Below, one piece after another: positions 1 to 64,000 of a stretch of DNA of 64,000 bases. The number at the start of each line of letters is the position of its first letter. The first letter of the stretch is position 1. Source of the stretch: an uncultured Arcobacteraceae bacterium (lineage in GTDB: Bacteria > Campylobacterota > Campylobacteria > Campylobacterales > Arcobacteraceae); contig CAXHZO010000010.1 of NCBI GenBank assembly GCA_964022095.1, forward strand, positions 1 through 64,000, written 5' to 3'. The position numbers were made by a program, and so were the translations under genes. Under the pieces are notes generated by a model, which ran no database searches, was not told the DNA's origin, and worked only from the letters and a program-made list of their open reading frames with translations.

Positions 1-37
1 GTTCAAGTGCATCTGTTAAATCAAGTGTTTGATTCAT
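1..37 (-). CDS. 5' start of a gene running off the left edge (MNQTLDLTDALE...)
   Basis: ATG at 37-35 on the minus strand, preceded by an AAAGGA ribosome-binding site; only 12 codons visible. Confidence 0.5.
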   Translation of the reverse strand, partial: MNQTLDLTDALE

Positions 38-98
38 TGTTCAATCCTTTAGAATAAATTCTATCAGACTGACACAAAATTTCTAACACTCCCTCCTC

Positions 99-1982
99 TT
101 ATTTTACATAGTTGCTTTTTTTATCTTCTGTATCTAACTCTTGACCAATTTCTTGGTATCTTTTAAAGTAGTATTTTACAAATGAATTTATTTTTTCATC
201 ATTTGGCATAAAATATTTACTAGTTTTTGTAGCATATCTATTTAAAAATTGTGTAGCATCTTTTTTATCTAAATAGTGTTGAGCAAGTGCTGTGTAGTTT
301 ACCACATACCATTTTTTTAGCTCTTCATATTTTTCATCACTAATATCTATTTTAAGCTCACTATTTTCAGCATCCCATGATAAAACACCAGTATCAAATA
401 ATCCATCTAAGTGAATTAAACCCTCACAATAGTATGGTTGAACTTCATCAACTTCCATCCATCCAATAAGTCCTACACTTCTTTTTACAAGATCAATTAA
501 AACTTGCTCTTTTAAGTGTGCTTCATCGCTGTCTTGATCTAAGAAATATGAAATTAAGCCACCAGTTGTTGCTTTGAATTCTTCGATATTTTTAAAGTTT
601 CCAGTTTTATTCATAACTGATTCTGTTTCATCATCACACCATAAAATATGTCCATATTCATGACCAATAGTACTAATATCATATACTTGATGCCATGAAG
701 CAGTTTCATTAAATAAAAATTCTCTATCCTTTGTAAGTAGTTCTTGTCCAAAAATTTCTCTACTTAGGGCTAAAAATGGTTTAGCTCTACTACTTTGTAA
801 AATCTCATCAGAAAATGCAAATATTTTTTTACCTTCTTCTAATGATACAATTTCATCATTTGGCACAACTTGTGCTGAAAATAGTCCTTGAAATTCTGCT
901 CCAAAAAATATTGCAGGTCTTCCAACATAAAGTTGAACTTTGTCAAGTGATTTTAAACTAAAGTCATAAATTTTTTGATATTGTTCATTTTTTTCTGTAT
1001 TTTCATAAATCTTTTCAAATGCTGATTTGATTTTATTTACTCTATGGTCATTTTGTGCAAACTTTGGATTAGTAAGTCTAATATCCCATTCAAGGGCAAC
1101 TGCTTTTCTAAAGTGATCTTCGTAATACTCTAGTGGATGACCTATTTGAATTGGTGACTTTATTTTCATCCAAGCTCTGTCTACATCTGCCCATCTTGAA
1201 ACTAATTGCTCAGTTTTTTGTTCACTAAATGCTTTAATTAATGCTTGAATATATAGTACATAATCCCATTTTTGATTATAGATATTATCTTCAAGGTCGA
1301 TTAGTTTATCTGCAAACTCTTCAAGTGCATCAACAACGGCAGTTGTCTCTTTTTTGAAAGCATCAATATAAGCTTTTGAAGTGTATTTATCTCCATCTTT
1401 TACTAGTGCTGAGTAACATCTATCAGCTATTTGACCACCATGTCCTAAATCAAGTAATTTTTCATCTTCTAAATATTTCATTACTTTTGAATCATCGCCG
1501 TCAAATTTTGCTAATAAGTCTTTGTTTACAGTATTGATTATATGTGAAGTCCAAGATGTTTGCCATTTAGTCATAGCTAACCCAACTGAATAAACTCCAC
1601 TAAATACCGATTGGTAAAATGGAGTTAAAAGGTTATTGTCGAATATATAGTCAATTAGTTTTTTATGCTTTTCTTGCCAGTAATCTTTTATAAATTGGTA
1701 AGCTTTTTCTTGAAGTTGTATTATCTCTTTTTCATTTTTTTTCATTTTTTTTAGAACTTGTACTAGTGAATCATCTCTTAAATTAACAAGTCTAGTTACA
1801 AGTGCTAATCTTAAATCATCTTTCATCTCAAGATTTAAAGTTTTCGCAAACTCATCAATAATAGTTAGTTTGTCAAACTCTTTGTTTTCAAGATGTTTTA
1901 TTAGTTCGTTTGTTTTTGATTTCTCATCATTTAAAAAGTCATATATTTTTTGTAAATCGTTTAAAAATTGTTTATTATTCAT
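99..1982 (-). CDS. ciaB: Campylobacter invasion antigen B (CiaB) homologue with HEXXH zinc motif
   Basis: 627 aa; recognisable CiaB segments (HPLEYYEDH.RKAVALEWDIR, GLFSAQVVPNDE, STIGHEYGH, NIEEFKAT.GG). Confidence 0.85.
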   Translation of the reverse strand: MNNKQFLNDLQKIYDFLNDEKSKTNELIKHLENKEFDKLTIIDEFAKTLNLEMKDDLRLALVTRLVNLRDDSLVQVLKKMKKNEKEIIQLQEKAYQFIKDYWQEKHKKLIDYIFDNNLLTPFYQSVFSGVYSVGLAMTKWQTSWTSHIINTVNKDLLAKFDGDDSKVMKYLEDEKLLDLGHGGQIADRCYSALVKDGDKYTSKAYIDAFKKETTAVVDALEEFADKLIDLEDNIYNQKWDYVLYIQALIKAFSEQKTEQLVSRWADVDRAWMKIKSPIQIGHPLEYYEDHFRKAVALEWDIRLTNPKFAQNDHRVNKIKSAFEKIYENTEKNEQYQKIYDFSLKSLDKVQLYVGRPAIFFGAEFQGLFSAQVVPNDEIVSLEEGKKIFAFSDEILQSSRAKPFLALSREIFGQELLTKDREFLFNETASWHQVYDISTIGHEYGHILWCDDETESVMNKTGNFKNIEEFKATTGGLISYFLDQDSDEAHLKEQVLIDLVKRSVGLIGWMEVDEVQPYYCEGLIHLDGLFDTGVLSWDAENSELKIDISDEKYEELKKWYVVNYTALAQHYLDKKDATQFLNRYATKTSKYFMPNDEKINSFVKYYFKRYQEIGQELDTEDKKSNYVK

Positions 1983-2059
1983 ATTTATCCTTTTATTAAG
2001 TTAGTATTTTATCTATTTTGCACTTCTAATATATTAAAATAACACTCTTGGAGATTTAA

Positions 2060-2620
2060 ATGAAAAAAAACGATGAACAAGATAGTAAATTTAGTTTAAA
2101 ATTTATATTATCAATCTTTTTATACTTAGTATTTGAAATTTATGAAATATTAGAAAAAATATTTAATTATATACTTCTTCATATCAAATTTATTAAAACA
2201 GTTATAAAAAAAGCAAAAGATAAACTATATGCTTCATCTTTTTATCAGTGGCTTAAAATAAAAGTAGATGCAATAAATGAAAAAACATATTTAGTGATTA
2301 TTGTTTTTTTGATAGTTAGTTCAGGCCTTATGATATATGTTTTACCTTTTATAGTTTCGTCAAATCTATTAAAACTTTTGTTAGTTATTGTAGGGAAAAT
2401 TCTTTCTACTTTAAATATTATTTTAAATAGTATTGGTATTAAAAAAATATTTAAAATACCTTTTATTAGGTTGTTTAAAATGCGAATCAATAGATTAAAA
2501 AGAGCAGTTAGAAATCAAGTTTTAATTAGCAAAAATAAAATGACTGCTTTTGTTAATACTATTAAAAATAGTGCCTTTTATTTAAAAATTAAAAAAATGG
2601 CTTCTAAATATTTTGAATAA
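2060..2620 (+). CDS. Hypothetical basic membrane protein
   Basis: 186 aa ORF with GGAG RBS and 2-3 hydrophobic segments. Confidence 0.6.
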   Translation: MKKNDEQDSKFSLKFILSIFLYLVFEIYEILEKIFNYILLHIKFIKTVIKKAKDKLYASSFYQWLKIKVDAINEKTYLVIIVFLIVSSGLMIYVLPFIVSSNLLKLLLVIVGKILSTLNIILNSIGIKKIFKIPFIRLFKMRINRLKRAVRNQVLISKNKMTAFVNTIKNSAFYLKIKKMASKYFE

Positions 2621-3668
2621 ATATTTCCTAAACTTTATAAAAACAACAATCTTTTTTGTTTTTTGTTTCTTAGTGTATAAATACTGGGATGATATTGGAA
2701 TATTTTTTATTGAAAATATTTTAGTAATAGATATTAGTACTGTTTTATTAGTAGGGAAAGTAACAACTAAATCAGTTGTTGCTAAAAAGACTTTTTTAAC
2801 TATTGTAAAAAAAATTGGATATAAAAAGTTTTTTGTATCTATTGTTTGGGTTATTTTAAAAAGATTTTTTATAGAACAAGTTACAAACTATTTTAAAAAG
2901 CACTCATTTGAAAGATTTAAAAACAACTTTTTAGAAGTTCTCAAGTTAAAAGCTAGTGAGATAAAAAACACTACTTTTATGAAAAAAATTGCTGCATTTT
3001 TTTACTTTTTTCTTGGTGGAACGTTTTTTTACTATATTTTGACAACATATATTGGAAAAATTATCATAGGTCTTTTACAAAAAGTATTTTATGTATTGAT
3101 TTTGTTTGCTGGAAAGTTCTTGACACTTGTATTTGGATTATCTCTTTTTATTTTTAGTTCAGTTATACAAATATTTTTTGTAATTAAAATTATAAACTAT
3201 ATTGAAAAGTTTTGGATAGTTCAACTTTTTTATTCTTTTGTTACATATATTTTTAGAAAAACATTAAAAATAGTTGATTTTATTTTTGGAACTAAAATAC
3301 ATCTAAATTTGATTAAGTTATCAAGAAGACTAGATGAATATTTTGCTTCAATATTAGATAAAAACTTCTCAGGTTTTGAAGTGATTCAAAGAAGAAGAGA
3401 TAGGTATATAAATATAATAGAGTCAATATCAGTTCAAAGAGAAAGATTTATTCTAAAAAAAGCTGAGCGAAAGCACTCAAATATCATAAAATACTACAAT
3501 CAAACACTAAAAAAATATATAAACAATAAAAAAACTTGGAGAGAAAAAAGAAAGGAATACTATAACAAAAGAACTCAAAGATATAGTGTTTTAAAAAAGA
3601 AAGTAAAAAAAGATATTAGAAAAAATAAGCTCATCCTGCCAAATAAAAGATATAAAAAGCCATACTAA
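2613..3668 (+). CDS. Hypothetical multi-pass membrane protein with basic C-terminal tail
   Basis: 351 aa ORF, TTG start overlapping the upstream gene end, several hydrophobic segments. Confidence 0.6.
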   Translation: MNKYFLNFIKTTIFFVFCFLVYKYWDDIGIFFIENILVIDISTVLLVGKVTTKSVVAKKTFLTIVKKIGYKKFFVSIVWVILKRFFIEQVTNYFKKHSFERFKNNFLEVLKLKASEIKNTTFMKKIAAFFYFFLGGTFFYYILTTYIGKIIIGLLQKVFYVLILFAGKFLTLVFGLSLFIFSSVIQIFFVIKIINYIEKFWIVQLFYSFVTYIFRKTLKIVDFIFGTKIHLNLIKLSRRLDEYFASILDKNFSGFEVIQRRRDRYINIIESISVQRERFILKKAERKHSNIIKYYNQTLKKYINNKKTWREKRKEYYNKRTQRYSVLKKKVKKDIRKNKLILPNKRYKKPY

Positions 3669-3669
3669 A

Positions 3670-3696
3670 TTAGCACTTAAATATAAAAAGTGCTAA
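3670..3696. promoter_or_regulatory. CIRCE-like HrcA operator upstream of htpG
   Basis: TTAGCACTT-N9-AAGTGCTAA versus the CIRCE consensus TTAGCACTC-N9-GAGTGCTAA; 83 bp upstream of a heat-shock chaperone gene. Confidence 0.8.
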
Positions 3697-3779
3697 TTTT
3701 TGTAAAAACTTTAGCTTTCTTTTATAAAGTTTTGTTAAAATTATCTCAATAAAATTAAAATTTAATAGGAGAAATTAGC

Positions 3780-5693
3780 ATGGCAAAACATCAATTTCAA
3801 ACAGAAGTAGGTCAATTATTACACTTAATGACTCATTCATTATATTCAAACAAAGAAATTTTTATTAGAGAGTTAGTATCAAATGCAAGTGATGCAATTG
3901 ATAAGTTAAATTATTTAAAATTAACTGATGATAACATCAAGTCAAAACTACCTGAAGATTGGGCTGGTGAGATTAATATCGCTTTTGATGAAGAAGATAA
4001 ATCTTTAACAATCATTGATAATGGTATTGGTATGAATGAAGAAGATTTAATTGCTTCAATTGGTACTATTGCAAAATCAGGAACTAAATCATTTGTAGAG
4101 GCATTAACAGGTGATGCTAAAAAAGATTCAAACTTAATTGGTCAATTTGGTGTTGGTTTTTATTCAGTATTCATGGTTGCATCAAAAGTTGATGTAATTT
4201 CTAAAAAAGCAGGGGAAGAAACTGCATATAAATGGTCAAGTGATGGTACTGGTGAATTTGATTTAAGTCCTTGTACTAAAGAATCATCTGGAACTGTTAT
4301 TTACATCAAATTAAAAGATGAAGAAGCAGAAGAGTTTGCTAGTCAACATAGAATCAAAAATATTGTTGGAAAATACTCTAACCATATCGCATATCCAATT
4401 TTCTTAAACTACAGTGAAGAAGTAACTGAAGAGTTAAGTGAAGAAGATGAAAAAGCTGGAAAAGAAGCTAAAAAAACAGTTGAAAAAAGACATGAAAAAA
4501 TCAATGAAGCGACAGCTTTATGGACTCAACCAAAAGCAAGTCTTAAAAAAGAAGAGTATAATGATTTTTACAAATCAATCTCTCATGATTCACAAGATCC
4601 TATGCTTACTATTCATACAAAAGCAGAGGGTGTAAATGAGTATACTACACTTTTCTATATCCCAAAAACTGCACCAATGGATATGTATAGAGCTGATTTC
4701 CAACCAGGTGTTAAATTATACGTTAAAAGAGTATTTATTACTGATGATGAAAAAGAGTTATTACCAACTTACTTAAGATTTGTAAGAGGTATTATTGATT
4801 CTGAGGATTTACCATTAAATGTTTCAAGAGAGATTTTACAAGAAAACAGAGTAATGGCAAATATCAAGCAAGGTAGTGTTAAAAAGATTTTAAATGAAAT
4901 CAAAAAACTTGCAAAAGATGAAGAAAAGTATGCTGAATTTGTAGCTCAATATATAAGACCTTTAAAAGAGGGTGTTTATCAAGACTTTACAAATAAAGAG
5001 TTAATCTTAGACTTATTAAGATATAAATCAACAAAAACTGAAGATGGAAAAATGACTTCACTTGCAGCATATAAAGATGGTGCAGATACTGAACAAAAAG
5101 CTATTTACTACATCATTGGTGAAGATGAAAAAGTACTAAGAAACTCTCCATTACTTGAAGCATACAAGAAAAATGATATTGAAGTATTAATTTTAGATGA
5201 CAAAGAAATTGATGAAATTATCACTCCAGGTATTGGTTCATATCAAGAATGGGAATTCAAAGACATTACTGCTTGTGAAGCTCCAAAAGTAGAACAAACA
5301 GAAGAAGAGAAAAAAGAAGTTGAAGAGAAATTTGAAGATATCACTAAAAAAATCAAAGATATTTTAGGTGAGAGTGTAACAGACGTTAGAGTTACAAACA
5401 GACTTTCAGAATCACCATCTTGTGTTGTAAAAGATGCAGGTGATGCACAAATGGCTCAAATGGCTCAAATGATGAGAGCAATGGGACAAGAAATGCCAGA
5501 AACTGCACCAATTTTAGAGATCAATCCAGAGCATGAGATTGTAAAAAAATTAAATGGTTGTGCGGATGATGATATGATTAGTGATGTATCTTGGGTTTTA
5601 TTAGACCAAGCTAAATTATCTGAGGGAATTGATATTACAGATGCTGTATCTTTTGCTCAAAGATTATCTAGAATTACGGCAAAAGCTTTATAA
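3780..5693 (+). CDS. htpG: Molecular chaperone HtpG (Hsp90)
   Basis: SLYSNKEIFIRELVSNASDA, DNGIGM, IGQFGVGFYS, DLPLNVSRE motifs; AGGAG RBS. Confidence 0.98.
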   Translation: MAKHQFQTEVGQLLHLMTHSLYSNKEIFIRELVSNASDAIDKLNYLKLTDDNIKSKLPEDWAGEINIAFDEEDKSLTIIDNGIGMNEEDLIASIGTIAKSGTKSFVEALTGDAKKDSNLIGQFGVGFYSVFMVASKVDVISKKAGEETAYKWSSDGTGEFDLSPCTKESSGTVIYIKLKDEEAEEFASQHRIKNIVGKYSNHIAYPIFLNYSEEVTEELSEEDEKAGKEAKKTVEKRHEKINEATALWTQPKASLKKEEYNDFYKSISHDSQDPMLTIHTKAEGVNEYTTLFYIPKTAPMDMYRADFQPGVKLYVKRVFITDDEKELLPTYLRFVRGIIDSEDLPLNVSREILQENRVMANIKQGSVKKILNEIKKLAKDEEKYAEFVAQYIRPLKEGVYQDFTNKELILDLLRYKSTKTEDGKMTSLAAYKDGADTEQKAIYYIIGEDEKVLRNSPLLEAYKKNDIEVLILDDKEIDEIITPGIGSYQEWEFKDITACEAPKVEQTEEEKKEVEEKFEDITKKIKDILGESVTDVRVTNRLSESPSCVVKDAGDAQMAQMAQMMRAMGQEMPETAPILEINPEHEIVKKLNGCADDDMISDVSWVLLDQAKLSEGIDITDAVSFAQRLSRITAKAL

Positions 5694-5698
5694 TAACT

Positions 5699-5733
5699 AT
5701 CTAACACCTCTATTGGGTGTTAGATTACTTTTC
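5699..5733. terminator. Probable intrinsic terminator between convergent htpG and the next gene
   Basis: ATCTAACACC / GGTGTTAGAT 10-bp stem followed by T-rich sequence. Confidence 0.65.
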
Positions 5734-6066
5734 TTCTACTATTTCTTCGTTTTTAGTTTCTTCTACTTCTACTATTTCTTTTTCTTTTTCTTTTCTTTTT
5801 TCAGCTCTTGAAATGATTTCTAAGTAAAATGTTTCACTATTAGAACTTGCTGCTTCATCAACACTTCTAATAACTTGTGAATATGGAATTTCAGCAGGAG
5901 TATCAGAATCTTTTGCAAATTTACAATCAAAAAACCAAAAGTCTTTCTCTTCTGGTAGAGGTTTTCTTTGTTCTCTTTTTATATATTTTCTAATCTCATT
6001 TTTTATTGAGTCTACAACTCTGTCTTTATTTTTGTTTTCAACTTGAAGTTTAAAAGTTTTTTTCAA
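5725..6066 (-). CDS. DUF6172-like protein
   Basis: KKTFKL...IKNEIRKYIKRE.RK.LPE..DFW.FDCKF pattern; probable TTG start at 6066 behind AAGGA rather than the 6117 start in the track. Confidence 0.65.
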   Translation of the reverse strand: MKKTFKLQVENKNKDRVVDSIKNEIRKYIKREQRKPLPEEKDFWFFDCKFAKDSDTPAEIPYSQVIRSVDEAASSNSETFYLEIISRAEKRKEKEKEIVEVEETKNEEIVEEK

Positions 6067-6192
6067 AAAAATCCTTTTTTTTCGTATTGTATCTAAGTTT
6101 TTGATTTTTTTTTGCAAGAATTTTCTTTATTAATAAAATTATCATTTTTTTTAAATGATATTCGATATAATCTTTCCATACGAAGGTTTTTT

Positions 6193-6930
6193 ATGGATAT
6201 CTCTTTCTTACTATTATTTTCTATAATTTTATTTTGGGCATCTTTAGTTCATGGCAGTATTGGGTTTGGTTTTGGAATGATCGCAACTCCTTTAGTGGCA
6301 ATGTATTCAGATATGCAAACTACAATAACATATATGTTGCTCCCCACTATGATGGCAAATATTATTAGTATTTTAAGTGAAGGAAAATTTTTTGAAGCTT
6401 TAAAAAAATTTTGGTTTATAATTGTTCTAATGGTTATTGGTAGTGCCATAGGAACAGTTTTATTGGTGTATACAAACTCAGAACTATTTAAACTTTTACT
6501 TGCATTTATAATTATTTTATATTTATTGCAATCAGTTATTAATATTAAAGCTACATTTATAGCAAGATACCCAAAAAGCTCAACATATGGTTTAGGTATA
6601 TTTGGTGGAGTTATGTCTGGACTTACAAATGTGGTTGCACCACTTATGATTATGTATACTTTAGAATTAAAATATTCAAAAAAAGATGCAATTCAGTTAT
6701 CAAATTTATGTTTTTTGTTTACTAAAATTGGACAAATAGGGGTGTTTTTATATTATGGTGTATATACACTTAATACATTAGAAGTTTCTTTTTGGGGAAT
6801 TCTTGCTGTTTGTTTAGGAATGTTCTTAGGTGTAAAAATAAAAACTAAAATTGATACAAAACTATATGGAAAGATACTAAAGTTTTTATTATTGATAATT
6901 GCATGTTTACTTATTATTGAAACTATATAA
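6193..6930 (+). CDS. TSUP (TauE/SafE) family membrane transporter
   Basis: G.IGFGFGMIATP motif, about 8 TM segments with an internal repeat; ATG at 6193 behind AAGG. Confidence 0.8.
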   Translation: MDISFLLLFSIILFWASLVHGSIGFGFGMIATPLVAMYSDMQTTITYMLLPTMMANIISILSEGKFFEALKKFWFIIVLMVIGSAIGTVLLVYTNSELFKLLLAFIIILYLLQSVINIKATFIARYPKSSTYGLGIFGGVMSGLTNVVAPLMIMYTLELKYSKKDAIQLSNLCFLFTKIGQIGVFLYYGVYTLNTLEVSFWGILAVCLGMFLGVKIKTKIDTKLYGKILKFLLLIIACLLIIETI

Positions 6931-7030
6931 TTAATCTTTCACTTTTTTTCTATAATTTATGTATAAAATCCTTGTAATAAGAATATAAATACGTTACAAT
7001 TCTTAATATTAAATAAAAATAAGGTTTAAA

Positions 7031-7615
7031 ATGGGCTTTTTCAGTAGTTTTGCTAAAGATATTATAAAAAAAATAACAAAACTTTCACGACCCTCTTTTA
7101 GTTTAATTGAAAATGAACTAGTATTTAAAATTGATTCAGACAATTTTTATAAACATACCTTAGAAAATATAGAAATAAAAACAAGACATGATTCATATGT
7201 AGTTGATGCTTATACTTTAAATTCAGATAATTTATATATAGAGTATATACATTTATACAACGAAGTTCAATGGATAAGTTCTCCCTTACATGATTTTGTT
7301 GAACTTATGAAAAGTAATCTAAAAATAAAAAAGTTAGAAAAAATTGAAGAGTTAGAGTTTGAGCATTATTCTTTCTACACTTATGAAGTGGATGAGGAAT
7401 ATATTTTAAATTTAATTTATATTTATGAAATGGATAAAGATATATTTATTATTGATATGAAATCAAATTTATATATAAATTTAATAAAAAATTTCAAAAA
7501 TAATTATGTATTCAAATTTCAAAGAAATAGTGAACTTTCACTACCTTTGAATTTTTCTTTAGTTAAAAGTAATGCCATGAAGAATTACTTCACACTAGCT
7601 AGTTCAGAAGGCTAA
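7031..7615 (+). CDS. Hypothetical protein
   Basis: 194 aa ORF with AAGG RBS. Confidence 0.65.
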   Translation: MGFFSSFAKDIIKKITKLSRPSFSLIENELVFKIDSDNFYKHTLENIEIKTRHDSYVVDAYTLNSDNLYIEYIHLYNEVQWISSPLHDFVELMKSNLKIKKLEKIEELEFEHYSFYTYEVDEEYILNLIYIYEMDKDIFIIDMKSNLYINLIKNFKNNYVFKFQRNSELSLPLNFSLVKSNAMKNYFTLASSEG

Positions 7616-7623
7616 ACTAAAGT

Positions 7624-8439
7624 TTAGTTTCCGAATACTTTTTGTAATAACGATGTCGTTTGAGCCAATGGATTACTTCTAATTTCTGCTTCTTTTGTAG
7701 CAATCATTTTAAATAGGCCATCAATTGCTTGATTTGTAACATAATCATCAATACTCTCATCACTAGAACTAGGAATATAAGAATCAACTCCAAAGTTTTT
7801 AGCAAGTCCTGAAATAGCACTTGTATCAACTACATTTCCCACACTATTTTTATAAAATCCATTTGCCATATCATAATACTTTGCAACTTGGTTTTCTTGC
7901 ATAGTTTCTTGAATTATTGGTTTAATCATTTTCTTTAGTGAGTCAGTTGTATTTGATTTAAAATAATTAGTGGCTGCATCTTCTTTTCCAGCTAAAATCT
8001 TTTGGGCATCTTCTAAACTCATTTTTTCAATTGCACCAACTAAAATATCTGCTGTTTGAGGTGCTGCTTTTGTTGCTGCACTATTCATTGAGTTAATTAA
8101 ATTATCTGCTATTTGATCTCCTCCTGCTTTTCTTATAATTGATTCAGCTTTTGCTAAATTTCCAGGAAGAGGAATTTTAACTAGTGAGTTATTTAAATAT
8201 CCATTATTAGCACCTAGATTTGAAACTGCATAATTAACACCAACTTTTAAAGCCTCTTTTAATCCACTTGAAACTGTAGAGTTATCTAAGTTTGAATTTG
8301 TTGTGTTTGTTGTGTTTGTTGTAGTTTCTGTTGATTTATTTACAGTATCTAATACTGTTTTTGTAATACTTCCTAAGTCAAATGCAAATGTTAATGATGA
8401 TGTTAATATCAGTGAAGCAACTATTGTTGATTTTTTCAT
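7624..8439 (-). CDS. DUF4197-like exported protein
   Basis: Signal peptide; GLKEAL.VG...AV..LG..NGY, VKIPLP, AIDGLF.MIA.KE..IR.NP motifs. Confidence 0.85.
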   Translation of the reverse strand: MKKSTIVASLILTSSLTFAFDLGSITKTVLDTVNKSTETTTNTTNTTNSNLDNSTVSSGLKEALKVGVNYAVSNLGANNGYLNNSLVKIPLPGNLAKAESIIRKAGGDQIADNLINSMNSAATKAAPQTADILVGAIEKMSLEDAQKILAGKEDAATNYFKSNTTDSLKKMIKPIIQETMQENQVAKYYDMANGFYKNSVGNVVDTSAISGLAKNFGVDSYIPSSSDESIDDYVTNQAIDGLFKMIATKEAEIRSNPLAQTTSLLQKVFGN

Positions 8440-8510
8440 TTTATGTCCTAATTTAAGTTTTTGTAATTTGACTATATAATAATGTATAAATTGTGAAAAA
8501 AGGATAAAAA

Positions 8511-8951
8511 ATAGAATTATTTAACGAAATTTGTAATTTTTATTGTTATTACAAAAACAAAGGCCTTGAAGCAAAGGAAATACAAGAAGAGTGCAAAGAT
8601 AAAATAGACTCTTTTTATGAAGATATTAAAAAAGAGAATTATGATAAAGAGTTTGAAGAAAATTTTTTGATGATTTTAGGTTATACATATAGGCTTGAAG
8701 ATATTTCTCAAAGATTGTACTACACATTTCAAGAGGGGATTTTAGCTATTGATATGGAAAGAATGATGAGAAATGATGAAGGGATAAAGATAAATACTAT
8801 CGTTTATACAATGGTTTTAGAAAATATATTAGATGAATATTCATCTAATGAAATAAATGAAGATATCAAACAAAAAGCAATTACTACATATAAAAAAATA
8901 GAAGATCAAAAAGCAAAAGAAAATAAAAAATATCATATGTATCAATATTAA
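8511..8951 (+). CDS. Hypothetical protein, probably ATA-initiated, first gene of the pxp operon
   Basis: The frame of the 8667 ORF stays open 52 codons upstream to ATA at 8511, which lies 6 nt after AAGGA. Confidence 0.55.
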   Translation: MELFNEICNFYCYYKNKGLEAKEIQEECKDKIDSFYEDIKKENYDKEFEENFLMILGYTYRLEDISQRLYYTFQEGILAIDMERMMRNDEGIKINTIVYTMVLENILDEYSSNEINEDIKQKAITTYKKIEDQKAKENKKYHMYQY

Positions 8952-8962
8952 ATGGAGTTTTT

Positions 8963-9694
8963 ATGATTAGATTAAATTGTGACATGGGTGAGAGTTTTGG
9001 TGTTTGGAAAATGGGAGCAGATGAGCAAATAATGCCATATATTGATATGGCTAATCTTGCTTGTGGTTTTCATGCAAGTGATGCTGTTACTATGAATAGA
9101 TCTGTACAGTTAGCTAAAACACATAATGTAACTATTGGTGCACATCCTTCATATCAAGATTTAGTTGGCTTTGGAAGAAGAAGTATGCAGTGTACTTTAG
9201 AAGAAATAAAGTCTATTGTTTTATATCAATTAGGTGCTATTAGTGCTTTTTGTAAATCTCATCATGTTCCTATTGCTTATGTAAAGCCCCATGGAGCTTT
9301 ATATAATGATATGATGAAAGATGAAAATATTTATAAAGCAATTTTAAGTGCAATTTCTTCTTTTGATAAAAATATAAGATTAATGATCTTATCAACTCCT
9401 AAGAATGAAGAGTATGAACATACTGCAAAAATGTATGCAATAGATTTGATATATGAAGTATTTGCAGATAGAAACTATAATGACGATGGAACACTAGTAT
9501 CAAGAACCAATCCAAATGCAGTGATTCATGATGAATTAGAACTTGTATCAAGACTAGTAAACCTAAAAGAGAAAAATTTTATTCAAAGTATAAATGGAGT
9601 AAAACTATTTTTAAAAGCAGATACAATCTGTGTTCATGGTGATAATGAAAATGCAGTAAACTTCATTCAGTTGATCAAAAAAGCACTTATTTAA
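8963..9694 (+). CDS. pxpA: 5-oxoprolinase subunit A (LamB/YcsF)
   Basis: LNCDMGESFG, ANLACGFHA, GAHPSY.D..GFGRR, YVKPHGALYN, TICVHGD. Confidence 0.93.
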   Translation: MIRLNCDMGESFGVWKMGADEQIMPYIDMANLACGFHASDAVTMNRSVQLAKTHNVTIGAHPSYQDLVGFGRRSMQCTLEEIKSIVLYQLGAISAFCKSHHVPIAYVKPHGALYNDMMKDENIYKAILSAISSFDKNIRLMILSTPKNEEYEHTAKMYAIDLIYEVFADRNYNDDGTLVSRTNPNAVIHDELELVSRLVNLKEKNFIQSINGVKLFLKADTICVHGDNENAVNFIQLIKKALI

Positions 9695-10365
9695 TGACTT
9701 TTAAACAGTTGTCTCCAAACTCTTTAATTATCTATTTTAAAGATGAAATTACTCAAGAAAATTCTCAAGATGTAATAAGAGTTTATACTGCTATAAAGGC
9801 TTCTAAAATAGATGCTATATTAGATATTATCCCTTCCTATTCATCTATTGTAATAATATTTGATTTATTTAAAAATAGTTTTGAAAACTTGCAATTACAA
9901 ATTGAAGAATTGAATTTTTCAAATAGTTTATCTTTAGAAAATGAGTTAATCAATATTGATGTTTATTATGGCCTTGAAGTAGGTCTAGATTTAAAAGATA
10001 TGTCACAAAGAACAAACTTAAGCATTGATCAAATTATCGATATTCATTCAAGTAAAATATATGATATCTTTGCAATTGGTTTTTTACCAGGCTTTGCTTA
10101 TATGGGAAATGTAGAAGATAGTATAAAAACTTCTAGACTTACAACTCCTAGAAAATCAATTCCTAAAGGAAGTGTAGGTATAGCAGATGTTCAAACTGCT
10201 ATTTACCCACAAAGTAGTCCTGGAGGTTGGAATATAGTAGGGCAAAGTATGTTTAAATGTTTTGATAAAAATATTGATTCTCTTTCTCCTTTTAAAGTTG
10301 GCTCAAAAGTGAAATTTAATCCAATTACAAAAAAAGAGTTTTTATATCAAGGTGGGAATCTATGA
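9694..10365 (+). CDS. pxpB: 5-oxoprolinase subunit B (KipI-like)
   Basis: GFLPGFAYMG, R..PR..IP.GSVGIA, IYP..SPGGWNIVG; TAATG coupling to pxpA. Confidence 0.92.
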   Translation: MTFKQLSPNSLIIYFKDEITQENSQDVIRVYTAIKASKIDAILDIIPSYSSIVIIFDLFKNSFENLQLQIEELNFSNSLSLENELINIDVYYGLEVGLDLKDMSQRTNLSIDQIIDIHSSKIYDIFAIGFLPGFAYMGNVEDSIKTSRLTTPRKSIPKGSVGIADVQTAIYPQSSPGGWNIVGQSMFKCFDKNIDSLSPFKVGSKVKFNPITKKEFLYQGGNL

Positions 10366-11276
10366 GTTTAGAAATCATTAATCCATCTTTTTTTACAACA
10401 ATTCAAGATAATGGTAGAGTAGGCTATTGTGATATTGGAGTTACAAACTCAGGAGTAATGGATAGCTTTGCATATAATACTTTAAATATGTTATTAAACA
10501 ATCCGAAAAATTCAAATGCCATTGAAATATCATTTTCGAACTTTGAAGTAAAATTCTTAGAAAATACTCAAATGGGAGTATGTGGTAGTGATGCATTAGT
10601 ATACTTAAATGAAAAGCAAATATCTTTATGGCAAACACATAATGTAAAAAAAGGTGATATTTTAAAAGTAGGAAAATTTTTAAGTGGAGCTAAATTATAT
10701 TTTACTGTTAAAGATGGTTTTGAGATACATAAAGAGTTTGGAAGTAATAGTACAACTATAAAAGAAAAACTTGGTGGATTAAATGGAAACTTTTTAAAAA
10801 AAGGTGATATTTTAAAATACAAATATATAAACGCCCATCATAATAGTAAACTAAAAAAGAGTTTTATCCCAAAATATAGTGATACTTTAGAGTTAAGAGT
10901 TATGTTAACTTATCAAGATAATAGTTTTGATAAAAGTGAAATTGATAAGTTTTTTAATTGTGAATATACAATTACAAATGATTTTAATAGAATGGCTTGT
11001 AAGTTACGTGGAAAAGAAATAAAAAGTAATATTAATGGAATAATATCAGAAGGTATTGTTTTAGGATCAATTCAAATACCAAGTGATGGACAGCCAATAA
11101 TTTTATTAAATGATAGACAAACTATTGGAGGATATCCAAAAATAGGAGTTGTCTTAGATATAGACTGTTATAAATTATCTCAAGCAAAACCTAATACAAA
11201 GATTAGATTTAAAGAGATTTCTATTTCTGAAGCTACTATTAAATCAAAAGAGTTTTATTGTTGTTTCAATTTGTAA
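10362..11276 (+). CDS. pxpC: 5-oxoprolinase subunit C (KipA-like carboxyltransferase)
   Basis: TTIQD.GR.G, SG.MD, GSIQIPSDGQPIILL.DRQTIGGYP. Confidence 0.92.
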   Translation: MSLEIINPSFFTTIQDNGRVGYCDIGVTNSGVMDSFAYNTLNMLLNNPKNSNAIEISFSNFEVKFLENTQMGVCGSDALVYLNEKQISLWQTHNVKKGDILKVGKFLSGAKLYFTVKDGFEIHKEFGSNSTTIKEKLGGLNGNFLKKGDILKYKYINAHHNSKLKKSFIPKYSDTLELRVMLTYQDNSFDKSEIDKFFNCEYTITNDFNRMACKLRGKEIKSNINGIISEGIVLGSIQIPSDGQPIILLNDRQTIGGYPKIGVVLDIDCYKLSQAKPNTKIRFKEISISEATIKSKEFYCCFNL

Positions 11277-12055
11277 AATAGTTTTTCAAATAACTCTTTA
11301 GAGTCTTGCTTTTTAAAATAAGGCTCAATTACAAAATTATATGAAGTTTTAATTAACAGTCCAGAGTTATTTTTCAATGTTGCATTTGCTAGCATTTGAT
11401 TTATGTTAAGTACTGTTGAATTAACATAATCTAACTCTTCTTGATCACAAAAAATTAAAATCTTGTCTTCAAAGAATCTAGCCATACTAAACTTGATATT
11501 TTCATTTATAAGTTTTTTTTGCATAAATTTTACACTAAACTGCAAAATATTATTTCCTATTAATTCTCCATACTCTTTTTTTATATAATCATAATCTTCT
11601 AACTGTACAAAAACCACAATTCCTTCTTCTTTTAGCTCCCCTGTTGTCCCTAAAAATTTATTATAAATCCATTTTCTATTATAAATGTTAGTTGTTTCAT
11701 CTAGAAAAAGTTTATTATTTAAACTTTCAATCTCTTTTTCTAAGTTTGTCATTTTTTTATAAATACTACTTAATTTATCAATATTTTTATCCAAAAGTGC
11801 ATCTTTTGCATCTTTTGCTGTATCTTTTATCATTAGTACATTTGATGAAATTGAGTTCATGTACTCTTCAATAGTTATATATTCTTCTTTTATTAGTGTA
11901 TGAATATCTTTTTCGAAATTTTCATCATCAATATTTATTTCAACTTCTAAGGCATTTTTATTGAATTTTTCAAAATAGATTGAAGGAAGAATTACTTCTT
12001 GATTCAATAACTCATTTACTGTTAAGTCTGTTATTTTTTTAAGCTCTTTTTTCAA
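11255..12055 (-). CDS. Coiled-coil plus degenerate GGDEF-domain protein
   Basis: DETT.IYNR and YG...G..IL are retained, but the signature reads ARFFEDK instead of RxGGDEF. Confidence 0.7.
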   Translation of the reverse strand: MKKELKKITDLTVNELLNQEVILPSIYFEKFNKNALEVEINIDDENFEKDIHTLIKEEYITIEEYMNSISSNVLMIKDTAKDAKDALLDKNIDKLSSIYKKMTNLEKEIESLNNKLFLDETTNIYNRKWIYNKFLGTTGELKEEGIVVFVQLEDYDYIKKEYGELIGNNILQFSVKFMQKKLINENIKFSMARFFEDKILIFCDQEELDYVNSTVLNINQMLANATLKNNSGLLIKTSYNFVIEPYFKKQDSKELFEKLFYKLKQQ

Positions 12056-13277
12056 TTTTTGACTCCAATTTAAGATCCAAAATAGGTTTAGGTTTACTTA
12101 TATAGTAACCTTGCGAATAATCAATTTGAATGTTTTTAACATATCTTAATATTTTTAGGTCACTAACAAATTCAGCAACAATTTTTATGTTTTGCTGTTT
12201 ACAAAACAGAACAATACTTTTTACTAGATTTAAGTATATATCTTCATCAATTTTTTTAATTAATGAACCATCGATTTTAATATAATCAATATTTAGATTT
12301 AAGATATTTTCATAATTTGAAAATCCTGTTCCAAAATCATCAATTGCAATTTTTACACCTAAGGTATTTACATCACTAATAAAATCATTTACGATATTAA
12401 AGTTTGAGACTTTTTCACTCTCTAAAATTTCTAATGTTATATATTTACCAACATTGTTATTTTTGATTTTTGAAATAAGTGTTTTTTTAATGTGGGGATT
12501 TATGATATCTGTATAGTCAAAATTAATACTAACATTAATCTGATATTTTAAAATATATTTAATTGTTTTATCAATGAGTATTTCCATAAGCTTCGTATAT
12601 AGTCTACACTTCCTGGCTTTTTGAATAAATGCATTTGGAAGTATTATATTTCCGTTTTGATCGAAAATTCTCATTAGTACTTCATATTTTTCAATTTTTT
12701 CTGTTTGATTATCCATGATAGCTTGAAAGTAAGGTTCTACTAAATTATTTTCTATTGCATGATTTAAAATATCTACTAAGTTTTCACTAACAGCTTCATT
12801 TTTATATAAATAAGAATCATAATACATATAATGAACAAAGTTCAATTTTGCACTATGTAGAGCTTTTTCAGCATATATCTTAATTTGATTATCATTACTT
12901 TTTGAACAACCAATTGTTATATCTATGTTAATTACAGTTTTTTTGTCTAGAAGTTTAAAGTTATGAGCTGTTATATTTTTGAAAATTATATCTTTTATTG
13001 CAAGTATCTCTTCGATTTCCAAGTTATCATAAATGGTTAATTCAAAGACATCTGCATGTGTGTTTGAAATATTAATTAGAACTTTTTTCGATAGTTTTAG
13101 TTTTACTGCAGATTTTATTTTTGTTTCAAGTAATGTTTTTAATTGTCTAATAATGCAGTCGCCATTACTAAATTTATATATAGCATTGATATCTTTCATA
13201 TATAAAATATCAATTAAAAAAAGAGTTTTAAAGTTGTTCTTTTTGAAAAAACTTGATACAAAATTTTTTAATGACAA
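12039..13277 (-). CDS. EAL phosphodiesterase with N-terminal degenerate GGDEF
   Basis: YEVLMR, SIN, LEILESE, IDDFGTGFS, IKIDGS, VAEFV, SQGYY intact. Confidence 0.88.
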   Translation of the reverse strand: MSLKNFVSSFFKKNNFKTLFLIDILYMKDINAIYKFSNGDCIIRQLKTLLETKIKSAVKLKLSKKVLINISNTHADVFELTIYDNLEIEEILAIKDIIFKNITAHNFKLLDKKTVINIDITIGCSKSNDNQIKIYAEKALHSAKLNFVHYMYYDSYLYKNEAVSENLVDILNHAIENNLVEPYFQAIMDNQTEKIEKYEVLMRIFDQNGNIILPNAFIQKARKCRLYTKLMEILIDKTIKYILKYQINVSINFDYTDIINPHIKKTLISKIKNNNVGKYITLEILESEKVSNFNIVNDFISDVNTLGVKIAIDDFGTGFSNYENILNLNIDYIKIDGSLIKKIDEDIYLNLVKSIVLFCKQQNIKIVAEFVSDLKILRYVKNIQIDYSQGYYISKPKPILDLKLESKIEKRA

Positions 13278-13455
13278 TTCTTTTACCTTAAATTCTATTC
13301 GGTTAACAATGATTATATATAATTTAACTTTAAGAATTGTAAAAAAAACTTATTTTTTACAAGAAAATCTAAAAAAAACTGATTATTTAATATTAAATTC
13401 TATATTTAATAGTTTATTTGTTAAAATCCAACAAGATTTTTGAAGGAAAAAGTAA

Positions 13456-14088
13456 ATGAAAAAAATAAATATTAAAGATTTATTAACAGATATTGATATT
13501 ATACAAGTTTTAAATTTTTATTCTGTAAAAAAAGATTTTTATATAGATATTGATGGAAACATCATTGAACAATTAACGAAAGATTTGAAAAAGCCAGTAA
13601 TTTGTAAAATAGAGCATGATTCAACTAACATAAATGAAAAAGATGCGAAAGAGTTATGCTTAAAACTATTTAAAGATTATAGACCAACAATAATTGGAAC
13701 AATATGTAGAGTTAAACCTTTAGTTAAATGGCAAGACATAATAGAGCTAAATAAAGAGAATATGCTGTATTTTGATCACCAAAGTGATGGAGTAGAGATT
13801 TTTGAAGATAAAACTTTAGAAGACTATGGATGGAATGCATCAGCTTTAGAAATTAACTATAGACAAATTAGTGACTTTATTGAAGAAAATTGTGATGGTG
13901 TATTACTTTGTTATGATAATGAGGTACAATTTAACGGCTTTACAATAATTGATGATGTGGAACAAACTAGAGTAAAAGTAAAAGAGTTTATAAAAGCTCA
14001 AGCTTTAGAAAATATGAAAAAAGATATTGTAGATTTAGATGATGAAGATGTAATAGATGCCTTAGAGTTTTTTGAGATGAAGGTATAA
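13456..14088 (+). CDS. Hypothetical protein
   Basis: 210 aa acidic ORF with AAGGA RBS. Confidence 0.65.
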   Translation: MKKINIKDLLTDIDIIQVLNFYSVKKDFYIDIDGNIIEQLTKDLKKPVICKIEHDSTNINEKDAKELCLKLFKDYRPTIIGTICRVKPLVKWQDIIELNKENMLYFDHQSDGVEIFEDKTLEDYGWNASALEINYRQISDFIEENCDGVLLCYDNEVQFNGFTIIDDVEQTRVKVKEFIKAQALENMKKDIVDLDDEDVIDALEFFEMKV

Positions 14089-14089
14089 A

Positions 14090-14629
14090 ATGGAAGATAT
14101 CATAAGAGATTGGGGTTATATTGCTCTTTTTTTATATTCATTTGGTGGGGGATTTGTCGGATTAGTATTTGCAGGTGTTCTATCATATGCAGGAGATTTA
14201 AATATTTATATTTCAATAGCAGTTGCTGCTGTTTCAAATTTTATTGGTGATCAGTTTTTATTCTTTTTAGCTAGAAAAAATAAAAGCTATGCAAAAGGTA
14301 TGATGAAAAACTATGGTAGAAAAATTGCCCTTGCTCATTTAATGATGAGAAAATATGGCTCTTTTGTTGTATTTATTCAAAAATACATTTATGGTATCAA
14401 GACTTTAATTCCACTAGCTATGGGATTGACTAAATACTCAGCAATTAAATTCTCGATATTTAATATTTTTGCAACTGCAATTTGGGCAAGTTTAGTTGGT
14501 TATGCAAGTTATATTGCGGGAGAGCTTATTTTAAGTAGTGCTGATGATTTTAAATATATTGGATTGGGAATTGTTGCAGTGGTTTTATTATCAGTAATGT
14601 ATGTATTTAAAAGAATTGAGAAAAAATAA
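14090..14629 (+). CDS. DedA family membrane protein
   Basis: GY..LF, IGDQ.LFFLAR, YG..VVFI.KYIYG motifs. Confidence 0.88.
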   Translation: MEDIIRDWGYIALFLYSFGGGFVGLVFAGVLSYAGDLNIYISIAVAAVSNFIGDQFLFFLARKNKSYAKGMMKNYGRKIALAHLMMRKYGSFVVFIQKYIYGIKTLIPLAMGLTKYSAIKFSIFNIFATAIWASLVGYASYIAGELILSSADDFKYIGLGIVAVVLLSVMYVFKRIEKK

Positions 14630-14696
14630 TATTTTATATGACTTCTGATGAAAAATTGGCTATAATAGTATCTTAGTTAATTAAGGGAGTTTTTTT

Positions 14697-16400
14697 TTGG
14701 AGTTAAAAAATTATATTAACCAAGAGAATAATGTATTAAGTAATATCTTAAATAATATCAGTGAAGCCTTGATTATCGCTAATAGTGATAATCAAATTGT
14801 TTACATAAATAAGCCATGTGAAGATATAACGGGATATTCAAAAAATGAAGTTTTAGGAAAGAATCCAAAACTATTTTCAAGTGAAAATACAAATGAACAG
14901 ACTTTTCAAAATGTTTTGAATATCTTACAAACAAACAACTTTTGGATTGGTGAATTAACAAATAGACACAAAAATGGACTAACATACCCTATAATTATAA
15001 AAATATATAAACATTTTGATGAACAGAAAAAAGAGTTTTTTTATTATGCAATTTTTTCTGATATATCTTCTTCTGTTGAGAATCAAAATGAACTTTTCCA
15101 TTTAGCTTATCATGATCCTTTAACAAACCTACCAAATAGACTAAAATTAAAAGCTCAACTAGAGTATGTAATTAACAATTCAAAAAGAAATAATCTAAAT
15201 TTTGCCGTTTTATTTCTTGATTTAGATAACTTTAAAGAAGTAAATGACACTTTTGGCCATGCTTTTGGTGATGAGTTATTAATTAGCTTTGCTAATAAGC
15301 TTAAAAATAGTATTAGAACTAATGATATGGTTTCTAGAGTTGGTGGGGATGAATTTATTATAATATTAAGTGATATTAGTGATTATCTGTTTATAGAAAG
15401 AGTTTGTAACAAGGTGATTTCAATAGTTAAAGAACCTATTAAGTCAAATGAAAAAGATGTTGAAATAGGTGTGAGTATTGGTATTGCAATTTATCCTGAA
15501 AATGGTGAAGATATTGATGAAATAATACATAATGCAGATAATGCAATGTATCATGTAAAAAATCAAGCTAAAAACTCTTATGAATTCTTCTCAGAAGATA
15601 TGAATAGAAGATTAATAGAACACTCAAAGATAGAAAAAGATTTAGAAAAAGCTATAAGAGAAGATGAATTTATTTTACATTTTCATCCAGAAATAGATGT
15701 TAACACAAATAGTGTAATATCTTTAGAGATTTTAACAAGATGGAATAATTCAGAAAAAGGACTACTATATCCTGGAAGTTTTATTCCTGATTTAGAAGTT
15801 TCTGAATTGATTTTTTCTTTTGAGAATCTTATATTAAAAAAAGCTTGTTCCCAATTGAAAAAATGGCACAATAGTGGAGTTTATACAGGATCAATTAGTG
15901 TTAATCTTTCATATAGGTTTTTAGAGTATGGAGATCTAGTTCAGTCTGTATTTGAAATATTAAAAAGTTTAAATTTAGATGCAAACTTTTTAGAAATTGA
16001 ATTTCATGAAAAAACAATAATGAATATAAGTGAAAAAACAATAGAAAAACTAGAAAAATTATCAAAAGAAGGTGTGGTGATTTCTATTGATAATTTTGGA
16101 AAAGGTTTTACTTCTTATTCATATTTAAGAGATTGTTATATCTCAAAAATAAAAATTGACAAGTCATATATTGATTCATTAATAGATGAAAATAATAGTG
16201 ATGAAGATATCGTCAAGTCTATACTTGACTTAGGTGAGAATATGAATATTTCTGTAATTGCTGAAGGTATTGAATTACCACAACAAGATGAGATCCTTAA
16301 AAAGAACCTTTGTAAAAAAGTACAAGGGTATTATTATGCAAAACCAATGGAGAATGTAAAGTTTGAGAATTGGTATAAAGACTTAAACAGAAAGTTCTAG
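14697..16400 (+). CDS. PAS-GGDEF-EAL protein
   Basis: PAS (ITGYS..EVLGKNP), HDPLTNLPNR, RTND I-site, GGDEF; EAL domain with EIL and DNFG variants. Confidence 0.92.
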   Translation: MELKNYINQENNVLSNILNNISEALIIANSDNQIVYINKPCEDITGYSKNEVLGKNPKLFSSENTNEQTFQNVLNILQTNNFWIGELTNRHKNGLTYPIIIKIYKHFDEQKKEFFYYAIFSDISSSVENQNELFHLAYHDPLTNLPNRLKLKAQLEYVINNSKRNNLNFAVLFLDLDNFKEVNDTFGHAFGDELLISFANKLKNSIRTNDMVSRVGGDEFIIILSDISDYLFIERVCNKVISIVKEPIKSNEKDVEIGVSIGIAIYPENGEDIDEIIHNADNAMYHVKNQAKNSYEFFSEDMNRRLIEHSKIEKDLEKAIREDEFILHFHPEIDVNTNSVISLEILTRWNNSEKGLLYPGSFIPDLEVSELIFSFENLILKKACSQLKKWHNSGVYTGSISVNLSYRFLEYGDLVQSVFEILKSLNLDANFLEIEFHEKTIMNISEKTIEKLEKLSKEGVVISIDNFGKGFTSYSYLRDCYISKIKIDKSYIDSLIDENNSDEDIVKSILDLGENMNISVIAEGIELPQQDEILKKNLCKKVQGYYYAKPMENVKFENWYKDLNRKF

Positions 16401-16471
16401 TTTTATAAAAGTACAATATAAGAAAAATAACTATAAAATGTTTATAAAACTATATTTATAGGCATAAAGAT

Positions 16472-18910
16472 TTGTTTAAAAATCCACTTTTATTAAAAAT
16501 CATTTTAGTGTTTACCCTACCAGCTGTTGGTATACTATTTTTTAGCACTAAATTAGTAATGGAGAAGCTAGATAATACTAAAGGTATAAACAGAACTATA
16601 GATAACGTTATGTACATGGATTACGCTCAAAGTTTAATACATTCACTTCAAAAAGAAAGAGGACTATCTGTTGTCTTCACGGAATCTAGAAAATTCTCAA
16701 AAAAACTAAATAATCAAAGAAAAATCACAAGTGAAAAATTCAATAAATTTTTAAGATATAGCAATACATTTATAAAAAAAAGTAATGAAAACTCCAACAT
16801 TGAATTAATAATAAAAGATATACAAAATAATTTTTATATATTGGAAAAAATTAGAAGTAATATTGATAATGGGAGTATTGATTCTTATAAAGTATTAGAT
16901 TTTTATTCAAATTTAAATGACAAACTATTAAATTTAATTATGTCTTTAAAAACTATAAAGACAGCAACTAACTTTAATGAAGAGTTTAAAAATATTTACC
17001 ATTTTTTAATTTATAAAGAGTGTAGTGGGCTAGAAAGAGCTGCTATTTCAAAATTGATTTTAAATAAAAAATTAGATGCTAAACTACAAAAAAAGCTTGA
17101 AGAAATTGATATTGTAAAGAAAATAAATATAAATTACTTCATGAATAATTCTACAGTAGAATTGCAAAACATATATAATACAAGTGAATCATATAAATTA
17201 AAAAATAAATATGATAGCTACAAAAAAGATATCATTTCTAATATTGCTCACAATAATGTAAACGTTGATATAACTCAATGGTGGAATATTTCTACAAAAA
17301 AAGTAGATTTTTTAAATAATGCATACAATACAATGCTAAATAAACTTGATAATATAGCTCAAAGTGCCACAAAAAAAGCCTTTGTTGAACAAAATATAAG
17401 TGTATTTTATCTGTTTATTTCATTTGTAACTTTAATTAGTTTATTTTTTTTATTAAAAAATATAATTTTAAATGAACAAGAAAGTTATGAAAAAATTGAA
17501 AAACAAAAAAGAGTTTATGAGCTATTAAATCAAACAAATAAACAACTACTAAAAAAATCAACAAAAAATGAATTATATGATGAAATTCATGAGATTATTT
17601 CACAAAATCCAAGTATGGTTTTTAGTTTTATTTATGATTTAGAAGAAGATGATAAACAAAATAGAATATATGGAAAAGATGGAGAGATAAAAGATATTTT
17701 AAAAGAGTCTTTAATCGGTGATTTGGAGAAACTTGATAATTTACTAACAAGAGCACTTCGATGGAAAACTAATGTTATAGTTAAAAACTTTAGAAAAACT
17801 AATATTTCTGTATTCTCTGATTATGGTAAAAAATATGGAATTAAATCAGCTGCATCTTTTCCTATTAAAAAGTTTGGTGAACAGGTTTCAGTACTTGTGA
17901 TTTATTCAAATGAATTAAATTTCTTTGATTATGAAGTTGAAATACTATTTGATCAGATGATTTTTGATGTAACACATTATTTAGAAAAATATGATTATGA
18001 AAAAATTAGAATTAAACAAGAAGAACAATTAAAAATAGCATCTGTTGCATTTGAATCAAACGAACCAATGCTTATTACAAATCAGAACATTGAGATAATT
18101 GAAGTTAATCAAGCCTTCTGTAATGTTATGGGATATACAAAAAAAGAATTATTAGGTAGAAATCCTAATTTATTTAAGTCTCTGCATCAAAATAGAAATT
18201 ACTATGACGATATGTGGAGAGTTTTAGGTATAAATGATTTTTGGTCTGGAGAGATTTATAATAAAAAGTCTGATGATTCTATTATCCCTTTAAGACTTAG
18301 TATTACAGCTATTAGAAATAATGAAAACGAAATAATTAATTATCTTGGACAATATATTGATATTAGTGAGATAAAAGATAGAGAAGAGGTTTTAGAGTAT
18401 CAAGCAACTCATGATAATCTTACTGGATTACCAAATAGACTACTTCTTTTAGATAGAATTGAACATGCTATTACAAAAGTGATTAGACATAAAAATGTTG
18501 GTGGATTGATATTTATTGATTTAGATAATTTCAAAACTATAAATGACACTATGGGACATGATATTGGAGATATTTTACTTATTGAAGTTGCTAAAGCTCT
18601 TAGAAACGTTATTAGAAGTGAAGATACGGTTTCAAGAATTGGAGGAGATGAATTTATCGTTTTAACTGATTATATTGGTAAAGATAAAGATGAAGCTAAA
18701 CAAAATATAAAAGTCCTAGCTCAAAAAATTAAACATGCATTAAACTCTATTGAGTATATAAATGGTTTTAAAAATATTTCAACTCCAAGTATTGGTATCA
18801 CTTTATTTACTGACTCATCAATAAGTGTAAAAGATATTATAAAACAAGCAGATACAGCTATGTATGCAGCTAAAAAACAGGGTAAAAACACCATAGAGTT
18901 TTTTAATTAA
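16472..18910 (+). CDS. NIT-GAF-PAS-GGDEF diguanylate cyclase
   Basis: Two TM segments flanking a NIT-like sensor (LIHSLQKERGLS, KE.SGLERA, WW..ST), GAF (SAASFPI), PAS, intact GGDEF. Confidence 0.85.
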   Translation: MFKNPLLLKIILVFTLPAVGILFFSTKLVMEKLDNTKGINRTIDNVMYMDYAQSLIHSLQKERGLSVVFTESRKFSKKLNNQRKITSEKFNKFLRYSNTFIKKSNENSNIELIIKDIQNNFYILEKIRSNIDNGSIDSYKVLDFYSNLNDKLLNLIMSLKTIKTATNFNEEFKNIYHFLIYKECSGLERAAISKLILNKKLDAKLQKKLEEIDIVKKININYFMNNSTVELQNIYNTSESYKLKNKYDSYKKDIISNIAHNNVNVDITQWWNISTKKVDFLNNAYNTMLNKLDNIAQSATKKAFVEQNISVFYLFISFVTLISLFFLLKNIILNEQESYEKIEKQKRVYELLNQTNKQLLKKSTKNELYDEIHEIISQNPSMVFSFIYDLEEDDKQNRIYGKDGEIKDILKESLIGDLEKLDNLLTRALRWKTNVIVKNFRKTNISVFSDYGKKYGIKSAASFPIKKFGEQVSVLVIYSNELNFFDYEVEILFDQMIFDVTHYLEKYDYEKIRIKQEEQLKIASVAFESNEPMLITNQNIEIIEVNQAFCNVMGYTKKELLGRNPNLFKSLHQNRNYYDDMWRVLGINDFWSGEIYNKKSDDSIIPLRLSITAIRNNENEIINYLGQYIDISEIKDREEVLEYQATHDNLTGLPNRLLLLDRIEHAITKVIRHKNVGGLIFIDLDNFKTINDTMGHDIGDILLIEVAKALRNVIRSEDTVSRIGGDEFIVLTDYIGKDKDEAKQNIKVLAQKIKHALNSIEYINGFKNISTPSIGITLFTDSSISVKDIIKQADTAMYAAKKQGKNTIEFFN

Positions 18911-18957
18911 TAAAGTTTTAGATAAACTTCCAAAATTAAAAAAATTAAGGAATTATA

Positions 18958-19239
18958 ATGAAAAGCGCAACAGCAAGACATTTATTAGTAGAATCTGAAG
19001 ATTTATGTGTAGAACTTAAAGAAAGAATCGCAAATGGAGAAAAGTTTGAAGATTTAGCAAAAGAGTATTCTCAGTGTCCATCTGGATCAAATGGTGGAGA
19101 TTTAGGAAACTTTTTCCAAGGTCAAATGGTACCAGAGTTTGATCAAGTTGTTTTCAATGATGAAATCAATGTAGTTCATGGACCAGTTAAAACTCAATTT
19201 GGTTTTCACTTATTAGAAACTACATCAAGAAAAGACTAA
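18958..19239 (+). CDS. ppiC: Parvulin peptidyl-prolyl isomerase
   Basis: ARHLLV, FEDLAKEYSQCPS, GGDLG.F..GQMVPEFD, VKTQFGFH. Confidence 0.93.
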   Translation: MKSATARHLLVESEDLCVELKERIANGEKFEDLAKEYSQCPSGSNGGDLGNFFQGQMVPEFDQVVFNDEINVVHGPVKTQFGFHLLETTSRKD

Positions 19240-19590
19240 TTAGTCACACTCTTCATCCCATAAAATAGATATGCCATACTCTTTGTCAGTTATGGCGTAT
19301 TTATGGTACTCTTTTGTTCCAGCTCTTCCATGAAGTCTAACTTTTATTTGACCATCATTTAATAAGCTTCTAATCTCATTTGAACCAATACTTCGCTTAT
19401 TGTATCTTAACAGTGCATTTGAATATATTCTAAAAGTACAAGTAGAATCTGCAGTGAAAACAAACTGTTCACTATCGTCATACTCTTTTTTAGCATTTTC
19501 ACAAGTGTATAGTTTTATTTTTTTACCTCTTGCAACAGTTTTTCTTTCAATAACAGAACCATCACAATAAGGGCATTTGCCTAGTAACAT
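19240..19590 (-). CDS. Stand-alone topoisomerase C-terminal zinc-ribbon-like protein
   Basis: LGKCPYC...YTCEN...CTFRI pattern resembling TopB C-terminal repeats. Confidence 0.55.
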   Translation of the reverse strand: MLLGKCPYCDGSVIERKTVARGKKIKLYTCENAKKEYDDSEQFVFTADSTCTFRIYSNALLRYNKRSIGSNEIRSLLNDGQIKVRLHGRAGTKEYHKYAITDKEYGISILWDEECD

Positions 19591-19669
19591 TTATTACCTT
19601 TTTTGTTTTTGATTAATAAATTATATAAAATTTTTTAAAAAAGAGTAAAAAATATTACGATTTGAAATA

Positions 19670-20308
19670 TTAAGGTGCAAGTCTTTTTGATTCCCAGTCT
19701 CCATTTTTATTTATTTCATATAAAAATCTATCATGTAATCTATCATCTCCACCTTGCCAGAATTCTATTTTAAGAGGTTTTATAAGATAACCACCCCAAA
19801 ATGATGGAAAGGGTACTTCTCCATTTGCAAATTTATTTTTCATCTCATCAAATTTTTGCTCTAGTAAACTTCTTGAGCTAACTACTTCACTTTGGTGTGA
19901 AACCCAAGCGCCTATTTGACTACCTTTTGGTCGAGATAGAAAGTATTTTAAAGATTGTGCAGTTGAAATTTTTTCAATCGTTCCTTCTATTTTAACTTGT
20001 CGCTCTAGAGCTAACCAAGGAAATAAAACTGCTACTTGTGGATTTTGTTCTATTTGTTGTGCTTTTGTACTTTTGTAGTTTGTAAAAAATACAAAACCGT
20101 CTTCATCAAAGGTTTTTAAAAGCACTGTTCTAACACTTGGTAGCATGTCTTTACCAACAGTACACAGTGAAAAAGCATTTGGCTCAACAAGTTTTGCATT
20201 CATTGCATCATTAAACCAATGTTCAAACTGTTTAAATGGATTTTTATCTAAATCATCTATTTCAAGATTTCTTGTAGTATATTTTCCTCTTAAAGCTGAT
20301 AAATCCAT
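19670..20308 (-). CDS. pdxH: Pyridoxamine 5'-phosphate oxidase
   Basis: RTVLLK, FFTNY.S.K, RQVKIEG, SRP.GSQIGAW.S.QS, IEFWQG..RLHDR. Confidence 0.96.
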   Translation of the reverse strand: MDLSALRGKYTTRNLEIDDLDKNPFKQFEHWFNDAMNAKLVEPNAFSLCTVGKDMLPSVRTVLLKTFDEDGFVFFTNYKSTKAQQIEQNPQVAVLFPWLALERQVKIEGTIEKISTAQSLKYFLSRPKGSQIGAWVSHQSEVVSSRSLLEQKFDEMKNKFANGEVPFPSFWGGYLIKPLKIEFWQGGDDRLHDRFLYEINKNGDWESKRLAP

Positions 20309-20359
20309 AATAAGTCCTTTATTTTGCTATAGTTATATTTTAGCAAAATAAGGATTATT

Positions 20360-22042
20360 TCATTCCCCAAAAATGTTAAATAATATGATTTTCAAATCAT
20401 CTTTCATTTGGTCATTTAACTCTTTTTCATTTGAGTATAAATAAAATGGTACAGTATTTCTCATAGAGTATTTTAATCTTTTTCTAAGAGTTGAGATTTC
20501 ATCTAAATTTATTAATTCAATTCCATCATATAAATAAAACTCTTTTTCAATACCTAATCTAAAAGATACTGTTTGATAAGCAAAAAAAGTATTAGGAAGT
20601 TCATTTTCCCACTTTTTTATAAAACTATCTAATTCTTTTTGAAGTTTTTTTAATCTATTAGGAGTTATATAACCAAAGCTTTCTCTAAATTTATATCTCT
20701 CAATTGTTGTAAAGTTTAATACTTTATAAAATTCATTTAGATTTTTCCAAGGACTTCTAAATCTTCTTTTTCCAAACAAAACCTCTTCAAAGCAATACAT
20801 ATATTTGATATCTTCTTGGCTTAAGACTTTTTTATCTTTTATCTCAAAGTATTTATTTTTAAATAGTGAGATTAACCAGTTTTCATCAAGAAGTGATATT
20901 GTATCAAGCTCTTTTTGTTTGTTTTTATTTTGAAAACTCCAAAGCATTGATATATTTTCAGAAATTTTTTCACCCAATACTTGGTCATCAAAATATTTTG
21001 TTGAGAGGTATTGCACTACATTTTCAAGTAAAGTATCAGTTTTTGCAATACCATGATTGAATATCACTTTTTTGTAAAGGTTAAATCTCATCTCAAGCAT
21101 ATGTTCAATATCAATTAAACTCATATCAAAGAAGCTTAATAAAAAGTTTTTATCTTTTTTCACCAACACTGATTGTTTAGTAATTCTTATATGATCATTT
21201 GGCCCTGTTATATAACCACTTGCAAGCATATCTCTATTTATGTAATCTAATCTATCAGCATCAACTGTGCCATCTATAAAGCTATGTAATACTTTAAAGT
21301 CAAAGCCTTTGTATGTTTTTTCTTCAAGTATCAAAATAGCAAGTTCTTTTATTAGTTTTAAAAACTCTAAATCAGTATCTTTTTTTACTAAATCAAATAG
21401 CTCATACTCAAATAAAAGTTTTATATGCTCTTTCCCTATAGCTTCATGAAGTACATCTTTTCTATTATTTGTAATCTCATTATAGATACTTAAAAATTTT
21501 GCTTCTTTTTCACAAAGTGCTTTTAGCTTCTTTTCTTTTTGTTTTATTCTTTGATACACCTTTTCAAGTGCATACTCAACTTGGTGAGAAAATGGTAAAT
21601 GTCCAACATCATGAAGTAATCCTACAACTCTGATTGTTTGTAAAAAAATAGTATAAACAATTCTTTGCGATTTTGATCTTGTAGGTATTGTAAATTGATA
21701 TAGTGCTTTGTTATCAAAATACTCCATATCATCTAAATCAATATTTATATTTTTTTCTTCAAGTAGTTTTTTTATAACTTTTTTTAATGATTTTAAAAAA
21801 TCATCTTTTGTAGATTTATCAGCATTTAATAATGCATTTTTAAACATAAATGAGGCTAAGTGCATAGTCCCTAAACTATGAATAAACCTCTTGGTTGTAA
21901 TTGATGGATACGAAAAATATGCAAGGGCATTTTGAGTAATAAATTGTAATCTATTTACAATCTTAGTTTGAAGAATTTTATCTTCAAGCTTTGTATACTC
22001 AATATGATTGTAAATAGTGTCGTTTATAAGTCTATTTTGTAT
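20360..22042 (-). CDS. HD-domain dNTP triphosphohydrolase-like protein (SAMHD1/YwfO type), non-canonical ATA/ATT start
   Basis: HDVGH.PFSH and DADRLDY..RD; the frame extends 59 codons upstream of the track start and supplies NDTIYNHI...NRLQFITQ...RFIHSLG; AGGAG RBS 6 nt before ATA at 22042. Confidence 0.85.
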   Translation of the reverse strand: MQNRLINDTIYNHIEYTKLEDKILQTKIVNRLQFITQNALAYFSYPSITTKRFIHSLGTMHLASFMFKNALLNADKSTKDDFLKSLKKVIKKLLEEKNINIDLDDMEYFDNKALYQFTIPTRSKSQRIVYTIFLQTIRVVGLLHDVGHLPFSHQVEYALEKVYQRIKQKEKKLKALCEKEAKFLSIYNEITNNRKDVLHEAIGKEHIKLLFEYELFDLVKKDTDLEFLKLIKELAILILEEKTYKGFDFKVLHSFIDGTVDADRLDYINRDMLASGYITGPNDHIRITKQSVLVKKDKNFLLSFFDMSLIDIEHMLEMRFNLYKKVIFNHGIAKTDTLLENVVQYLSTKYFDDQVLGEKISENISMLWSFQNKNKQKELDTISLLDENWLISLFKNKYFEIKDKKVLSQEDIKYMYCFEEVLFGKRRFRSPWKNLNEFYKVLNFTTIERYKFRESFGYITPNRLKKLQKELDSFIKKWENELPNTFFAYQTVSFRLGIEKEFYLYDGIELINLDEISTLRKRLKYSMRNTVPFYLYSNEKELNDQMKDDLKIILFNIFGE

Positions 22043-22051
22043 AATGTTCTC

Positions 22052-23428
22052 CTAATCTTTTCTTTTTTCAAATATTCTTTCTGTAAATTGTGCAAATTTA
22101 CCTCTTACTGCTTTTTCAAGTTCAATTGCAAACATTTTTAGCTCAGGATGCTCATAGTTTGTTTGCTTTAAAAGTGTTGTTAAACCATTATTATATTTAT
22201 TTAAATAAAGGTTATCAATTTGTCTATTTGAACCAATAACAACTCCCATACAACTCTCATCAAGCCTTGATAGTATTAGTTGTGTTGTTTTTTCACTACT
22301 ATTTTGCCACTCATCCATAATAACAATTGCACTAGATAGTGTTCTACCCCTTGCTTCTCCTGGCCATAATGTTTCAATACAATATTTAGATTCAAGCTCA
22401 CTGATTTTTGATTCTATTGATTCTTGATTCTCTTTATTTTCACTTTTTTTTAGATGTTTTTTTGCAATAAACTCTAAAGTATCTTGTAATGCCATATTAT
22501 AGATTCTAAATTTTTCATCATTTCCTGCAAGATAACCAATATCTGCACCTTTATCAAGTGACTCAATAGAGTTTCTAACATAAACAATTTTATCATAATA
22601 ACCTAAATCGATAAGCCTCATAGCACTAACAATTGACATAAGAGTTTTACCACTACCTGCTTTTGCATCAATTACTAGTAAATCATACATATTCGATAGT
22701 ATTGCTTTTGTAAATAGTTTTTGTTTTAGGTTTACTGGCCTTACATTTAATGCTTTAAAATCATTTTCTTTTAATGTATCAATTCTTTTATCATGAATTA
22801 TTGCATATTGTGTATTTCCATCGGCACTTAAAAATTCATAAGAAAAGTTTTGGAATTCATACTCTTCATCAATAGTTTTAATATCTTTATTATCTAAACT
22901 ATTAAAAATCGATGAGTCTAAATCAAATTGTTTTACAAAGTTAAACTTTGGAACTGTAGATTTATCATCATGAAGAGTTTCTGCTTTTATACTTTTAAAG
23001 AGTGCAAAAGTTCTAGCATAAACATCAAGTGATAAGAAAATTGTTTGAGAACCTTTATAGTAATCTCTTGCAATACTTGCAACTTCTATTATTCTTTTAT
23101 CATTTGATTCAGAAATATGAATTTGTTCAATTTGAGTTTCATATGCATCTTTTGAAATAATATCAAGATTTATTTCATCATTAAAAAGTTTCACAACTTT
23201 AAAGCCAAGTTTATAATCTACTTCTTTAATTTTCATCTTTGCTAATAGTCTTGCAAACTCTCTTGAATAGTATCCTAGTTCATTAGTAAGTTTCTTTTTA
23301 TCCTCTAACTCAAGAAGAACTGTTTCAGGAATAACAATGTGATTAGTTTTATTGTCAGATATTCGATTTAGGTTTTGAAGATTTTGTAAGATGATATTTG
23401 TATCTACTACATATACTTTTTCTTTCAT
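22052..23428 (-). CDS. PIN-PhoH family protein
   Basis: N-terminal PIN (VVDTNI, VLLELE, ND..II, LSLD..AR) and PhoH ATPase (AGSGKT, IGYLAG, ARGRTL, MDEWQN, QIDN). Confidence 0.9.
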   Translation of the reverse strand: MKEKVYVVDTNIILQNLQNLNRISDNKTNHIVIPETVLLELEDKKKLTNELGYYSREFARLLAKMKIKEVDYKLGFKVVKLFNDEINLDIISKDAYETQIEQIHISESNDKRIIEVASIARDYYKGSQTIFLSLDVYARTFALFKSIKAETLHDDKSTVPKFNFVKQFDLDSSIFNSLDNKDIKTIDEEYEFQNFSYEFLSADGNTQYAIIHDKRIDTLKENDFKALNVRPVNLKQKLFTKAILSNMYDLLVIDAKAGSGKTLMSIVSAMRLIDLGYYDKIVYVRNSIESLDKGADIGYLAGNDEKFRIYNMALQDTLEFIAKKHLKKSENKENQESIESKISELESKYCIETLWPGEARGRTLSSAIVIMDEWQNSSEKTTQLILSRLDESCMGVVIGSNRQIDNLYLNKYNNGLTTLLKQTNYEHPELKMFAIELEKAVRGKFAQFTERIFEKRKD

Positions 23429-23521
23429 AAAAAATTGTATCATAACAATTGTTACAAATTAGATACAAGATAGTATATTTAATAGTCTATTAGATTTACT
23501 AAAAGACTTAGGATAAAAATC

Positions 23522-24031
23522 CTAAGCTTTTGCAAATTTTATTAATTGTTCAATCATATCCTCTGCCGCTTTTTCATTTAGAGGTTTTTCATATGTAGTT
23601 AATATTTCTCTTGCAAGTATATTTGCTCCTAAGTGTTGATACATAATTCTCATTGCTTGAAGACCCTTTTGACCTCCACCACCTGAGTGTGTTGCTAGAA
23701 GTACAATCTTGTGATTAAATGCATCTCTCCAATCTTTTGTAGATCTTGATGTCCAAGCCATTGCATTGTTTAATACAGGTGGCATTACCCCATTGTATTC
23801 AGGTGCAATTATAATAAATGAATTTAGAGATAAAATTTTTTGTGCTAAATCTAATGCATTTTCTGGTATTCCATTTTTCTCTTCTTCTTTTGTACTATAT
23901 AAAGGTAACTCTAAATCCACTAAATCTATTAATTCTACATTTTCACAATGTTTTAAAGCTATCTCTTCAAGTTTCTTTCCTAGTTTTAAGTTATTAGTTG
24001 AACTTGAAACTAAAATTCCTATTTTTGCCAT
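23522..24031 (-). CDS. NADPH-dependent FMN reductase
   Basis: LPLY, APEYNG.MPPVLNNA..W.SR flavodoxin-fold motif. Confidence 0.88.
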   Translation of the reverse strand: MAKIGILVSSSTNNLKLGKKLEEIALKHCENVELIDLVDLELPLYSTKEEEKNGIPENALDLAQKILSLNSFIIIAPEYNGVMPPVLNNAMAWTSRSTKDWRDAFNHKIVLLATHSGGGGQKGLQAMRIMYQHLGANILAREILTTYEKPLNEKAAEDMIEQLIKFAKA

Positions 24032-24181
24032 AATTTATTTCCTTTAATAATCTATAAAATAAGATAGATTATATCTTTTTTTTCTTTTATATTGTATAAT
24101 ATGAAATAACAGTTTTTTTGAAGCAGAATTAAAACTAAAATTGCTATAATATGACCTTAAATAGGTAATAGGTGGGCTAAT

Positions 24182-26095
24182 ATGATTCAAGACAGAGAAA
24201 AACAATTATTAAATATAATCAAATATACTCCAATGATGATAATAATTGTTATTGCTACCCTTTTTACATTATTTCTTTATTTTGAGAATAAAAAAACATT
24301 CAATTCACAAAAAGCAGAAATAGAAAAAAATTATGTTATTGATAATAAAATCAAAATAAAGACAGAAATAGAAAAGCTTGAAAAACTAATCTTACATAAA
24401 CAAAAAAATACAATCAATAAATTAAAAGAAAATATAAAACAAAGAGTATATGAATCACATAGTATTGCAACAGGAATTTATAATACTTATAAAGATACAA
24501 AAACAAAAAAAGAAATACTTGAACTAATCAAAACAAGTTTAGGAGAAGTACGATTTAATAATGGAAGAGGGTATATTTTCATGGATGATGCACATGGGAA
24601 TAAGATTCTTCATTCTGTTGATAAAAGTATCGAGAATAAAAACTTTTACAATTACACTGATCCAAAAGGTTATTATTTTTTTAGAACTATTGTTCAAACA
24701 ATAAAAGATAAAACTGAAAGATTTGATGAATACTATTGGTATAAGCCAAATACAAACAATAAAAAAATAGCAAAAAAAATCTCTTTTTATAAATATTTTG
24801 AACCTTTAAATATGGCAATTGGCACAGGTGAATATATTGAAGATTTTGAAAAAACAGTCCAAAAAGAAATCTTAGAAACTATTGAAATCTCATCAACTAA
24901 CCCTTCAAGTTATATATTTGTATTAAGTTATGATGGTAAATATTTATCTCACATAAAAAAAGAGTATATAAATAAAAATGCTTTTTATTCAAATGATACT
25001 ACAGATAGTAAAAATGATGTTTCAAGTGTAATTACAATAGCAAAAAATGGCGGAGGCTATTACTCTTATATTCAAAATAAAAAACCTAATACAACTGTAT
25101 CATCAAAGAAAGTTAGTTATGTAAAAAGTATAGATACTTGGCAGTGGGTAATAGGTACAGGTTTTTATGAAGATGATGTTTTAGGGAAAATATTAAATAA
25201 GAAAAAAGAGATTGATGATAAGTTTAATGAATACATAAATGACTTTTTAATCATTATTGTAGTTTTAACATTTATTTTATTAATTGCATCTATTTATGTT
25301 TCAAAAGTTTTAAAAGAGCTATTTTTTAATTATAAAGAACAACTTCACAAAAAACAAAATATGCTATTCCAGCAATCAAAAATGGCTGCAATGGGAGAAA
25401 TGATAGGTAATATAGCTCATCAATGGAGACAACCTTTATCTACTATTACAACAGCTTCAACTGGTATGAAACTACAAAAAGAATTAAATGGGGAATTAGA
25501 TACTGAATTATTTAATAACTCTGTTGATAAAATTAATGCATCAGCACAACATTTATCAAAAACAATTGATGATTTTAGAAACTTTTTTAGTCCTAACAAA
25601 AAAGAATCAAAGTTTTATTTAAAAGATATTTTTGCAACTACTTTGGATTTAGTATCTGCACAATTTAATGCAAAAGAAATAAAGATAATAAAACATATTG
25701 ATAATGTTGAATTGTTTACTTATGAAAATGAGCTAATTCAAGCTTTAATAAATATTTTAAATAATGCAAGAGATGAATTAATTAAACTCCCAAGAGGTAA
25801 AGATAGACTAATATTTATTGATACTTCTTTAAATGATAACAATGGTACAACTATTGAAATTAAAGATAGTGCAGGAGGTATTGATAACTCAATTATGAAT
25901 AAAATATTTGAACCATACTTCACAACTAAGCATAAAAGTAATGGTACAGGAATAGGTTTATATATGACTAAAGAGATTATTGTTAAGCATTTACAAGGGG
26001 AACTAGAAGTAGAGAATTGTGTGTATGAATATAATGGTAATATTTGTAATGGTGCATTATTTAGAATAAAAATAAAAAATATTGAAGATAAATAA
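24182..26095 (+). CDS. Cache-domain sensor histidine kinase
   Basis: Two Cache_2-like repeats (GYIF, IGTG.Y), TM segments, H-box NIAHQWRQPL, HATPase N/G boxes. Confidence 0.92.
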   Translation: MIQDREKQLLNIIKYTPMMIIIVIATLFTLFLYFENKKTFNSQKAEIEKNYVIDNKIKIKTEIEKLEKLILHKQKNTINKLKENIKQRVYESHSIATGIYNTYKDTKTKKEILELIKTSLGEVRFNNGRGYIFMDDAHGNKILHSVDKSIENKNFYNYTDPKGYYFFRTIVQTIKDKTERFDEYYWYKPNTNNKKIAKKISFYKYFEPLNMAIGTGEYIEDFEKTVQKEILETIEISSTNPSSYIFVLSYDGKYLSHIKKEYINKNAFYSNDTTDSKNDVSSVITIAKNGGGYYSYIQNKKPNTTVSSKKVSYVKSIDTWQWVIGTGFYEDDVLGKILNKKKEIDDKFNEYINDFLIIIVVLTFILLIASIYVSKVLKELFFNYKEQLHKKQNMLFQQSKMAAMGEMIGNIAHQWRQPLSTITTASTGMKLQKELNGELDTELFNNSVDKINASAQHLSKTIDDFRNFFSPNKKESKFYLKDIFATTLDLVSAQFNAKEIKIIKHIDNVELFTYENELIQALINILNNARDELIKLPRGKDRLIFIDTSLNDNNGTTIEIKDSAGGIDNSIMNKIFEPYFTTKHKSNGTGIGLYMTKEIIVKHLQGELEVENCVYEYNGNICNGALFRIKIKNIEDK

Positions 26096-26139
26096 AATAT
26101 AAGTGATATAAAATAAAAAGTATTTAAGGGGATTTGTAA

Positions 26140-26161
26140 ATACATGGTGCGAATGGTGAGA
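26140..26161. repeat. Attachment-site direct repeat (distal copy of the tRNA-Leu 3' end)
   Basis: ATACATGGTGCGAATGGTGAGA is identical to 34117-34138. Confidence 0.95.
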
Positions 26162-26498
26162 TTTTTAAAAATAAATTTTAAAAACCATAGAACACCATAA
26201 AAAAGGACTTCTTGAAAAATAAAAAAACTAAGAGTTAGTATATTATAGTTATTTTTTGTACAGTCTTATCACAAATTTGATACTTACTATTAATTAAATT
26301 TTTTTTGAATTAAAAAAATATTATAAACTTAATGTAATCAAGATAATAATTAGTTATTGTAATAAAAATAGTTACATATAACTTTACTAAAATTCACTTA
26401 ATAAAAATACTACTTAACTATATTTCATTATTTTTAAATAACTAATTTTTAATTTTTAAAATAATACAATGGTATTTATATAATCTATTGGAGAATAA

Positions 26499-29400
26499 AT
26501 GACAATATCATTTTTACATATATCAGACTTACATTATGAATCTAGAAAATCAGAAACTTTTGAGGAATTAAGAAATAAAATTTTAAGTGTATTAAGTAAT
26601 AGCAATAAAAGTATAAATTTTATTGTTTTTTCTGGTGACTTAGTTCAAAAGCCTTTAGAAAATGAATCTAATAATGCTTTTGAGACTTTTATAGAACCAA
26701 TTATTAAACAATTTGGTTTAGATAATAATTCATTAATTTTTACTAATGGTAATCATGATGTTGATATCACTAAAAGAGATAAATATGCTTTTAGTGGTTT
26801 TTTAAATCATCTCAATAGTCCAGAAAGAAAAAATGTAATAAAAGATTTATTGAATTTTGATATAAATTTTCCTGAACACCAAGATTTTGTAGAGTTTATA
26901 GGTTCTCTAAACCAAAATATAGTTATTGAGAATAATGTGTATTATTCGACTTATAAAAAGAATGTTAATGGTGTGGAAATAGGTTTTGTCTCAATAAATT
27001 CAAGTTTATTAATGCAGACGAGTAAAAAAGATTTTGGTAATCTTTTAATTATTGAAGAAATATTAGAAAAAGCTATGAAAGATATAATCTCTACAAACAT
27101 GAAAATTCTTAATATTCATCACCCCCTTAATTGGTTTAAAAATTATAAAGAAATAGAAAAAATTATATTAGATAAATTTAATATTGTATTTTATGGACAT
27201 GAGCATGAACATGATGGTAAATATACTATTGATACATATAATAGAGATATTTTAAATTTACATGCCCAATCTATGTATCATCAATCTGACTTACCTGATG
27301 GATTTGCCATTTATGATTACAATATACATGATGAAGAAATAGAAATAACAAAATATATGTATAGTAAAGCGCATAATAATTATGACAAATTAGATACAAA
27401 TAAAATACAAAATATTGACTTACTTAAAAAATCTAAATCAATTAGAAATCAAAATATATGTACAAAAATAAAAGAACCTTTAAAAGAACATATTAATAAA
27501 TTTTTGGCAATAAATTTGACATCAGATATACAAAAAGAAGATATTGAAGAAATATATACACATCAAAAAATTACCGAAGATGATGAAAATAATTCTGATG
27601 AAAGAAAAAAACATCTTGAAATGAATGAAAAAGAATTTTCTCTTAAGGAGTTAATTGAATCTAATGATAATTTACTATTTTTAGGTAAAAAGGAAATTGG
27701 TAAGACAACTTTATTAAATAGTATTAATATTAATTACATTAGTAATTATGGTGAAAAAATCCCTATTTATATCTTATCAAGTGAATTAATTCATGAAAAG
27801 AGCGAATATATAATTTTTGCAAAAATCTCAGATTATTTAAAGAAATTTTATGGTGAGCATAAATTTAAAATTAATGATATGATAAAAGAAAAGAGATTTT
27901 TACTATTAATTGATAATATTCAATACTTAGAAAATGAAATGGTTGATAAGTTGCTATCTTTTGAAAATCAAATTTTTGCAACATACAGAATTAAAGATTA
28001 TGACAATATTTATTCAAAACTTAATCATTTTAATTTAAAAAGTAATAGTTTAAACAAGTTTAAGAAACTCAAGATACATCCCTTTAGACAAAAAGATAGT
28101 AATGAACTTACAAAAAAAATTGTTCCAATAGAAACATCTAAGCAAATTTCATCTAATGTAAAAAAAGCAATGAATAAATTAAGTTTGCCATCAAATCCTT
28201 TTTTAACTACATTATTAATATGGATGTATAGAGATAAAATTGAAATAAAGGATAGTGAACCAGAAATAATTGAAGTACTTTTAGATTATTTACTAGAAAA
28301 ATCTGATGTAAAAAGAAATTTTGATTCAAGAATTAATTTTGAGAACAAAAAAAATATATTATCTGCAATTGCTTATAAATTTTATGAACAAAAAAGTTTA
28401 TCTTTAGATGAAAATATAATTTTAGAAACAATTATTACTTATATAAAAACATATTTTGCTTTTCAAATTAATGCAAAAGATATATTAGACTATTTTTATG
28501 ATAGAAGAATTTTTATATGTAATTTAGGACAAATACAATTTACATATAGAGTCTTTTATTATTACTTTATTTCTCTATTTATGATAAAAAATAATGATTT
28601 TTATAAGACAATTTTTGATAATGAGTTATTAATTACAAATATGCATGATGAACTTAAATTTTATTCAGCATTAAAAAATGATGATTTGTCTGCAATTAGT
28701 AAAATCGAAAATATTATTAGTAAATCCATATTTAACAAAAAATTAAAAAAAGTTAATATTGAATTACCTATGAATTATACTTTTACTATCAATGATTTGG
28801 GAGAATTACATCCTAAACAAACTATAAGTGAAGAAAATGAATCTGAAGATTTAGAAATAAAAATATCAAATGATGAAAAAGACTTCATTGATAAAATTGA
28901 TTCAATAAACACTGATCATAGAGAAAATCATATTGAAAGGTTTAATAATGAAAACGAGTTGGTAAGTATATTTCTCCAAAATAAAGAAGAATATTTTGTT
29001 TTAAATTTAATTTATTCTGAATTTATTAAAAATTTAACAAATGTTAATGTAAAAATACAGAATGAATATGTTGTGAATTCAATTAGAAATATAAGTAATA
29101 TTACAAGATATTGGTTTTCTAAAATTAATGATGAAGAAGTAAGTCAAAGATTTTTAAATAGAAAAGTAAAGGAATTTAAAATTGATTTAGATTTAAAAAG
29201 AATTGTTGATTTAAAAGAACTTATAAAATCAAATATTTTAGCTATTTTTACAGAAGTAATAGAAATTAGTTTGTGTACACCAACTATGATAGAAATTTAC
29301 AAAGAGAATTATAATAAATCAGATGATATTTTCCTTAAATACTATTTTTTAATATTTATTATTGAAACTGATGAAGAAAACATTTTTCTAGAATACATAA

Positions 29401-29639
29401 AGTCTTTTATTAAACATTCAAAAATGAATAAAACTTTTATATATATTTTGTATGGAAAACTTGTTCATGATTTTGTTAATAAGAATTTTTCTTCAAAAAC
29501 AAAAAATGAGATTAAGAGTATTTTGATTTATCTTGAATTAAATCTAAATTCAGCTATAAATGATAGTTCAGGTACTAATAAATCAATAGCTAAAAACAAA
29601 GTAGAAAATGACTTAAAAATAAAAAAAATGTTAAGTTAA
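26499..29639 (+). CDS. Calcineurin-like metallophosphoesterase fused to a STAND/NACHT-like NTPase (putative anti-phage NLR-like protein)
   Basis: LHISDLH, FSGDL, GNHD, HHP, GHEH phosphoesterase motifs; Walker A GKKEIGKT, Walker B LLLIDN, LPSNPF; long helical C-terminus. Confidence 0.85.
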   Translation: MTISFLHISDLHYESRKSETFEELRNKILSVLSNSNKSINFIVFSGDLVQKPLENESNNAFETFIEPIIKQFGLDNNSLIFTNGNHDVDITKRDKYAFSGFLNHLNSPERKNVIKDLLNFDINFPEHQDFVEFIGSLNQNIVIENNVYYSTYKKNVNGVEIGFVSINSSLLMQTSKKDFGNLLIIEEILEKAMKDIISTNMKILNIHHPLNWFKNYKEIEKIILDKFNIVFYGHEHEHDGKYTIDTYNRDILNLHAQSMYHQSDLPDGFAIYDYNIHDEEIEITKYMYSKAHNNYDKLDTNKIQNIDLLKKSKSIRNQNICTKIKEPLKEHINKFLAINLTSDIQKEDIEEIYTHQKITEDDENNSDERKKHLEMNEKEFSLKELIESNDNLLFLGKKEIGKTTLLNSININYISNYGEKIPIYILSSELIHEKSEYIIFAKISDYLKKFYGEHKFKINDMIKEKRFLLLIDNIQYLENEMVDKLLSFENQIFATYRIKDYDNIYSKLNHFNLKSNSLNKFKKLKIHPFRQKDSNELTKKIVPIETSKQISSNVKKAMNKLSLPSNPFLTTLLIWMYRDKIEIKDSEPEIIEVLLDYLLEKSDVKRNFDSRINFENKKNILSAIAYKFYEQKSLSLDENIILETIITYIKTYFAFQINAKDILDYFYDRRIFICNLGQIQFTYRVFYYYFISLFMIKNNDFYKTIFDNELLITNMHDELKFYSALKNDDLSAISKIENIISKSIFNKKLKKVNIELPMNYTFTINDLGELHPKQTISEENESEDLEIKISNDEKDFIDKIDSINTDHRENHIERFNNENELVSIFLQNKEEYFVLNLIYSEFIKNLTNVNVKIQNEYVVNSIRNISNITRYWFSKINDEEVSQRFLNRKVKEFKIDLDLKRIVDLKELIKSNILAIFTEVIEISLCTPTMIEIYKENYNKSDDIFLKYYFLIFIIETDEENIFLEYIKSFIKHSKMNKTFIYILYGKLVHDFVNKNFSSKTKNEIKSILIYLELNLNSAINDSSGTNKSIAKNKVENDLKIKKMLS

Positions 29640-29655
29640 TTATTATAATTATAGT

Positions 29656-30651
29656 ATGAATAAATTATCAATAGAAAACACATTACTAGAATTCAATAAT
29701 GAAATTAAAAAAACTGGAAGTATTGAAAAGGCATTTGTAAATTATCTTAATGAACAATTTAAAGAATTTGATGGATTAATTGATTATGAGAATTACAAAA
29801 AACAGATATTTGGCCAATTTAAAACATCTCAAACTTTACATTTAATTTTCTCAAAAAAAGAAATTCATAATACTTTGGCTAATACTTTATCTCAATATGA
29901 TTATGAATTTCTAGATGAACAAATAGAAGTATTTAATTATTTAGTTCAATATGATAAAGCTTGTATAATTGATGATCAAAAAAAATATTACAGATTAAAT
30001 ACACTCTTATGTAAAGTATTTGAACACTTAGAAGCTTTAGAAAAATGGCATGAGCTTGAAAAATCAGAAGATATACTAAAAAAAGGAATAGCTAGAACTC
30101 CTCATCCTATTGTTTCAGATGCTATTAAACCAAGAATAAAAACGATAAATGATTCTTTAGAATTAAATCCTATACAATCAAATGAAATAATGTTAAATAT
30201 CTATAATGAGTTTGAGAGTAATCCTTTAGAAATAACTGCTATGTATAATTCATTGCAGCATTTAAAAAAAGAAAATTTCTTAATTGATGAAAAGCAAAAT
30301 TTAGAAACTTTATTTAATCAACAAACTTTTTTAAACTCTGCAAAAATACTGGAAGATACACATATCTTTAATAGTTGTAAAATTACATCATATTTATTAT
30401 ATAAAGAAAAAACTATTATTGATTTATCCTTACAATTAAATAAACATATCCCTTATACTCAATTATCAAAATATATGAATACTCTAATAGATTCTTTTTT
30501 TGATTATGAATATAAATCTAATTTATCTAAAAAACATATTGAAAAAGAAGTCCAATTAAAAACACATTTTAATAATTTAGAAATACTAGAATTTAGAACT
30601 AAAATGAACTATCAAGAACATCCTATATTTAATGATATTAAATTTGGCTAG
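29656..30651 (+). CDS. Hypothetical protein of the integrative element
   Basis: 331 aa ORF 16 bp after the STAND gene; no motif recognised. Confidence 0.75.
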   Translation: MNKLSIENTLLEFNNEIKKTGSIEKAFVNYLNEQFKEFDGLIDYENYKKQIFGQFKTSQTLHLIFSKKEIHNTLANTLSQYDYEFLDEQIEVFNYLVQYDKACIIDDQKKYYRLNTLLCKVFEHLEALEKWHELEKSEDILKKGIARTPHPIVSDAIKPRIKTINDSLELNPIQSNEIMLNIYNEFESNPLEITAMYNSLQHLKKENFLIDEKQNLETLFNQQTFLNSAKILEDTHIFNSCKITSYLLYKEKTIIDLSLQLNKHIPYTQLSKYMNTLIDSFFDYEYKSNLSKKHIEKEVQLKTHFNNLEILEFRTKMNYQEHPIFNDIKFG

Positions 30652-30763
30652 TGACTCACTAGTTAAATTAACTATCTAATAAAATCTATTTCATATAAAC
30701 TTCCCTTATCGATATCGAATAAAACAAAGAGCTCTTTGTAAATTAAATTACAAAGGATTAAAA

Positions 30764-31027
30764 ATGATTACATTAAAAGGTCATTTACTAAATATTATTC
30801 CAAAAACGGAATATAAAAAAGATGGAGAAAATTTAGCAACTCCAGTAAAAGCTAAACTACAAATTTTAGTAGAAAATAAAAGAGCAAATGGAGTCTTAGT
30901 TAAAGACTTACATACTATTTCTATTCCTGATGAAAAGATTCTTATGTACAAAGATAAGATAGGTAAAGAAGTAAGTGTAGAAGTTGGAATTATGTCAAAA
31001 GATAAAATTAGTTTCTATGGTGTCTAA
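30764..31027 (+). CDS. Putative OB-fold single-stranded DNA-binding protein
   Basis: 87 aa, beta-strand-rich pattern, AAGGA RBS, directly upstream of a rolling-circle Rep; function inferred from size and context. Confidence 0.5.
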   Translation: MITLKGHLLNIIPKTEYKKDGENLATPVKAKLQILVENKRANGVLVKDLHTISIPDEKILMYKDKIGKEVSVEVGIMSKDKISFYGV

Positions 31028-31119
31028 AGAAGAAAAAAGACTTATTGTAAGGCTACTTACAAAAAGTTTTTTTCTTCTTTGACAATTAAAAAATAAGGGG
31101 TTTATAGTAACACCCCTTA
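31021..31119. other. Twin hairpins; candidate double-strand origin / nick site
   Basis: 64-nt near-perfect hairpin (31021-31084) and TAAGGGGT-ttatagtaac-ACCCCTTA hairpin (31094-31119) immediately before rep. Confidence 0.6.
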
Positions 31120-31143
31120 CTAAACGTCAAAGAAAGGATAAAG

Positions 31144-32513
31144 ATGAATGAAGTTAAAAAAATCTTCGGTATAGATTCACTTTATTACTTCTGTGAATCA
31201 AATGATGATTATGATGATTTGTATCTAGAAATATTAGACCAAATAGAAGATATTAAAGGTAAATACCAAAAGAAAGAAATTGAGTTTGAAAATAGAGATA
31301 TTACTATTAAAGTAAATGATGTACCTTTACACTTTCTTGGTAAAGCTGAAGGATATCATTGGTTTGTAGATACTAATGAATATTTTAAAATAGGTTTTAA
31401 AGATAAATACAAAAATAGAGGTTTAAATGATATTAGAGTTCAACTTCTTGGAGTTGGTATTTATTCAATAGGAATAAAATCACTAATTGAGTTTATAAAT
31501 AAAGAATTACTAAAAGAGTATGTAACTGGATACTTTCCAATTACTAGAGCAGATTTAAACTGTTTTATACAATATGACTTTAGCTTTGTAACTAAAGAGA
31601 TGTTTGTATCTAAAAAAAAGAAATATTCAACTATTAGTGAAATAGGTAGTTCAACTACAACACAAACTTTGTATGTAGGAAAAGAGCCATTTAAACTAAG
31701 ACTTTATAATAAAAAAGAAGAGTTAAAAAAGTCAAAGAAAAAAAATTTGATGTATGAATACTTTTCAAATCATGGATTTGATTTAGAAGATGAAATATTT
31801 AATGTTGAATTTGAAATACATAGAACTCATATAAAACTATTTGGAATAGATTCATTAGATGATTTCTTTAAACATGCAGTTAGATTATTTCAATTTAGTA
31901 TGAATGATATAAGACTAATAGATATTAATTCATTAAGTGATAATGCAGTAGAGCATAACAATAAAAGAAGAGCAGATACTTTACCAATATGGGATGAGAT
32001 ACAAAGAGAGTTTAATTTAAAAGAATTTTTACAATCTTCTTTACCATTAGAAAGAATTAAAAGAAAAATATCTATTTATGATGATAATAAGTTTGAATAT
32101 GAGTTTATAGTTTTAATTAGAAAAGCAATAATAAATGATTTAAATCTAGATAGAGACTATTTAAACCATTTATATGAAAAAGGAAAAGATAGTTTAAAAA
32201 GACTACTACACCAAAGCAATTAAAACAAGATTATATAGATATAGAGTTTGTACATGAAGATGGAAAAGTAGAGAAATATAGACAATTAGATAATGGAGAG
32301 ATAATTAAACCATTAAGAACTTTAACTGTAGCAAAACTGAGTGATTATGATTTACATAGATATTTAGAAAAAGTTACCCAAGTTCAACACTTATCTACTA
32401 GAAACAAACATATATTTGAGGTAGCTTATAAAGAGGCTATGCATAGAGGATTAATTCCTAGTATTAATCCTACTGAATCATTAGAAGATGAAGAAGATAG
32501 GCTAGATTTTTGA
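31144..32513 (+). CDS. Rep_trans-like rolling-circle initiator/relaxase, interrupted by a -1 frameshift near 32193-32200
   Basis: GIDSL, TRADL, TLYVG...RLYNK, NVEFE motifs in 31144-32223; a further 104 sense codons follow in the -1 frame (32199-32510, TGA at 32511-32513). Confidence 0.75.
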
Positions 32514-32593
32514 TACTTTTTTAAAAAGTATATACAGACATAAGGGAATTTATTTCCCTTGCTTAAACAGATTATGAAAGGAGTGTAAAAACA

Positions 32594-32899
32594 ATGGAAA
32601 TATCATTTGAGAATTTAAAAAAAATTGACACTATATTAGAAAAATTAGAACTACTAGAAAATAAAGTAACTAGTGAAAAAAGGTGGCTTAATACAAAAGA
32701 AGCTTCACATTATTTAGGTTATTCACAAGACCATATACACAAACTAAAAGAGAATTATTTTATTGAAAGTAAACACTATTTTAAAAAAGCTGGAAGAATT
32801 TTATTTGATAAACTAGAACTTGATATATGGGTTAAAAACTCATATTGTGAAGTTAATCCAGGTCAAATCGTAGATTCTATATTGAAGGATTTAAAATGA
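32594..32899 (+). CDS. Excisionase-like HTH (HTH_17/MerR-type) protein
   Basis: WLNTKEASHYLGYS...ILFDK.ELD.W; directly upstream of the integrase. Confidence 0.82.
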   Translation: MEISFENLKKIDTILEKLELLENKVTSEKRWLNTKEASHYLGYSQDHIHKLKENYFIESKHYFKKAGRILFDKLELDIWVKNSYCEVNPGQIVDSILKDLK

Positions 32900-32962
32900 T
32901 TTTTAGTAAAATAAAAAGTTCAAGAAGTTCATTTTTATTGGTGTTTTTTCTAAGGAGAAAAC

Positions 32963-34048
32963 ATGATTAATATGACACAACCAAAAATTTACACTAGAGG
33001 TAATAAACTTTGGGTAAATTTCAGTTTTGAGGGAAAATATATTAGAAAGTCTTTAAATTTAGAAGACAACAAAACTAATAGAAAACTTGCCCAAAACCAA
33101 ATAATTCCACAATTGATATTAAAAATATATAGTGGAGAGTTCTTTGAAAAAAATATTGTTCCCATTTTAAATGAATATTCTAGTGTTTCTTTTGAGCAAC
33201 ATAGACATGAAAGAAAGATTACAACTAATACGGACTATCAAAATATTTACAATAAGCATATCAAACCAACTTTTGGAAATAGAAAGCTTGATAAGATTAG
33301 AGTTAGTGAAGTTAATATTTGGAAAAATAAACTTTATAAAGAACTTGGACTTTCTTCAAAGAGAGTAAATGATATTAAAAAGATATTTTGTACTATATTA
33401 GAAGATGCAGTAAGAGATGAAATTATAGTTTCTAATCCCGTTTCAAAGTCTAGACCACTTCCAGTTCATCAAGAAAAAGAGATTCATCCTTTTTCTTTAG
33501 AAGAAATAAAACTTATTATAAATACTGCAAAAGGTCAGGATAAGAATTTGATAGCAACTCTTTTTATGACTGGTATGAGAACAGGAGAGCTAATAGGTCT
33601 TAAATGGAAAGATATAGATTTTGATAAAAGAGAAATTTCAATAAGTCGAACTATTGGTAGAGGTATTGAAGGTACTCCAAAAACTATGTCAAGTTATAGA
33701 ACTATTCCTATTTTAGATTCTTTATATCCATATTTAGTAAATCAATATACTTTGACTTCAGAAGAAAATACTTATGTATTTTTGAATGATAAAGGAAATC
33801 ACTATTTTGATTCTAAAAATATTAGAGCAGGGCTTTGGAAAAAAATTTTAAAACATTCAGGTGTTAAGTATAGAACGGTTTATCATACTAGACATACTTT
33901 TTGTTCTATTAACTTACAAAATGGAGAAGATATTATTTGGATATCAAAAGTTTTAGGACATAAAAATCCTAGAGTTACATTAGAAAAATATTCAAAATAT
34001 ATTCCTACAAATGGAAACAAAAAAACAATTTTTGATAGTTTAAATTAG
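32963..34048 (+). CDS. Tyrosine recombinase / integrase
   Basis: TGMRTGE (R), PKT (K), HTRHTF (HxxR), LGH, EKY catalytic motifs; ends about 70 bp before att. Confidence 0.96.
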   Translation: MINMTQPKIYTRGNKLWVNFSFEGKYIRKSLNLEDNKTNRKLAQNQIIPQLILKIYSGEFFEKNIVPILNEYSSVSFEQHRHERKITTNTDYQNIYNKHIKPTFGNRKLDKIRVSEVNIWKNKLYKELGLSSKRVNDIKKIFCTILEDAVRDEIIVSNPVSKSRPLPVHQEKEIHPFSLEEIKLIINTAKGQDKNLIATLFMTGMRTGELIGLKWKDIDFDKREISISRTIGRGIEGTPKTMSSYRTIPILDSLYPYLVNQYTLTSEENTYVFLNDKGNHYFDSKNIRAGLWKKILKHSGVKYRTVYHTRHTFCSINLQNGEDIIWISKVLGHKNPRVTLEKYSKYIPTNGNKKTIFDSLN

Positions 34049-34116
34049 TACTCGTACAATTTTATCACAGTTGAAAAATTTTACTATTGAAAAGCCGTTG
34101 TATCGGGGATTAAAAG

Positions 34117-34138
34117 ATACATGGTGCGAATGGTGAGA
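34117..34138. repeat. Attachment-site direct repeat overlapping the tRNA-Leu 3' end
   Basis: Identical to 26140-26161. Confidence 0.95.
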
Positions 34139-34208
34139 ATCGAACTCACACTCCGAAACCGGAATGGGATTTTAAGTCCCACGCGTCTACCTATTCCGCC
34201 ACACTCGC
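34122..34208 (-). tRNA. tRNA-Leu(TAA)
   Basis: GCGAGTG...TGGGA-CTTAAAA-TCCCA anticodon arm, long variable arm, GTTCGATT, encoded CCA. Confidence 0.97.
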
Positions 34209-34229
34209 ACATGTGTATAATATTTAAAG

Positions 34230-34305
34230 TGGTGGTTCGAGGCAGAATCGAACTGCCGACACAAGGATTTTCAATCCTTTGCTCTACCGACTGAGCTATC
34301 GAACC
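34230..34305 (-). tRNA. tRNA-Phe(GAA)
   Basis: GGTTCGATAGCTCAG...AAGGA-TTGAAAA-TCCTT...GTTCGATT...CCA; 76 nt. Confidence 0.97.
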
Positions 34306-34318
34306 AAACTTTAATAAA

Positions 34319-34403
34319 TGGTGGTGAGAGAAGGATTCGAACCTTCGAAGCCGTAGGCGGCGGATTTACAATCCGCAGGATTTGACCACTCTCCAACCTC
34401 ACC
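34319..34403 (-). tRNA. tRNA-Tyr(GTA)
   Basis: GCGGA-TTGTAAA-TCCGC anticodon arm, variable arm, GTTCGAAT, CCA; 85 nt. Confidence 0.97.
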
Positions 34404-34430
34404 ATAAAAATGATTTAACTTAAACTAACG

Positions 34431-34505
34431 TGGATGGGGTAGCAGGGATCGAACCTGCGAATAACGATACCAAAAACCGTTGCCTTACCACTTGGCGATA
34501 CCCCA
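34431..34505 (-). tRNA. tRNA-Gln(TTG)
   Basis: TGGGGTATCGCCAAGTGGTAAGGC...TTTTGGT loop...GTTCGATCC...CCA; U1:A72 pair; 75 nt. Confidence 0.95.
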
Positions 34506-34523
34506 TTAATTTAAGTGGGTGAA

Positions 34524-34529
34524 ATTATA
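34524..34529 (-). promoter_or_regulatory. -10 box of the tRNA Gln-Tyr-Phe-Leu operon
   Basis: TATAAT on the minus strand, 18 nt upstream of tRNA-Gln. Confidence 0.6.
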
Positions 34530-34579
34530 ATATCAGTTAAATTAAATCTAGCTAAAATTATCAACGGTTTTTTATAAAT

Positions 34580-34954
34580 TTAGAAATTAAATGCTAAATT
34601 TAGTTTTGTTTGCTCTTTTTCATGATTATGTGAAATAAAAATCGATGTATTATTGTTTACATAGTTAGATAGTATTGCACCACTTAAAGATCCAGCTATG
34701 TCAAAAGCTAAATCACTTGTTGAAAATTTATCATCTGTTAATTCTTTTGCAAGTCCAGGAATTGTTCCTAATAATGTTCCTAATGCAATTTTATCAAAAT
34801 CATCATATTGATAATACTCTTTATGTATTATTGTTTCAGCTGTAAAACCAAATGCTGCTGATAATACGAAATGTTTACCTGAATTTGTATCTGCTGCATT
34901 TAAACTGATAAATGAACTAAGTCCTAAAATTAAAATAGATTTTTTTATATTCAT
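34580..34954 (-). CDS. YfiM/DUF2279-like small exported or membrane protein
   Basis: Signal peptide; KHF..SA, GLAKEL.D..FS.SDLAFDIAG. Confidence 0.6.
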   Translation of the reverse strand: MNIKKSILILGLSSFISLNAADTNSGKHFVLSAAFGFTAETIIHKEYYQYDDFDKIALGTLLGTIPGLAKELTDDKFSTSDLAFDIAGSLSGAILSNYVNNNTSIFISHNHEKEQTKLNLAFNF

Positions 34955-35112
34955 CTTCTTACCTTATATTTTTTTATTTATTATAGCATTTTAATAATTA
35001 GATGAGTTCTTTTTGATCCAAAATTCTTATTTTTAATAATATAGTTTAAATTATCTTGTTTTTATGGTATTATTTGTTAAAATATAAAATTATTTATTTA
35101 AAAAGGTCAGAT

Positions 35113-36732
35113 ATGTTTATGGAGCATTTAGCTTTGACTTATAAGTGTCACAGCTCAATAGGAAATAGTTTAGATTTAAAAAAGATGATTGAAGAAGTCT
35201 TACATACATTTGTTGATGAAACAAATGCATTATCTGGCTATTTCTTTTTAATTGATGAAAATCATAATTTACATAAATATTTATCATATAAAGAAATATC
35301 TTGTTTTGATGAAAATGAACTAAAAGATCATTTAAGTACTTTTAATATTTATGATTGTCCAAATAATAATTATAAAATCATAATTATGCCACTTACAAAT
35401 GGTGCTATATTTTTAGTATATGAAAACAAAGATATAAACTTTGAGTACATAGGTTCAATGTTCCAAGATTTAATTGTAAAATTAAATATTAGTATTGATG
35501 CATGTTTAAATGTTCAAAGAATGAAAAACAAAAATAAAATGCTAAAACACTTAACACAAGAGTTAAAAGACCAACAAAAAGAGCTTATAGATTCAGATAA
35601 GTATAAAAGTAACTTTTTAGCAAATATGAGTCATGAATTGAAAACACCACTTAACTCAATCATAGTTTTATCTTCAATTATGAGAAAAAATAAAAACAAT
35701 GCTTTAAGTGATGAGCATGTTAAAAACTTAAACATTATAAATAGTTGTGGAAACGATCTATTATATTTAATAAATGATATTTTAGATATTTCAAAAATTG
35801 AAGCAGGTGAAGTTTCACTAAGTTTAGCAAAAGTAAACATAAATGACTTAATTTCTTCACTTGTAGATGAAATGCGACCTATTGCTATTGAAAAAAAGCT
35901 AAATATAGAGTTTAATTGTCTTTTAGATGAAATAAACTTATTAACTGATTCTCATAGAATAAAACAGATAATTAAAAATCTTTTGAGTAATGCGATTAAA
36001 TTTACTGAAGAGGGTTTAATTGATGTGATTTTAGAAGAGAATGCAAATGACATTTCCATAAAAGTTGTTGATCATGGTATTGGAATTGCAGAAGAAAAAC
36101 TAAATCATATTTTTGATAGATTCAAACAAGCAGATGGAAGTACAACTAGAAAATATGGGGGTACAGGTTTAGGTCTTGCTATTTCAAAAGAGTTAGCTAA
36201 TTTATTAGGTGGTGATATAAAAGCCTTTAGTAAATTAGGTGAGGGAAGTAAGTTTGAAATAATTCTGCCTAAAAAAACAGATATAAAAAATATTTCTGAT
36301 GATAGTGTTTCAATATCATCTCAAAATAATAGTGAAGAACAAGAGATAGAAGAGATTGTATTTTTTGATATGGATGCTGCTAATACAAGTGAAAATATGC
36401 AAAGTAAGATTCAAAATGTAGTTCTTTTAAATTGTGATAAATTAACAATGTTTCCTATAGTTGTCCAACTAAAAAAATATGATATTGAATTAACTCAAGT
36501 TGATTCTTTAACTGATACTTTTGAACTTTTAGAAAAAGAGTATCAAGATTTAGTTGTTATAGATAAAGAAAATACTAAAACTGCCATTGATGAATTTTTA
36601 AACTATTGTAATGAACAGAATTCACAAGTTTTAATTTTATCAAATGATGATACTGAAGATGAAAAACATATAAATAAAGCAAATGTAAAAGAAAATTTAA
36701 CAAAAGAAATTTTAAAAAGATTAGGAAAATAG
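35113..36732 (+). CDS. Sensor histidine kinase with degenerate C-terminal receiver
   Basis: FLANMSHELKTPLN, NAIKFT, DHGIGI, GGTGLGLAI; ATG at 35113 behind AAGG. Confidence 0.92.
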   Translation: MFMEHLALTYKCHSSIGNSLDLKKMIEEVLHTFVDETNALSGYFFLIDENHNLHKYLSYKEISCFDENELKDHLSTFNIYDCPNNNYKIIIMPLTNGAIFLVYENKDINFEYIGSMFQDLIVKLNISIDACLNVQRMKNKNKMLKHLTQELKDQQKELIDSDKYKSNFLANMSHELKTPLNSIIVLSSIMRKNKNNALSDEHVKNLNIINSCGNDLLYLINDILDISKIEAGEVSLSLAKVNINDLISSLVDEMRPIAIEKKLNIEFNCLLDEINLLTDSHRIKQIIKNLLSNAIKFTEEGLIDVILEENANDISIKVVDHGIGIAEEKLNHIFDRFKQADGSTTRKYGGTGLGLAISKELANLLGGDIKAFSKLGEGSKFEIILPKKTDIKNISDDSVSISSQNNSEEQEIEEIVFFDMDAANTSENMQSKIQNVVLLNCDKLTMFPIVVQLKKYDIELTQVDSLTDTFELLEKEYQDLVVIDKENTKTAIDEFLNYCNEQNSQVLILSNDDTEDEKHINKANVKENLTKEILKRLGK

Positions 36733-36733
36733 T

Positions 36734-37861
36734 ATGGAAAAGTTTAGAATATTATTAGTTGATGATGTACCTGAAAATATTTACTCTTTAAAAATGATGA
36801 TTGAAGATAGTTTTGATGTAGAGATTTTTTCAGCTTTAAGTGCCCAAGAGGGTATGGAAATTTTAATGAAAGAAAAAATCCACCTAATTCTTACTGATGT
36901 TCAAATGCCAGAAATAGATGGATTTGAATTTGTAGAATATTTAAAGAATATTGATAAAACAAAAGATATTCCAGTTATTTTTATTACAGGAATTTATGAT
37001 AAAGATGAATACAAAACAAAAGGTTATGATTTAGGTGCTATTGAATATATTACTAAACCAATTCATGATGTATTATTAAACTCTAAATTAAAAGTTTATA
37101 TTGATATTTTTGAAAAACAAAAAGAAGATGAAGAAGAGATTGTTGCAAAAGATGAGCTTTTAATGCATCAATCGAAAATGGCAACAATGGGTGAGATGAT
37201 TGGAATTATTGCTCATCAATTAAAACAGCCATTAAATATCTTATCTTTATATTGTAATGATGTAAAAGATTCTTATAAATATGAAGAAATTGATGATAAG
37301 TTTATTGATGATTTTTCGAAAAATACAAAAGAACAAATTGATTATTTAAGTGAAACAATTGATGGATTTAGAGACTTTTTTAATCCAGATAAACAAAAAA
37401 GAGTTTTTGAAATTGAAAAAATCATAAATAAATCAGTAAAATTATTATCAAATAGAATAGAAACAGAAAAAATTACATTAAACATAGAAGTAAAAGAAGA
37501 AAAAGTTTATGGTGTAGAAACAGAATTAGAACAAGTTATTATCAATATCTTAAATAATTCAATTGATGCTTTTATTGAAACACAAGTTGAGCTAAAAGAG
37601 ATTAATATTAGTGTATTTGTTAAACAAAACTACACAATCTTAGTTATGGAAGATAGTGCAGGTGGAGTTCAAGAAGAAAAATTAGAAAAACTATTTGACC
37701 CATACTATACAACAAAAAGTACAGGAACTGGAACAGGCCTTTATACTGTAAAGTTAGTTATTAAAAATAGTTTAGGAGGTGATTTAAAAGTTAATAATAG
37801 TGAAAAAGGCTTAAGGTATATTATTGCATTACCTCAAAAAGATATTAAGAAGAAGGAGTAG
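36734..37861 (+). CDS. Hybrid response regulator / histidine kinase
   Basis: ILLVDD...ILTDVQMP receiver; IAHQLKQPL H-box; HATPase. Confidence 0.92.
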   Translation: MEKFRILLVDDVPENIYSLKMMIEDSFDVEIFSALSAQEGMEILMKEKIHLILTDVQMPEIDGFEFVEYLKNIDKTKDIPVIFITGIYDKDEYKTKGYDLGAIEYITKPIHDVLLNSKLKVYIDIFEKQKEDEEEIVAKDELLMHQSKMATMGEMIGIIAHQLKQPLNILSLYCNDVKDSYKYEEIDDKFIDDFSKNTKEQIDYLSETIDGFRDFFNPDKQKRVFEIEKIINKSVKLLSNRIETEKITLNIEVKEEKVYGVETELEQVIINILNNSIDAFIETQVELKEINISVFVKQNYTILVMEDSAGGVQEEKLEKLFDPYYTTKSTGTGTGLYTVKLVIKNSLGGDLKVNNSEKGLRYIIALPQKDIKKKE

Positions 37862-39098
37862 TTAGCTCTTTTATTTTAGCCTCTAAAGAGTCTATAACAT
37901 CTTCTAAATCTTTTATTCTTTTATTCTTTTGCTCATTTGTTTCCATAAGAAGTTTTAACTCTTTTTTTGTTGCTAATACTTCATTTTCATACTCTTTGTT
38001 CTTATTTTTAAGGGTTAACTTATCATTTTTTAATTCATTTATTTGTCTTGCTTGTTCATCTCTTTTGTTACTTAATTCTTTCATAAATTTATCATATTTA
38101 TTGTCTACATTATGCATTTGAAGTTCATAATGGTCAAGTTGTTTTTGTCTACTAAGTGTTTTTTCTTTTTCTGTTTTTAGTTCATCTAGTAATCTTGGAA
38201 CTTGGCTATCTAAAGTTGATAGTTTCTCTTGTTGTTCAAGTATTAGTTTTTTATACTTTAATTCATTTTTTTTAAACTCTTGAATAGCTTTCATAACTTT
38301 CTTTTTGAATTCTCTTTTTTCAATATTCTCATCATTTAATGAAAATCCTATTGTTATAAATTCATCACAATCTGGGGATAATTTAAAGATAGAACATTTA
38401 AGATAGAAAGATTGTTTATCCTTTGTAATAAACTTTGTATTACCTGTCCATGGTTTATCACTTTTAATACTTTCCCAACTTTTTTTAATAGAATCTTTTG
38501 GAATATCAGGATGAATTAGTTCATAAAAAGTTTTTTCTAGTAATTCTTCTTTATTATATTGAGTGATTTCAAGGGTTAAATCATTTGCACTTAGAACTTT
38601 ACCTTCTAAATCAACTTTATAAATTATGGCTACTTTGTTAATACCACTTATATAATTATCTAATTCAGTTTTTGCTTCATCTAATTGCTCTTGAATAAAC
38701 TGCTTTTCACAAATATCATATATTATTTGGATAAGTTTATCCATATCGATTGGCTTTAATACATAATGACTAACATTAAGTTCTACAGCTCTTAAAATAT
38801 TTTCACTTTCATTTCTAGCTGTGGTATAAATTAAAGGAATCTCTTGATCTACTTTTCTTATGTTTTCAAGCATTTCTAAGCCATTCATAACTGGCATATT
38901 TATATCTGATATGATGATATTGATTTTTTCTTTTGTGTTTAAGCTTTCGTTATATTTATCTAACCCTTCTTTACCATTTTCACAAACAATAACTTTTTTG
39001 AAAAGTTTTGATAATAGTTTTGACAGTTTATCTCTTGCTACTTGTTCATCTTCAACAAATAACACAGTTAGATTTTTAAGGTAAACTCTATTAATCAT
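37845..39098 (-). CDS. Response regulator with PAS and coiled-coil output
   Basis: VLFVEDE...ISDINMP...LKP receiver, PAS (ELIHPD), long coiled coil. Confidence 0.88.
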   Translation of the reverse strand: MINRVYLKNLTVLFVEDEQVARDKLSKLLSKLFKKVIVCENGKEGLDKYNESLNTKEKINIIISDINMPVMNGLEMLENIRKVDQEIPLIYTTARNESENILRAVELNVSHYVLKPIDMDKLIQIIYDICEKQFIQEQLDEAKTELDNYISGINKVAIIYKVDLEGKVLSANDLTLEITQYNKEELLEKTFYELIHPDIPKDSIKKSWESIKSDKPWTGNTKFITKDKQSFYLKCSIFKLSPDCDEFITIGFSLNDENIEKREFKKKVMKAIQEFKKNELKYKKLILEQQEKLSTLDSQVPRLLDELKTEKEKTLSRQKQLDHYELQMHNVDNKYDKFMKELSNKRDEQARQINELKNDKLTLKNKNKEYENEVLATKKELKLLMETNEQKNKRIKDLEDVIDSLEAKIKELTTPSS

Positions 39099-39167
39099 TA
39101 GAAGCCTTTATTATAATTATCAATTTTAGCGAAAATTATTTAAAGGTTTCTATTATAAATAAGTTTT

Positions 39168-39917
39168 TTATGAATAAGACATAATTTTTGGAGGGAATTC
39201 CTTAAATGCCTCTTTTACTGAATTACTTATTGAGTTTTTATATTTGTTATTTTGGTCTACATGTGAGAATTGAAGATACTCTATACAACCTTGTTCTGAT
39301 TTTTCTTCTTTATAAATATAAACAATTTTTTTACCTAATTTTATAGTATTGTCATAAATTAGTTTTGCATAATCGTTTATGTAAGGGAACTCTTTTTGAC
39401 TGATTTTATCTCCCCATGAGAAGAACACAAATTTACCATTTGGAATATAGTTTTGTGCATCGATATACATAATATCTCTATCAAATTCTGTGTTTTGTTT
39501 AGAATTGTATTTTTCTAAATCTTCATTAAATTTAATAAGAAGTTTAGATGAATCAATATTTTTTTCAACTAAGTTAAACAGTGATTTGATTTCTACTATT
39601 TTCCCCTTACAAGTATCTCTCATAGCTTGTTTAAATATTGTTAAATAATTTTCAACTTTTAATTCAATCATCTTATCAAAATCTTCAAAATCTTGATCTA
39701 ATAAAAATTTCTTTGAGTCAAATCCCATAGGAATAGCAATAGGGTTATATAAAATAACCGTTCCTATAATATTTTTCTTTCTTAGTTTTCCAGTTTTGAT
39801 TTTATCTTTTAACTCTTTTGCAGTGATTACATCTTCTTCGTCGTGGTTGAAGTACATATAACTTTCAGTTAAAAAAATCTCTTCATATTTAGTTTCTATT
39901 GTTCCAAAATATTGCAT
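39168..39917 (-). CDS. Hypothetical protein
   Basis: 249 aa ORF with AAGGA RBS. Confidence 0.65.
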   Translation of the reverse strand: MQYFGTIETKYEEIFLTESYMYFNHDEEDVITAKELKDKIKTGKLRKKNIIGTVILYNPIAIPMGFDSKKFLLDQDFEDFDKMIELKVENYLTIFKQAMRDTCKGKIVEIKSLFNLVEKNIDSSKLLIKFNEDLEKYNSKQNTEFDRDIMYIDAQNYIPNGKFVFFSWGDKISQKEFPYINDYAKLIYDNTIKLGKKIVYIYKEEKSEQGCIEYLQFSHVDQNNKYKNSISNSVKEAFKEFPPKIMSYS

Positions 39918-39956
39918 TTAAATCCTTTTTGATTTTGAAATATTAGCAAATTATTA

Positions 39957-41462
39957 CTAAAGGCTTTGTTCAGCGTTATAATTAAGCTCTAAATTTGCTA
40001 GTTCAATTGCTTTTTTAGCTCTGGTTGCCGCTACATAATATATATTTAACTCTTCAATTGCTCTTGTATAAGTTAGTGGATTTTTTGTATTAAATAAATC
40101 TTTTTTGGTAATAAAATCATCAGCCATAATAACTTGTTCATACTCTAAACCCTTTGCTTTATGGGTAGTTGTAAATATAATATCAGCTTGAGATTTATCA
40201 TTTACTAGTTTTGTTTTTATTTTTTTATTTATCTCAAAAATATTATCACCATATGCGTTGATAAATTTTATGACATTTAAGTAATCTTGATTTTTTGTGT
40301 CTTTTGCAAATTGTTCTAAATCATATATTGATTCAAAATCTTTTATCTCATCAATTGTAATTTTATCATTTTTCTTTTGTTTTAAGTAAAAAATAGAATA
40401 AACAGTTTGATTCATAAATGAGTATGAACCATATCCACCTTCAAAATATATTTTGTAATCATCATGTATAAAGTGAACAATTTTTTGAACTAAACCAAAA
40501 GTAGTTCGAGCAATAATACAAACTGGTTTTTTCATATCTATATTATCTGCCCCAATTAAAGTTTTTGTATCCATTCCTGATATTTTAAGTTTATATGATG
40601 ATTTAACTTCATAAAGTTTATTTAAATTAGTTTTTAAAACCTTTGCAAAGTCATTTGAAAATCTAAAAGACTTAGTTAAATCATATGAGGGTAAATCTAT
40701 TTTATTTAAAGCATTTGTTGCATACCTAAAAGAGTATATTTGCTGAAAAGAATCACCTACATAGATTCTATCACAACTTTGTGCTTCTACAATACCGATC
40801 ATAACATCTGAAATATCTTGTGCTTCATCTACAAAGATTAAATCAAAGCCAAGGTTACTACAAGCTCTTTTATTTAGAAAAAACATCTTTAAATAAAAAT
40901 CATGGGTTGCTTCAATAATTTTATTTTTCATTGAAGATAAGATATGTTTTAGGTGGCCTAAAACTTTTTTTTCATTATTCAAAAGTTCTAATATTTTTGC
41001 ATCTAAATCAGATTGTTTTTTATATGTATTTAAAAGTTTCTTATCTAAAGCAACTAATGAGCTGTTGCAATAAAAGTTAACTAAATCTTTAAGTAGAGTT
41101 AAGTACTCTGGCGTTGGGTAGTATTGCTTTTGATGGGTGATTTGCTCATACCCACATATAACCTTTTCTAAAATAGCTATTTTTAAATCTTGAGTTAGAT
41201 TGTATTGATAAGCTGCAATTTTATTATATGCAAGGGAGTGAATTGTACTAACAAACATATTTGATAATTTATAACTTTTTAGTTTTTCTTGTAATTCTAT
41301 TTGTAATGACTTATTGTATGCTAAATATAAAATCTTCAAATGGGAGTTTTTTCTTGCATATTCAAGAAGTGTAGTTGTCTTACCACTTCCTGCTACAGCG
41401 TTTATTTTAAAAGATTTATCAGGTGAGTTTATAATTTTTGATTGTTCATTAGTTAAAGTCAT
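39957..41462 (-). CDS. UvrD/Rep-like superfamily 1 helicase
   Basis: AGSGKTT, VDEAQD, VGDSFQQIYSFR, THKAKGLEY, YVAATRAK. Confidence 0.9.
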   Translation of the reverse strand: MTLTNEQSKIINSPDKSFKINAVAGSGKTTTLLEYARKNSHLKILYLAYNKSLQIELQEKLKSYKLSNMFVSTIHSLAYNKIAAYQYNLTQDLKIAILEKVICGYEQITHQKQYYPTPEYLTLLKDLVNFYCNSSLVALDKKLLNTYKKQSDLDAKILELLNNEKKVLGHLKHILSSMKNKIIEATHDFYLKMFFLNKRACSNLGFDLIFVDEAQDISDVMIGIVEAQSCDRIYVGDSFQQIYSFRYATNALNKIDLPSYDLTKSFRFSNDFAKVLKTNLNKLYEVKSSYKLKISGMDTKTLIGADNIDMKKPVCIIARTTFGLVQKIVHFIHDDYKIYFEGGYGSYSFMNQTVYSIFYLKQKKNDKITIDEIKDFESIYDLEQFAKDTKNQDYLNVIKFINAYGDNIFEINKKIKTKLVNDKSQADIIFTTTHKAKGLEYEQVIMADDFITKKDLFNTKNPLTYTRAIEELNIYYVAATRAKKAIELANLELNYNAEQSL

Positions 41463-41507
41463 TGTGAAATTGTAGCAAGAGTTAATAAATAAAGAATAAA
41501 TCTTTAT

Positions 41508-42329
41508 TTAAAGATCATCTAAAGCTCTGTCTTGTAGAGTTTTGATTGCTTTTTTTAAAGAATTTGTATCTAATCCAAATTCATCAGATAGTTTCAATCC
41601 TTCATTTATATAATTTTCATCTAATAATGCATTTGGTGTACAAATAGTTTTGATAACTTTTAATATTTGACATCTTTGTTTGTACTGGCTTTCACAATTT
41701 TCAACATCATCAATGTATTTTATAATTTGAACAAAATCATTATTTAGTTTCCAATGTTCAAATATCATTGCAGTCATTTGTGCTGTTGTTATTCCAAGTA
41801 AATCTTTTTCTACATCACTTGTTTTTTTATTTGTTGCTATTTGTTTTTTAAATTCATCTGATATGCTTTTTTCAGCTATTAGTTCAGCTAAAATAGTTTT
41901 TCCAACTCTTTGTAAAAGTGATGGTAATATAAGTTCATCTCTTAATTGAGGGTTAGTTTTGTTAAACCACAAATTTACAAGATTTACTGATAATACATTT
42001 GCTTCTTTTAAATCTTCAGTTGTATATCCATAGGGCTTTAAGTCTCCTATTAATAGAGTTTGAACACTTTCACTTATAGCTACGTATAGTGTAAATTTAA
42101 CTCCAAGCAAGTTAATTAGTCTTTTTAATGTCTCAACTTTTGATCTAAACCCAAACATTGCTGAATTTGCAACTTTTAAAAGTGTTGATACTAAAATTGC
42201 ATCATCTTGAAGTATTAAAACTAATTCTTCTACTTCTTGATTTTCTTGTCTTCTAAACTCTTCTATTTTTGTTATAGATTCTGGTAGTGGTGGCAATGAA
42301 TCTATTTTATGGATTATTTCACTTATCAA
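41508..42329 (-). CDS. HDOD domain protein
   Basis: LPPLP, LLKVANS..FG, LLQ.VGK, W.L pattern. Confidence 0.87.
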   Translation of the reverse strand: MISEIIHKIDSLPPLPESITKIEEFRRQENQEVEELVLILQDDAILVSTLLKVANSAMFGFRSKVETLKRLINLLGVKFTLYVAISESVQTLLIGDLKPYGYTTEDLKEANVLSVNLVNLWFNKTNPQLRDELILPSLLQRVGKTILAELIAEKSISDEFKKQIATNKKTSDVEKDLLGITTAQMTAMIFEHWKLNNDFVQIIKYIDDVENCESQYKQRCQILKVIKTICTPNALLDENYINEGLKLSDEFGLDTNSLKKAIKTLQDRALDDL

Positions 42330-42503
42330 AAATTACCTTTTTTAAAAATAATATTAGTAAGAACTATTTAATAATATTATTGTAATTGATAAATTATATA
42401 GTAAAAATATTTAAATTAGAGAATGAAATTTACAAAATCTTATATTTAAATCATACTATTATGTTACTATATTAAAATATAATAATTTAAAAGAAATAAA
42501 ATA

Positions 42504-44369
42504 ATGGAGAGAGACATGAGCTTAAAAAACAAAGTTATTGGAGCATTTATAGTATTATTGTTTATTACTATTGTAAGTAGCTTGTTTATATCAAATAATA
42601 TTTCTGATATAAAAACAAATGTAAAAGATTTATCAAATGAAAGTTTTAATGGTATTACTGTTTTACTTGAAGCTGATAGAGATTCTTATCAATCAAATGT
42701 TGCATTGAGTCAAATAATGCAATTAAAAAATAATGAGAAAATTGATAAGCTAATAAAGAAAGGTGTAAATGATAATTTACTTCAAGTTAGACAAAGATTT
42801 GATAAGTTTAAAGCAAGATTAGAAAAAGATTTAAGATCAAATAAAAAAGAGTTTCTAGCTTTTGACGAATATTATAGTTTAACAAAAAAACATACTGAAA
42901 AAATTGTTTTATTAGTTAAAAATGGAAATAAAACTGAAGCTCGAGATTTATATTTTAATAATTATTTGAAAGATTATTCATCTATGAGAGATTTAATTGA
43001 TTTCTTTACAGAAGCCACTTATAAAGTTGCAGATATAAATAAAAAAAATGTAGATAATCTAATTTCACTTTCTCTAAATACTTTTGTAGTAATTACGCTA
43101 CTAAGTATTTTTATAACTTTAGTTTTTGTTTATTTAATCGGAAAAACATTAAATGACTCATTATTAAAACTTGAGAATGGTTTATTAAACTTCTTTAGGT
43201 TCTTAAATAAAGAGACAAAAGATGTAGAATTACTTGATACTTCTTCAAAGGATGAAATATCAAAAATGGCTGCTGTAATTAATGAGAATATTGAAAAAAC
43301 TAGAGGTATTATTCATCAAGATGAGGAATTCATTGGAAATGTAAGTATTATAGTAAATAATGTAAAAGATGGAAATTTAAAAAATAAAATTGATGCTCAA
43401 ACCTCTTCAGAGTCTTTAATTGAATTAAAAAGAATTTTTAATGAAATGTTAGAAGTTCTATCTTCAAAAGTAGCAACAGATTTAAATGAAGTGCAAAAAG
43501 CAATGAATGAATATAAAAACTATAATTTTTCATACAAAATTCAAAACTCTAAAGGTAATTTTGTTGATGCTTTAAATGAAATTGCAAACACAGTAAGCAG
43601 TATGCTTGTACTAAACAAAAACAATGGATTATTTCTTAAAACAAACTCTAATGAGTTATTACAAAATGTTGATAAATTAAGTTCTGCATCAACACAAGCA
43701 GCAGCAAGTATTGAGCAAACTGCAGCAGCATTAGAAGAGATTACTAGTAACATGGCAGGAAATACACAAAATGTAGTAAAAATGGTTCAATATGCAAACG
43801 AATTAACTCACTCTGCTAATACTGGTGAAAAACTAGCGGCTGATACTACAAACTCTATGGAAGAAATAAATGAACAAGTTTCAACTATAAATGAAGCTAT
43901 TAGTGTAATTGATCAAATATCATTTCAAACAAATATTTTATCATTAAATGCAGCTGTTGAAGCAGCGACTGCAGGTGAAGCTGGAAAAGGTTTTGCTGTT
44001 GTTGCACAAGAAGTTAGAAACTTAGCAACGAGAAGTGGTGAAGCAGCAAATGAAATTAAAGCAATTGTAGAAAATGCTACAAGTAAGGCAAATGATGGTA
44101 AGGTCATTGCAAACCAAATGATTACTGGATACGAAAAATTAAGTAGCAATATTTCAAATACAATGGAATTAATTAAAGGTATTGAATCAAGTATAAAAGA
44201 GCAACAAACGGGAATTGAGCAAATCAGTAATGCAGTTAATTCTCTAGATAAACAAACTCAAGAGAATGCAACAGTTGCAAGTTATTCAAAAGATATTGCA
44301 GTTAAAACAGAGTCAATCGCACAAGAAATTTTATCAGATGTTGAGAATAAAAACTTCGATGGAAAGTAG
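42504..44369 (+). CDS. Methyl-accepting chemotaxis protein
   Basis: Two TM segments, four-helix sensor, [34 protein letters not shown] hairpin. Confidence 0.95.
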
Positions 44370-44372
44370 AGA

Positions 44373-46217
44373 TTAGTTATTAAAAACTCTTCTTGTTCCA
44401 TCTTTTTTAATATCAGAAAAGTTATCTAAATAGTCTAAATAGGCTATTAGATATTTTCTACTTAGTTCAAATTTATCTTTTAAATTTGATATTTCTATAA
44501 AGCCTTCATTTTTGATGATATCTTTCATTATTTTTACCATTTTATTTAGGCTTTCAAAATGTATAAAAATATTGTGTTGTAGTCTTATAACTTGTTTTTT
44601 TGATGTAAGTGATTTAAGTACATTATCTCCAAGTTTTCTATCGATATCTAAATCATCGTAGATATTATACGGTGCAGTTGGTGCTATGTCTTCTTTTTTT
44701 AGTCTTTCTAAAACTATATTTTGTAGATCTTTTTTTATATCTTCTTTTATGATGGCATTTTGATATAAGTTCGTATCAAACTTTAAAAATCCTTCATTTA
44801 CTAGTTCATCAAGTACAATTTGAATAAAATTTTTACTAGCCCATTTTAATCGTAAGTTAATAGCTGCATTTGAAAGTAGGGCATAGTTGTTTTTTATATA
44901 GATGTCTTTGATATAGTTTTTTACAATCTCTTTTGTATCTACAGGATAGATAATTAAAGCATCTTCATCTACAAAAACATTTTCAAGCTTTTTTGCAAAC
45001 TCTATAGCATCACTATGGCTTAGTGCAAATCTTTGTGTTGAAGAGATGATTCCAAGACCTTTTTTATGAGCATTTAATAACTCTTCATAAGCCTTTACAA
45101 AATCTTTTTTATCTAAAGCTTCTAATAGAGCTTTCTTTTGATGTTTTCTCATAGGATCAATCACTGGATTTAAAACACTTCCACCACAAATAGTGTCATT
45201 TCCCCTTCTAAGTATTATTTTCTCTCCAAAGATTGTATATAGTTTTTCTTCTGCTTTAATAGTGGCAAATCCATTTGATGCTTTATCTGTAGTATCAAAT
45301 AGTAAAACTTTTACTTCAATTTTCTTTGCACCTATAAAAAGTGAATATGTTTGATTATGTTTTAACTCTTTGTTTTTTAAACACTTAAAAGAGATATCAA
45401 TACCATCAAAACCTCTTACGAAACCTTTTTTAGTAATTAGGTCACCTTTTCTAACTTGGTTTACATTTATACCTTGTAAGTTTAAGGCAGCTCTATTTGA
45501 GATATTTGCCTCTAAGACATTGTTATTGTGTACTTGGATATTTTTTAGTTTTGTTTCTTTTTGAGCTTGAGCTATAAATACTTTTTCATTTAACTCACAA
45601 GCTTTTCCTAAAACAGTACCAGTTACAACTGTACCAATACCTTTAGGAGAGAAAACTCTATCTACATAATATCTAAAGAAATTCTCAGGTTCTTTAGTCG
45701 ATTTTTTTATACTAAATAGCTGTTTTTTTAAATCACTAATTGATTTTTCATCATAAATAGAAACTTCACTTATAAATTTAACTTCAAAATCATAAGCACT
45801 TAAAAACTCTAAAATAGAATTTTTTTGAGATACTAATTGTTCTTTATTTACTAAGTCTTTTTTTGTAAGAACTACAATAATCTCTTTTAATCCTAAAAGA
45901 TTTATGATTTCTATGTGCTCAACTGTTTGGGGCATGATACCCTCAGATGCACTTATAACTAACATCACATAATCAAAGCCAAAAGCACCTGCAATCATAT
46001 TTTTCACTAACTTCTCATGTCCTGGAACATCAATGAAAGCTATGTTTTGATTATCTTTACTTAGATTTGAAAAAGATAAATCTATAGTGATACCTCTTTT
46101 TTGCTCTTCATCTGTACTATCCCCTTCAAAACCATTTAAAGCTTTGATAAGTGCAGTTTTACCATGGTCAATATGTCCTGCTGTTCCTATGATGATATTT
46201 GTACTCATATCTGACAT
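44373..46217 (-). CDS. selB: Selenocysteine-specific elongation factor SelB
   Basis: GTAGHIDHGKT, RGITIDL, DVPGHE, TKKD; C-terminal SRKYLI..LDYLD winged helix. Confidence 0.96.
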   Translation of the reverse strand: MSDMSTNIIIGTAGHIDHGKTALIKALNGFEGDSTDEEQKRGITIDLSFSNLSKDNQNIAFIDVPGHEKLVKNMIAGAFGFDYVMLVISASEGIMPQTVEHIEIINLLGLKEIIVVLTKKDLVNKEQLVSQKNSILEFLSAYDFEVKFISEVSIYDEKSISDLKKQLFSIKKSTKEPENFFRYYVDRVFSPKGIGTVVTGTVLGKACELNEKVFIAQAQKETKLKNIQVHNNNVLEANISNRAALNLQGINVNQVRKGDLITKKGFVRGFDGIDISFKCLKNKELKHNQTYSLFIGAKKIEVKVLLFDTTDKASNGFATIKAEEKLYTIFGEKIILRRGNDTICGGSVLNPVIDPMRKHQKKALLEALDKKDFVKAYEELLNAHKKGLGIISSTQRFALSHSDAIEFAKKLENVFVDEDALIIYPVDTKEIVKNYIKDIYIKNNYALLSNAAINLRLKWASKNFIQIVLDELVNEGFLKFDTNLYQNAIIKEDIKKDLQNIVLERLKKEDIAPTAPYNIYDDLDIDRKLGDNVLKSLTSKKQVIRLQHNIFIHFESLNKMVKIMKDIIKNEGFIEISNLKDKFELSRKYLIAYLDYLDNFSDIKKDGTRRVFNN

Positions 46218-47563
46218 TAGTTAAATACCTTTTTGATAATCTGCTCTATACTATCTATTTCATGTTCACCTATAGTTCTAAAATCTAATAGGACTTTGTC
46301 ATTTTCTATTCTTGTGATTAGGTTTTGTTCTCTTAGAAGTTTTTCTATTTTGTTTGGTTTGTAGTTTTTGTATTCTAAACTAAGTGCGATAGATGGTATT
46401 TTTTTATTTGGAGTAGTGCCTCCTCCTACCATAGTACTCGTTTCTATAACTTCACAACTACATAGAGTATCAAGTCTTTGTTTTAATATGTTTGCTCTTT
46501 GTGATAGTGTTTGTGTGCTTGTATGAAGCATTTTTAAAGTAGGGATTGAGTCTAGCTCATCTTTTAAGTATGAGTTTAGAGTATCTTCTAAGATTGAAAG
46601 AGTGATTTTATCAACTCTTAGCATTCGTAAGAGTTGGTTTTTTTTGATTTTTTCAATTAGTTCTTTTTTACCTATGATAATCCCAGCTTGTACACTTCCT
46701 AGAAGTTTATCCCCTGAAAAACTTAGAAGTGAAGGATTGTATTTCATGATTTCTTTTATAGATGGTTCATTTTTATTTAGGTTATATGGTAGATCTATCA
46801 TGTGACCACTTCCCATATCGTAGTAGTCTATTACATCATTTTCTTTTGCAACTTTTACTACATCTTCAAAATCAACTTCACTACTAAAACCTTCAATTGA
46901 ATAGTTTGATTTGTGTACTTTCATCAGCATTGAAGTGTCTTCACAAATGGCATTTTCATAATCCCTTAGATGGGTTTTATTTGTAGTTCCGATTTCTTTT
47001 AGTATTGCTCCACTTTGAGTCATCACTTCAGGAACTCTAAAACTCCCACCAATCTCCACAAGTTCACCACGACTTACAACTGCTTGCTTGCCTTTACAAA
47101 AAGTATTTAGTATCAAAAACACTGCACTTGCGTTATTGTTTACTACTATGGCATCTTCACAACCTGTTAGGGCTTGAAGTGTTTTTACTATGTGTGAGTA
47201 TCGCTCACCTCTTTTGCCTTTTTCTAAGTCATATTCTAAGTTGTTGTATGATGTAGCTATATTGATAGCTTTATTTAGTGAGTCTTTGTTTATAAGACTT
47301 CTTCCAAGGTTTGTATGTACTATGATACCAGTTGCATTTATCACACTTTGAAGTGATGGAGAGATTTGATTTTCATACTCTTTTATAGTTTGATTTATAA
47401 GTGCTTGTTCATCTATAGAGTTTATGTTGTTATTCAAAATATCAGTTCTAAGGTTTTCTATGATTTGTTTAGAGATTTTTTTGATGAGAGATTTTGAATA
47501 TCCATCAAAAGCTTTGTTATTGATAAACTTATCAATCTTTGGAATGGATTTTAGTAAAGTCAT
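46217..47563 (-). CDS. selA: L-seryl-tRNA(Sec) selenium transferase SelA
   Basis: VINATG.IVHTNLGRS, VNNNA.AV, SRGELVEIGGSFRVP, FSGDKLLG; true start MTLLKSIP at 47563. Confidence 0.96.
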   Translation of the reverse strand: MTLLKSIPKIDKFINNKAFDGYSKSLIKKISKQIIENLRTDILNNNINSIDEQALINQTIKEYENQISPSLQSVINATGIIVHTNLGRSLINKDSLNKAINIATSYNNLEYDLEKGKRGERYSHIVKTLQALTGCEDAIVVNNNASAVFLILNTFCKGKQAVVSRGELVEIGGSFRVPEVMTQSGAILKEIGTTNKTHLRDYENAICEDTSMLMKVHKSNYSIEGFSSEVDFEDVVKVAKENDVIDYYDMGSGHMIDLPYNLNKNEPSIKEIMKYNPSLLSFSGDKLLGSVQAGIIIGKKELIEKIKKNQLLRMLRVDKITLSILEDTLNSYLKDELDSIPTLKMLHTSTQTLSQRANILKQRLDTLCSCEVIETSTMVGGGTTPNKKIPSIALSLEYKNYKPNKIEKLLREQNLITRIENDKVLLDFRTIGEHEIDSIEQIIKKVFN

Positions 47564-47618
47564 TTTGACCCTTTTATTAATATTTAAAATGTATTGTTGT
47601 AAAATCAAATTCTTAAAT

Positions 47619-47717
47619 GGGAGATATGTGTACCTGGTGGGCACCACAGGCTTCAACCCTGATTGAGAGAATATGTGTATATTCTCTGGGAGGTTCGATT
47701 CCTTCATCTTCTCGCCA
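47619..47717 (+). tRNA. selC: tRNA-Sec(TCA)
   Basis: CAGG-CTTCAAC-CCTG anticodon arm, TGGT D-loop, 9-bp variable stem, GGAGG-TTCGATT-CCTTC T arm, GCCA end; divergent from selA. Confidence 0.95.
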
Positions 47718-47968
47718 TTTAATCTGACTTAAATTTTAAATATTCTATCTAAACTCTGATTTTATGATACTTAATAAAATGGTAAAGAAAGTTTTACTAT
47801 TTTAAATATTCATTAATACAGAGCATATTATAAAATGGCATTTGATAGGACTTGAAGCTAAAAACGCCGGGGCCGAAACTTTGTTGCTCTATTTTTACAA
47901 TAAAATACAATAATTACAATAATCCACAAAGAACCTATAAATAGGCTTTTATAATAGTTTTTCAAGAA

Positions 47969-47997
47969 TTGACTTTTTACAATATTACCAATATAAT
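47969..47997 (+). promoter_or_regulatory. Sigma70-type promoter of the integrase
   Basis: TTGACT-17 bp-TATAAT ending 41 nt upstream of the TTG start. Confidence 0.7.
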
Positions 47998-48038
47998 ACA
48001 ATAAAACACTTTCTCTAGTGTGAAATAGGTGTGATAAA

Positions 48039-49157
48039 TTGGCAAGACATACAACTAAATATGCAGGAATACTTTATAGAGATTCTATGACAAATGAGAA
48101 GCCTGATAAAACGTATTATATCAGATATAAAGATGAAAACAAAAGAACTAAAGAATTAAAAATAGGTAAATATTCAGAAGGAATAAGAGAAAACTATTGT
48201 AATCAAAAAAGAAATGAAATCATCACAAAAATAAGACTAGGAGAAGAACCTCCAGCTGCAGCAAAAAATAAAAGAACAAAGAAAATATTATTAGATGATA
48301 TAAAAGAAATCTATTTTGAAACAAGAAGAGATGGAAGAAGTAAACAAAGCGATTTAGCTTCATATAATAAACACTTACATCCTTTTTTCAAGAATCTTAA
48401 TTTGGAGTTAGTTTCAAAAGAAGATATAAGAAAACTACAAAAGACTTTAAAAGAGAAAAAGAACCCATTAGGAAAGGATTTATCTACAAAAACCATTCAT
48501 AATATACTAACAATTTTAAAATCTATTACAAGCTTTGCAATAAAAGAAGAACTGTTAAAAAATGATTATAAAAAACATATTGAAATGGATACAGTTAGAA
48601 ATCAAAGAGATCGATATTTAACAATAGAAGAAATCAATATTCTATATGAGTATATAAAAGACGATCTTAGGCTTTACCTATTTTCTAAAATTGGATTAAC
48701 AACGGGGGCAAGACTTGCCTCAATTATCCATCTTTCAAAAAAAGACATTGACTTTAGTAATCAACTTATTACCATTTGTGATTTTAAAAAAGATCAAGAT
48801 GGGAAAATCACATATAAAAGTTTTTTAACGGATGAACTAGCTCAATTACTTAAAAATCATACACAAGAATTAAAACCAAATGATAAAATATTTCATAAGA
48901 ACCCATCTACAATACAAAAGAATTTACAAAAAATACTGAATGAACTATTTAACCAGGGAATTGACCCTAATGATAGAAAGAATAAAGCAGTAGTGCATAC
49001 ACTAAGACACACCTTTGCTTCTCATTTAGCTATAAATGGTACACCTATCTTTACTATTCAAAAGTTAATGAACCATAAAACTATAGACATGACTTTAAGA
49101 TATGCAAAATTAGCTCCAGAAAGTGGGAGAAATTCGATCTGTAGACTGTACAATTAA
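48039..49157 (+). CDS. Tyrosine recombinase / integrase
   Basis: TGAR, HTLRHTFASHL, LMNH...MTLRY motifs; N-terminal arm-binding region. Confidence 0.95.
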   Translation: MARHTTKYAGILYRDSMTNEKPDKTYYIRYKDENKRTKELKIGKYSEGIRENYCNQKRNEIITKIRLGEEPPAAAKNKRTKKILLDDIKEIYFETRRDGRSKQSDLASYNKHLHPFFKNLNLELVSKEDIRKLQKTLKEKKNPLGKDLSTKTIHNILTILKSITSFAIKEELLKNDYKKHIEMDTVRNQRDRYLTIEEINILYEYIKDDLRLYLFSKIGLTTGARLASIIHLSKKDIDFSNQLITICDFKKDQDGKITYKSFLTDELAQLLKNHTQELKPNDKIFHKNPSTIQKNLQKILNELFNQGIDPNDRKNKAVVHTLRHTFASHLAINGTPIFTIQKLMNHKTIDMTLRYAKLAPESGRNSICRLYN

Positions 49158-49244
49158 TATATTCAATTATTATATTTATTTGGAATTTTAAGTTTACTTT
49201 AAATATAATTCACTCACTTAAAGTTGATAAAAGGTATCATAAGA

Positions 49245-50516
49245 ATGACATATTTTAGTAAATTACAAAACAATATTAATAATTGTAAACTAAAATATAT
49301 TGATCTATTTTCAGGTGCAGGAGGTTTATCTGAAGGTTTTTTAACTGAAGGTTATAATCCCATAGTACATGTAGAGATTGATGAACATGCTTGCAAAACT
49401 CTTGAGACAAGACTTATTTACCATAAGCTAAAAAAACAAAATAATCTTAAAGCGTATGATGACTATCTATTGGGGAAGATTAAAAGAGAAGATTTTTTAG
49501 ATAAATATAGTGATTCAAATATAAAAGAATCTATTATTAACAAACCTATTGGTGAAGAGAACCCTTTTATTTTTAGTAAAATTGATAATCTGATAGATGG
49601 TACTAATGTCGACTTAATTATTGGTGGACCACCATGTCAAGCTTATTCATTGGTAGGACGAGCTAGAGATAAGAATGGGATGAAAAATGACCCAAGAAAT
49701 TACTTATATAAAGAATATGCTAAGTTTCTAAAAAAATATAACCCTAAAGTTTTTGTATTTGAAAATGTTATGGGATTAATTACAGCAGAAGAAGGTAAAT
49801 ATTTTAAAAATATGAAAGCCTACTTCAAAAGAGTTGGATATAATTTAGATTATACTATTCAAAATTCTGTAGATTTTGGTGTATTACAAAGTAGAAAAAG
49901 AATTATATTAATTGGTTGGCAGAAAGGATTAGATTTTCAGTATCCTGAGTTTAACCAGAAAAAACAAGATTTTACAATAAAAGATATATTATCAGATTTA
50001 AAAAAAATTAAACCTGGAAATAAAATACATACATCGAAATATACTTCAGAACCCAATGAATATTTGAAATATTCAGGAATTAGAGATAATGAAAGTTTTG
50101 TAACTCAGCATATTGCTAGACCACATAATGATAGAGATCTTTCAATTTATAAAATAGCAATAAATAAATGGCTAAAGAATAAAGAAAGACTAAAATATCC
50201 AGATTTACCAGAGAAACTTAAAACACATAAAAATCAAAAATCCTTTGCAGATAGATATAAAGTAGTTGACCCACTTGGAGTTTCTCACACAATGGTTGCA
50301 CATATTTCAAAAGATGGACATCATTATATTTACCCAGATACAAAACAAATTAGATCTCTATCAGTTAGAGAAGCGGCAAGAATCCAATCTTTTCCTGACA
50401 GTTATTTTTTTGAAGGTGGTAGAACTTCTGCATTTAGACAAATTGGAAATGCTGTTCCACCTCTTATGTCAAAAGAAATTGCATCAAAAATAAAAAGGCA
50501 GCTAAAAAATGCATAA
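49245..50516 (+). CDS. DNA (cytosine-5)-methyltransferase
   Basis: DLFSGAGG (I), GGPPCQ (IV), FENV (VI), QSRKR (VIII), REAARIQSFP (IX), QIGNAVPP (X); ATG at 49245, alternative TTG at 49224. Confidence 0.96.
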   Translation: MTYFSKLQNNINNCKLKYIDLFSGAGGLSEGFLTEGYNPIVHVEIDEHACKTLETRLIYHKLKKQNNLKAYDDYLLGKIKREDFLDKYSDSNIKESIINKPIGEENPFIFSKIDNLIDGTNVDLIIGGPPCQAYSLVGRARDKNGMKNDPRNYLYKEYAKFLKKYNPKVFVFENVMGLITAEEGKYFKNMKAYFKRVGYNLDYTIQNSVDFGVLQSRKRIILIGWQKGLDFQYPEFNQKKQDFTIKDILSDLKKIKPGNKIHTSKYTSEPNEYLKYSGIRDNESFVTQHIARPHNDRDLSIYKIAINKWLKNKERLKYPDLPEKLKTHKNQKSFADRYKVVDPLGVSHTMVAHISKDGHHYIYPDTKQIRSLSVREAARIQSFPDSYFFEGGRTSAFRQIGNAVPPLMSKEIASKIKRQLKNA

Positions 50517-52701
50517 TAAATCATTTAAACCAAAAGCTCACATCTTAAGACTATTAGGAAATGAGCTTATTAAAAATCCAACAATGGCAATTTATGAACT
50601 AATTAAAAACAGTTATGATGCTGACTCAACATATGTTAATGTAACTTTTGAATCAATAGATGATATTTCACAGGCACTAATTAGTGTAGAAGATAATGGA
50701 ACAGGATTAACAACAGAAATTATAGAAACAATTTGGCTTGAACCAGGAACAGACCATAGAAAACCAATTGATAAAAATGGAAATAGAATTATCAAGAGAA
50801 GTCCTATATTTAGAAGGGTTCCTATGGGAGAAAAAGGAGTTGGTAGATTTGCTGTTCATAAGTTAGGTGATAATATTGAATTAATTACTCGACCAAAGAA
50901 TGTGATACTTGATAAAAATCACAAAGTAATTAAAGAAGAACTTCTTGATTATGAAATAACATTAAAGATTGACTGGAATATATTTTCACAAAAACAATAT
51001 TTAGACGATATTCTTATTAGTTGGAATGAAGAGAAAGATCCATCAAAGTTTTATTTTAAAAATTCTTCTGGAACTAAAATTAAAATTACAGGACTCAAAG
51101 AACCATGGTCAAAAAGAATGGCTAAAGACTTAAAAAGAAATACTCTTGCAATGCTATCTCCAAAAAATAATCCAGATACTTTTAAAATAAATCTAGATTT
51201 TAAAAATAACTGGCTGGAAAACTTTAAAGATGTAAATGAAATATTAGAAATTGCTCCTTATAAATTTAATGCTTTATTGGATGAAAACTATAATCTTACA
51301 GTTAATTATGAATTTAACTTAGCCCTAGAAAATGAATTTGGGAAAAGAGAAATCCAAGAAGACACCTATAATATTCAAGGACTTCTACTTCCTGAAATAA
51401 GAGCAGAACTAAAAGATGAAGATTTTACAGAAGAGGAAATTGAAAAGAAGATGGAACAATTTCTGACTACTAAAAATCCATTTGGTAGTTTGTTCTTAGA
51501 AATTTACTCTTATGACTTAGATTCTGATACTTTAAAAAAATATACAGAGGAAGCGCAAACCTTAAAAGCTATACTTAAAAATCATTCTGGAATAAAAGTT
51601 TTTAAAAATGAAATGAGGGTTTATGATTATGGTGAGCCAGGAAATGATTGGCTAAAACTTGATATAAGAAGAATTCAAAATAAAGATTGGTTTTCAAATA
51701 ATCAAAATATTGGATATATTCATCTTGATGCCGAACAATCTACATCACTTATTGAAAAAACAAGTAGAGAAGGATTTATTGATAATAATGATTTTAAAAT
51801 ATTTTATAAGTGTGTAATTCAAATTTTAACTGACTTTAAAGCGGAAAGATTAAAAGACAGAAATAAATGGTTAACATACCTTAAAAGTGATTCCAATCCA
51901 AGTCCTGTAGATAATCAATACAATTTATTTACTAGTTTGATTGATAATACAGATTTCTCAGAAGAAGAACAAAAAAAGAAGTTAAAAAAAGAAGCAGAAA
52001 AACTACAGCAAGACTATGAAGAGAAAAAAGAAACAATGTTAATTCCTGCAGGAGTGGGAATGACAGCTTCAGTTGCACTACATGAAATTGAGAAAGTTGT
52101 TCCTCAAATGGAAAAAGTTGTTCAAGACGAACCTTTTAAAAAAGATTTAGCCATAGAAAAAGTTGAGGAATTGAAAGACTATTTAGAAGGTATTTTATCT
52201 GTTTTAAGAAAAGGTGGGAATAAACCTATAAAAGTAAAAGAGGTACTTGAAAAAGCCATATCTAATTATAAATTCAAACTAAGTAATCGTAAAATCATTA
52301 TTGAATCAATTTATGATAATAATATTGAGACAATAAAATGTGATAAAAGATATTTTATCACAATGATAATGAATATGATTGATAATAGTATATATTGGCT
52401 TGATACAACATATAATAATGAAAAATATATTTTGATAAAAACGATAAAAGAAGAAGATAATACGGTTTCTATTATTATTGCAGATAATGGTCCTGGTTTC
52501 AAAGATGAAATTAAAGATATAGTAAGACCTTTCTTTTCTAGGAAAGAAGATGGTATAGGAATTGGCTTATATTTAGTGGACACAATAATGATGAAATATG
52601 GGAAACTTGAAATTATAAATATAAAAGAAAATAATAAATATAGTATATCTAGTAAATATACAGGGGCAGTATTAAAACTTTCATTTAAAAGGAATCAATA
52701 A
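50509..52701 (+). CDS. MORC-like GHKL ATPase fused to a histidine kinase module
   Basis: N-terminal ELIKNSYDA, DNGTG, GEKGVGRFA, GTKIKI and S5-like EKTSREG; C-terminal H-box VALHEIEK, NMIDNS, DNGPG, PFFSRK, GIGIGL. Confidence 0.88.
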   Translation: MHNKSFKPKAHILRLLGNELIKNPTMAIYELIKNSYDADSTYVNVTFESIDDISQALISVEDNGTGLTTEIIETIWLEPGTDHRKPIDKNGNRIIKRSPIFRRVPMGEKGVGRFAVHKLGDNIELITRPKNVILDKNHKVIKEELLDYEITLKIDWNIFSQKQYLDDILISWNEEKDPSKFYFKNSSGTKIKITGLKEPWSKRMAKDLKRNTLAMLSPKNNPDTFKINLDFKNNWLENFKDVNEILEIAPYKFNALLDENYNLTVNYEFNLALENEFGKREIQEDTYNIQGLLLPEIRAELKDEDFTEEEIEKKMEQFLTTKNPFGSLFLEIYSYDLDSDTLKKYTEEAQTLKAILKNHSGIKVFKNEMRVYDYGEPGNDWLKLDIRRIQNKDWFSNNQNIGYIHLDAEQSTSLIEKTSREGFIDNNDFKIFYKCVIQILTDFKAERLKDRNKWLTYLKSDSNPSPVDNQYNLFTSLIDNTDFSEEEQKKKLKKEAEKLQQDYEEKKETMLIPAGVGMTASVALHEIEKVVPQMEKVVQDEPFKKDLAIEKVEELKDYLEGILSVLRKGGNKPIKVKEVLEKAISNYKFKLSNRKIIIESIYDNNIETIKCDKRYFITMIMNMIDNSIYWLDTTYNNEKYILIKTIKEEDNTVSIIIADNGPGFKDEIKDIVRPFFSRKEDGIGIGLYLVDTIMMKYGKLEIINIKENNKYSISSKYTGAVLKLSFKRNQ

Positions 52702-52702
52702 A

Positions 52703-53992
52703 ATGCTTACAGTTGAACCTAATATAATTATAGTTGATGATAAGTTTGATGAAATTAAAGGTATTCTTCAAGAATATCAAAATAGTGGTAGTGGTGTAAA
52801 GTATTATAATGCCCATTTGACAGATGGTGACTCTATTCCAGATAAATATTATTCTGATATAGTATTGATCTTTTTAGATGTACATTTTACTGAAAATACA
52901 GATGACTATGATCCTGAACTATGTAGCGGATGGATTCAGGGATTAATACCTGAAAATTCTTTTTATATACTAATTTTATGGTCAAAAGAAACAGATAAAG
53001 AAGAAGAGATATTAACTCAATTGAAAAATATTAATAGAACCCCTTTCATGTGTATTGCTGAACAAAAAACTAATTACATAACAGCAACGGGATATGATTT
53101 TACTAGGTTGTATAACGATGTTGAAAATAAACTAAATCAAAATAATGAACTAAAAGAACTTGCTATTTGGAAAAAAAGTATTAAAGAATCTTCTAATCAA
53201 ATCATTGGCCATTTATCTAAAGGGCTAGAAGAACCTAACCTATTAATAAAAAAACTTCAAAAAATTATTATTGCACATGGAGGGAAAGGATTTATTTCAG
53301 ATAATAAACATGAAGAAAAAAGAGAAATACTTTTTGAAGCCTTAGATAATATTCTTATTTCTAACTCCAAAGAATCTAGACCAAATATAGCAATATCTCA
53401 AAATAACAAAGACAATTTATATAAAATAGGAGAAAATATAACTGTTGATATAGATTCAAAATTAAATAGTTGGTTTCATTTTAAATTAGACAAAAATCTT
53501 CAAACCACTAAATTACAAATAGGACTAATTTCTATATTTAACAATGAATTTCTAAAAAACACCTATAGCTTAGTAGATGACCCTATTGCCAGTGATTATT
53601 TAAAACATCAAGTTTCAGCAGGTAAAGAGTTGATTGATATTGCCTTATTAATATCAAGACCTTGTGATATTGCACAAACAAAATATGGCAAAAATTTAAA
53701 ATTAATAAGTGGAGTTATAATTAAAAATCCAGTTAGAAAAGAAAATACAAAAAAAGAAATAAAAACTGGACAAAAAGTTGATTCAATAAAGTTGTATGAT
53801 CACTTATACTTTTCAGAAGAAGAGAAAGATATTTCTTTAATATTTGATTTTAGATATGTCTTCTCTATACCAGAAAAAATCTTTCAAGATAAATTTAAAG
53901 CAATAAAAGTATTTAATAAAGAATTACTTTCTGAAATGCAGGTTGAATATAGTGCATATTCAAGTAGATTAGGTATCACACAAGTTATATAA
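52703..53992 (+). CDS. Receiver-domain protein with uncharacterised C-terminal domain
   Basis: IIIVDD, IFLDV, ILWS receiver pattern; C-terminal SRPCDIAQ.K motif; starts 1 nt after the kinase stop. Confidence 0.75.
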   Translation: MLTVEPNIIIVDDKFDEIKGILQEYQNSGSGVKYYNAHLTDGDSIPDKYYSDIVLIFLDVHFTENTDDYDPELCSGWIQGLIPENSFYILILWSKETDKEEEILTQLKNINRTPFMCIAEQKTNYITATGYDFTRLYNDVENKLNQNNELKELAIWKKSIKESSNQIIGHLSKGLEEPNLLIKKLQKIIIAHGGKGFISDNKHEEKREILFEALDNILISNSKESRPNIAISQNNKDNLYKIGENITVDIDSKLNSWFHFKLDKNLQTTKLQIGLISIFNNEFLKNTYSLVDDPIASDYLKHQVSAGKELIDIALLISRPCDIAQTKYGKNLKLISGVIIKNPVRKENTKKEIKTGQKVDSIKLYDHLYFSEEEKDISLIFDFRYVFSIPEKIFQDKFKAIKVFNKELLSEMQVEYSAYSSRLGITQVI

Positions 53993-54004
53993 AAGTAGGA
54001 AGAA

Positions 54005-56023
54005 TTAGTCTTCCTCTTTATTAAGTAAATTCATTATTTTTTTTAACTTTTCATCATCTGCATAAAAATATTCCTCTAGAAGAGGTTTAAGTTTATAATT
54101 TCTAATAAATTCTAAATCAATGTCTTCTCCCATAAAATAACTATGACCTAATTTATAATCTTCCCCTATGTTATCTTCAATAAATTCATTTAGTTCTATC
54201 ATAAGTTCTCTAGCTTCATTATCTTCTACTAAACTATATTTGGGTTTCATTTTTATAAAAGTAAACCGTCTTCTTAAAGCTATATCTATTGTTGCAATTG
54301 ATTTATCTGTACTATTCATAGTTGATATAATATAAAGGTTTGATGGGATATAAAAGTCTTCTTTAGAATATGGCAGGGTTACACTGTACTTATCTCTTTT
54401 ATCTTCTTCAATAAGAGTAATAAGCTCACCAAAAACCTTAGATATATTTCCTCTATTTATTTCATCAATAACAATATAGTAGTTTTGTTTTTCACTTTTT
54501 TCAACTTTTATATTTTTATCATTTTTTTTCGATTTAAACTCTTTAAAAAGTTGATATAGCTTAAAATAATAGGTTGCATGTTGTTTAGATAAACTACTGA
54601 TTTTTTCTAAATGTTTAATTTGTTTTCTCTCTTGAATATCATTTTTGTAGAATTCAAAAATATCATTAAATTTCATTCTTAAGCCACGTTCATGTTCACT
54701 CCAATTATCACCTTTATATCTAAAGGCATCTTCTTCAATTTCATAAATATATACAGCATCCGTAAGTGTTAACTTTGAATCTTCTACTATTTTATTTGAT
54801 ACATATTCACAAAACTCTTCAAATATATTAATTGTCCTTTTTTCTTCTTGAATAACTAATTCATCTTTTAAGCTATTTTCTAAGTTAATTCTAGCTTTTT
54901 CAGCAATAATTTTAAAAATACCATCTTTTCTAACAATTCTATCTTCATCTTCACTTGGTCGGTACCCTTCTATAAAATCTTCATATGAATAACTTTGGTG
55001 GAAAGTTACAAACTCAATTCTATCTTCCTTTTTTATTTGATTAAAAAGATCATGATTAATTTCAATGTCATTTTCATCTTCTACTGCTTTTAAAATTTCT
55101 TTTATATTTTTATCACCACTTTCAATCATAGTGATAAGATTTTTATAGTTATATGTTTTACCTACACCCGGTGCGCCATAAAGCATCAGGTTTTTAATCT
55201 TTATTTCATGTGAGTTTGATGTGTTCTTTACTCTTGTTAGATCTAATGATTGAAGAAAGCTTATATATTTCTTTATTGCAGCACTTGGTGCTCTATTTTG
55301 CGTCTTCAAATTAAAGTCTTTTAAATCTCCATTGAAACATCTATCATAGAGATTGTTCAATTTTTCTATATTCTGTATTTTAAACACGGTATCAGGAAAT
55401 GTATTCTCTATACTCTCCATAGTTTCAGGGATATCTCTTTTTAGCATATTGGGATAAGTACTTAATGTTGCTTGACTATGACCCATTTTAACTAAGTATT
55501 CTCTAAATTTTGATTCTAATTCTTGATGATCCATTTCTTGAATTTCCTTTTTCTCTAATTTACTTGTATAGGTAGGCATAACCTTTAAAAAATCTATCAT
55601 AGTATCAATTTGCCAGTTTATATATTCATCCCATTTTGTTTCATCTTCTAAATCAACTTCTTTTTTAGCAAAGATTCTACAGACTGTCCCTTTTGCAGAC
55701 TCACCTTTTCCTTGCCAAACAATATTTTTTGTTGTTAATTCATTTTCTATTGATTCTTGATGTATTTTTAATTGATTAAAATAGCTTTCATAATAATTTT
55801 TTTCATTGATGTAAACTTCTACGATTAAACCATTAAAGTCATTTCCATAAGTAGTACTTCTATCACTTGAAATTACAAAGTTGTATCTTACTTGTTCATA
55901 TTGAAAAGATTGAGCGTGATATTTACCTTCTCTATATTCAAATTCCTTTTTTTTTGGGAAGTTACTTTTTTGCTTTTTTTGTTTTTCTAGTAGTTTTTTA
56001 AAATATTTACTATAGTCCATCAA
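54005..56023 (-). CDS. mcrB: McrB-like AAA+ GTPase with DUF4268-like N-terminal domain
   Basis: GAPGVGKT, TFHQSYSYEDFIEG, IDEINRGN, MNSTD, ALRRRF, LGHSYF. Confidence 0.9.
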   Translation of the reverse strand: MMDYSKYFKKLLEKQKKQKSNFPKKKEFEYREGKYHAQSFQYEQVRYNFVISSDRSTTYGNDFNGLIVEVYINEKNYYESYFNQLKIHQESIENELTTKNIVWQGKGESAKGTVCRIFAKKEVDLEDETKWDEYINWQIDTMIDFLKVMPTYTSKLEKKEIQEMDHQELESKFREYLVKMGHSQATLSTYPNMLKRDIPETMESIENTFPDTVFKIQNIEKLNNLYDRCFNGDLKDFNLKTQNRAPSAAIKKYISFLQSLDLTRVKNTSNSHEIKIKNLMLYGAPGVGKTYNYKNLITMIESGDKNIKEILKAVEDENDIEINHDLFNQIKKEDRIEFVTFHQSYSYEDFIEGYRPSEDEDRIVRKDGIFKIIAEKARINLENSLKDELVIQEEKRTINIFEEFCEYVSNKIVEDSKLTLTDAVYIYEIEEDAFRYKGDNWSEHERGLRMKFNDIFEFYKNDIQERKQIKHLEKISSLSKQHATYYFKLYQLFKEFKSKKNDKNIKVEKSEKQNYYIVIDEINRGNISKVFGELITLIEEDKRDKYSVTLPYSKEDFYIPSNLYIISTMNSTDKSIATIDIALRRRFTFIKMKPKYSLVEDNEARELMIELNEFIEDNIGEDYKLGHSYFMGEDIDLEFIRNYKLKPLLEEYFYADDEKLKKIMNLLNKEED

Positions 56024-57176
56024 CTATTTCCTTTACTTCATTGGTAATTTTTTTTATGTAATTAGAGTATGTATTTATTTCCATATTTAAGTCTATACTT
56101 CTAATTTCTAATTCAATTTTTCTCTCATTCCTACCTAATACAAAAGAATCTTTAATTTCATCATTGTGCATAGGATATAAAAGCATTGTTTTATCTATCT
56201 CTTTTGAATAATTATTTCCATAAACATACATTTGGTACTTATCATTTCTACTTATACCATCCTTATTGTTCATAATTTTATATTTACAATCTATAATTAA
56301 TCTCTGGTTCCTAAGAATAATGTCTGGCCTTAATGATAATATTCCAAAGTTTTCATTTTCTTTGGGAATACTTACGTTTTCATATGTGTTCTGCACAATT
56401 TTACCAATAAACTTTTCATATAATATATTCATGTCAAATAGAAATGCAAAAGACTTTTTGTCTTTTTGGAATAAAGGTATAAATTGATTTAACAATAAAA
56501 GTGCAAATTCAAAATGAGATTTGAATCTAATATTTAATCTATTGAAATTTATAGTTAAGTTTCTTATATCAAGATGATTATGTTCAACTTCATCAAAAAT
56601 TAATTCGCATTGCTTTAGTACCTTTTTATTCTTGACACCGATTATTAAAGATTTTATAGCAAATAAAAAGAATTGGTTTAATAAATTGTTCATACTAAAC
56701 TCATCATATTCACAATAAATTTTACTTCTTGTAAAGTTATACTTTAAATTTTCATTTATTAAATATTTTCCCTTTAAAGTATGAAGATTATCTTCTTCGA
56801 TTCTATACTCTTTGTAAGTACCTTTTTTTAATTCTTTTAAAAGATTTTTTGCAAATAACTGAATAAATACTTCTATTACATTATGCTTATGGTTTTTACA
56901 AGATGCAAGTTCTTCATTTTCTAACTTCATATCATATGTATAAATTAGCATATACATAAAAATATCTAAGTTTTCATCTTTATCTTTTGATATTTTGGGA
57001 AGGATAAAATAGTCTGTATTTTTAAAGTTAAGCATTCCACAATATTGCTTTGTTTTTAATATGCCCCATTCATATTTAAAGTATTTATGCAATATTTTAT
57101 TGTTAAGTATATGTTCTCCAAGTTCTTGTAGACAATCATTATTTAAATCTATTTTTTCATGTTCAGATAAATACAT
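56010..57176 (-). CDS. mcrC: McrC-like PD-(D/E)XK nuclease
   Basis: FLFDMN.LYE.F, LRPDI, IIDCKYK, D.YQMY.Y, LLYP; overlaps mcrB by 14 nt. Confidence 0.9.
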   Translation of the reverse strand: MYLSEHEKIDLNNDCLQELGEHILNNKILHKYFKYEWGILKTKQYCGMLNFKNTDYFILPKISKDKDENLDIFMYMLIYTYDMKLENEELASCKNHKHNVIEVFIQLFAKNLLKELKKGTYKEYRIEEDNLHTLKGKYLINENLKYNFTRSKIYCEYDEFSMNNLLNQFFLFAIKSLIIGVKNKKVLKQCELIFDEVEHNHLDIRNLTINFNRLNIRFKSHFEFALLLLNQFIPLFQKDKKSFAFLFDMNILYEKFIGKIVQNTYENVSIPKENENFGILSLRPDIILRNQRLIIDCKYKIMNNKDGISRNDKYQMYVYGNNYSKEIDKTMLLYPMHNDEIKDSFVLGRNERKIELEIRSIDLNMEINTYSNYIKKITNEVKEIVDGL

Positions 57177-57251
57177 ATTAAGATTATATCTTCTTATATC
57201 TTACTATCTAGAAAGTTGTTGAGCAATGTAGTTGCGAATAAATTCAAGATA

Positions 57252-57301
57252 GTAAAAACAGTCAATTAATTTATTAATGACAGTCTTTTACACATCTTGC
57301 C
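57252..57301 (+). other. MOBP-type origin of transfer; predicted nic between 57299 and 57300
   Basis: Imperfect 19-nt inverted repeat (57252-57270 / 57273-57291) followed by ACATCTTG^CC, the RP4/R64 oriT layout; upstream of a traK-like gene. Confidence 0.72.
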
Positions 57302-57467
57302 TTTTTCTCTTATTGTAATTTATTAGATTTTAATGCATTCTTCTCAAAAAAGTACTATTTAAGTTATATAAAAGCAAGTTGACATAAAATCTAACTAACT
57401 CTAATTAAATGATATATATTGTGATATAATTATTTTCTATATATAGAAAAATATTTAAGGCACTTTA

Positions 57468-57830
57468 ATGAATAAAATAAAAAGAGGGACTGGAAAAATT
57501 GAGTTTTTTACAAATCTTGATTATATAGAAAAGAAATATTATGCTGGATATGTAGTAGCAAAAGAACTTTATAATTTAACAAAAAAAGAAAAAAATATCA
57601 CTATGTCATATAAGCAATTTAGTATATATTTTAAAAAATATATCTTTAGTCAAGATAAAAGATTCACTAATTTAGAGCTTGAAAAAAATGAGCCTAATTT
57701 AACAAATAAGCTTGAAGAACAAAAAATAATAGATAAAACTCCAAAAATAAAAAAAATTATTGCTGGAGATAAAAAACACAAGCGTTACAATCCACATACT
57801 AGAGAAATTAATCCAGAAGACATTTTATAA
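57468..57830 (+). CDS. TraK-like oriT-binding protein
   Basis: EF....D.IE....AGY....LY.......I.MSY..F..YF pattern resembles IncP TraK; adjacent to oriT. Confidence 0.6.
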   Translation: MNKIKRGTGKIEFFTNLDYIEKKYYAGYVVAKELYNLTKKEKNITMSYKQFSIYFKKYIFSQDKRFTNLELEKNEPNLTNKLEEQKIIDKTPKIKKIIAGDKKHKRYNPHTREINPEDIL

Positions 57831-57834
57831 CTTA

Positions 57835-57977
57835 TATTTCACATATATGCTAAATATGATATATTTTTTTAAATATTCATAATAGAAATAACACTATTTA
57901 GTATATAAGCTAAAACTAAAGCAAATATTTATTTTAGAAGCTATATAATTGATCATATTTAACTTATATACTAAATA
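57835..57977. promoter_or_regulatory. Three 22-bp palindromic operators in front of the hipB-like gene
   Basis: Copies at 57835, 57895 and 57956 approximating TATTTAGCATATATGCTAAATA; TATAAT at 57944-57949. Confidence 0.72.
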
Positions 57978-58000
57978 AGAACATATATTAAGGTATTAAA

Positions 58001-58213
58001 ATGGCATCAACCTACTCTAAAATAGGAAAAATCATAAGAATAAGAAGAAAAGATTTAAATCTTGAACTAAAAGATTTACAAGATTATTCAGGTGTAAATT
58101 ATGTTTCAATTTCAGATATTGAAAATGGAAAAGCAAACCCTACAATTAAAACACTAGAAAAACTTTTAGATGTATTAGGAATGGAATTAGATATCAAAGT
58201 GAAAATTAAATAA
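58001..58213 (+). CDS. XRE HTH regulator (HipB-like)
   Basis: IR.RRK.L.L...DL...SGV....IS.IENGKANPTIKTL. Confidence 0.9.
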   Translation: MASTYSKIGKIIRIRRKDLNLELKDLQDYSGVNYVSISDIENGKANPTIKTLEKLLDVLGMELDIKVKIK

Positions 58214-58539
58214 TGCAAAGAGCAAAAGTTTTTAGAAACAGTATCTTTGCTGGGTTACTTACAAAATTTGATGAAAATAGTTATAGTTTTGTTTATGATA
58301 AAGAGTATTTAAATAAAGATATTGCGAAAGCTATTAGTCTAACATTCCCTTTACAAGAAGAAGAATTTACATCAAAAAGCTTATTTTCTTTTTTTTATAA
58401 TCTATTAGCAGAAGGAAAATTAAAAGATATACAATGTAAAGAGCTTAGAATTGATAAAAATGATGATTTTTCAAGGTTATTATTAACAACCAAAGAGAAC
58501 ACAATAGGTTCAATTACAATAGAAAAAGATGAGATATAA
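58213..58539 (+). CDS. HipA N-terminal domain protein (HipS-like antitoxin)
   Basis: AG.L...YSF.Y...ISLTFPL...FF.NLL.EG couple_hipA pattern; TAATG coupling. Confidence 0.88.
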   Translation: MQRAKVFRNSIFAGLLTKFDENSYSFVYDKEYLNKDIAKAISLTFPLQEEEFTSKSLFSFFYNLLAEGKLKDIQCKELRIDKNDDFSRLLLTTKENTIGSITIEKDEI

Positions 58540-58541
58540 AA

Positions 58542-59540
58542 ATGGAAGATAAGATATGTTTAGGCTGTTTAGCAGAAAATAAAAAACTAAGAAATAACTA
58601 TTGTTCAAAGTGTATTAAAGAACTATTTAATGGTAAGGTACCAAATCCTTTAAATTTTGATAGAGTTGAATTTACTAAAAAAAGAGCAGAATTATCACCT
58701 AGAATGTCAATCTCTGGAGTACAAGATAAAATCTCTTTAACTTTTGAAAAGAAAGATTTAATACCAACTGCAAGTAATGGAAAATATATATTAAAACCTA
58801 TTACAAATGGAGATGGGTATATTCAAAATGAAAAAGATATTGTGGCAAATGAACATTTATCAATGATTATCTCAAAGAATATATTTAAAATTCCTACAGC
58901 TTCGTGTGGTTTGATTATGTTTAGTGATGGAGAGTTAGCTTATATAACAAAGAGATTTGATTATGATGAAGAAACAAGCTTGAAACATGATCAAGAAGAT
59001 TTTGCTGGAATTATGGGAATAACACCAGTAACTCATGGAGAAAATTATAAATATGATGCTTGTAGTTATTTAGATTGTGCAAAGATGATAAAAAAGTATG
59101 TTGCATCAAGTGTAATATCACAAGAAGACTTTTTTAAAAGAATTATTCTAAATTATCTAATATGTAATGGTGATGCACATATTAAAAACTTTTCTTTGTA
59201 TAGTAAAGCAGATTCTAGAGAATACTTTTTAACACCAAGTTATGATTTATTAAACACAAGATTTCATATAAATGAAAAATATGGAGATATGGCTATAGAT
59301 TTATTAGATGATTATACATCTACTTATGAAGCTTATGGTTACTATACTTATGATGATTTTAAAACCTTTGCTAAGTATATAAATTTACCTGAAATAAGAT
59401 TTAATAAAATTATGAAATTTATTGAGGATTCATATCAAGAAGTAGAAGATTTGATTGAAAAATCTTTTTTAAGCTCTGAAGCAAAAGAGTTTTATAAAGA
59501 ATCTTATAAAGATAGAATGAAAAGATTGAGAGCTAGGTAG
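58542..59540 (+). CDS. HipA-family kinase toxin (HipT-like)
   Basis: MSISGVQDK, NEHL.M, RFD, QEDF, NGDAHIKNFS, LTPSYDL; N-terminal CxxC..CxxC. Confidence 0.92.
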   Translation: MEDKICLGCLAENKKLRNNYCSKCIKELFNGKVPNPLNFDRVEFTKKRAELSPRMSISGVQDKISLTFEKKDLIPTASNGKYILKPITNGDGYIQNEKDIVANEHLSMIISKNIFKIPTASCGLIMFSDGELAYITKRFDYDEETSLKHDQEDFAGIMGITPVTHGENYKYDACSYLDCAKMIKKYVASSVISQEDFFKRIILNYLICNGDAHIKNFSLYSKADSREYFLTPSYDLLNTRFHINEKYGDMAIDLLDDYTSTYEAYGYYTYDDFKTFAKYINLPEIRFNKIMKFIEDSYQEVEDLIEKSFLSSEAKEFYKESYKDRMKRLRAR

Positions 59541-59882
59541 TATATAAAGTTTATATATTTTCTAACTAAATTATTTGGCAAGAAGAGCTATCCCCTACCA
59601 AATTTAAAACTCTAGATAGAGACCTTTTTAAGATACTTTATACTTCTTTTTTATTGATATTTTTCCAGAAAAAGATATACTTTTTTCTGGAAAATATTTT
59701 TAATATTCTCATAGCTAGTAAAAATTCCTAAATATTTTCATTTATTTATACAAATTGTATAAACATTGTTTAATATCTACTTGTTTATTCACTTTCTTTG
59801 ATTAGAAATGTCTTTTTAAATACAAAATATGTCTTTACTAGGAACAGTACTAGCTATCATCTAGAGTTCCTATATATTCAAC

Positions 59883-61472
59883 TTAATAAGAATAACTATT
59901 CCCATCTTTTTTATTAGATATATTTTTAATAACTTGCATTTTTTGATCTTTAAATACTATATTTAGATTATGTTTCTGTACAGTTTTAATGGCTTCTCTT
60001 TTAAAGTCTTCTGTACCCGTGATATCTAATTCATTTCCATATTTAGCCATGGCCATTTTTAAAACAGTTAAGATTTCATTCGATTTATTATTGTTAATAT
60101 TTATTTTTAGATGATTACCTTTATCTAATACCTTACTTTCTTCATTAATCTTATAAGTTACCGTTCCATCTTTATTGACTATCTTATCTCCAAAAGAAAA
60201 AATTTGATTATTCTCTTTTTTTTCTGTAGCTGATAAAATATTTTCTCCAGGATTTATTGTTATCTTTGATTTTCGTAATGCCTCTAATGCTTCTTCATCT
60301 CCAGATAAAGATCTATTTATTAGATAATCTTTATAAGAAAGCTTTTTATATTTTGAATATATATCTAATCTTTGATCTTTAAATTTCATTTGAAAAGAAC
60401 TTAGCTCTTTTTTTCTAGATTCATTAATCATTTTATAAATCTTTTGTTTTTCTTGTCTAGAGATAGTTCTATCTTTCATAGTCTTTTCTCTGTATAGTTG
60501 CCACTTCTTTTTGACATTCAATTTATATAATTCTCTTTGTTCTTTTTCTTCTGCTAATAATATTTCTTTTCCCTGGAGTTTTAATTTTTCGAACTCTCTA
60601 TATTCATCCCAAAGATTTGATTTAAGATTAGTTTTTAGTTCAAACTTATGTATAGGTTCTATTTTGTCTATAATTGCTTTTAAAGCTTCTTTATCTTTTT
60701 CTCCATATCTTTTATCTAATTTAGATTTTGAAAGCTCTCTGCTTATATCTGATGCTTTTATGAATAGTTTTTGTGATCTACTTGATATTACATTTCCATT
60801 TCCTCGATCTCTTAGCTCTAGATCATATTTAGCCAAAGTTTTATATAGATCTTTCCAGGTACTCTTATCATCAGCTAAAACTTTTTTAATCTCAGCTGCA
60901 GCATTTTCTTTTACCCAATCTTTAAAATTAACTATTCCTGTATGAATAGTTTTATCATCCATATCATTCTTTTTTTCTTCAAGAGTTCTTCTAACATGAT
61001 TTGTGATTTTTAGATTATGTTTTATTTCTAACTCAGCAGCCTTTCTTTGTAGCGTTAACTTATCAAAAGATAGATTTTTAATCTTATGAGTTATTGGATC
61101 TATTAAGTTTACAGCAACATGAATGTGCTTGTTATTAGTGTTTGTATGAATAACACTTAACCTTTGACAATCTTCAAGCCCTAAAGATGATAATAATTCA
61201 TTCTCTATATCTTGAATTATCTCATCACTTGGATTCTCATCTTCTTGAAAAGAAACAATCAAATGATAAGTTTTATCTTGTTTTACTCTTTGATTCAAAG
61301 ATTGTGTATTTTCAATCTCTAGAATGTTGTGATCTATTTCCGTATAGCTACAATTTGAGAAGTAATAAGTTTCAACTTTTTCCATATTGTTTTTTAGATC
61401 TAATATATAATTTGCTAAAGCTTTATAACTCGATTTTGTAGCTTTTTTTGCAGCTACTTTTTTAACTATCAT
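59883..61472 (-). CDS. traI: MOBP relaxase (TraI/MobA) with LPD7-like C-terminus
   Basis: L.NYI motif I, YHLIVSF motif II, H.NT.N.HIH motif III; A.AKYG..L.ITG.E.FK tail. Confidence 0.92.
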   Translation of the reverse strand: MIVKKVAAKKATKSSYKALANYILDLKNNMEKVETYYFSNCSYTEIDHNILEIENTQSLNQRVKQDKTYHLIVSFQEDENPSDEIIQDIENELLSSLGLEDCQRLSVIHTNTNNKHIHVAVNLIDPITHKIKNLSFDKLTLQRKAAELEIKHNLKITNHVRRTLEEKKNDMDDKTIHTGIVNFKDWVKENAAAEIKKVLADDKSTWKDLYKTLAKYDLELRDRGNGNVISSRSQKLFIKASDISRELSKSKLDKRYGEKDKEALKAIIDKIEPIHKFELKTNLKSNLWDEYREFEKLKLQGKEILLAEEKEQRELYKLNVKKKWQLYREKTMKDRTISRQEKQKIYKMINESRKKELSSFQMKFKDQRLDIYSKYKKLSYKDYLINRSLSGDEEALEALRKSKITINPGENILSATEKKENNQIFSFGDKIVNKDGTVTYKINEESKVLDKGNHLKININNNKSNEILTVLKMAMAKYGNELDITGTEDFKREAIKTVQKHNLNIVFKDQKMQVIKNISNKKDGNSYSY

Positions 61473-61849
61473 GCTTGTTTCTGCATTATTTTTAATGCTT
61501 CATTTTTTAATATTAACTTTAGTCTTTCTATATCATTTACAAGATTGTCTATATCTTTGTAAGTTCTAGTATTACTAAAGTCATGTTTATCTGCTCTATT
61601 ATCCTCTAACCACATTTTAAAAAGACCTCCTAATCTTCCCATATCTGCATTTACTTTTAAAAGATTAGCAGCTGCTTTTTCATCAACTATAGATTTTATA
61701 GAATAATTAAGACCTAATGATCTTAAATATCCTGGGATTTTTAGTCCATATTTATTAGAGTTTGAAACTAAGTTTTCTTGTTCATTTTGATTAACTCTAA
61801 CCGTTATTTTTATATCTCTTCTTTTTTGTGGATCTATTGAAGTTCTCAT
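61469..61849 (-). CDS. traJ: TraJ/MobC-like RHH relaxosome protein
   Basis: I.VRV...E...GL....YLR..GL and L.KVNAD.GRLGGLFK.WL typical of IncP TraJ; ATGA overlap with traI. Confidence 0.85.
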   Translation of the reverse strand: MRTSIDPQKRRDIKITVRVNQNEQENLVSNSNKYGLKIPGYLRSLGLNYSIKSIVDEKAAANLLKVNADMGRLGGLFKMWLEDNRADKHDFSNTRTYKDIDNLVNDIERLKLILKNEALKIMQKQA

Positions 61850-61850
61850 A

Positions 61851-63083
61851 TTAACTTTTCATAAGGTTTTCATTAACTCCAGAAACATATTCTGAATTAG
61901 AAGAATTAGAATTTTCACTACTTGATGATTCACTTTTTGCCGATTTAATTGCATCTTTAAAATCATTTTTAGGTGTACTCATTGATGAACTACTAGTTGC
62001 ATTTAATATGTCAGATTTTTGGTTCATAGAATTTGTCATTCTAACACCCATATTTCCAGCTGCATATTTATTAGCACCAGTAATTGTGTTAACTGCATCA
62101 GCTCCAGCTGCCTTAGTTAAATTACCTAATGTTGATCCTTGACCAGATCCAGAAAGTTCTTTTGCAGCAGTTATTGCACTTTTTCCAGAAACTACTCCAG
62201 CTGCTGTTCCAACAGCTCCTCCAACTGCTGCAGCAACTGCAACTTTAGCAGTACCCATTCCAGAAGTAGAATTTCCAGCAAAATGTCCAGATAGTAAGGA
62301 TTCAACCATTCCAGGTACCATTTGAACTAAAGATGCAAGAAGAACAGAGATTGCGACCATCGCCATGATAGAGTTATTATCTGTTCCAACATTTGCAGCC
62401 ATGTCTTGAATGGTAGTTACAGATAAACCTAGAAATACTTTTATAAAAAATAATTCCATACCAGCTTTTATAATTGAAATTATTGGATTAATTGCATAAG
62501 ATCTAGTTTGAGTTAAACCACCAAGAGCAAAAACTATATAAGCACCAGCCATTAGAGCATATATCTTTACAATTGTAATAAATAATTGAGCTGTCATAAG
62601 AGCAAATGCTATTAATACTATTATCCCAGCTAAAACTAAACCTATACTGTCAAATGAAAATCCTATTCCATCCCAAATAGCTTTTACGATTATAAATGCT
62701 TGTTCTAAAATAGTATCAGGAGCAATATTAACTCCAGTCGCATTATTTGCTAACATTGCAAAAGAGTCTGGTATGGTAACCAGCCAATCAGTTAAGGTAA
62801 ACAACAATAAAAAGAATCCAATGATTATAACTTTTCTAATCAACTCATAGAATAACTCTGCAAAATCAGTACCTTTTAAAGCCATATAGCCAAAAGTAAG
62901 GACAAAATCTATAGAAACTAAAGCCCAAAATAACCACATAGCTGACGGTAAAATTGTATTAGTCCAATCATTTGCAGCATTTTTAAACACTAGTAAAATA
63001 TCACTTGTATTATTATTCGTATCAACGGCTGCAAAAATTATAGTTGGTAATAAAATAAAGATTAATATTAATATTTTTTTCAT
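61851..63083 (-). CDS. trbL: P-type conjugative transfer protein TrbL (VirB6-like)
   Basis: A.WLFW.L..I, multiple TM segments, Gly/Ala/Ser-rich tail; context. Confidence 0.9.
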   Translation of the reverse strand: MKKILILIFILLPTIIFAAVDTNNNTSDILLVFKNAANDWTNTILPSAMWLFWALVSIDFVLTFGYMALKGTDFAELFYELIRKVIIIGFFLLLFTLTDWLVTIPDSFAMLANNATGVNIAPDTILEQAFIIVKAIWDGIGFSFDSIGLVLAGIIVLIAFALMTAQLFITIVKIYALMAGAYIVFALGGLTQTRSYAINPIISIIKAGMELFFIKVFLGLSVTTIQDMAANVGTDNNSIMAMVAISVLLASLVQMVPGMVESLLSGHFAGNSTSGMGTAKVAVAAAVGGAVGTAAGVVSGKSAITAAKELSGSGQGSTLGNLTKAAGADAVNTITGANKYAAGNMGVRMTNSMNQKSDILNATSSSSMSTPKNDFKDAIKSAKSESSSSENSNSSNSEYVSGVNENLMKS

Positions 63084-63084
63084 C

Positions 63085-63339
63085 TTACCAACCTATCACT
63101 TTTTCATCACCAATAATTGGATTATTAGATTTAGAAATTATTTCATTAACTGCCATTTGAGCATTAGAACAATCAAGTTTATCATTTTCAGTTGAGTAAC
63201 CACTTTCCTTACAAGTTTTTACTTTTTTCTTTGCAATTTCTATATGATCTAAATAATATGCTTTATTTTTTGCTTTATTCTCACTACACCCACTTAATAA
63301 AACTATTGCAATAAATACTATTAAAATTAAATTTTTCAC
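63085..63339 (-). CDS. Entry-exclusion lipoprotein (EexN/TrbK-like)
   Basis: Lipobox LSGC, YY..H...A......C...DC.NA pattern, located between trbJ and trbL. Confidence 0.8.
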   Translation of the reverse strand: MKNLILIVFIAIVLLSGCSENKAKNKAYYLDHIEIAKKKVKTCKESGYSTENDKLDCSNAQMAVNEIISKSNNPIIGDEKVIGW

Positions 63340-63340
63340 T

Positions 63341-64000
63341 TTACCATCCTATTACTTCTTCATCACCTATTATTGGATTGTATCCGCCAGTTCTTTTATG
63401 TTGTAATTGAGCTTCAACAATTTCGTTTTTCTCATTTTCTGCAGCCATATATTGAGACTGTAAATTAATTTGACTCATTACTGTAGATCTAAGTTTTCTC
63501 ATTTGATCAACTTGAAAAAGTGCAATATCATTAGCAGCTTGAATTACTGCTTTATTACCAGTAGCTCCAGCAGAATTACTTTTAAGAGTGTTTATTATTG
63601 ACGCTTCATTAGAAAAATCATCTTCTTGTAATCCTAAACTATCTAAAGTACCTTTTATAGTATTTCTTGTGTTAGTATTTAGTTGTTGATATTGTTGTGA
63701 GAAACTTTCTGCTTTTTCTCCTGGAGTTAAAGATCCAGAATTAGCAATACTATAATAATTAGCATAACCCTTATAGTTATCACTAAACATTTGATCAAAA
63801 TTCCCCATTGTGTAAGATAAAGCATTTGCACTTTGCATTACACCTTTTAATCCAGTTACACTAACTGCAAAATCTTGCCAATCAAAGTTACCTAGATCTT
63901 GCAAGTTTTGTGTCATCATTTGAACACTCATAATATCTTGTTGTAGTTGATTTATTTGAGTATTTAATTGATTTACTTGTTCTGCATAATCAGCACTCCA
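63341..64000 (-). CDS. trbJ: P-type conjugative transfer protein TrbJ (VirB5-like), 5' end outside the window
   Basis: Frame open to the window edge; Gln-rich coiled coil, F...Y.GY, GA.G...VIQA.N..A..Q..Q..KLR. Confidence 0.88.
   Translation of the reverse strand, partial: WSADYAEQVNQLNTQINQLQQDIMSVQMMTQNLQDLGNFDWQDFAVSVTGLKGVMQSANALSYTMGNFDQMFSDNYKGYANYYSIANSGSLTPGEKAESFSQQYQQLNTNTRNTIKGTLDSLGLQEDDFSNEASIINTLKSNSAGATGNKAVIQAANDIALFQVDQMRKLRSTVMSQINLQSQYMAAENEKNEIVEAQLQHKRTGGYNPIIGDEEVIGW

Follow-up and report, generated by a model that had tools for sequence, protein, structure and literature searches.

The window analysed here, a stretch of 64,000 nucleotides from an uncultured Arcobacteraceae bacterium, contains one long gene (P0001) whose product joins a calcineurin-like phosphoesterase to a P-loop NTPase. 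The question raised by this locus is whether that one protein serves as an NLR-like immune receptor, and how far it differs from systems already described.

Architecture and conservation of P0001

The gene and the parts of its product are listed below.

26499..29639, plus strand: P0001 gene, 1046 aa, metallophosphoesterase with NACHT-like STAND module and putative helical sensor; PDC-S60 / DS-8-like
26499..27428, plus strand: putative phosphoesterase effector domain, calcineurin-like, aa 1-310; beta-sandwich in the AlphaFold2 model, five metal motifs, PDB profile matches to Rv0805/Icc/SbcD
27429..27638, plus strand: helical linker, aa 311-380, in the AlphaFold2 model; 364-374 of low confidence
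27639..28688, plus strand: P-loop STAND NTPase module, NACHT-like, aa 381-730; Walker A at 396-403, Walker B at 468-473, helical and winged-helix parts
28689..29636, plus strand: presumed sensor, aa 731-1046; low-confidence loop 760-784 and all-helical C-terminal domain 791-1046 in the AlphaFold2 model

The ORF starts with ATG, has GGAG 7 nt upstream, and is intact within DNA of 19-21% G+C. A regular-expression search found all five metal motifs of the phosphoesterase superfamily (DxH / GD / GNH(D/E) / H / GHxH), each once and in canonical order: D10-L-H12, G46-D47, G84-N85-H86-D87, H207/H208, and G233-H234-E-H236. Walker A (G396KKEIGKT403) and Walker B (L468LLID472-N473) likewise occurred once each in canonical order, and agreed with the GxxxxGK[ST] and hhhhD patterns of NACHT-clade STAND proteins. 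In a 57-sequence family alignment, D10, H12, G46, D47, G84, N85, H86, H207, G233, H234, H236, G396, G401, and D472 were invariant, and position 402 was lysine in 55 of the 57. These results bore out the preliminary description, made from the sequence alone, in its reading of an N-terminal calcineurin-like phosphoesterase with five metal motifs. The asparagine following D472 was considered as a sign of a degenerate Walker B (D-N), and this was rejected, since position 473 is N in 28/57 and D in 26/57 family members and N is therefore a normal state of the family. Mean identity to close homologues was 32.7% in the C-terminus versus 45-50% in the head and NTPase, and the C-terminus is thus the least conserved part of the protein, with sensor-like variability. 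In this AT-rich DNA, scans for promoters and terminators were uninformative: 54 promoter-like sites were counted where shuffled sequences predict 73.6, and the single terminator-like site lay on the opposite strand to the gene.

The AlphaFold2 model of P0001, a confident one (pLDDT 84.5, pTM 0.72), passes into the helical linker beyond residue ~310. Pfam gave only sub-threshold matches on P0001 itself (AAA_14, 14.7 bits; Metallophos_2, 14.1 bits), with no match to NACHT (PF05729) at E <= 0.1. PF05729 fell slightly short of its gathering score of 26.7 on two relatives, P0042 (22.5 bits) and L051 (25.1 bits), and exceeded it on the more distant P0061 (55.1 bits). Homologues of P0001 matched Metallophos (PF00149) and nSTAND_NTPase4 above threshold; the latter fell at the equivalent of P0001 634-689 (35.6 bits on P0009), so that Pfam places the winged-helix part of the homologues in nSTAND_NTPase4. 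A PDB profile match to NLRC4 covered residues 359-646 (E 2.3e-7), Foldseek with the model returned NLRP3, NOD2, and NLRC4 at E 1e-9 to 4e-8, and VIA-align of NLRC4 against residues 310-919 gave Z 19.4 with 416 residues aligned at an rmsd of 5.7. The predicted NBD-helical-winged-helix fold of the NTPase module thus resembles solved NLRs, and the central P-loop NTPase (GKKEIGKT / LLLIDN) described earlier was confirmed at 396-403 and 468-473. Of the helical C-terminus of ~400 aa in the same description, the helical character held in the model and the length did not, as ~320 aa lie beyond the NTPase module.

The head was compared with known metallophosphoesterases using VIA-align. By far the best structural match was Bacillus subtilis YydB (9a6c_B; Z 29.2, rmsd 2.9 A, 292 aligned, 22% identity), spanning 1-310 of the P0001 model and 1-318 of the chain, with a Foldseek E of 1e-12; PDB 9a6c chain B is part of an integrative model of YydD-YydB and not an experimental structure. 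Unlike P0001, YydB is a separate protein of 481 aa, complexed with YydD and carrying no NTPase fusion. The yydBCD genes form a Rok-silenced region of B. subtilis (PMC8894471). Purple acid phosphatase, Rv0805, SMPDL3A, and GpdQ followed at Z 19-21, where SMPDL3A (20.1-20.5) was tied with purple acid phosphatase and Rv0805 (20.7), and Mre11/SbcD scored lower (Z 16-17). Profile comparison gave E 8e-7 to Rv0805, a cNMP phosphodiesterase, and E 1.8e-4 to SbcD-like chains. The fold and the five metal-binding motifs are common to the P0001 head, class III cNMP phosphodiesterases, GpdQ, SMPDL3A, purple acid phosphatases, and Mre11-SbcD; unlike in those enzymes, the phosphoesterase domain of P0001 is the head of a STAND protein. 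Reading the substrate of P0001 from its fold was rejected, since several subfamilies tie at Z 19-21 and no single one stands out from which a substrate could be transferred.

P0001 belongs to a catalogued family and is related to DS-8

PADLOC had been proposed as a check in the preliminary description, and when it was run, P0001 matched PDC-S60 over its full length (PDLC05051, E 2e-79, 265.9 bits, 5-1035 of P0001 to 3-1020 of the 1027-position model). Close and distant homologues matched PDLC05051 at 281-387 bits, which places P0001 at the low end. At E <= 1e-3 the PDC-S60 family numbers 2433 representatives. No other PADLOC model matched P0001 at E <= 0.1, and this would include Avs and bNACHT if PADLOC holds such models; we presume that PADLOC-DB does contain models for Avs. 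We take the label PDC to denote a defence candidate by genomic association only, and a full-text literature search for the name PDC-S60 found no paper. The single-gene status of P0001 fits that of PDC-S60, with no conserved partner gene. P0001 belongs to an already catalogued candidate anti-phage family.

The second match was to NCBIfam DS8_antiphage (NF053861), the model for DefensePredictor-discovered system 8 (DS-8; PMC13092281, Science 2026). As described in that paper, DS-8 is a single-protein system that protected E. coli from phages when cloned alone, and its defence was abolished by two metallophosphatase mutants and by a NACHT mutant (PMC13092281). The model aligned with P0001 collinearly from end to end (7-1009 of P0001 to 1-992 of 994, E 1.5e-46), at a score of 158.7 bits that did not reach the equivalog cut-off of 790 bits. 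Two equivalogs within the same order as P0001 scored 950 (L051) and 892 bits (L052), and 46 of 47 other representatives of the P0001 family scored 166-245 bits. Across the phylum, 10 of the 401 genomes contained matches to the DS-8 model.

We further compared P0001 with true DS-8 equivalogs directly. Using hhalign, the P0001 clade aligned with two over-cut-off equivalogs at 99.8% probability over 655 columns (residues 1-722), and BLASTP against one equivalog gave only 27% identity over residues 1-413; neither method aligned the last ~320 residues of P0001. Like DS-8, P0001 is one protein of ~1000-1050 aa with a metallophosphatase, a NACHT-type NTPase, and a helical C-terminus in the same order, and it keeps the residue classes that DS-8 requires, both in the metal site (D10, H12, D47, N85, H86, H207, H234, H236) and in the P-loop (K402). 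Unlike DS-8, it is of the PDLC05051 type throughout, whereas DS-8 equivalogs combine an 05051-type head with a PDLC05050-type body. That NTPase-sensor body (DS-8 model ~285-993, PDLC05050) also carries a trypsin-like head in one relative (L053) and TIR heads in two others (L055, L056). These alignments indicate that the head, linker, and NTPase module of P0001 are homologous to those of DS-8 equivalogs, and that P0001 is a distant relative of DS-8, not an equivalog. Because the C-terminal ~320 residues could not be aligned, the function of DS-8 is not simply transferable to P0001, and the comparison suggests that the trigger of P0001 probably differs from that of DS-8.

P0001 also resembles bNACHT and Avs STAND proteins in its effector-NTPase-sensor layout, its NACHT-like fold, and the swappable N-terminal heads of its relatives. 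Comparative genomics had previously described STAND/NACHT proteins with calcineurin-like phosphoesterases as heads (PMC8195603), as had the bNACHT preprint (bioRxiv 10.1101/2022.07.19.500537), whose supplementary discussion groups calcineurin-like phosphoesterases with effectors that generate or degrade nucleotide signals. Of the two earlier statements on novelty, the first, that the protein was not recognised as a named system, was overturned by the full-length PDC-S60 match and the collinear DS8_antiphage match. By the second, the protein would lose its novelty if it strongly matched a characterised system, and this largely came true with PDC-S60 and DS-8, apart from the distance of P0001 from the DS-8 equivalogs.

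P0001 is the cargo of a small island at a tRNA-Leu gene

The gene had also been described as the main cargo of a mobile element. The features that delimit and accompany it are as follows.

26140..26161, no strand assigned: left island end and att site, a 22-nt direct repeat duplicating the tRNA-Leu 3' end; exact 22-mer, spacing 7977
29656..30651, plus strand: P0002, 331 aa, conserved island-backbone protein
30764..31027, plus strand: 87-aa backbone ORF, kept in 6/7 related islands and in L021; no family match
31144..32223, plus strand: 359-aa backbone ORF, kept in 7/7 related islands; possible Rep_trans-type rolling-circle initiator, as a lead only
32594..32899, plus strand: HTH_17 / excisionase-like protein, 101 aa; Pfam HTH_17 at 20.4 bits (below cut-off), PHROG 66 excisionase/regulator at E 1.2e-4
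32963..34048, plus strand: tyrosine integrase, 361 aa; Phage_integrase, Phage_int_SAM_3, Arm-DNA-bind_2, PHROG 1 at E 3.7e-60
34117..34138, no strand assigned: right island end, 22-nt repeat over the 3' end of tRNA-Leu(taa) (34122-34208, minus strand)

The island measures 7977 bp, with the integrase and the excisionase-like HTH protein at the tRNA end. A same-genus genome (G156) lacks it, so that only 108 bp separate the tRNA cluster from the histidine-kinase gene on the other flank, and this empty site placed the island junction at the left repeat. P0001 is the sole cargo of this minimal integrative island, and related islands hold other, mostly unknown, cargo in the same slot. The att repeats, the integrase, and the empty site all upheld the earlier reading of the gene as mobile cargo. 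The 359-aa backbone protein had no Pfam or PHROG match itself; in the ESM Atlas it resembled inovirus-like clusters and had a feature score of 0.97 to one cluster with PF02486 in 21% of its members.

The gene immediately downstream, P0002, had been considered as a possible part of the system. Searches of Pfam, PADLOC, NCBIfam, and PHROGs did not assign it to a family, its best ESM Atlas score was 0.87 (lead-level only), and its confident model (pLDDT 90.7) gave a best PDB match of Z 6.1 and no BFVD match at E <= 0.001. Homologues of P0002 occurred in 14 of 183 related genomes without the P0001 family, versus 1 of 183 for P0001, and were missing from 9 of the 10 loci of P0001 relatives in which 1 kb or more of sequence follows the gene. 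P0002 was therefore rejected as a partner of P0001 and assigned to the island backbone.

Distribution and neighbourhoods of relatives

The distribution of P0001 is sporadic: of the 183 other species in the family, one carries it. Loci of relatives were retrieved with a 24-sequence close-clade alignment, as the broad 57-sequence alignment held no conserved stretch, so the set covers close relatives only: 12 loci with homologues of 36-43% identity to P0001. One of the 12 (L021) is an island of the same type, with the same backbone. Other loci carried a type II REase with two D12 methyltransferases and an integrase (L023); Tiamat TmtA (1.2e-297; L024); a GmrSD-like protein, the DRT-associated DUF1848, and three toxin/antitoxin-family ORFs (ParE, BrnT, CopG antitoxin; L026); NERD and RelB/YafQ (L028); and mad8, Fic, and a transposase (L031). 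Around the relative at L020 only housekeeping genes were seen. PADLOC matched 6 of 9 hand-picked neighbour proteins, and the defence-island enrichment of P0001 relatives is qualitative, carrying no statistic, because just these nine were put to PADLOC. Viral contigs searched with close-clade patterns held no relative. A tblastn search of plasmids with P0001 returned 21 records, annotated merely as "metallophosphoesterase" and 13 of them on conjugative plasmids; none of the 21 covered at least 80% of P0001, and the best had 26.5% identity over 70%.

Proposed function of P0001 and alternatives

Together, the PDC-S60 match, the DS-8 homology, the NACHT-like fold, and the TIR and trypsin heads of relatives support the proposal, already put forward in the preliminary description, of a single-gene NLR-like receptor with a phosphoesterase effector. 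With a probability of roughly 0.75, we consider P0001 to be an NLR-like sensor that acts as a single protein against phages (or mobile elements), belongs to the PDC-S60 family as a distant relative of DS-8, and was acquired with the island. In this mechanism the fast-evolving helical C-terminus would recognise an invader-derived trigger, upon which the NACHT-like NTPase would bind nucleotide and drive oligomerisation. The N-terminal binuclear metallophosphoesterase domains, brought together, might then be switched on by proximity, and the active enzyme would cleave its phosphoester substrate, thereby aborting or blocking the infection. As to that substrate, the nucleotide pool or a cofactor is the guess that we favour, at somewhat less than even odds; nucleic acid is a possible guess that we rank below it, a signalling nucleotide an improbable one, and anything else a long shot.

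An alternative is that the phosphoesterase erases a signal, degrading a nucleotide second messenger, cyclic or linear and of phage or host origin, so that protection comes from rewired signalling and not from abortive infection. SMPDL3A and Rv0805 are among the best solved matches of the head, the bNACHT preprint's classification of such heads points the same way, and a cyclic-nucleotide or signal-eraser role has been suggested in print for DS-8 itself (PMC13092281), although that paper calls the DS-8 target unknown. However, SMPDL3A is not distinct from purple acid phosphatase, Rv0805, and GpdQ, and the YydB model matches far better than any of them. Signal erasure would also depend on a partner pathway, and at the loci of relatives no gene was conserved as a partner, whereas TIR and trypsin heads on the same body, in single genes, fit interchangeable killing or depleting effectors better. 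We therefore regard signal erasure as improbable.

Even less likely, in our judgement, is that P0001 mainly benefits the island, by stabilisation or addiction or by exclusion of competing mobile elements or a helper phage. Such a role would agree with the fact that this minimal integrative element carries nothing else as cargo, with the different cargo in the same slot of related islands, and with the resemblance of the 359-aa protein to Rep_trans initiators and inovirus-like clusters. Yet most homologues lie off this island type, the architecture is that of a sensor-effector and not of a toxin-antitoxin pair, and the related DS-8 is reported to protect E. coli when cloned alone (PMC13092281); moreover, a benefit to the island overlaps with anti-phage sensing instead of excluding it. 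The relative among housekeeping genes at L020 could instead point to a non-immune protein, either a phosphatase or nuclease with a regulated housekeeping role, or a relic that has lost its activity. This is very improbable, given an ORF that is intact in DNA so poor in G+C, with every catalytic and P-loop residue conserved, the rarity of P0001 among related species and its absence from a same-genus genome at an otherwise conserved site, and membership of a catalogued defence-associated family with one validated relative, DS-8.

Significance of the proposed anti-phage sensor assignment

P0001 is probably a genuine defence gene, though a fairly ordinary one, since its family is already catalogued, it is a relative of DS-8, and it is the cargo of a small tRNA-gene island. 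It leaves the picture of bacterial NLR-like immunity unchanged. With it, the DS-8 / PDC-S60 family of phosphoesterase-NACHT proteins gains a divergent clade in Campylobacterota, and the gene is seen to travel alone as cargo on a minimal island that integrates at a tRNA gene. We further put forward, as a speculative proposal that is more apt to fail than to hold, that this clade joins the DS-8 head and NTPase to an unalignable sensor, and so maybe to a new trigger, and that the phosphoesterase, rather than erasing cyclic nucleotides as proposed for DS-8, is a killing or depleting effector that attacks a bulk nucleotide, a cofactor, or nucleic acid. The TIR and trypsin heads on the same body argue for the phosphoesterase being an interchangeable toxic effector. 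If this were true, the substrate would represent new effector chemistry for NLR-like immunity. Structurally, the head comes closest to YydB rather than to SMPDL3A, and under the same proposal this strong likeness would mark B. subtilis yydBCD as a split relative.

Conserved anatomy of P0001

The open reading frame at 26499-29639 (+) encoded a 1046-aa protein (P0001) with an ATG start and GGAG seven bases 5' of it, in DNA of about 19-21% G+C. A motif scan of the protein found each diagnostic motif once and in canonical order. The position and motifs given in the preliminary description were confirmed; the observation was real and the reading of P0001 good. An AlphaFold2 model with a 57-row alignment as input was confident (pLDDT 84.5, pTM 0.72). 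The residues and modelled parts of P0001 were as follows.

D10-L-H12, metal motif 1
G46-D47, metal motif 2
G84-N85-H86-D87, metal motif 3
H207/H208, metal motif 4
G233-H234-E-H236, metal motif 5
G396KKEIGKT403, Walker A
L468LLID472-N473, Walker B
Residues 1-310, phosphoesterase beta-sandwich (model)
Between phosphoesterase and NTPase, helical linker (model)
Residues ~381-730, P-loop NTPase with helical and winged-helix parts (model)
Residues 760-784, low-confidence loop (model)
Residues 791-1046, all-helical C-terminus (model)

The alignment held 57 near full-length family members picked from homology-search matches. Across them D10, H12, G46, D47, G84, N85, H86, H207, G233, H234, H236, G396, G401 and D472 did not vary, and position 402 was lysine in 55. 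The residue after the Walker B aspartate was N in 28/57 and D in 26/57; a Walker B defect at N473 was rejected, since N is a normal state of the family. Pfam gave two sub-threshold matches on P0001 itself (AAA_14 and Metallophos_2), and Metallophos and nSTAND_NTPase4 above threshold on its homologues. Within the close clade, mean identity was 50.3% in the NTPase and 45.2% in the head but 32.7% in the C-terminal helical domain, the least conserved part, and this low C-terminal conservation would fit a sensor under diversifying pressure.

Profile comparison with PDB sequences matched the NTPase region to NLRC4 (E 2.3e-7, residues 359-646) and the head to Rv0805, Icc and SbcD. Foldseek on the model returned the NACHT modules of NLRP3, NOD2, NLRC4 and NAIP5 (E 1e-9 to 1e-6), and VIA-align placed NLRC4 onto residues 310-919 with Z 19.4. 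The best VIA-align match to the head, by a wide margin, was Bacillus subtilis YydB (PDB 9a6c chain B, from an integrative YydD-YydB model; Z 29.2, rmsd 2.9 Å, 292 aligned), followed by purple acid phosphatase, Rv0805, SMPDL3A and GpdQ, tied at Z 19-21, and by Mre11/SbcD at Z 16-17. As four subfamilies tied behind YydB, the modelled fold does not name a substrate, and the SMPDL3A likeness emphasised for the published anti-phage system DS-8 appears real but not specific; the nearest structural relative of this head is YydB, not SMPDL3A. The DS-8 family model also matched in a B. subtilis control genome. The yydBCD region is described as Rok-silenced (PMC8894471) and is presumably foreign; yydBCD may be a split relative of the phosphoesterase-NACHT kind of system.

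Family membership and relation to DS-8

The preliminary description had not recognised P0001 as a named system, a view that gave way to database matches. PADLOC assigned it to one family, the candidate defence family PDC-S60 (model PDLC05051, end to end, E 2e-79), and NCBIfam DS8_antiphage (NF053861) matched collinearly, residues 7-1009 to model positions 1-992 of 994, at 158.7 bits, below the curated cut-off of 790. A DS9_1 match was restricted to the head. P0001 thus belongs to an already catalogued family with a validated relative. The DefensePredictor paper (PMC13092281) validated DS-8 among other systems and describes a metallophosphatase and a NACHT domain in a single protein, loss of defence in two metallophosphatase mutants and one NACHT mutant, and an enzyme target given as not known.

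An exhaustive search collected 2433 cluster representatives with E values up to 1e-3 and 173 with values up to 1e-30; they were mainly 1000-1100 aa long and aligned across most of their length. The DS-8 model scored 166-245 bits on 46 of the 47 representatives tested, yet none reached the cut-off, so DS-8 proper is a narrow clade inside a broad family. Among 401 genomes searched across the phylum, two had true equivalogs, both in the same order as the window genome (L051, 950 bits; L052, 892 bits). BLASTP aligned P0001 with the L051 protein at 27% identity over residues 1-413, and the P0001-clade profile aligned with the two-equivalog profile over 655 columns, spanning residues 1-722, with a probability of 99.8%, leaving the last ~320 residues of P0001 unaligned to L051 and L052. 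PDC-S60 comprises two PADLOC models. P0001 and its relatives are PDLC05051 throughout, whereas the equivalogs join a 05051-type head to a PDLC05050-type body. P0001 represents a divergent Campylobacterota clade with a C-terminus that did not align to DS-8 equivalogs. The L051 equivalog was flanked by an integrase and a DUF2971/PDC-S31 protein (L051:39-923 (-), L051:4660-5379 (+)).

The DS-8 model also matched ORFs aligning only from model position ~285 onward (to ~993). Three, from other genomes of the order, all matched the body model PDLC05050.

L053:1450-4848 (-), trypsin-like head, 1132 aa
L055:1129-3576 (+), TIR head, 815 aa
L056:1102-3564 (+), TIR head, 820 aa

Trypsin-like and TIR heads on one NTPase-sensor body follow the way in which STAND defence proteins exchange effectors. 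These comparisons establish that heads are swapped, and that the head and NTPase of P0001 are homologous to those of DS-8 equivalogs. Calcineurin-like heads on STAND/NACHT proteins were listed earlier by comparative genomics (PMC8195603) and also in bioRxiv 10.1101/2022.07.19.500537.

An island at tRNA-Leu with changing cargo

P0001 is carried as cargo on a small island, in agreement with the preliminary description; an exact 22-nt direct repeat of att type, with a spacing of 7977, marks the island ends.

26140-26161, left repeat copy, island end
34117-34138, right repeat copy, over the 3' end of tRNA-Leu(taa)

Genes for a tyrosine integrase and for an HTH protein resembling excisionases lay next to the tRNA, and the chromosomal flanks held signalling and housekeeping genes. 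In G156, from the one other species in the genus, the site was empty, with 108 bp between the tRNA cluster and the end of the histidine-kinase gene that lies before the island in the window. Of 183 other species in the family, one had a P0001 homologue, in two pieces on different short contigs.

The next gene, P0002 (29656-30651 (+), 331 aa), begins 17 bp past the P0001 stop codon, a gap that invites a two-gene reading. P0002 homologues occurred in 14/183 related genomes. Seven fetched loci had the common order P0002-orf87-orf359-HTH-integrase (orf87 in 6/7, orf359 in 7/7, HTH and integrase each in 6/7), and a phosphoesterase-STAND gene was found in 0/7. Conversely, among 12 loci encoding P0001 homologues at 36-43%, ten extended 1 kb or more downstream, and a P0002 homologue was present in one of these, a Sulfurimonas MAG (L021) with the whole island backbone. 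P0002 was therefore rejected as a partner and assigned to the backbone. Its model was confident and mostly helical (pLDDT 90.7, pTM 0.89), identity ranged from 86 to 23% across 19 homologues, and no family (Pfam, PADLOC, NCBIfam, PHROGs) or fold match was obtained (best structural Z 6.1).

Across this family of ~8-kb integrative islands (window 26140-34138, L044-L050 and L021) the slot upstream of P0002 held different cargo in each island, and may be a source of candidate defence genes. The minimal tRNA-Leu island of the window carries P0001 alone as cargo; in related islands the cargo is different.

Cargo upstream of P0002 in related islands
L050, PDC-M60A/B/C and PDC-S31
L045, Mrr-like protein
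L044, 882-aa protein of no known family
L048, 963- and 541-aa proteins of no known family
Remaining islands, small proteins of no known family

PDC-S31 thus recurred, in L050 (L050:13072-13695 (+)) and in the L051 flank. The backbone protein orf359 (31144-32223, 359 aa) matched an ESM Atlas cluster at 0.97, with Rep_trans in 21% of members, and also clusters holding inovirus-type (Hofneiviricota) members; Pfam and PHROGs gave no match.

Neighbourhoods and proposed mechanism

The surroundings of the 12 P0001 homologues comprised 89 non-nested ORFs, of which 71 were put to Pfam after leaving out the homologues and one overlapping ORF; six of nine hand-picked neighbours matched in PADLOC.

Recognised conflict genes beside P0001 homologues
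L023, integrase, type II REase, two D12 methyltransferases
L024, Tiamat TmtA (E 1.2e-297), DUF4365/TPR protein
L026, GmrSD-like protein, DRT-associated DUF1848 protein, ParE, BrnT and CopG-antitoxin ORFs
L031, mad8, Fic, Mutator transposase
L028, NERD, RelB/YafQ
L029, PIN
L027, CI-type repressor

The metagenomic L027 homologue was split in two ORFs, 352-1620 (422 aa) and 1714-3507 (597 aa), and is a broken or frameshifted copy. Plasmids searched by tblastn gave 21 records with partial matches at 20-27%, annotated 'metallophosphoesterase', 13 of them conjugative; viral contigs searched with close-clade patterns gave no P0001 relative.

We consider P0001 most likely (probability about 0.75) a single-protein NLR-like sensor with a trigger-driven phosphoesterase effector. 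In this scheme an invader-derived trigger would be bound by the C-terminal helical domain; nucleotide binding and oligomerisation of the NACHT-like module would follow, after which the clustered heads would become active and hydrolyse a phosphoester substrate. Anatomy, conserved catalytic and P-loop residues, family membership and mobility were established here for P0001 and its family; protection that requires both enzymatic centres was reported for DS-8 only (PMC13092281), and the remaining steps for P0001 draw on analogy with STAND immunity. Rivals to this reading are a signal eraser, a role that serves the element, and a gene that is dead or has no part in immunity. The neighbours of the L020 homologue were housekeeping only, and the conflict genes near other relatives are qualitative support for defence, not an enrichment statistic.

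As to what the effector might do, an eraser of signals has been floated for DS-8. This is unlikely for P0001, in that the head swaps with TIR and trypsin heads in genes without a conserved partner, which favours an effector that depletes or degrades. Its target would tentatively be nucleotides or cofactors, with nucleic acid a slightly weaker candidate.

Other observations in the window

Upstream of the island and outside it, 20360-23443 encoded two proteins, a PIN-PhoH fusion of 463 aa and one of 501 aa whose match to an HD domain was weak. A tRNA-SeC (anticodon tca) was predicted at 47619-47713 (+), where it overlaps an ORF on the minus strand (46217-47707) at the ORF's 5' end, and the genome probably uses selenocysteine.

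Follow-up and report, generated by a model that had tools for sequence, protein, structure and literature searches.

The locus examined here raises the question of why a DNA cytosine methylase should be encoded in tight succession with a histidine kinase and a receiver protein, and what such a three-gene cassette does for its host. The cassette occupies positions 49245-53992 of the window, by which we mean the whole 64,000-nucleotide stretch of Arcobacteraceae DNA that was analysed. Inspection of the junction letters confirmed that the methylase and kinase genes overlap by 8 nt and that a gap of 1 nt separates the kinase gene from the receiver gene (52703-53992). The parts are as follows.

49245..50516, + strand: C5 cytosine DNA methyltransferase, 423 aa from ATG 49245 (430 aa from TTG 49224); PF00145, E 3.7e-67; TIGR00675, 200 bits
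50509..52701, + strand: soluble double-GHKL histidine kinase, 730 aa; PF13589 and PF02518, NCBIfam histidine-kinase models, PDB matches
52703..53152, + strand: REC domain of the 429-aa receiver protein, phospho-acceptor Asp59 codon at 52877-52879; AlphaFold model compared with solved receivers
53153..53506, + strand: helical linker or middle region of the receiver protein, residues ~151-268; model secondary structure and conservation
53507..53992, + strand: output domain of the receiver protein with a predicted CcdB/MazF/Kid-like toxin fold, residues ~269-424; predicted structure comparison

Our analysis suggests that the cassette is probably an anti-phage module that resembles a restriction system but responds by signaling and not by cleavage. 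More specifically, we put at roughly 55% the probability that it is a self-contained, horizontally mobile restriction-modification (R-M)-like module in which methylation serves as the mark of self, unmethylated DNA is detected by the kinase, and a toxin-like effector is activated through phosphotransfer from His to Asp. In such a system, the C5-methyltransferase would methylate the host's own DNA, and the N-terminal MutL/MORC-type ATPase and middle region of the kinase would serve as a cytoplasmic sensor, activated by unmethylated target DNA from an incoming phage or plasmid, or from the chromosome after loss of the methylase. The kinase would then autophosphorylate on His525 and pass the phosphate to receiver Asp59, releasing or assembling the C-terminal CcdB/MazF-fold domain, which may act as an RNA-cleaving toxin (MazF/Kid/ToxN-like) or as a gyrase poison (CcdB-like) and stop the infected or cured cell. 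This reading builds on observed gene linkage, intact catalytic motifs, folds, domain fusions, and co-variation in relatives; from these we infer DNA sensing by the window kinase itself, the direction of the phosphorylation control, and the toxic activity of the output domain.

The initial annotation had already proposed a phosphorelay-controlled defense system of this kind. Its description of the locus was borne out: three coupled genes directly behind an integrase, a complete C5-methyltransferase, a soluble double-GHKL protein with an H-box histidine, and a receiver protein with an Asp-Asp pair, a phospho-acceptor Asp, an RPCDIAQ motif, and no helix-turn-helix (HTH), in an operon with no recognizable restriction endonuclease or Vsr. 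The proposed logic of methylation as a self mark, a MORC-type sensor, and His-to-Asp signaling is also the one best supported by the EcoRII-N/Dcm co-variation and the toxin-like fold described below. The novelty that it claimed for the system did not survive, as set out further on.

The methyltransferase appears complete by sequence, with motifs I, IV (PPCQ), VI (ENV), VIII, IX, and X all readable. PADLOC, one of the checks suggested in the initial annotation, was informative for this gene, which is matched by the DrmMII/MTase_II models, and returned no model match for the kinase or the receiver protein. Pfam, PADLOC, and NCBIfam revealed no nuclease family in the operon, and Pfam assigned no HTH family to any of the cassette proteins.

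The kinase starts with a MutL/MORC-type ATPase (residues ~12-230), which is followed by a middle region that is also conserved (~231-505), by the DHp helix, and by an ATP-binding domain (~570-730), with Pfam matches to HATPase_c_3 at residues 25-132 and to HATPase_c at residues 613-702. The H-box ALHEIEK contains His525 (codon 52081-52083), which is invariant in 21 kinase orthologues together with the N, G1, F, and G2 boxes. The N-terminal Bergerat motifs are likewise invariant (E30-N34-D37, DxGxG at 62-66, and GEKGVGRF at 107-114), and the PDB matches comprise both MutL N-termini and histidine kinases. Since the highest Kyte-Doolittle mean over 19 residues is only 1.21, the protein has no transmembrane segment. 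Atlas structural neighbors of residues 130-505 are other double-GHKL kinases; a HEF_HK-bearing cluster also appeared among the structure-search neighbors of the middle region, which we record as a lead only. A restriction enzyme hidden in the kinase was considered and rejected: the N-terminal ATPase matches the NCBIfam model of the BbrUII/HgiDII restriction enzyme N-terminus at 62 bits, but this match covers the GHKL part only (positions 9-199 of 659), and no nuclease domain was recognized in the protein. Neither EcoRII-N nor any other DNA-reading domain was identified in the window kinase; DNA sensing by this protein is carried over, by analogy, from the sister variants discussed below.

The receiver protein has no Pfam match. 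Residues 4-150 of its AlphaFold model nevertheless align with solved receiver domains at Z 9.7-8.3, matches also obtained with Foldseek, and the phosphorylation residues D12, D13, D59, S94, and K122 are present. Among 47 diverse receiver relatives (17-54% identity), D59, W93, and K122 never vary, and D12 and D13 hardly do. The linker that follows has its own conserved features, namely W156, HGG192-194, and an LNSWFHF motif. No HTH was found in the protein, either with Pfam or in the model.

As far as the moderate fold match allows, the tail of the receiver protein, for which the initial annotation had recommended a Foldseek search, shares the CcdB/MazF/Kid/ToxN fold (an SH3-like barrel plus a C-terminal helix), a resemblance newly recognized here. 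The model of the whole receiver protein matched MazF chains at Z 8.5 and 8.4. When the output domain was folded alone (pLDDT 82), each of the 12 chains that reached a Z of at least 5 was a MazF, CcdB, Kid, or CptN chain (Z 8.0-6.0), with alignments spanning 90-114 residues of each. ToxN and AbiQ came next at Z 4.9-4.6, after which the scores dropped to 3.6 or below, the range of unrelated chains; every match with Z of at least 4.6 is thus a solved toxin. MazF-type toxins accounted for 30 of the 31 Foldseek matches listed, with probabilities up to 0.99 and a best E of only 0.019 (none at or below 0.001). The agreement is moderate, the VIA Z of 8.0 being a level graded as possibly a common arrangement. 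At the sequence level, a comparison of residues 262-429 with Pfam at E ≤10 returned no PemK_toxin, CcdB, or ToxN, only a chance-level DUF5067, and the output domain had no sequence match in the PDB and none in NCBIfam. The predicted homodimer of the output domain scored 0.09, against a mark of 0.42, which speaks neither for nor against a dimer.

The conserved core of this domain comprises C321, D322, R384, and R422, with C321 invariant across the 47 relatives. The invariant Cys321-Asp322 pair is encoded at 53663-53668 and lies within the RPCDIAQ motif (residues 319-325), the R319 of which is not conserved across the superfamily. The catalytic residues of MazF are Arg and Thr, and to our knowledge a Cys-Asp pair has no known role in the CcdB/MazF fold.

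The three genes occur together far more consistently than chance would allow, in line with the co-occurrence that the initial annotation had proposed to survey. At E ≤0.001, the search with the receiver protein yielded 221 homologues, and 24 cassette loci were found among ~185,000 species genomes, a patchy and mobile distribution. An intact kinase gene lies beside the intact receiver gene in 21 of 21 genome loci (3 further loci are degraded or fragments), and a C5-methyltransferase is present in 20 of these 21, the remaining locus starting inside the kinase gene. A receiver-type open reading frame directly follows the kinase in 64 of the 65 metagenome loci that reach past the kinase (80 loci in total). 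The cassette or parts of it were also detected in 9 DNA runs from marine or seawater metagenomes; no RNA run holding it was listed, and a tblastn search of the plasmid collection with the receiver protein returned no match.

In the window, the cassette rides on an island whose content includes an integrase, tRNA-Sec, a relaxase, and HipA. The elements on its upstream side are the following.

47619..47713, + strand: tRNA-Sec (ARAGORN), probable integration site of the cassette-bearing island
48039..49157, + strand: tyrosine integrase (PF00589, E 1.1e-23), part of the island context and not of the cassette
49180..49209, + strand: promoter-like site ahead of the methylase gene, TTGGAA-18-TATAAT, 10/12 matches

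The integrase adjoins tRNA-Sec and lies directly upstream of the methylase gene. It is 85% identical to the integrase of one relative locus (L001), the layout of which is identical. A search of the window for a second att copy gave none. The promoter-like site is weak evidence, as the region is AT-rich and shows no excess of such sites (80 observed versus 69 ± 7 in shuffles). Across phyla, cassettes of ~50% identity occur in unrelated genomic contexts, often next to defense genes such as Shedu, GmrSD, a gene for a CAP12-type TIR protein, Z1/paraMORC, and DpnI. Because the flanking genes are otherwise unrelated and often belong to other defense systems, the cassette appears to stand alone.

This mobility opens the way for a different explanation, in which the cassette acts through postsegregational killing: loss of the island and its methylase would leave the chromosome unmethylated, the kinase would fire, and the toxin-like receiver would kill or arrest the cured cell, with phage defense secondary or absent. 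R-M systems do behave as addiction modules, and the island setting, the spread of ~50%-identical cassettes across unrelated contexts, as expected for a selfish mobile unit, and the toxin-like fold of the output all fit. However, the sensing logic would be the same as in the reading that we prefer, so that addiction and defense are compatible, and both the defense genes in the neighborhood and the phage-blocking activity described for the systems Ambrosia and Detocs, introduced below, argue for an immune role. We regard addiction as the primary function as unlikely; even if it were the only one, it would still explain the cassette's ride on mobile islands.

Support for unmethylated DNA as the trigger comes from sister cassettes. 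In two loci (L003 and L020), the orthologous kinases, 53-60% identical to the window kinase throughout the core, have EcoRII-N fused at the N-terminus (E 9e-17 and 3e-20). A protein search with the EcoRII-N kinase region showed that fusions of EcoRII-N to a GHKL kinase account for 55 of 61 matches. Binding of EcoRII-N to CCWGG is abolished by C5 methylation on either strand, according to PMC2770665. Against the Dcm model NF007772, the methylases that accompany EcoRII-N kinases reach 327-367 bits, versus 58 bits for the window methylase. In a survey of 104 loci, the 23 kinases with EcoRII-N were accompanied by a Dcm-like methylase in 19 cases and by none found in 4, and never by a window-like one. 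The 34 kinases lacking EcoRII-N were instead accompanied by a window-like methylase in 30 cases (orthologues of 50-86% identity), by another or partial one in 3, and by none in 1. A Dcm-type enzyme thus occurs in 19 of the 19 EcoRII-N-positive loci with a methylase found versus 0 of the 34 EcoRII-N-negative loci. Several of the metagenome loci in this count are near-copies of one element; the kinase tree requires at least 5 changes of EcoRII-N state, and 5 of 5 independent pairs point in the same direction (sign test, p = 0.0625).

The fusions were drawn from the cassette relative loci and from the protein search. A scan of 401 Bacteroidota genomes with PF09217 matched 5, in EcoRII-like ~400-aa frames or short ~145-aa frames with no kinase fusion. 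In seven EcoRII-N-positive loci, a genuine EcoRII-C restriction gene is present as well (3 by Pfam, L048, L051, and L054, and 4 by tblastn); there the kinase could serve the EcoRII-C enzyme and not act alone. The output varies as well. In one clade of 13 loci, a short receiver of 237-265 aa, the tail of which has no Pfam family, and a separate gene for a metallo-beta-lactamase (MBL)-fold protein replace the toxin-like tail. Such effector modularity is typical of defense systems. The EcoRII-N/Dcm co-variation and the MBL-fold effector swap are new results of this analysis.

Taken one step further, these data lead us to suggest, tentatively, that the whole family could be described as a signal-transducing restriction-modification system, in which a reading of unmethylated DNA would be converted through His-to-Asp transfer into the action of a toxin with the CcdB/MazF fold or, in the short-receiver clade, of an MBL-fold hydrolase. 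The reader would be EcoRII-N in the sister cassettes and a MutL/MORC-like module, possibly with the coupled methylase, in the window type, and the receiver tail would represent a new class of response-regulator output with a Cys-Asp active center of a kind not known from this fold.

Downstream of the cassette, a second set of elements bears on another explanation.

53997..54015, no strand assigned: bidirectional terminator-like hairpin, located between the convergent receiver and McrB genes (sequence scan)
54005..57176, - strand: McrBC-type restriction pair, McrB (DUF4268 N-terminus plus AAA_5) and McrC (Pfam, NCBIfam)

Terminator-like sites are more frequent here than in shuffles (8 observed versus 2.5 ± 1.7). 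The McrBC pair is convergent with the cassette and lies 12 nt downstream of it. We considered it as a fourth cassette component and rejected this, as McrBC lies beside the cassette only in the window and in L001, that is, in 1 of 24 relative genome loci, and is absent from the other 23.

The pair matters because of Ambrosia (AbrR-AbrA-AbrB-AbrC-AbrD), a system of P. aeruginosa that blocks phages (van den Berg et al. 2025, bioRxiv 10.1101/2025.09.30.679545). As described in that preprint, its methylase, GHKL kinase, receiver, and type IV-like HNH nuclease are all required, mutation of the receiver Asp abolishes anti-phage defense, expression rises on infection, methylation by its methyltransferase gives phages no protection, and the authors favor transcriptional control. 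This family may therefore not obey a plain logic of unmethylated DNA as foreign. By extension, an infection-triggered relay in the window could control the methylase, transcriptionally or otherwise, so that its mark, here not a mark of self, is attacked by a modification-dependent nuclease, possibly the adjacent McrBC, the position of which recurs in L001. Yet the window receiver has no HTH and ends in a toxin-like barrel, McrBC accompanies so few of the relatives, and the sister-kinase EcoRII-N, which binds only unmethylated sites as far as the published data go, fits sensing of unmethylated DNA. Furthermore, many cassettes have Vsr as a neighbor (5 of 18 by Pfam and more by tblastn), an enzyme that serves repair where a Dcm-type methylase is constitutively active. 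We consider an Ambrosia-type logic slightly more doubtful than addiction.

The Vsr neighbors could be taken in yet another direction. MutL stimulates Vsr in E. coli, and the N-terminal ATPase of the kinase resembles MutL, so a MutL-like ATPase-kinase and its receiver might tune very-short-patch repair or the methylase, for example by reporting 5mC deamination, with no immune or toxin role. We find such a housekeeping function highly improbable: Vsr is missing from the window cassette itself, the cassettes show a patchy and mobile distribution, and the toxin-like fold, the MBL-fold effector swap, and the EcoRII-N fusion all point to a conflict system.

If our preferred reading of methylation-guided signaling is correct, the self/non-self logic of R-M systems would here be wired to an abortive, signal-amplifying response and not to DNA cleavage, two-component signaling would gain a new output domain, and the EcoRII-N variants would offer a trigger of defined sequence (CCWGG, either methylated to 5mC or not) with which to ask how infection is sensed by Ambrosia-like systems. 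Cassettes that link a methylase to a kinase and a receiver are widespread, and among the relatives Ambrosia blocks phages. The branch described here adds two handles, a toxin-fold effector fused to the receiver and a sister-kinase DNA reader of measured specificity and methylation sensitivity.

With respect to known systems, the window cassette combines features that are otherwise found apart. By sequence, it resembles classical two-component pairs in having the H-box His, the N/G1/F/G2 boxes, and the receiver Asp-Asp, Asp, Ser/Thr, and Lys, and it differs from type II R-M systems in that no cognate restriction endonuclease lies beside the methylase. GHKL ATPases of the prokaryotic MORC/paraMORC type have been described as traveling with cytosine methylases (Iyer, Abhiman & Aravind 2008, PMC2292703). 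The window kinase shares their N-terminal Bergerat motifs and has the MutL and BbrUII-type matches, and its sisters borrow the effector-DNA reader of EcoRII. In contrast to EcoRII and paraMORC R-M systems, however, its C-terminal half is a histidine kinase, with output through a separate receiver protein. The output domain resembles the CcdB/MazF/Kid/ToxN superfamily in its predicted fold (residues ~269-424) and differs from these toxins in being ~50 residues larger, in its helical inserts, in its fusion to a receiver, and in having neither an antitoxin gene nor a sequence-family match; its conserved Cys-Asp and two Arg do not appear to correspond to the residues known for MazF catalysis.

The architecture of methylase, double-GHKL kinase, and receiver was described in silico in 2021 by Bellieny-Rabelo, Pretorius & Moleleki (PMC8011034), which removes the novelty claimed in the initial annotation, as does the phage validation reported for Ambrosia and Detocs. 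In the text searched, that paper gives the receiver tail no fold or role and does not mention EcoRII-N fusions. The HEF_HK (PF19191)/Response_reg_2 (PF19192) pairs, as described there, have an upstream C5-methyltransferase, a soluble kinase with HATPase_c_3, a His-Glu DHp, and HATPase_c, and an adjacent receiver with a long tail. The window has each of these: HATPase_c_3, His-Glu DHp, and HATPase_c with no transmembrane segment, next to a receiver and downstream of a C5-methyltransferase. The kinase ATP domains are 34% identical over 82 residues (E 2e-8), and "CD" and "SR[LV]G" motifs are collinear in the receiver tails of the two groups. PF19191 did not match the window kinase (P0002), for which only PF13589, PF02518, and a weak DnaJ-X were returned, and PF19192 matched neither the window receiver (P0003), even at E ≤10, nor its own whole genome, 5 other cassette genomes, or 33 receiver relatives. 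As a positive control, proteins of L025-L027 matched PF19192 at 93-107 bits, and control kinases matched PF19191 at 65-105 bits. Profile-profile comparison with the PF19192 family gave only weak similarity, at E 0.013 when the receiver was used and 0.076 when its tail was used, pairwise receiver comparison was not significant, and PF19192 proteins are ~530-550 aa long versus 429 aa for the window receiver. An Atlas feature search also returned a PF19192-bearing cluster (score 0.78), a lead only. The window proteins fall outside the published Pfam models and therefore form a divergent branch. The general type of the cassette is already published; the window branch and its likely mechanism are not.

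Detocs (DtcA/DtcB/DtcC) showed earlier that a two-component relay can be an immune system, anti-phage defense being abolished by mutation of the receiver Asp (Rousset et al., bioRxiv 10.1101/2023.01.24.525353). The window shares with it the principle of a receiver-fused effector; in Detocs, phosphotransfer directly activates a toxic enzyme domain, and the effector is swappable. The components described for Detocs are a kinase with a TPR sensor, the buffer receiver DtcB, and an effector that is mostly a PNP ATP-nucleosidase; a methylase is not among them. The window cassette instead has a MutL/MORC-type sensor, a CcdB/MazF-fold output, and a coupled methylase, with no buffer receiver; neither a TPR or PNP family nor a second receiver gene was found in it (ORF list, Pfam). 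What it has in common with Ambrosia, as reported, is the clustering of a DNA methylase gene with genes for a histidine kinase/HSP90-like ATPase and a receiver. Only Ambrosia has, by its description, the XRE (HipB-like) AbrR, the N6-adenine methylase AbrA, the winged-helix receiver AbrC, and the type IV-like HNH protein AbrD. A search on the cassette strand from the integrase to McrB for an XRE-type gene or any further open reading frame of at least 60 aa returned only one, nested within the methylase gene, and no HNH family was found among 13 proteins scanned around the cassette. With a C5-methyltransferase, a receiver fused to a toxin-like barrel, and none of AbrR, AbrA, the winged helix, or AbrD, the window cassette is set apart by description from Ambrosia.

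The initial annotation had described three tightly coupled genes behind an integrase, the first encoding a complete C5-methyltransferase (MTase) and the second a soluble 730-aa protein with two GHKL domains, an H-box histidine and no transmembrane segment, and these points were borne out by our analysis. The three ORFs lie on one strand, and the region around them is arranged as follows:

47619-47713, tRNA-Sec gene, adjoined by a tyrosine integrase gene, with the cassette downstream of the integrase
49224/49245-50516, C5-MTase gene, same strand as the kinase and receiver genes (ORF call)
50509-52701, kinase gene, overlapping the MTase gene by 8 nt (ORF call)
52703-53992, receiver gene, after a 1-nt gap behind the kinase gene (ORF call)
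53997-54015, terminator-like hairpin at the end of the operon
54005-56023, minus strand, gene for a McrB-like protein with a DUF4268 N-terminus (residues 6-152)
57468-57830, island gene for a 120-aa orphan protein
58001-58213, island gene, probable HipB
58213-58539 and 58542-59540, split island gene for HipA (N-domain and kinase domain, respectively)
59883-61472, island gene for a MobA/VirD2 relaxase

The MTase matches PF00145 (E 3.7e-67) and TIGR00675 (200 bits), with DrmMII and MTase_II as its top PADLOC models, and the motifs FxGxG, PPCQ, ENV, QxRxR, RExxRxQxFPD and GN are readable in its sequence. The kinase carries HATPase_c_3 at residues 25-132 and HATPase_c at residues 613-702. Toward the N-terminus it is similar to MutL and to the ATPase portion of BbrUII/HgiDII restriction enzymes, and over its last third to many sensor kinases. 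The H-box ALHEIEK (containing His525) does not vary among 21 orthologues, nor do the N, G1, F and G2 boxes; no hydrophobic stretch in the protein comes near a membrane helix.

The tRNA-Sec gene is directly preceded by selA and selB and followed by an island (48039-64000, extending beyond the window end) with the gene order integrase, cassette, convergent McrBC pair, 120-aa orphan, probable HipB, split HipA and relaxase. With an integrase at tRNA-Sec, and with McrBC, split HipA and a relaxase around it, the cassette is cargo of an integrative, mobilizable island, for which no second att copy was found within the window. In the McrB-like protein, which weakly matches the PADLOC candidate PDC-S11, DUF4268 replaces the usual 5mC-reading domain at the N-terminus. 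With its gene only 12 nt away from the operon of a C5-MTase, one may ask which modification this McrB targets.

The 429-aa receiver protein has no sequence match in Pfam, NCBIfam, PADLOC or the PDB, and its nature emerged from structure prediction. In an AlphaFold model built with 24 homologues as input (pLDDT 81.7), residues 4-150 match dozens of solved receiver domains (Z 9.7-8.3, with Foldseek giving the same result), and the five signature positions D12, D13, D59, S94 and K122 are in place, which upholds the earlier reading of a receiver with an intact DD pair and phospho-acceptor Asp. The same whole-protein search aligned two MazF toxins with residues 269-424 (Z 8.5 and 8.4), and we therefore folded residues 250-429 alone (pLDDT 82.2) and searched this tail with VIA-align (48,161 chains) and Foldseek. 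In VIA-align, all 12 chains at Z >= 5 were MazF, CcdB, Kid or CptN (Z 8.0-6.0), aligned over 90 to 114 residues, the greater part of each toxin; next came ToxN and AbiQ (Z 4.9-4.6), and the first unrelated chain followed at Z 3.6. The Foldseek comparison, which had been proposed for this C-terminus at the outset, gave MazF-type toxins in 30 of 31 rows among the matches listed, with probabilities up to 0.99 and a best E value of only 0.019. The tail is thus predicted to adopt a CcdB/MazF-type fold, a firm assignment for so small a domain, although fold by itself does not make activity certain.

Across 47 aligned relatives of the receiver protein (17 to 54% identity), D59, W93, K122, G274, C321, G337 and G424 are invariant and D12, D13, D322, R384 and R422 nearly so. 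In this alignment, the RPCDIAQ motif highlighted in the initial annotation shrinks to a core of Cys321-Asp322, and Arg319 is not conserved. MazF has a catalytic residue pair.

A search with the receiver protein returned 221 homologues in a collection of 5.8 billion proteins, about 50% identical over the full length and originating from Flavobacteriia, Bacteroides, Photobacterium, Lentisphaera and a Halarcobacter MAG; a profile search returned 764 clusters among 1.84 billion representatives (both at E <= 0.001). A neighborhood survey for co-occurrence of the three genes covered 24 genome loci, from contigs with one genome per species, and found the kinase and receiver genes intact and adjacent in 21, frameshifted in 2 and as a fragment only in 1. 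Directly upstream of the pair, 17 of these loci have an orthologous MTase (>= 50% identity); in 1 it lies downstream, three have another C5-MTase, and one locus begins within the kinase gene. In metagenomes, the kinase profile yielded 80 loci, and a receiver-type ORF (59 recognized by motif pattern, 5 by eye) directly follows the kinase in 64 of the 65 that extend beyond it; the exception, L089, has a truncated kinase of the EcoRII-N type described below and then a small HTH-like ORF. Degraded copies occur in L022, L024, L023 (a lone C-terminal receiver fragment) and L089, and the frameshifts that split kinase, receiver and MTase in two long-read MAG contigs are possibly assembly errors.

The flanks vary between loci and often contain defense genes (Shedu, GmrSD, a CAP12-type TIR protein, DpnI, paraMORC with Z1). 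Varying flanks around a retained trio indicate that the three genes move as a unit. Such mobility would also suit a cassette that serves addiction only, a reading that, set beside the defense genes in the flanks, we regard as possible but unlikely. Vsr flanks the cassette in 5 of 18 loci, and a repair or housekeeping role together with Vsr seems very improbable to us. The nearest relative locus, in the Halarcobacter MAG (L001), has an integrase-cassette-McrBC layout identical to that of the window, with a Shedu (SduA_C) gene upstream of its integrase (L001:1980-3152). In four loci, a second methylase-linked module directly follows the cassette, namely a HATPase_c_3 protein of about 490 aa with a Z1-domain protein of about 900 aa (L004:11150-15393, L015:9281-13469, L017:9254-13519) or a NOV_C protein with a HATPase_c_3 protein (L060:9884-12188); one MTase may be shared by several restriction-like modules. 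A remoter clade of double-GHKL kinases (39 loci, L082-L120; 29 to 39% identical to the window kinase) is likewise followed by receiver-type ORFs of 420 to 529 aa, shorter where the gene is cut off, with a window-like MTase in some loci and Vsr in many; no Pfam model covers the specific regions of either partner.

An indication of what the kinase senses came from relatives with an additional domain. Structural neighbors of the kinase middle region in the Atlas include a cluster with EcoRII-N, the effector-DNA reader of EcoRII, whose binding to CCWGG is lost once the inner cytosine of either strand is C5-methylated (Golovenko et al. 2009, PMC2770665). In L003 (Kordia) and L020 (Bacteroides), kinases that share 60% and 53% identity, respectively, with the window kinase over residues 4-730 carry this domain as an N-terminal extension within the called ORFs (E 9e-17 and 3e-20, above the Pfam cut-off), and 55 of 61 proteins found with the EcoRII-N region are EcoRII-N plus GHKL fusions of 772 to 957 aa. 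The proteins that join EcoRII-N to the double-GHKL core are:

L003:5325-7997, kinase gene
L020:5232-7985, kinase gene
P0272-P0327, 55 protein clusters

NCBI names such kinases 'EcoRII N-terminal effector-binding domain-containing protein', and any MTase found beside them was of the Dcm type; Vsr is a frequent companion and an EcoRII-C gene an occasional one.

The MTases differ accordingly: those of L003 and L020 score 327 and 367 bits over the length of NF007772, the model for the Dcm type of E. coli, and that of the window scores 58 bits. We compared MTase type with kinase N-terminus over 104 loci, of which 7 close-family loci lacked the upstream sequence for judging the EcoRII-N state.

MTase type by kinase N-terminus
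EcoRII-N present, 23 loci: Dcm-like 19, window-like 0, other or partial 0, none found 4
EcoRII-N absent (close family), 34 loci: Dcm-like 0, window-like 30, other or partial 3, none found 1

MTase type goes with the kinase N-terminus across loci. Among the metagenome loci, some represent the same gut element in several copies (the compared parts of L069-L071 match L020 at 100% identity). We built a tree from the kinase cores of 51 close-family members and 5 outgroups, leaving out incomplete or broken kinases, L045 (whose kinase is truncated by the contig start) and two near-copies, L071 and L073. It implies at least five gains or losses of EcoRII-N even when only well-supported branches are counted, and in all 5 phylogenetically independent pairs the MTase type switches with EcoRII-N (sign test, p 0.0625, the best possible with five pairs). 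This is strong circumstantial evidence that the kinase input is DNA at the sites of its partner MTase, in the unmethylated state. An Ambrosia-style logic, by which the mark itself would be the target, possibly via the McrBC adjacent to the window cassette, seems unlikely to us. The window kinase has no EcoRII-N; there, DNA could be read either by the middle region, which is conserved, or by the coupled MTase in the role of a specificity subunit.

The output of the cassette family is modular. A single change in the kinase tree sets off a clade of 14 rows in which a short receiver of 237 to 265 aa, in whose tail no family was found, precedes a tightly coupled gene for 318 to 345 aa; all 9 of these genes tested show weak metallo-beta-lactamase (MBL)-fold matches (E 6.5e-6 to 1.8e-3; only 2 above the Pfam cut-off). 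By tblastn this layout occurs in 13 loci, with either sensor type:

L048:8199-9910, four-gene MBL variant
L055:8172-9891, four-gene MBL variant
L060:8216-9936, four-gene MBL variant
10 further loci, four-gene MBL variant

A true EcoRII-C restriction gene lies beside the cassette in 7 loci with EcoRII-N kinases (3 by Pfam, L048, L051 and L054; 4 by tblastn), so the relay can be an add-on to a complete restriction-modification system, a caveat for reading the cassette as an autonomous module.

Considering these data, we propose a model to which, as a whole chain, we assign a probability of roughly 0.55. The methylase would label self DNA, the kinase would detect unmethylated DNA and pass phosphate from His525 to Asp59, and the CcdB/MazF-fold domain would be switched on as a toxin, with abortive defense as the outcome; the same chain would also addict the host to the island. 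Within this chain, we infer the direction of phospho-control, the toxin target and DNA sensing by the window kinase.

The defense interpretation of the initial annotation is broadly supported, but the class it describes is not new. A comparative genomic study described a C5-MTase, a HATPase_c_3, HEF_HK and HATPase_c kinase, and a Response_reg_2 protein, and proposed a cytoplasmic two-component-like system linked to restriction-modification and paraMORCs (Bellieny-Rabelo et al. 2021, PMC8011034; paraMORCs, Iyer et al. 2008, PMC2292703); the architecture is exactly that of the window cassette. The models for this family, PF19191 and PF19192, match its true members and give no match in the window proteins, pairwise similarity is confined to the kinase ATP domain, and profile comparisons are weak but collinear, which together mark the window cassette as a divergent sister branch. 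Ambrosia combines a GHKL kinase and a winged-helix receiver with an N6-adenine MTase, an HNH nuclease and an XRE regulator, and its phage defense is reported to need all components, including receiver Asp60 (bioRxiv 10.1101/2025.09.30.679545). Detocs had earlier been shown to be an immune system that signals from a kinase to a receiver-fused effector (bioRxiv 10.1101/2023.01.24.525353), so the idea of a two-component circuit recruited to immunity is not new. A full-text literature search, beyond which supplements or other papers could hold an example, found neither a receiver fused to a MazF/CcdB-type domain nor EcoRII-N fused to a kinase. In conclusion, the window cassette belongs to a published kind and represents a divergent branch that is invisible to Pfam; to this we add the fold of the output domain, the co-variation of EcoRII-N with Dcm-like MTases and the effector swap, all unpublished as far as our searches reach, and these make the mechanism directly testable.
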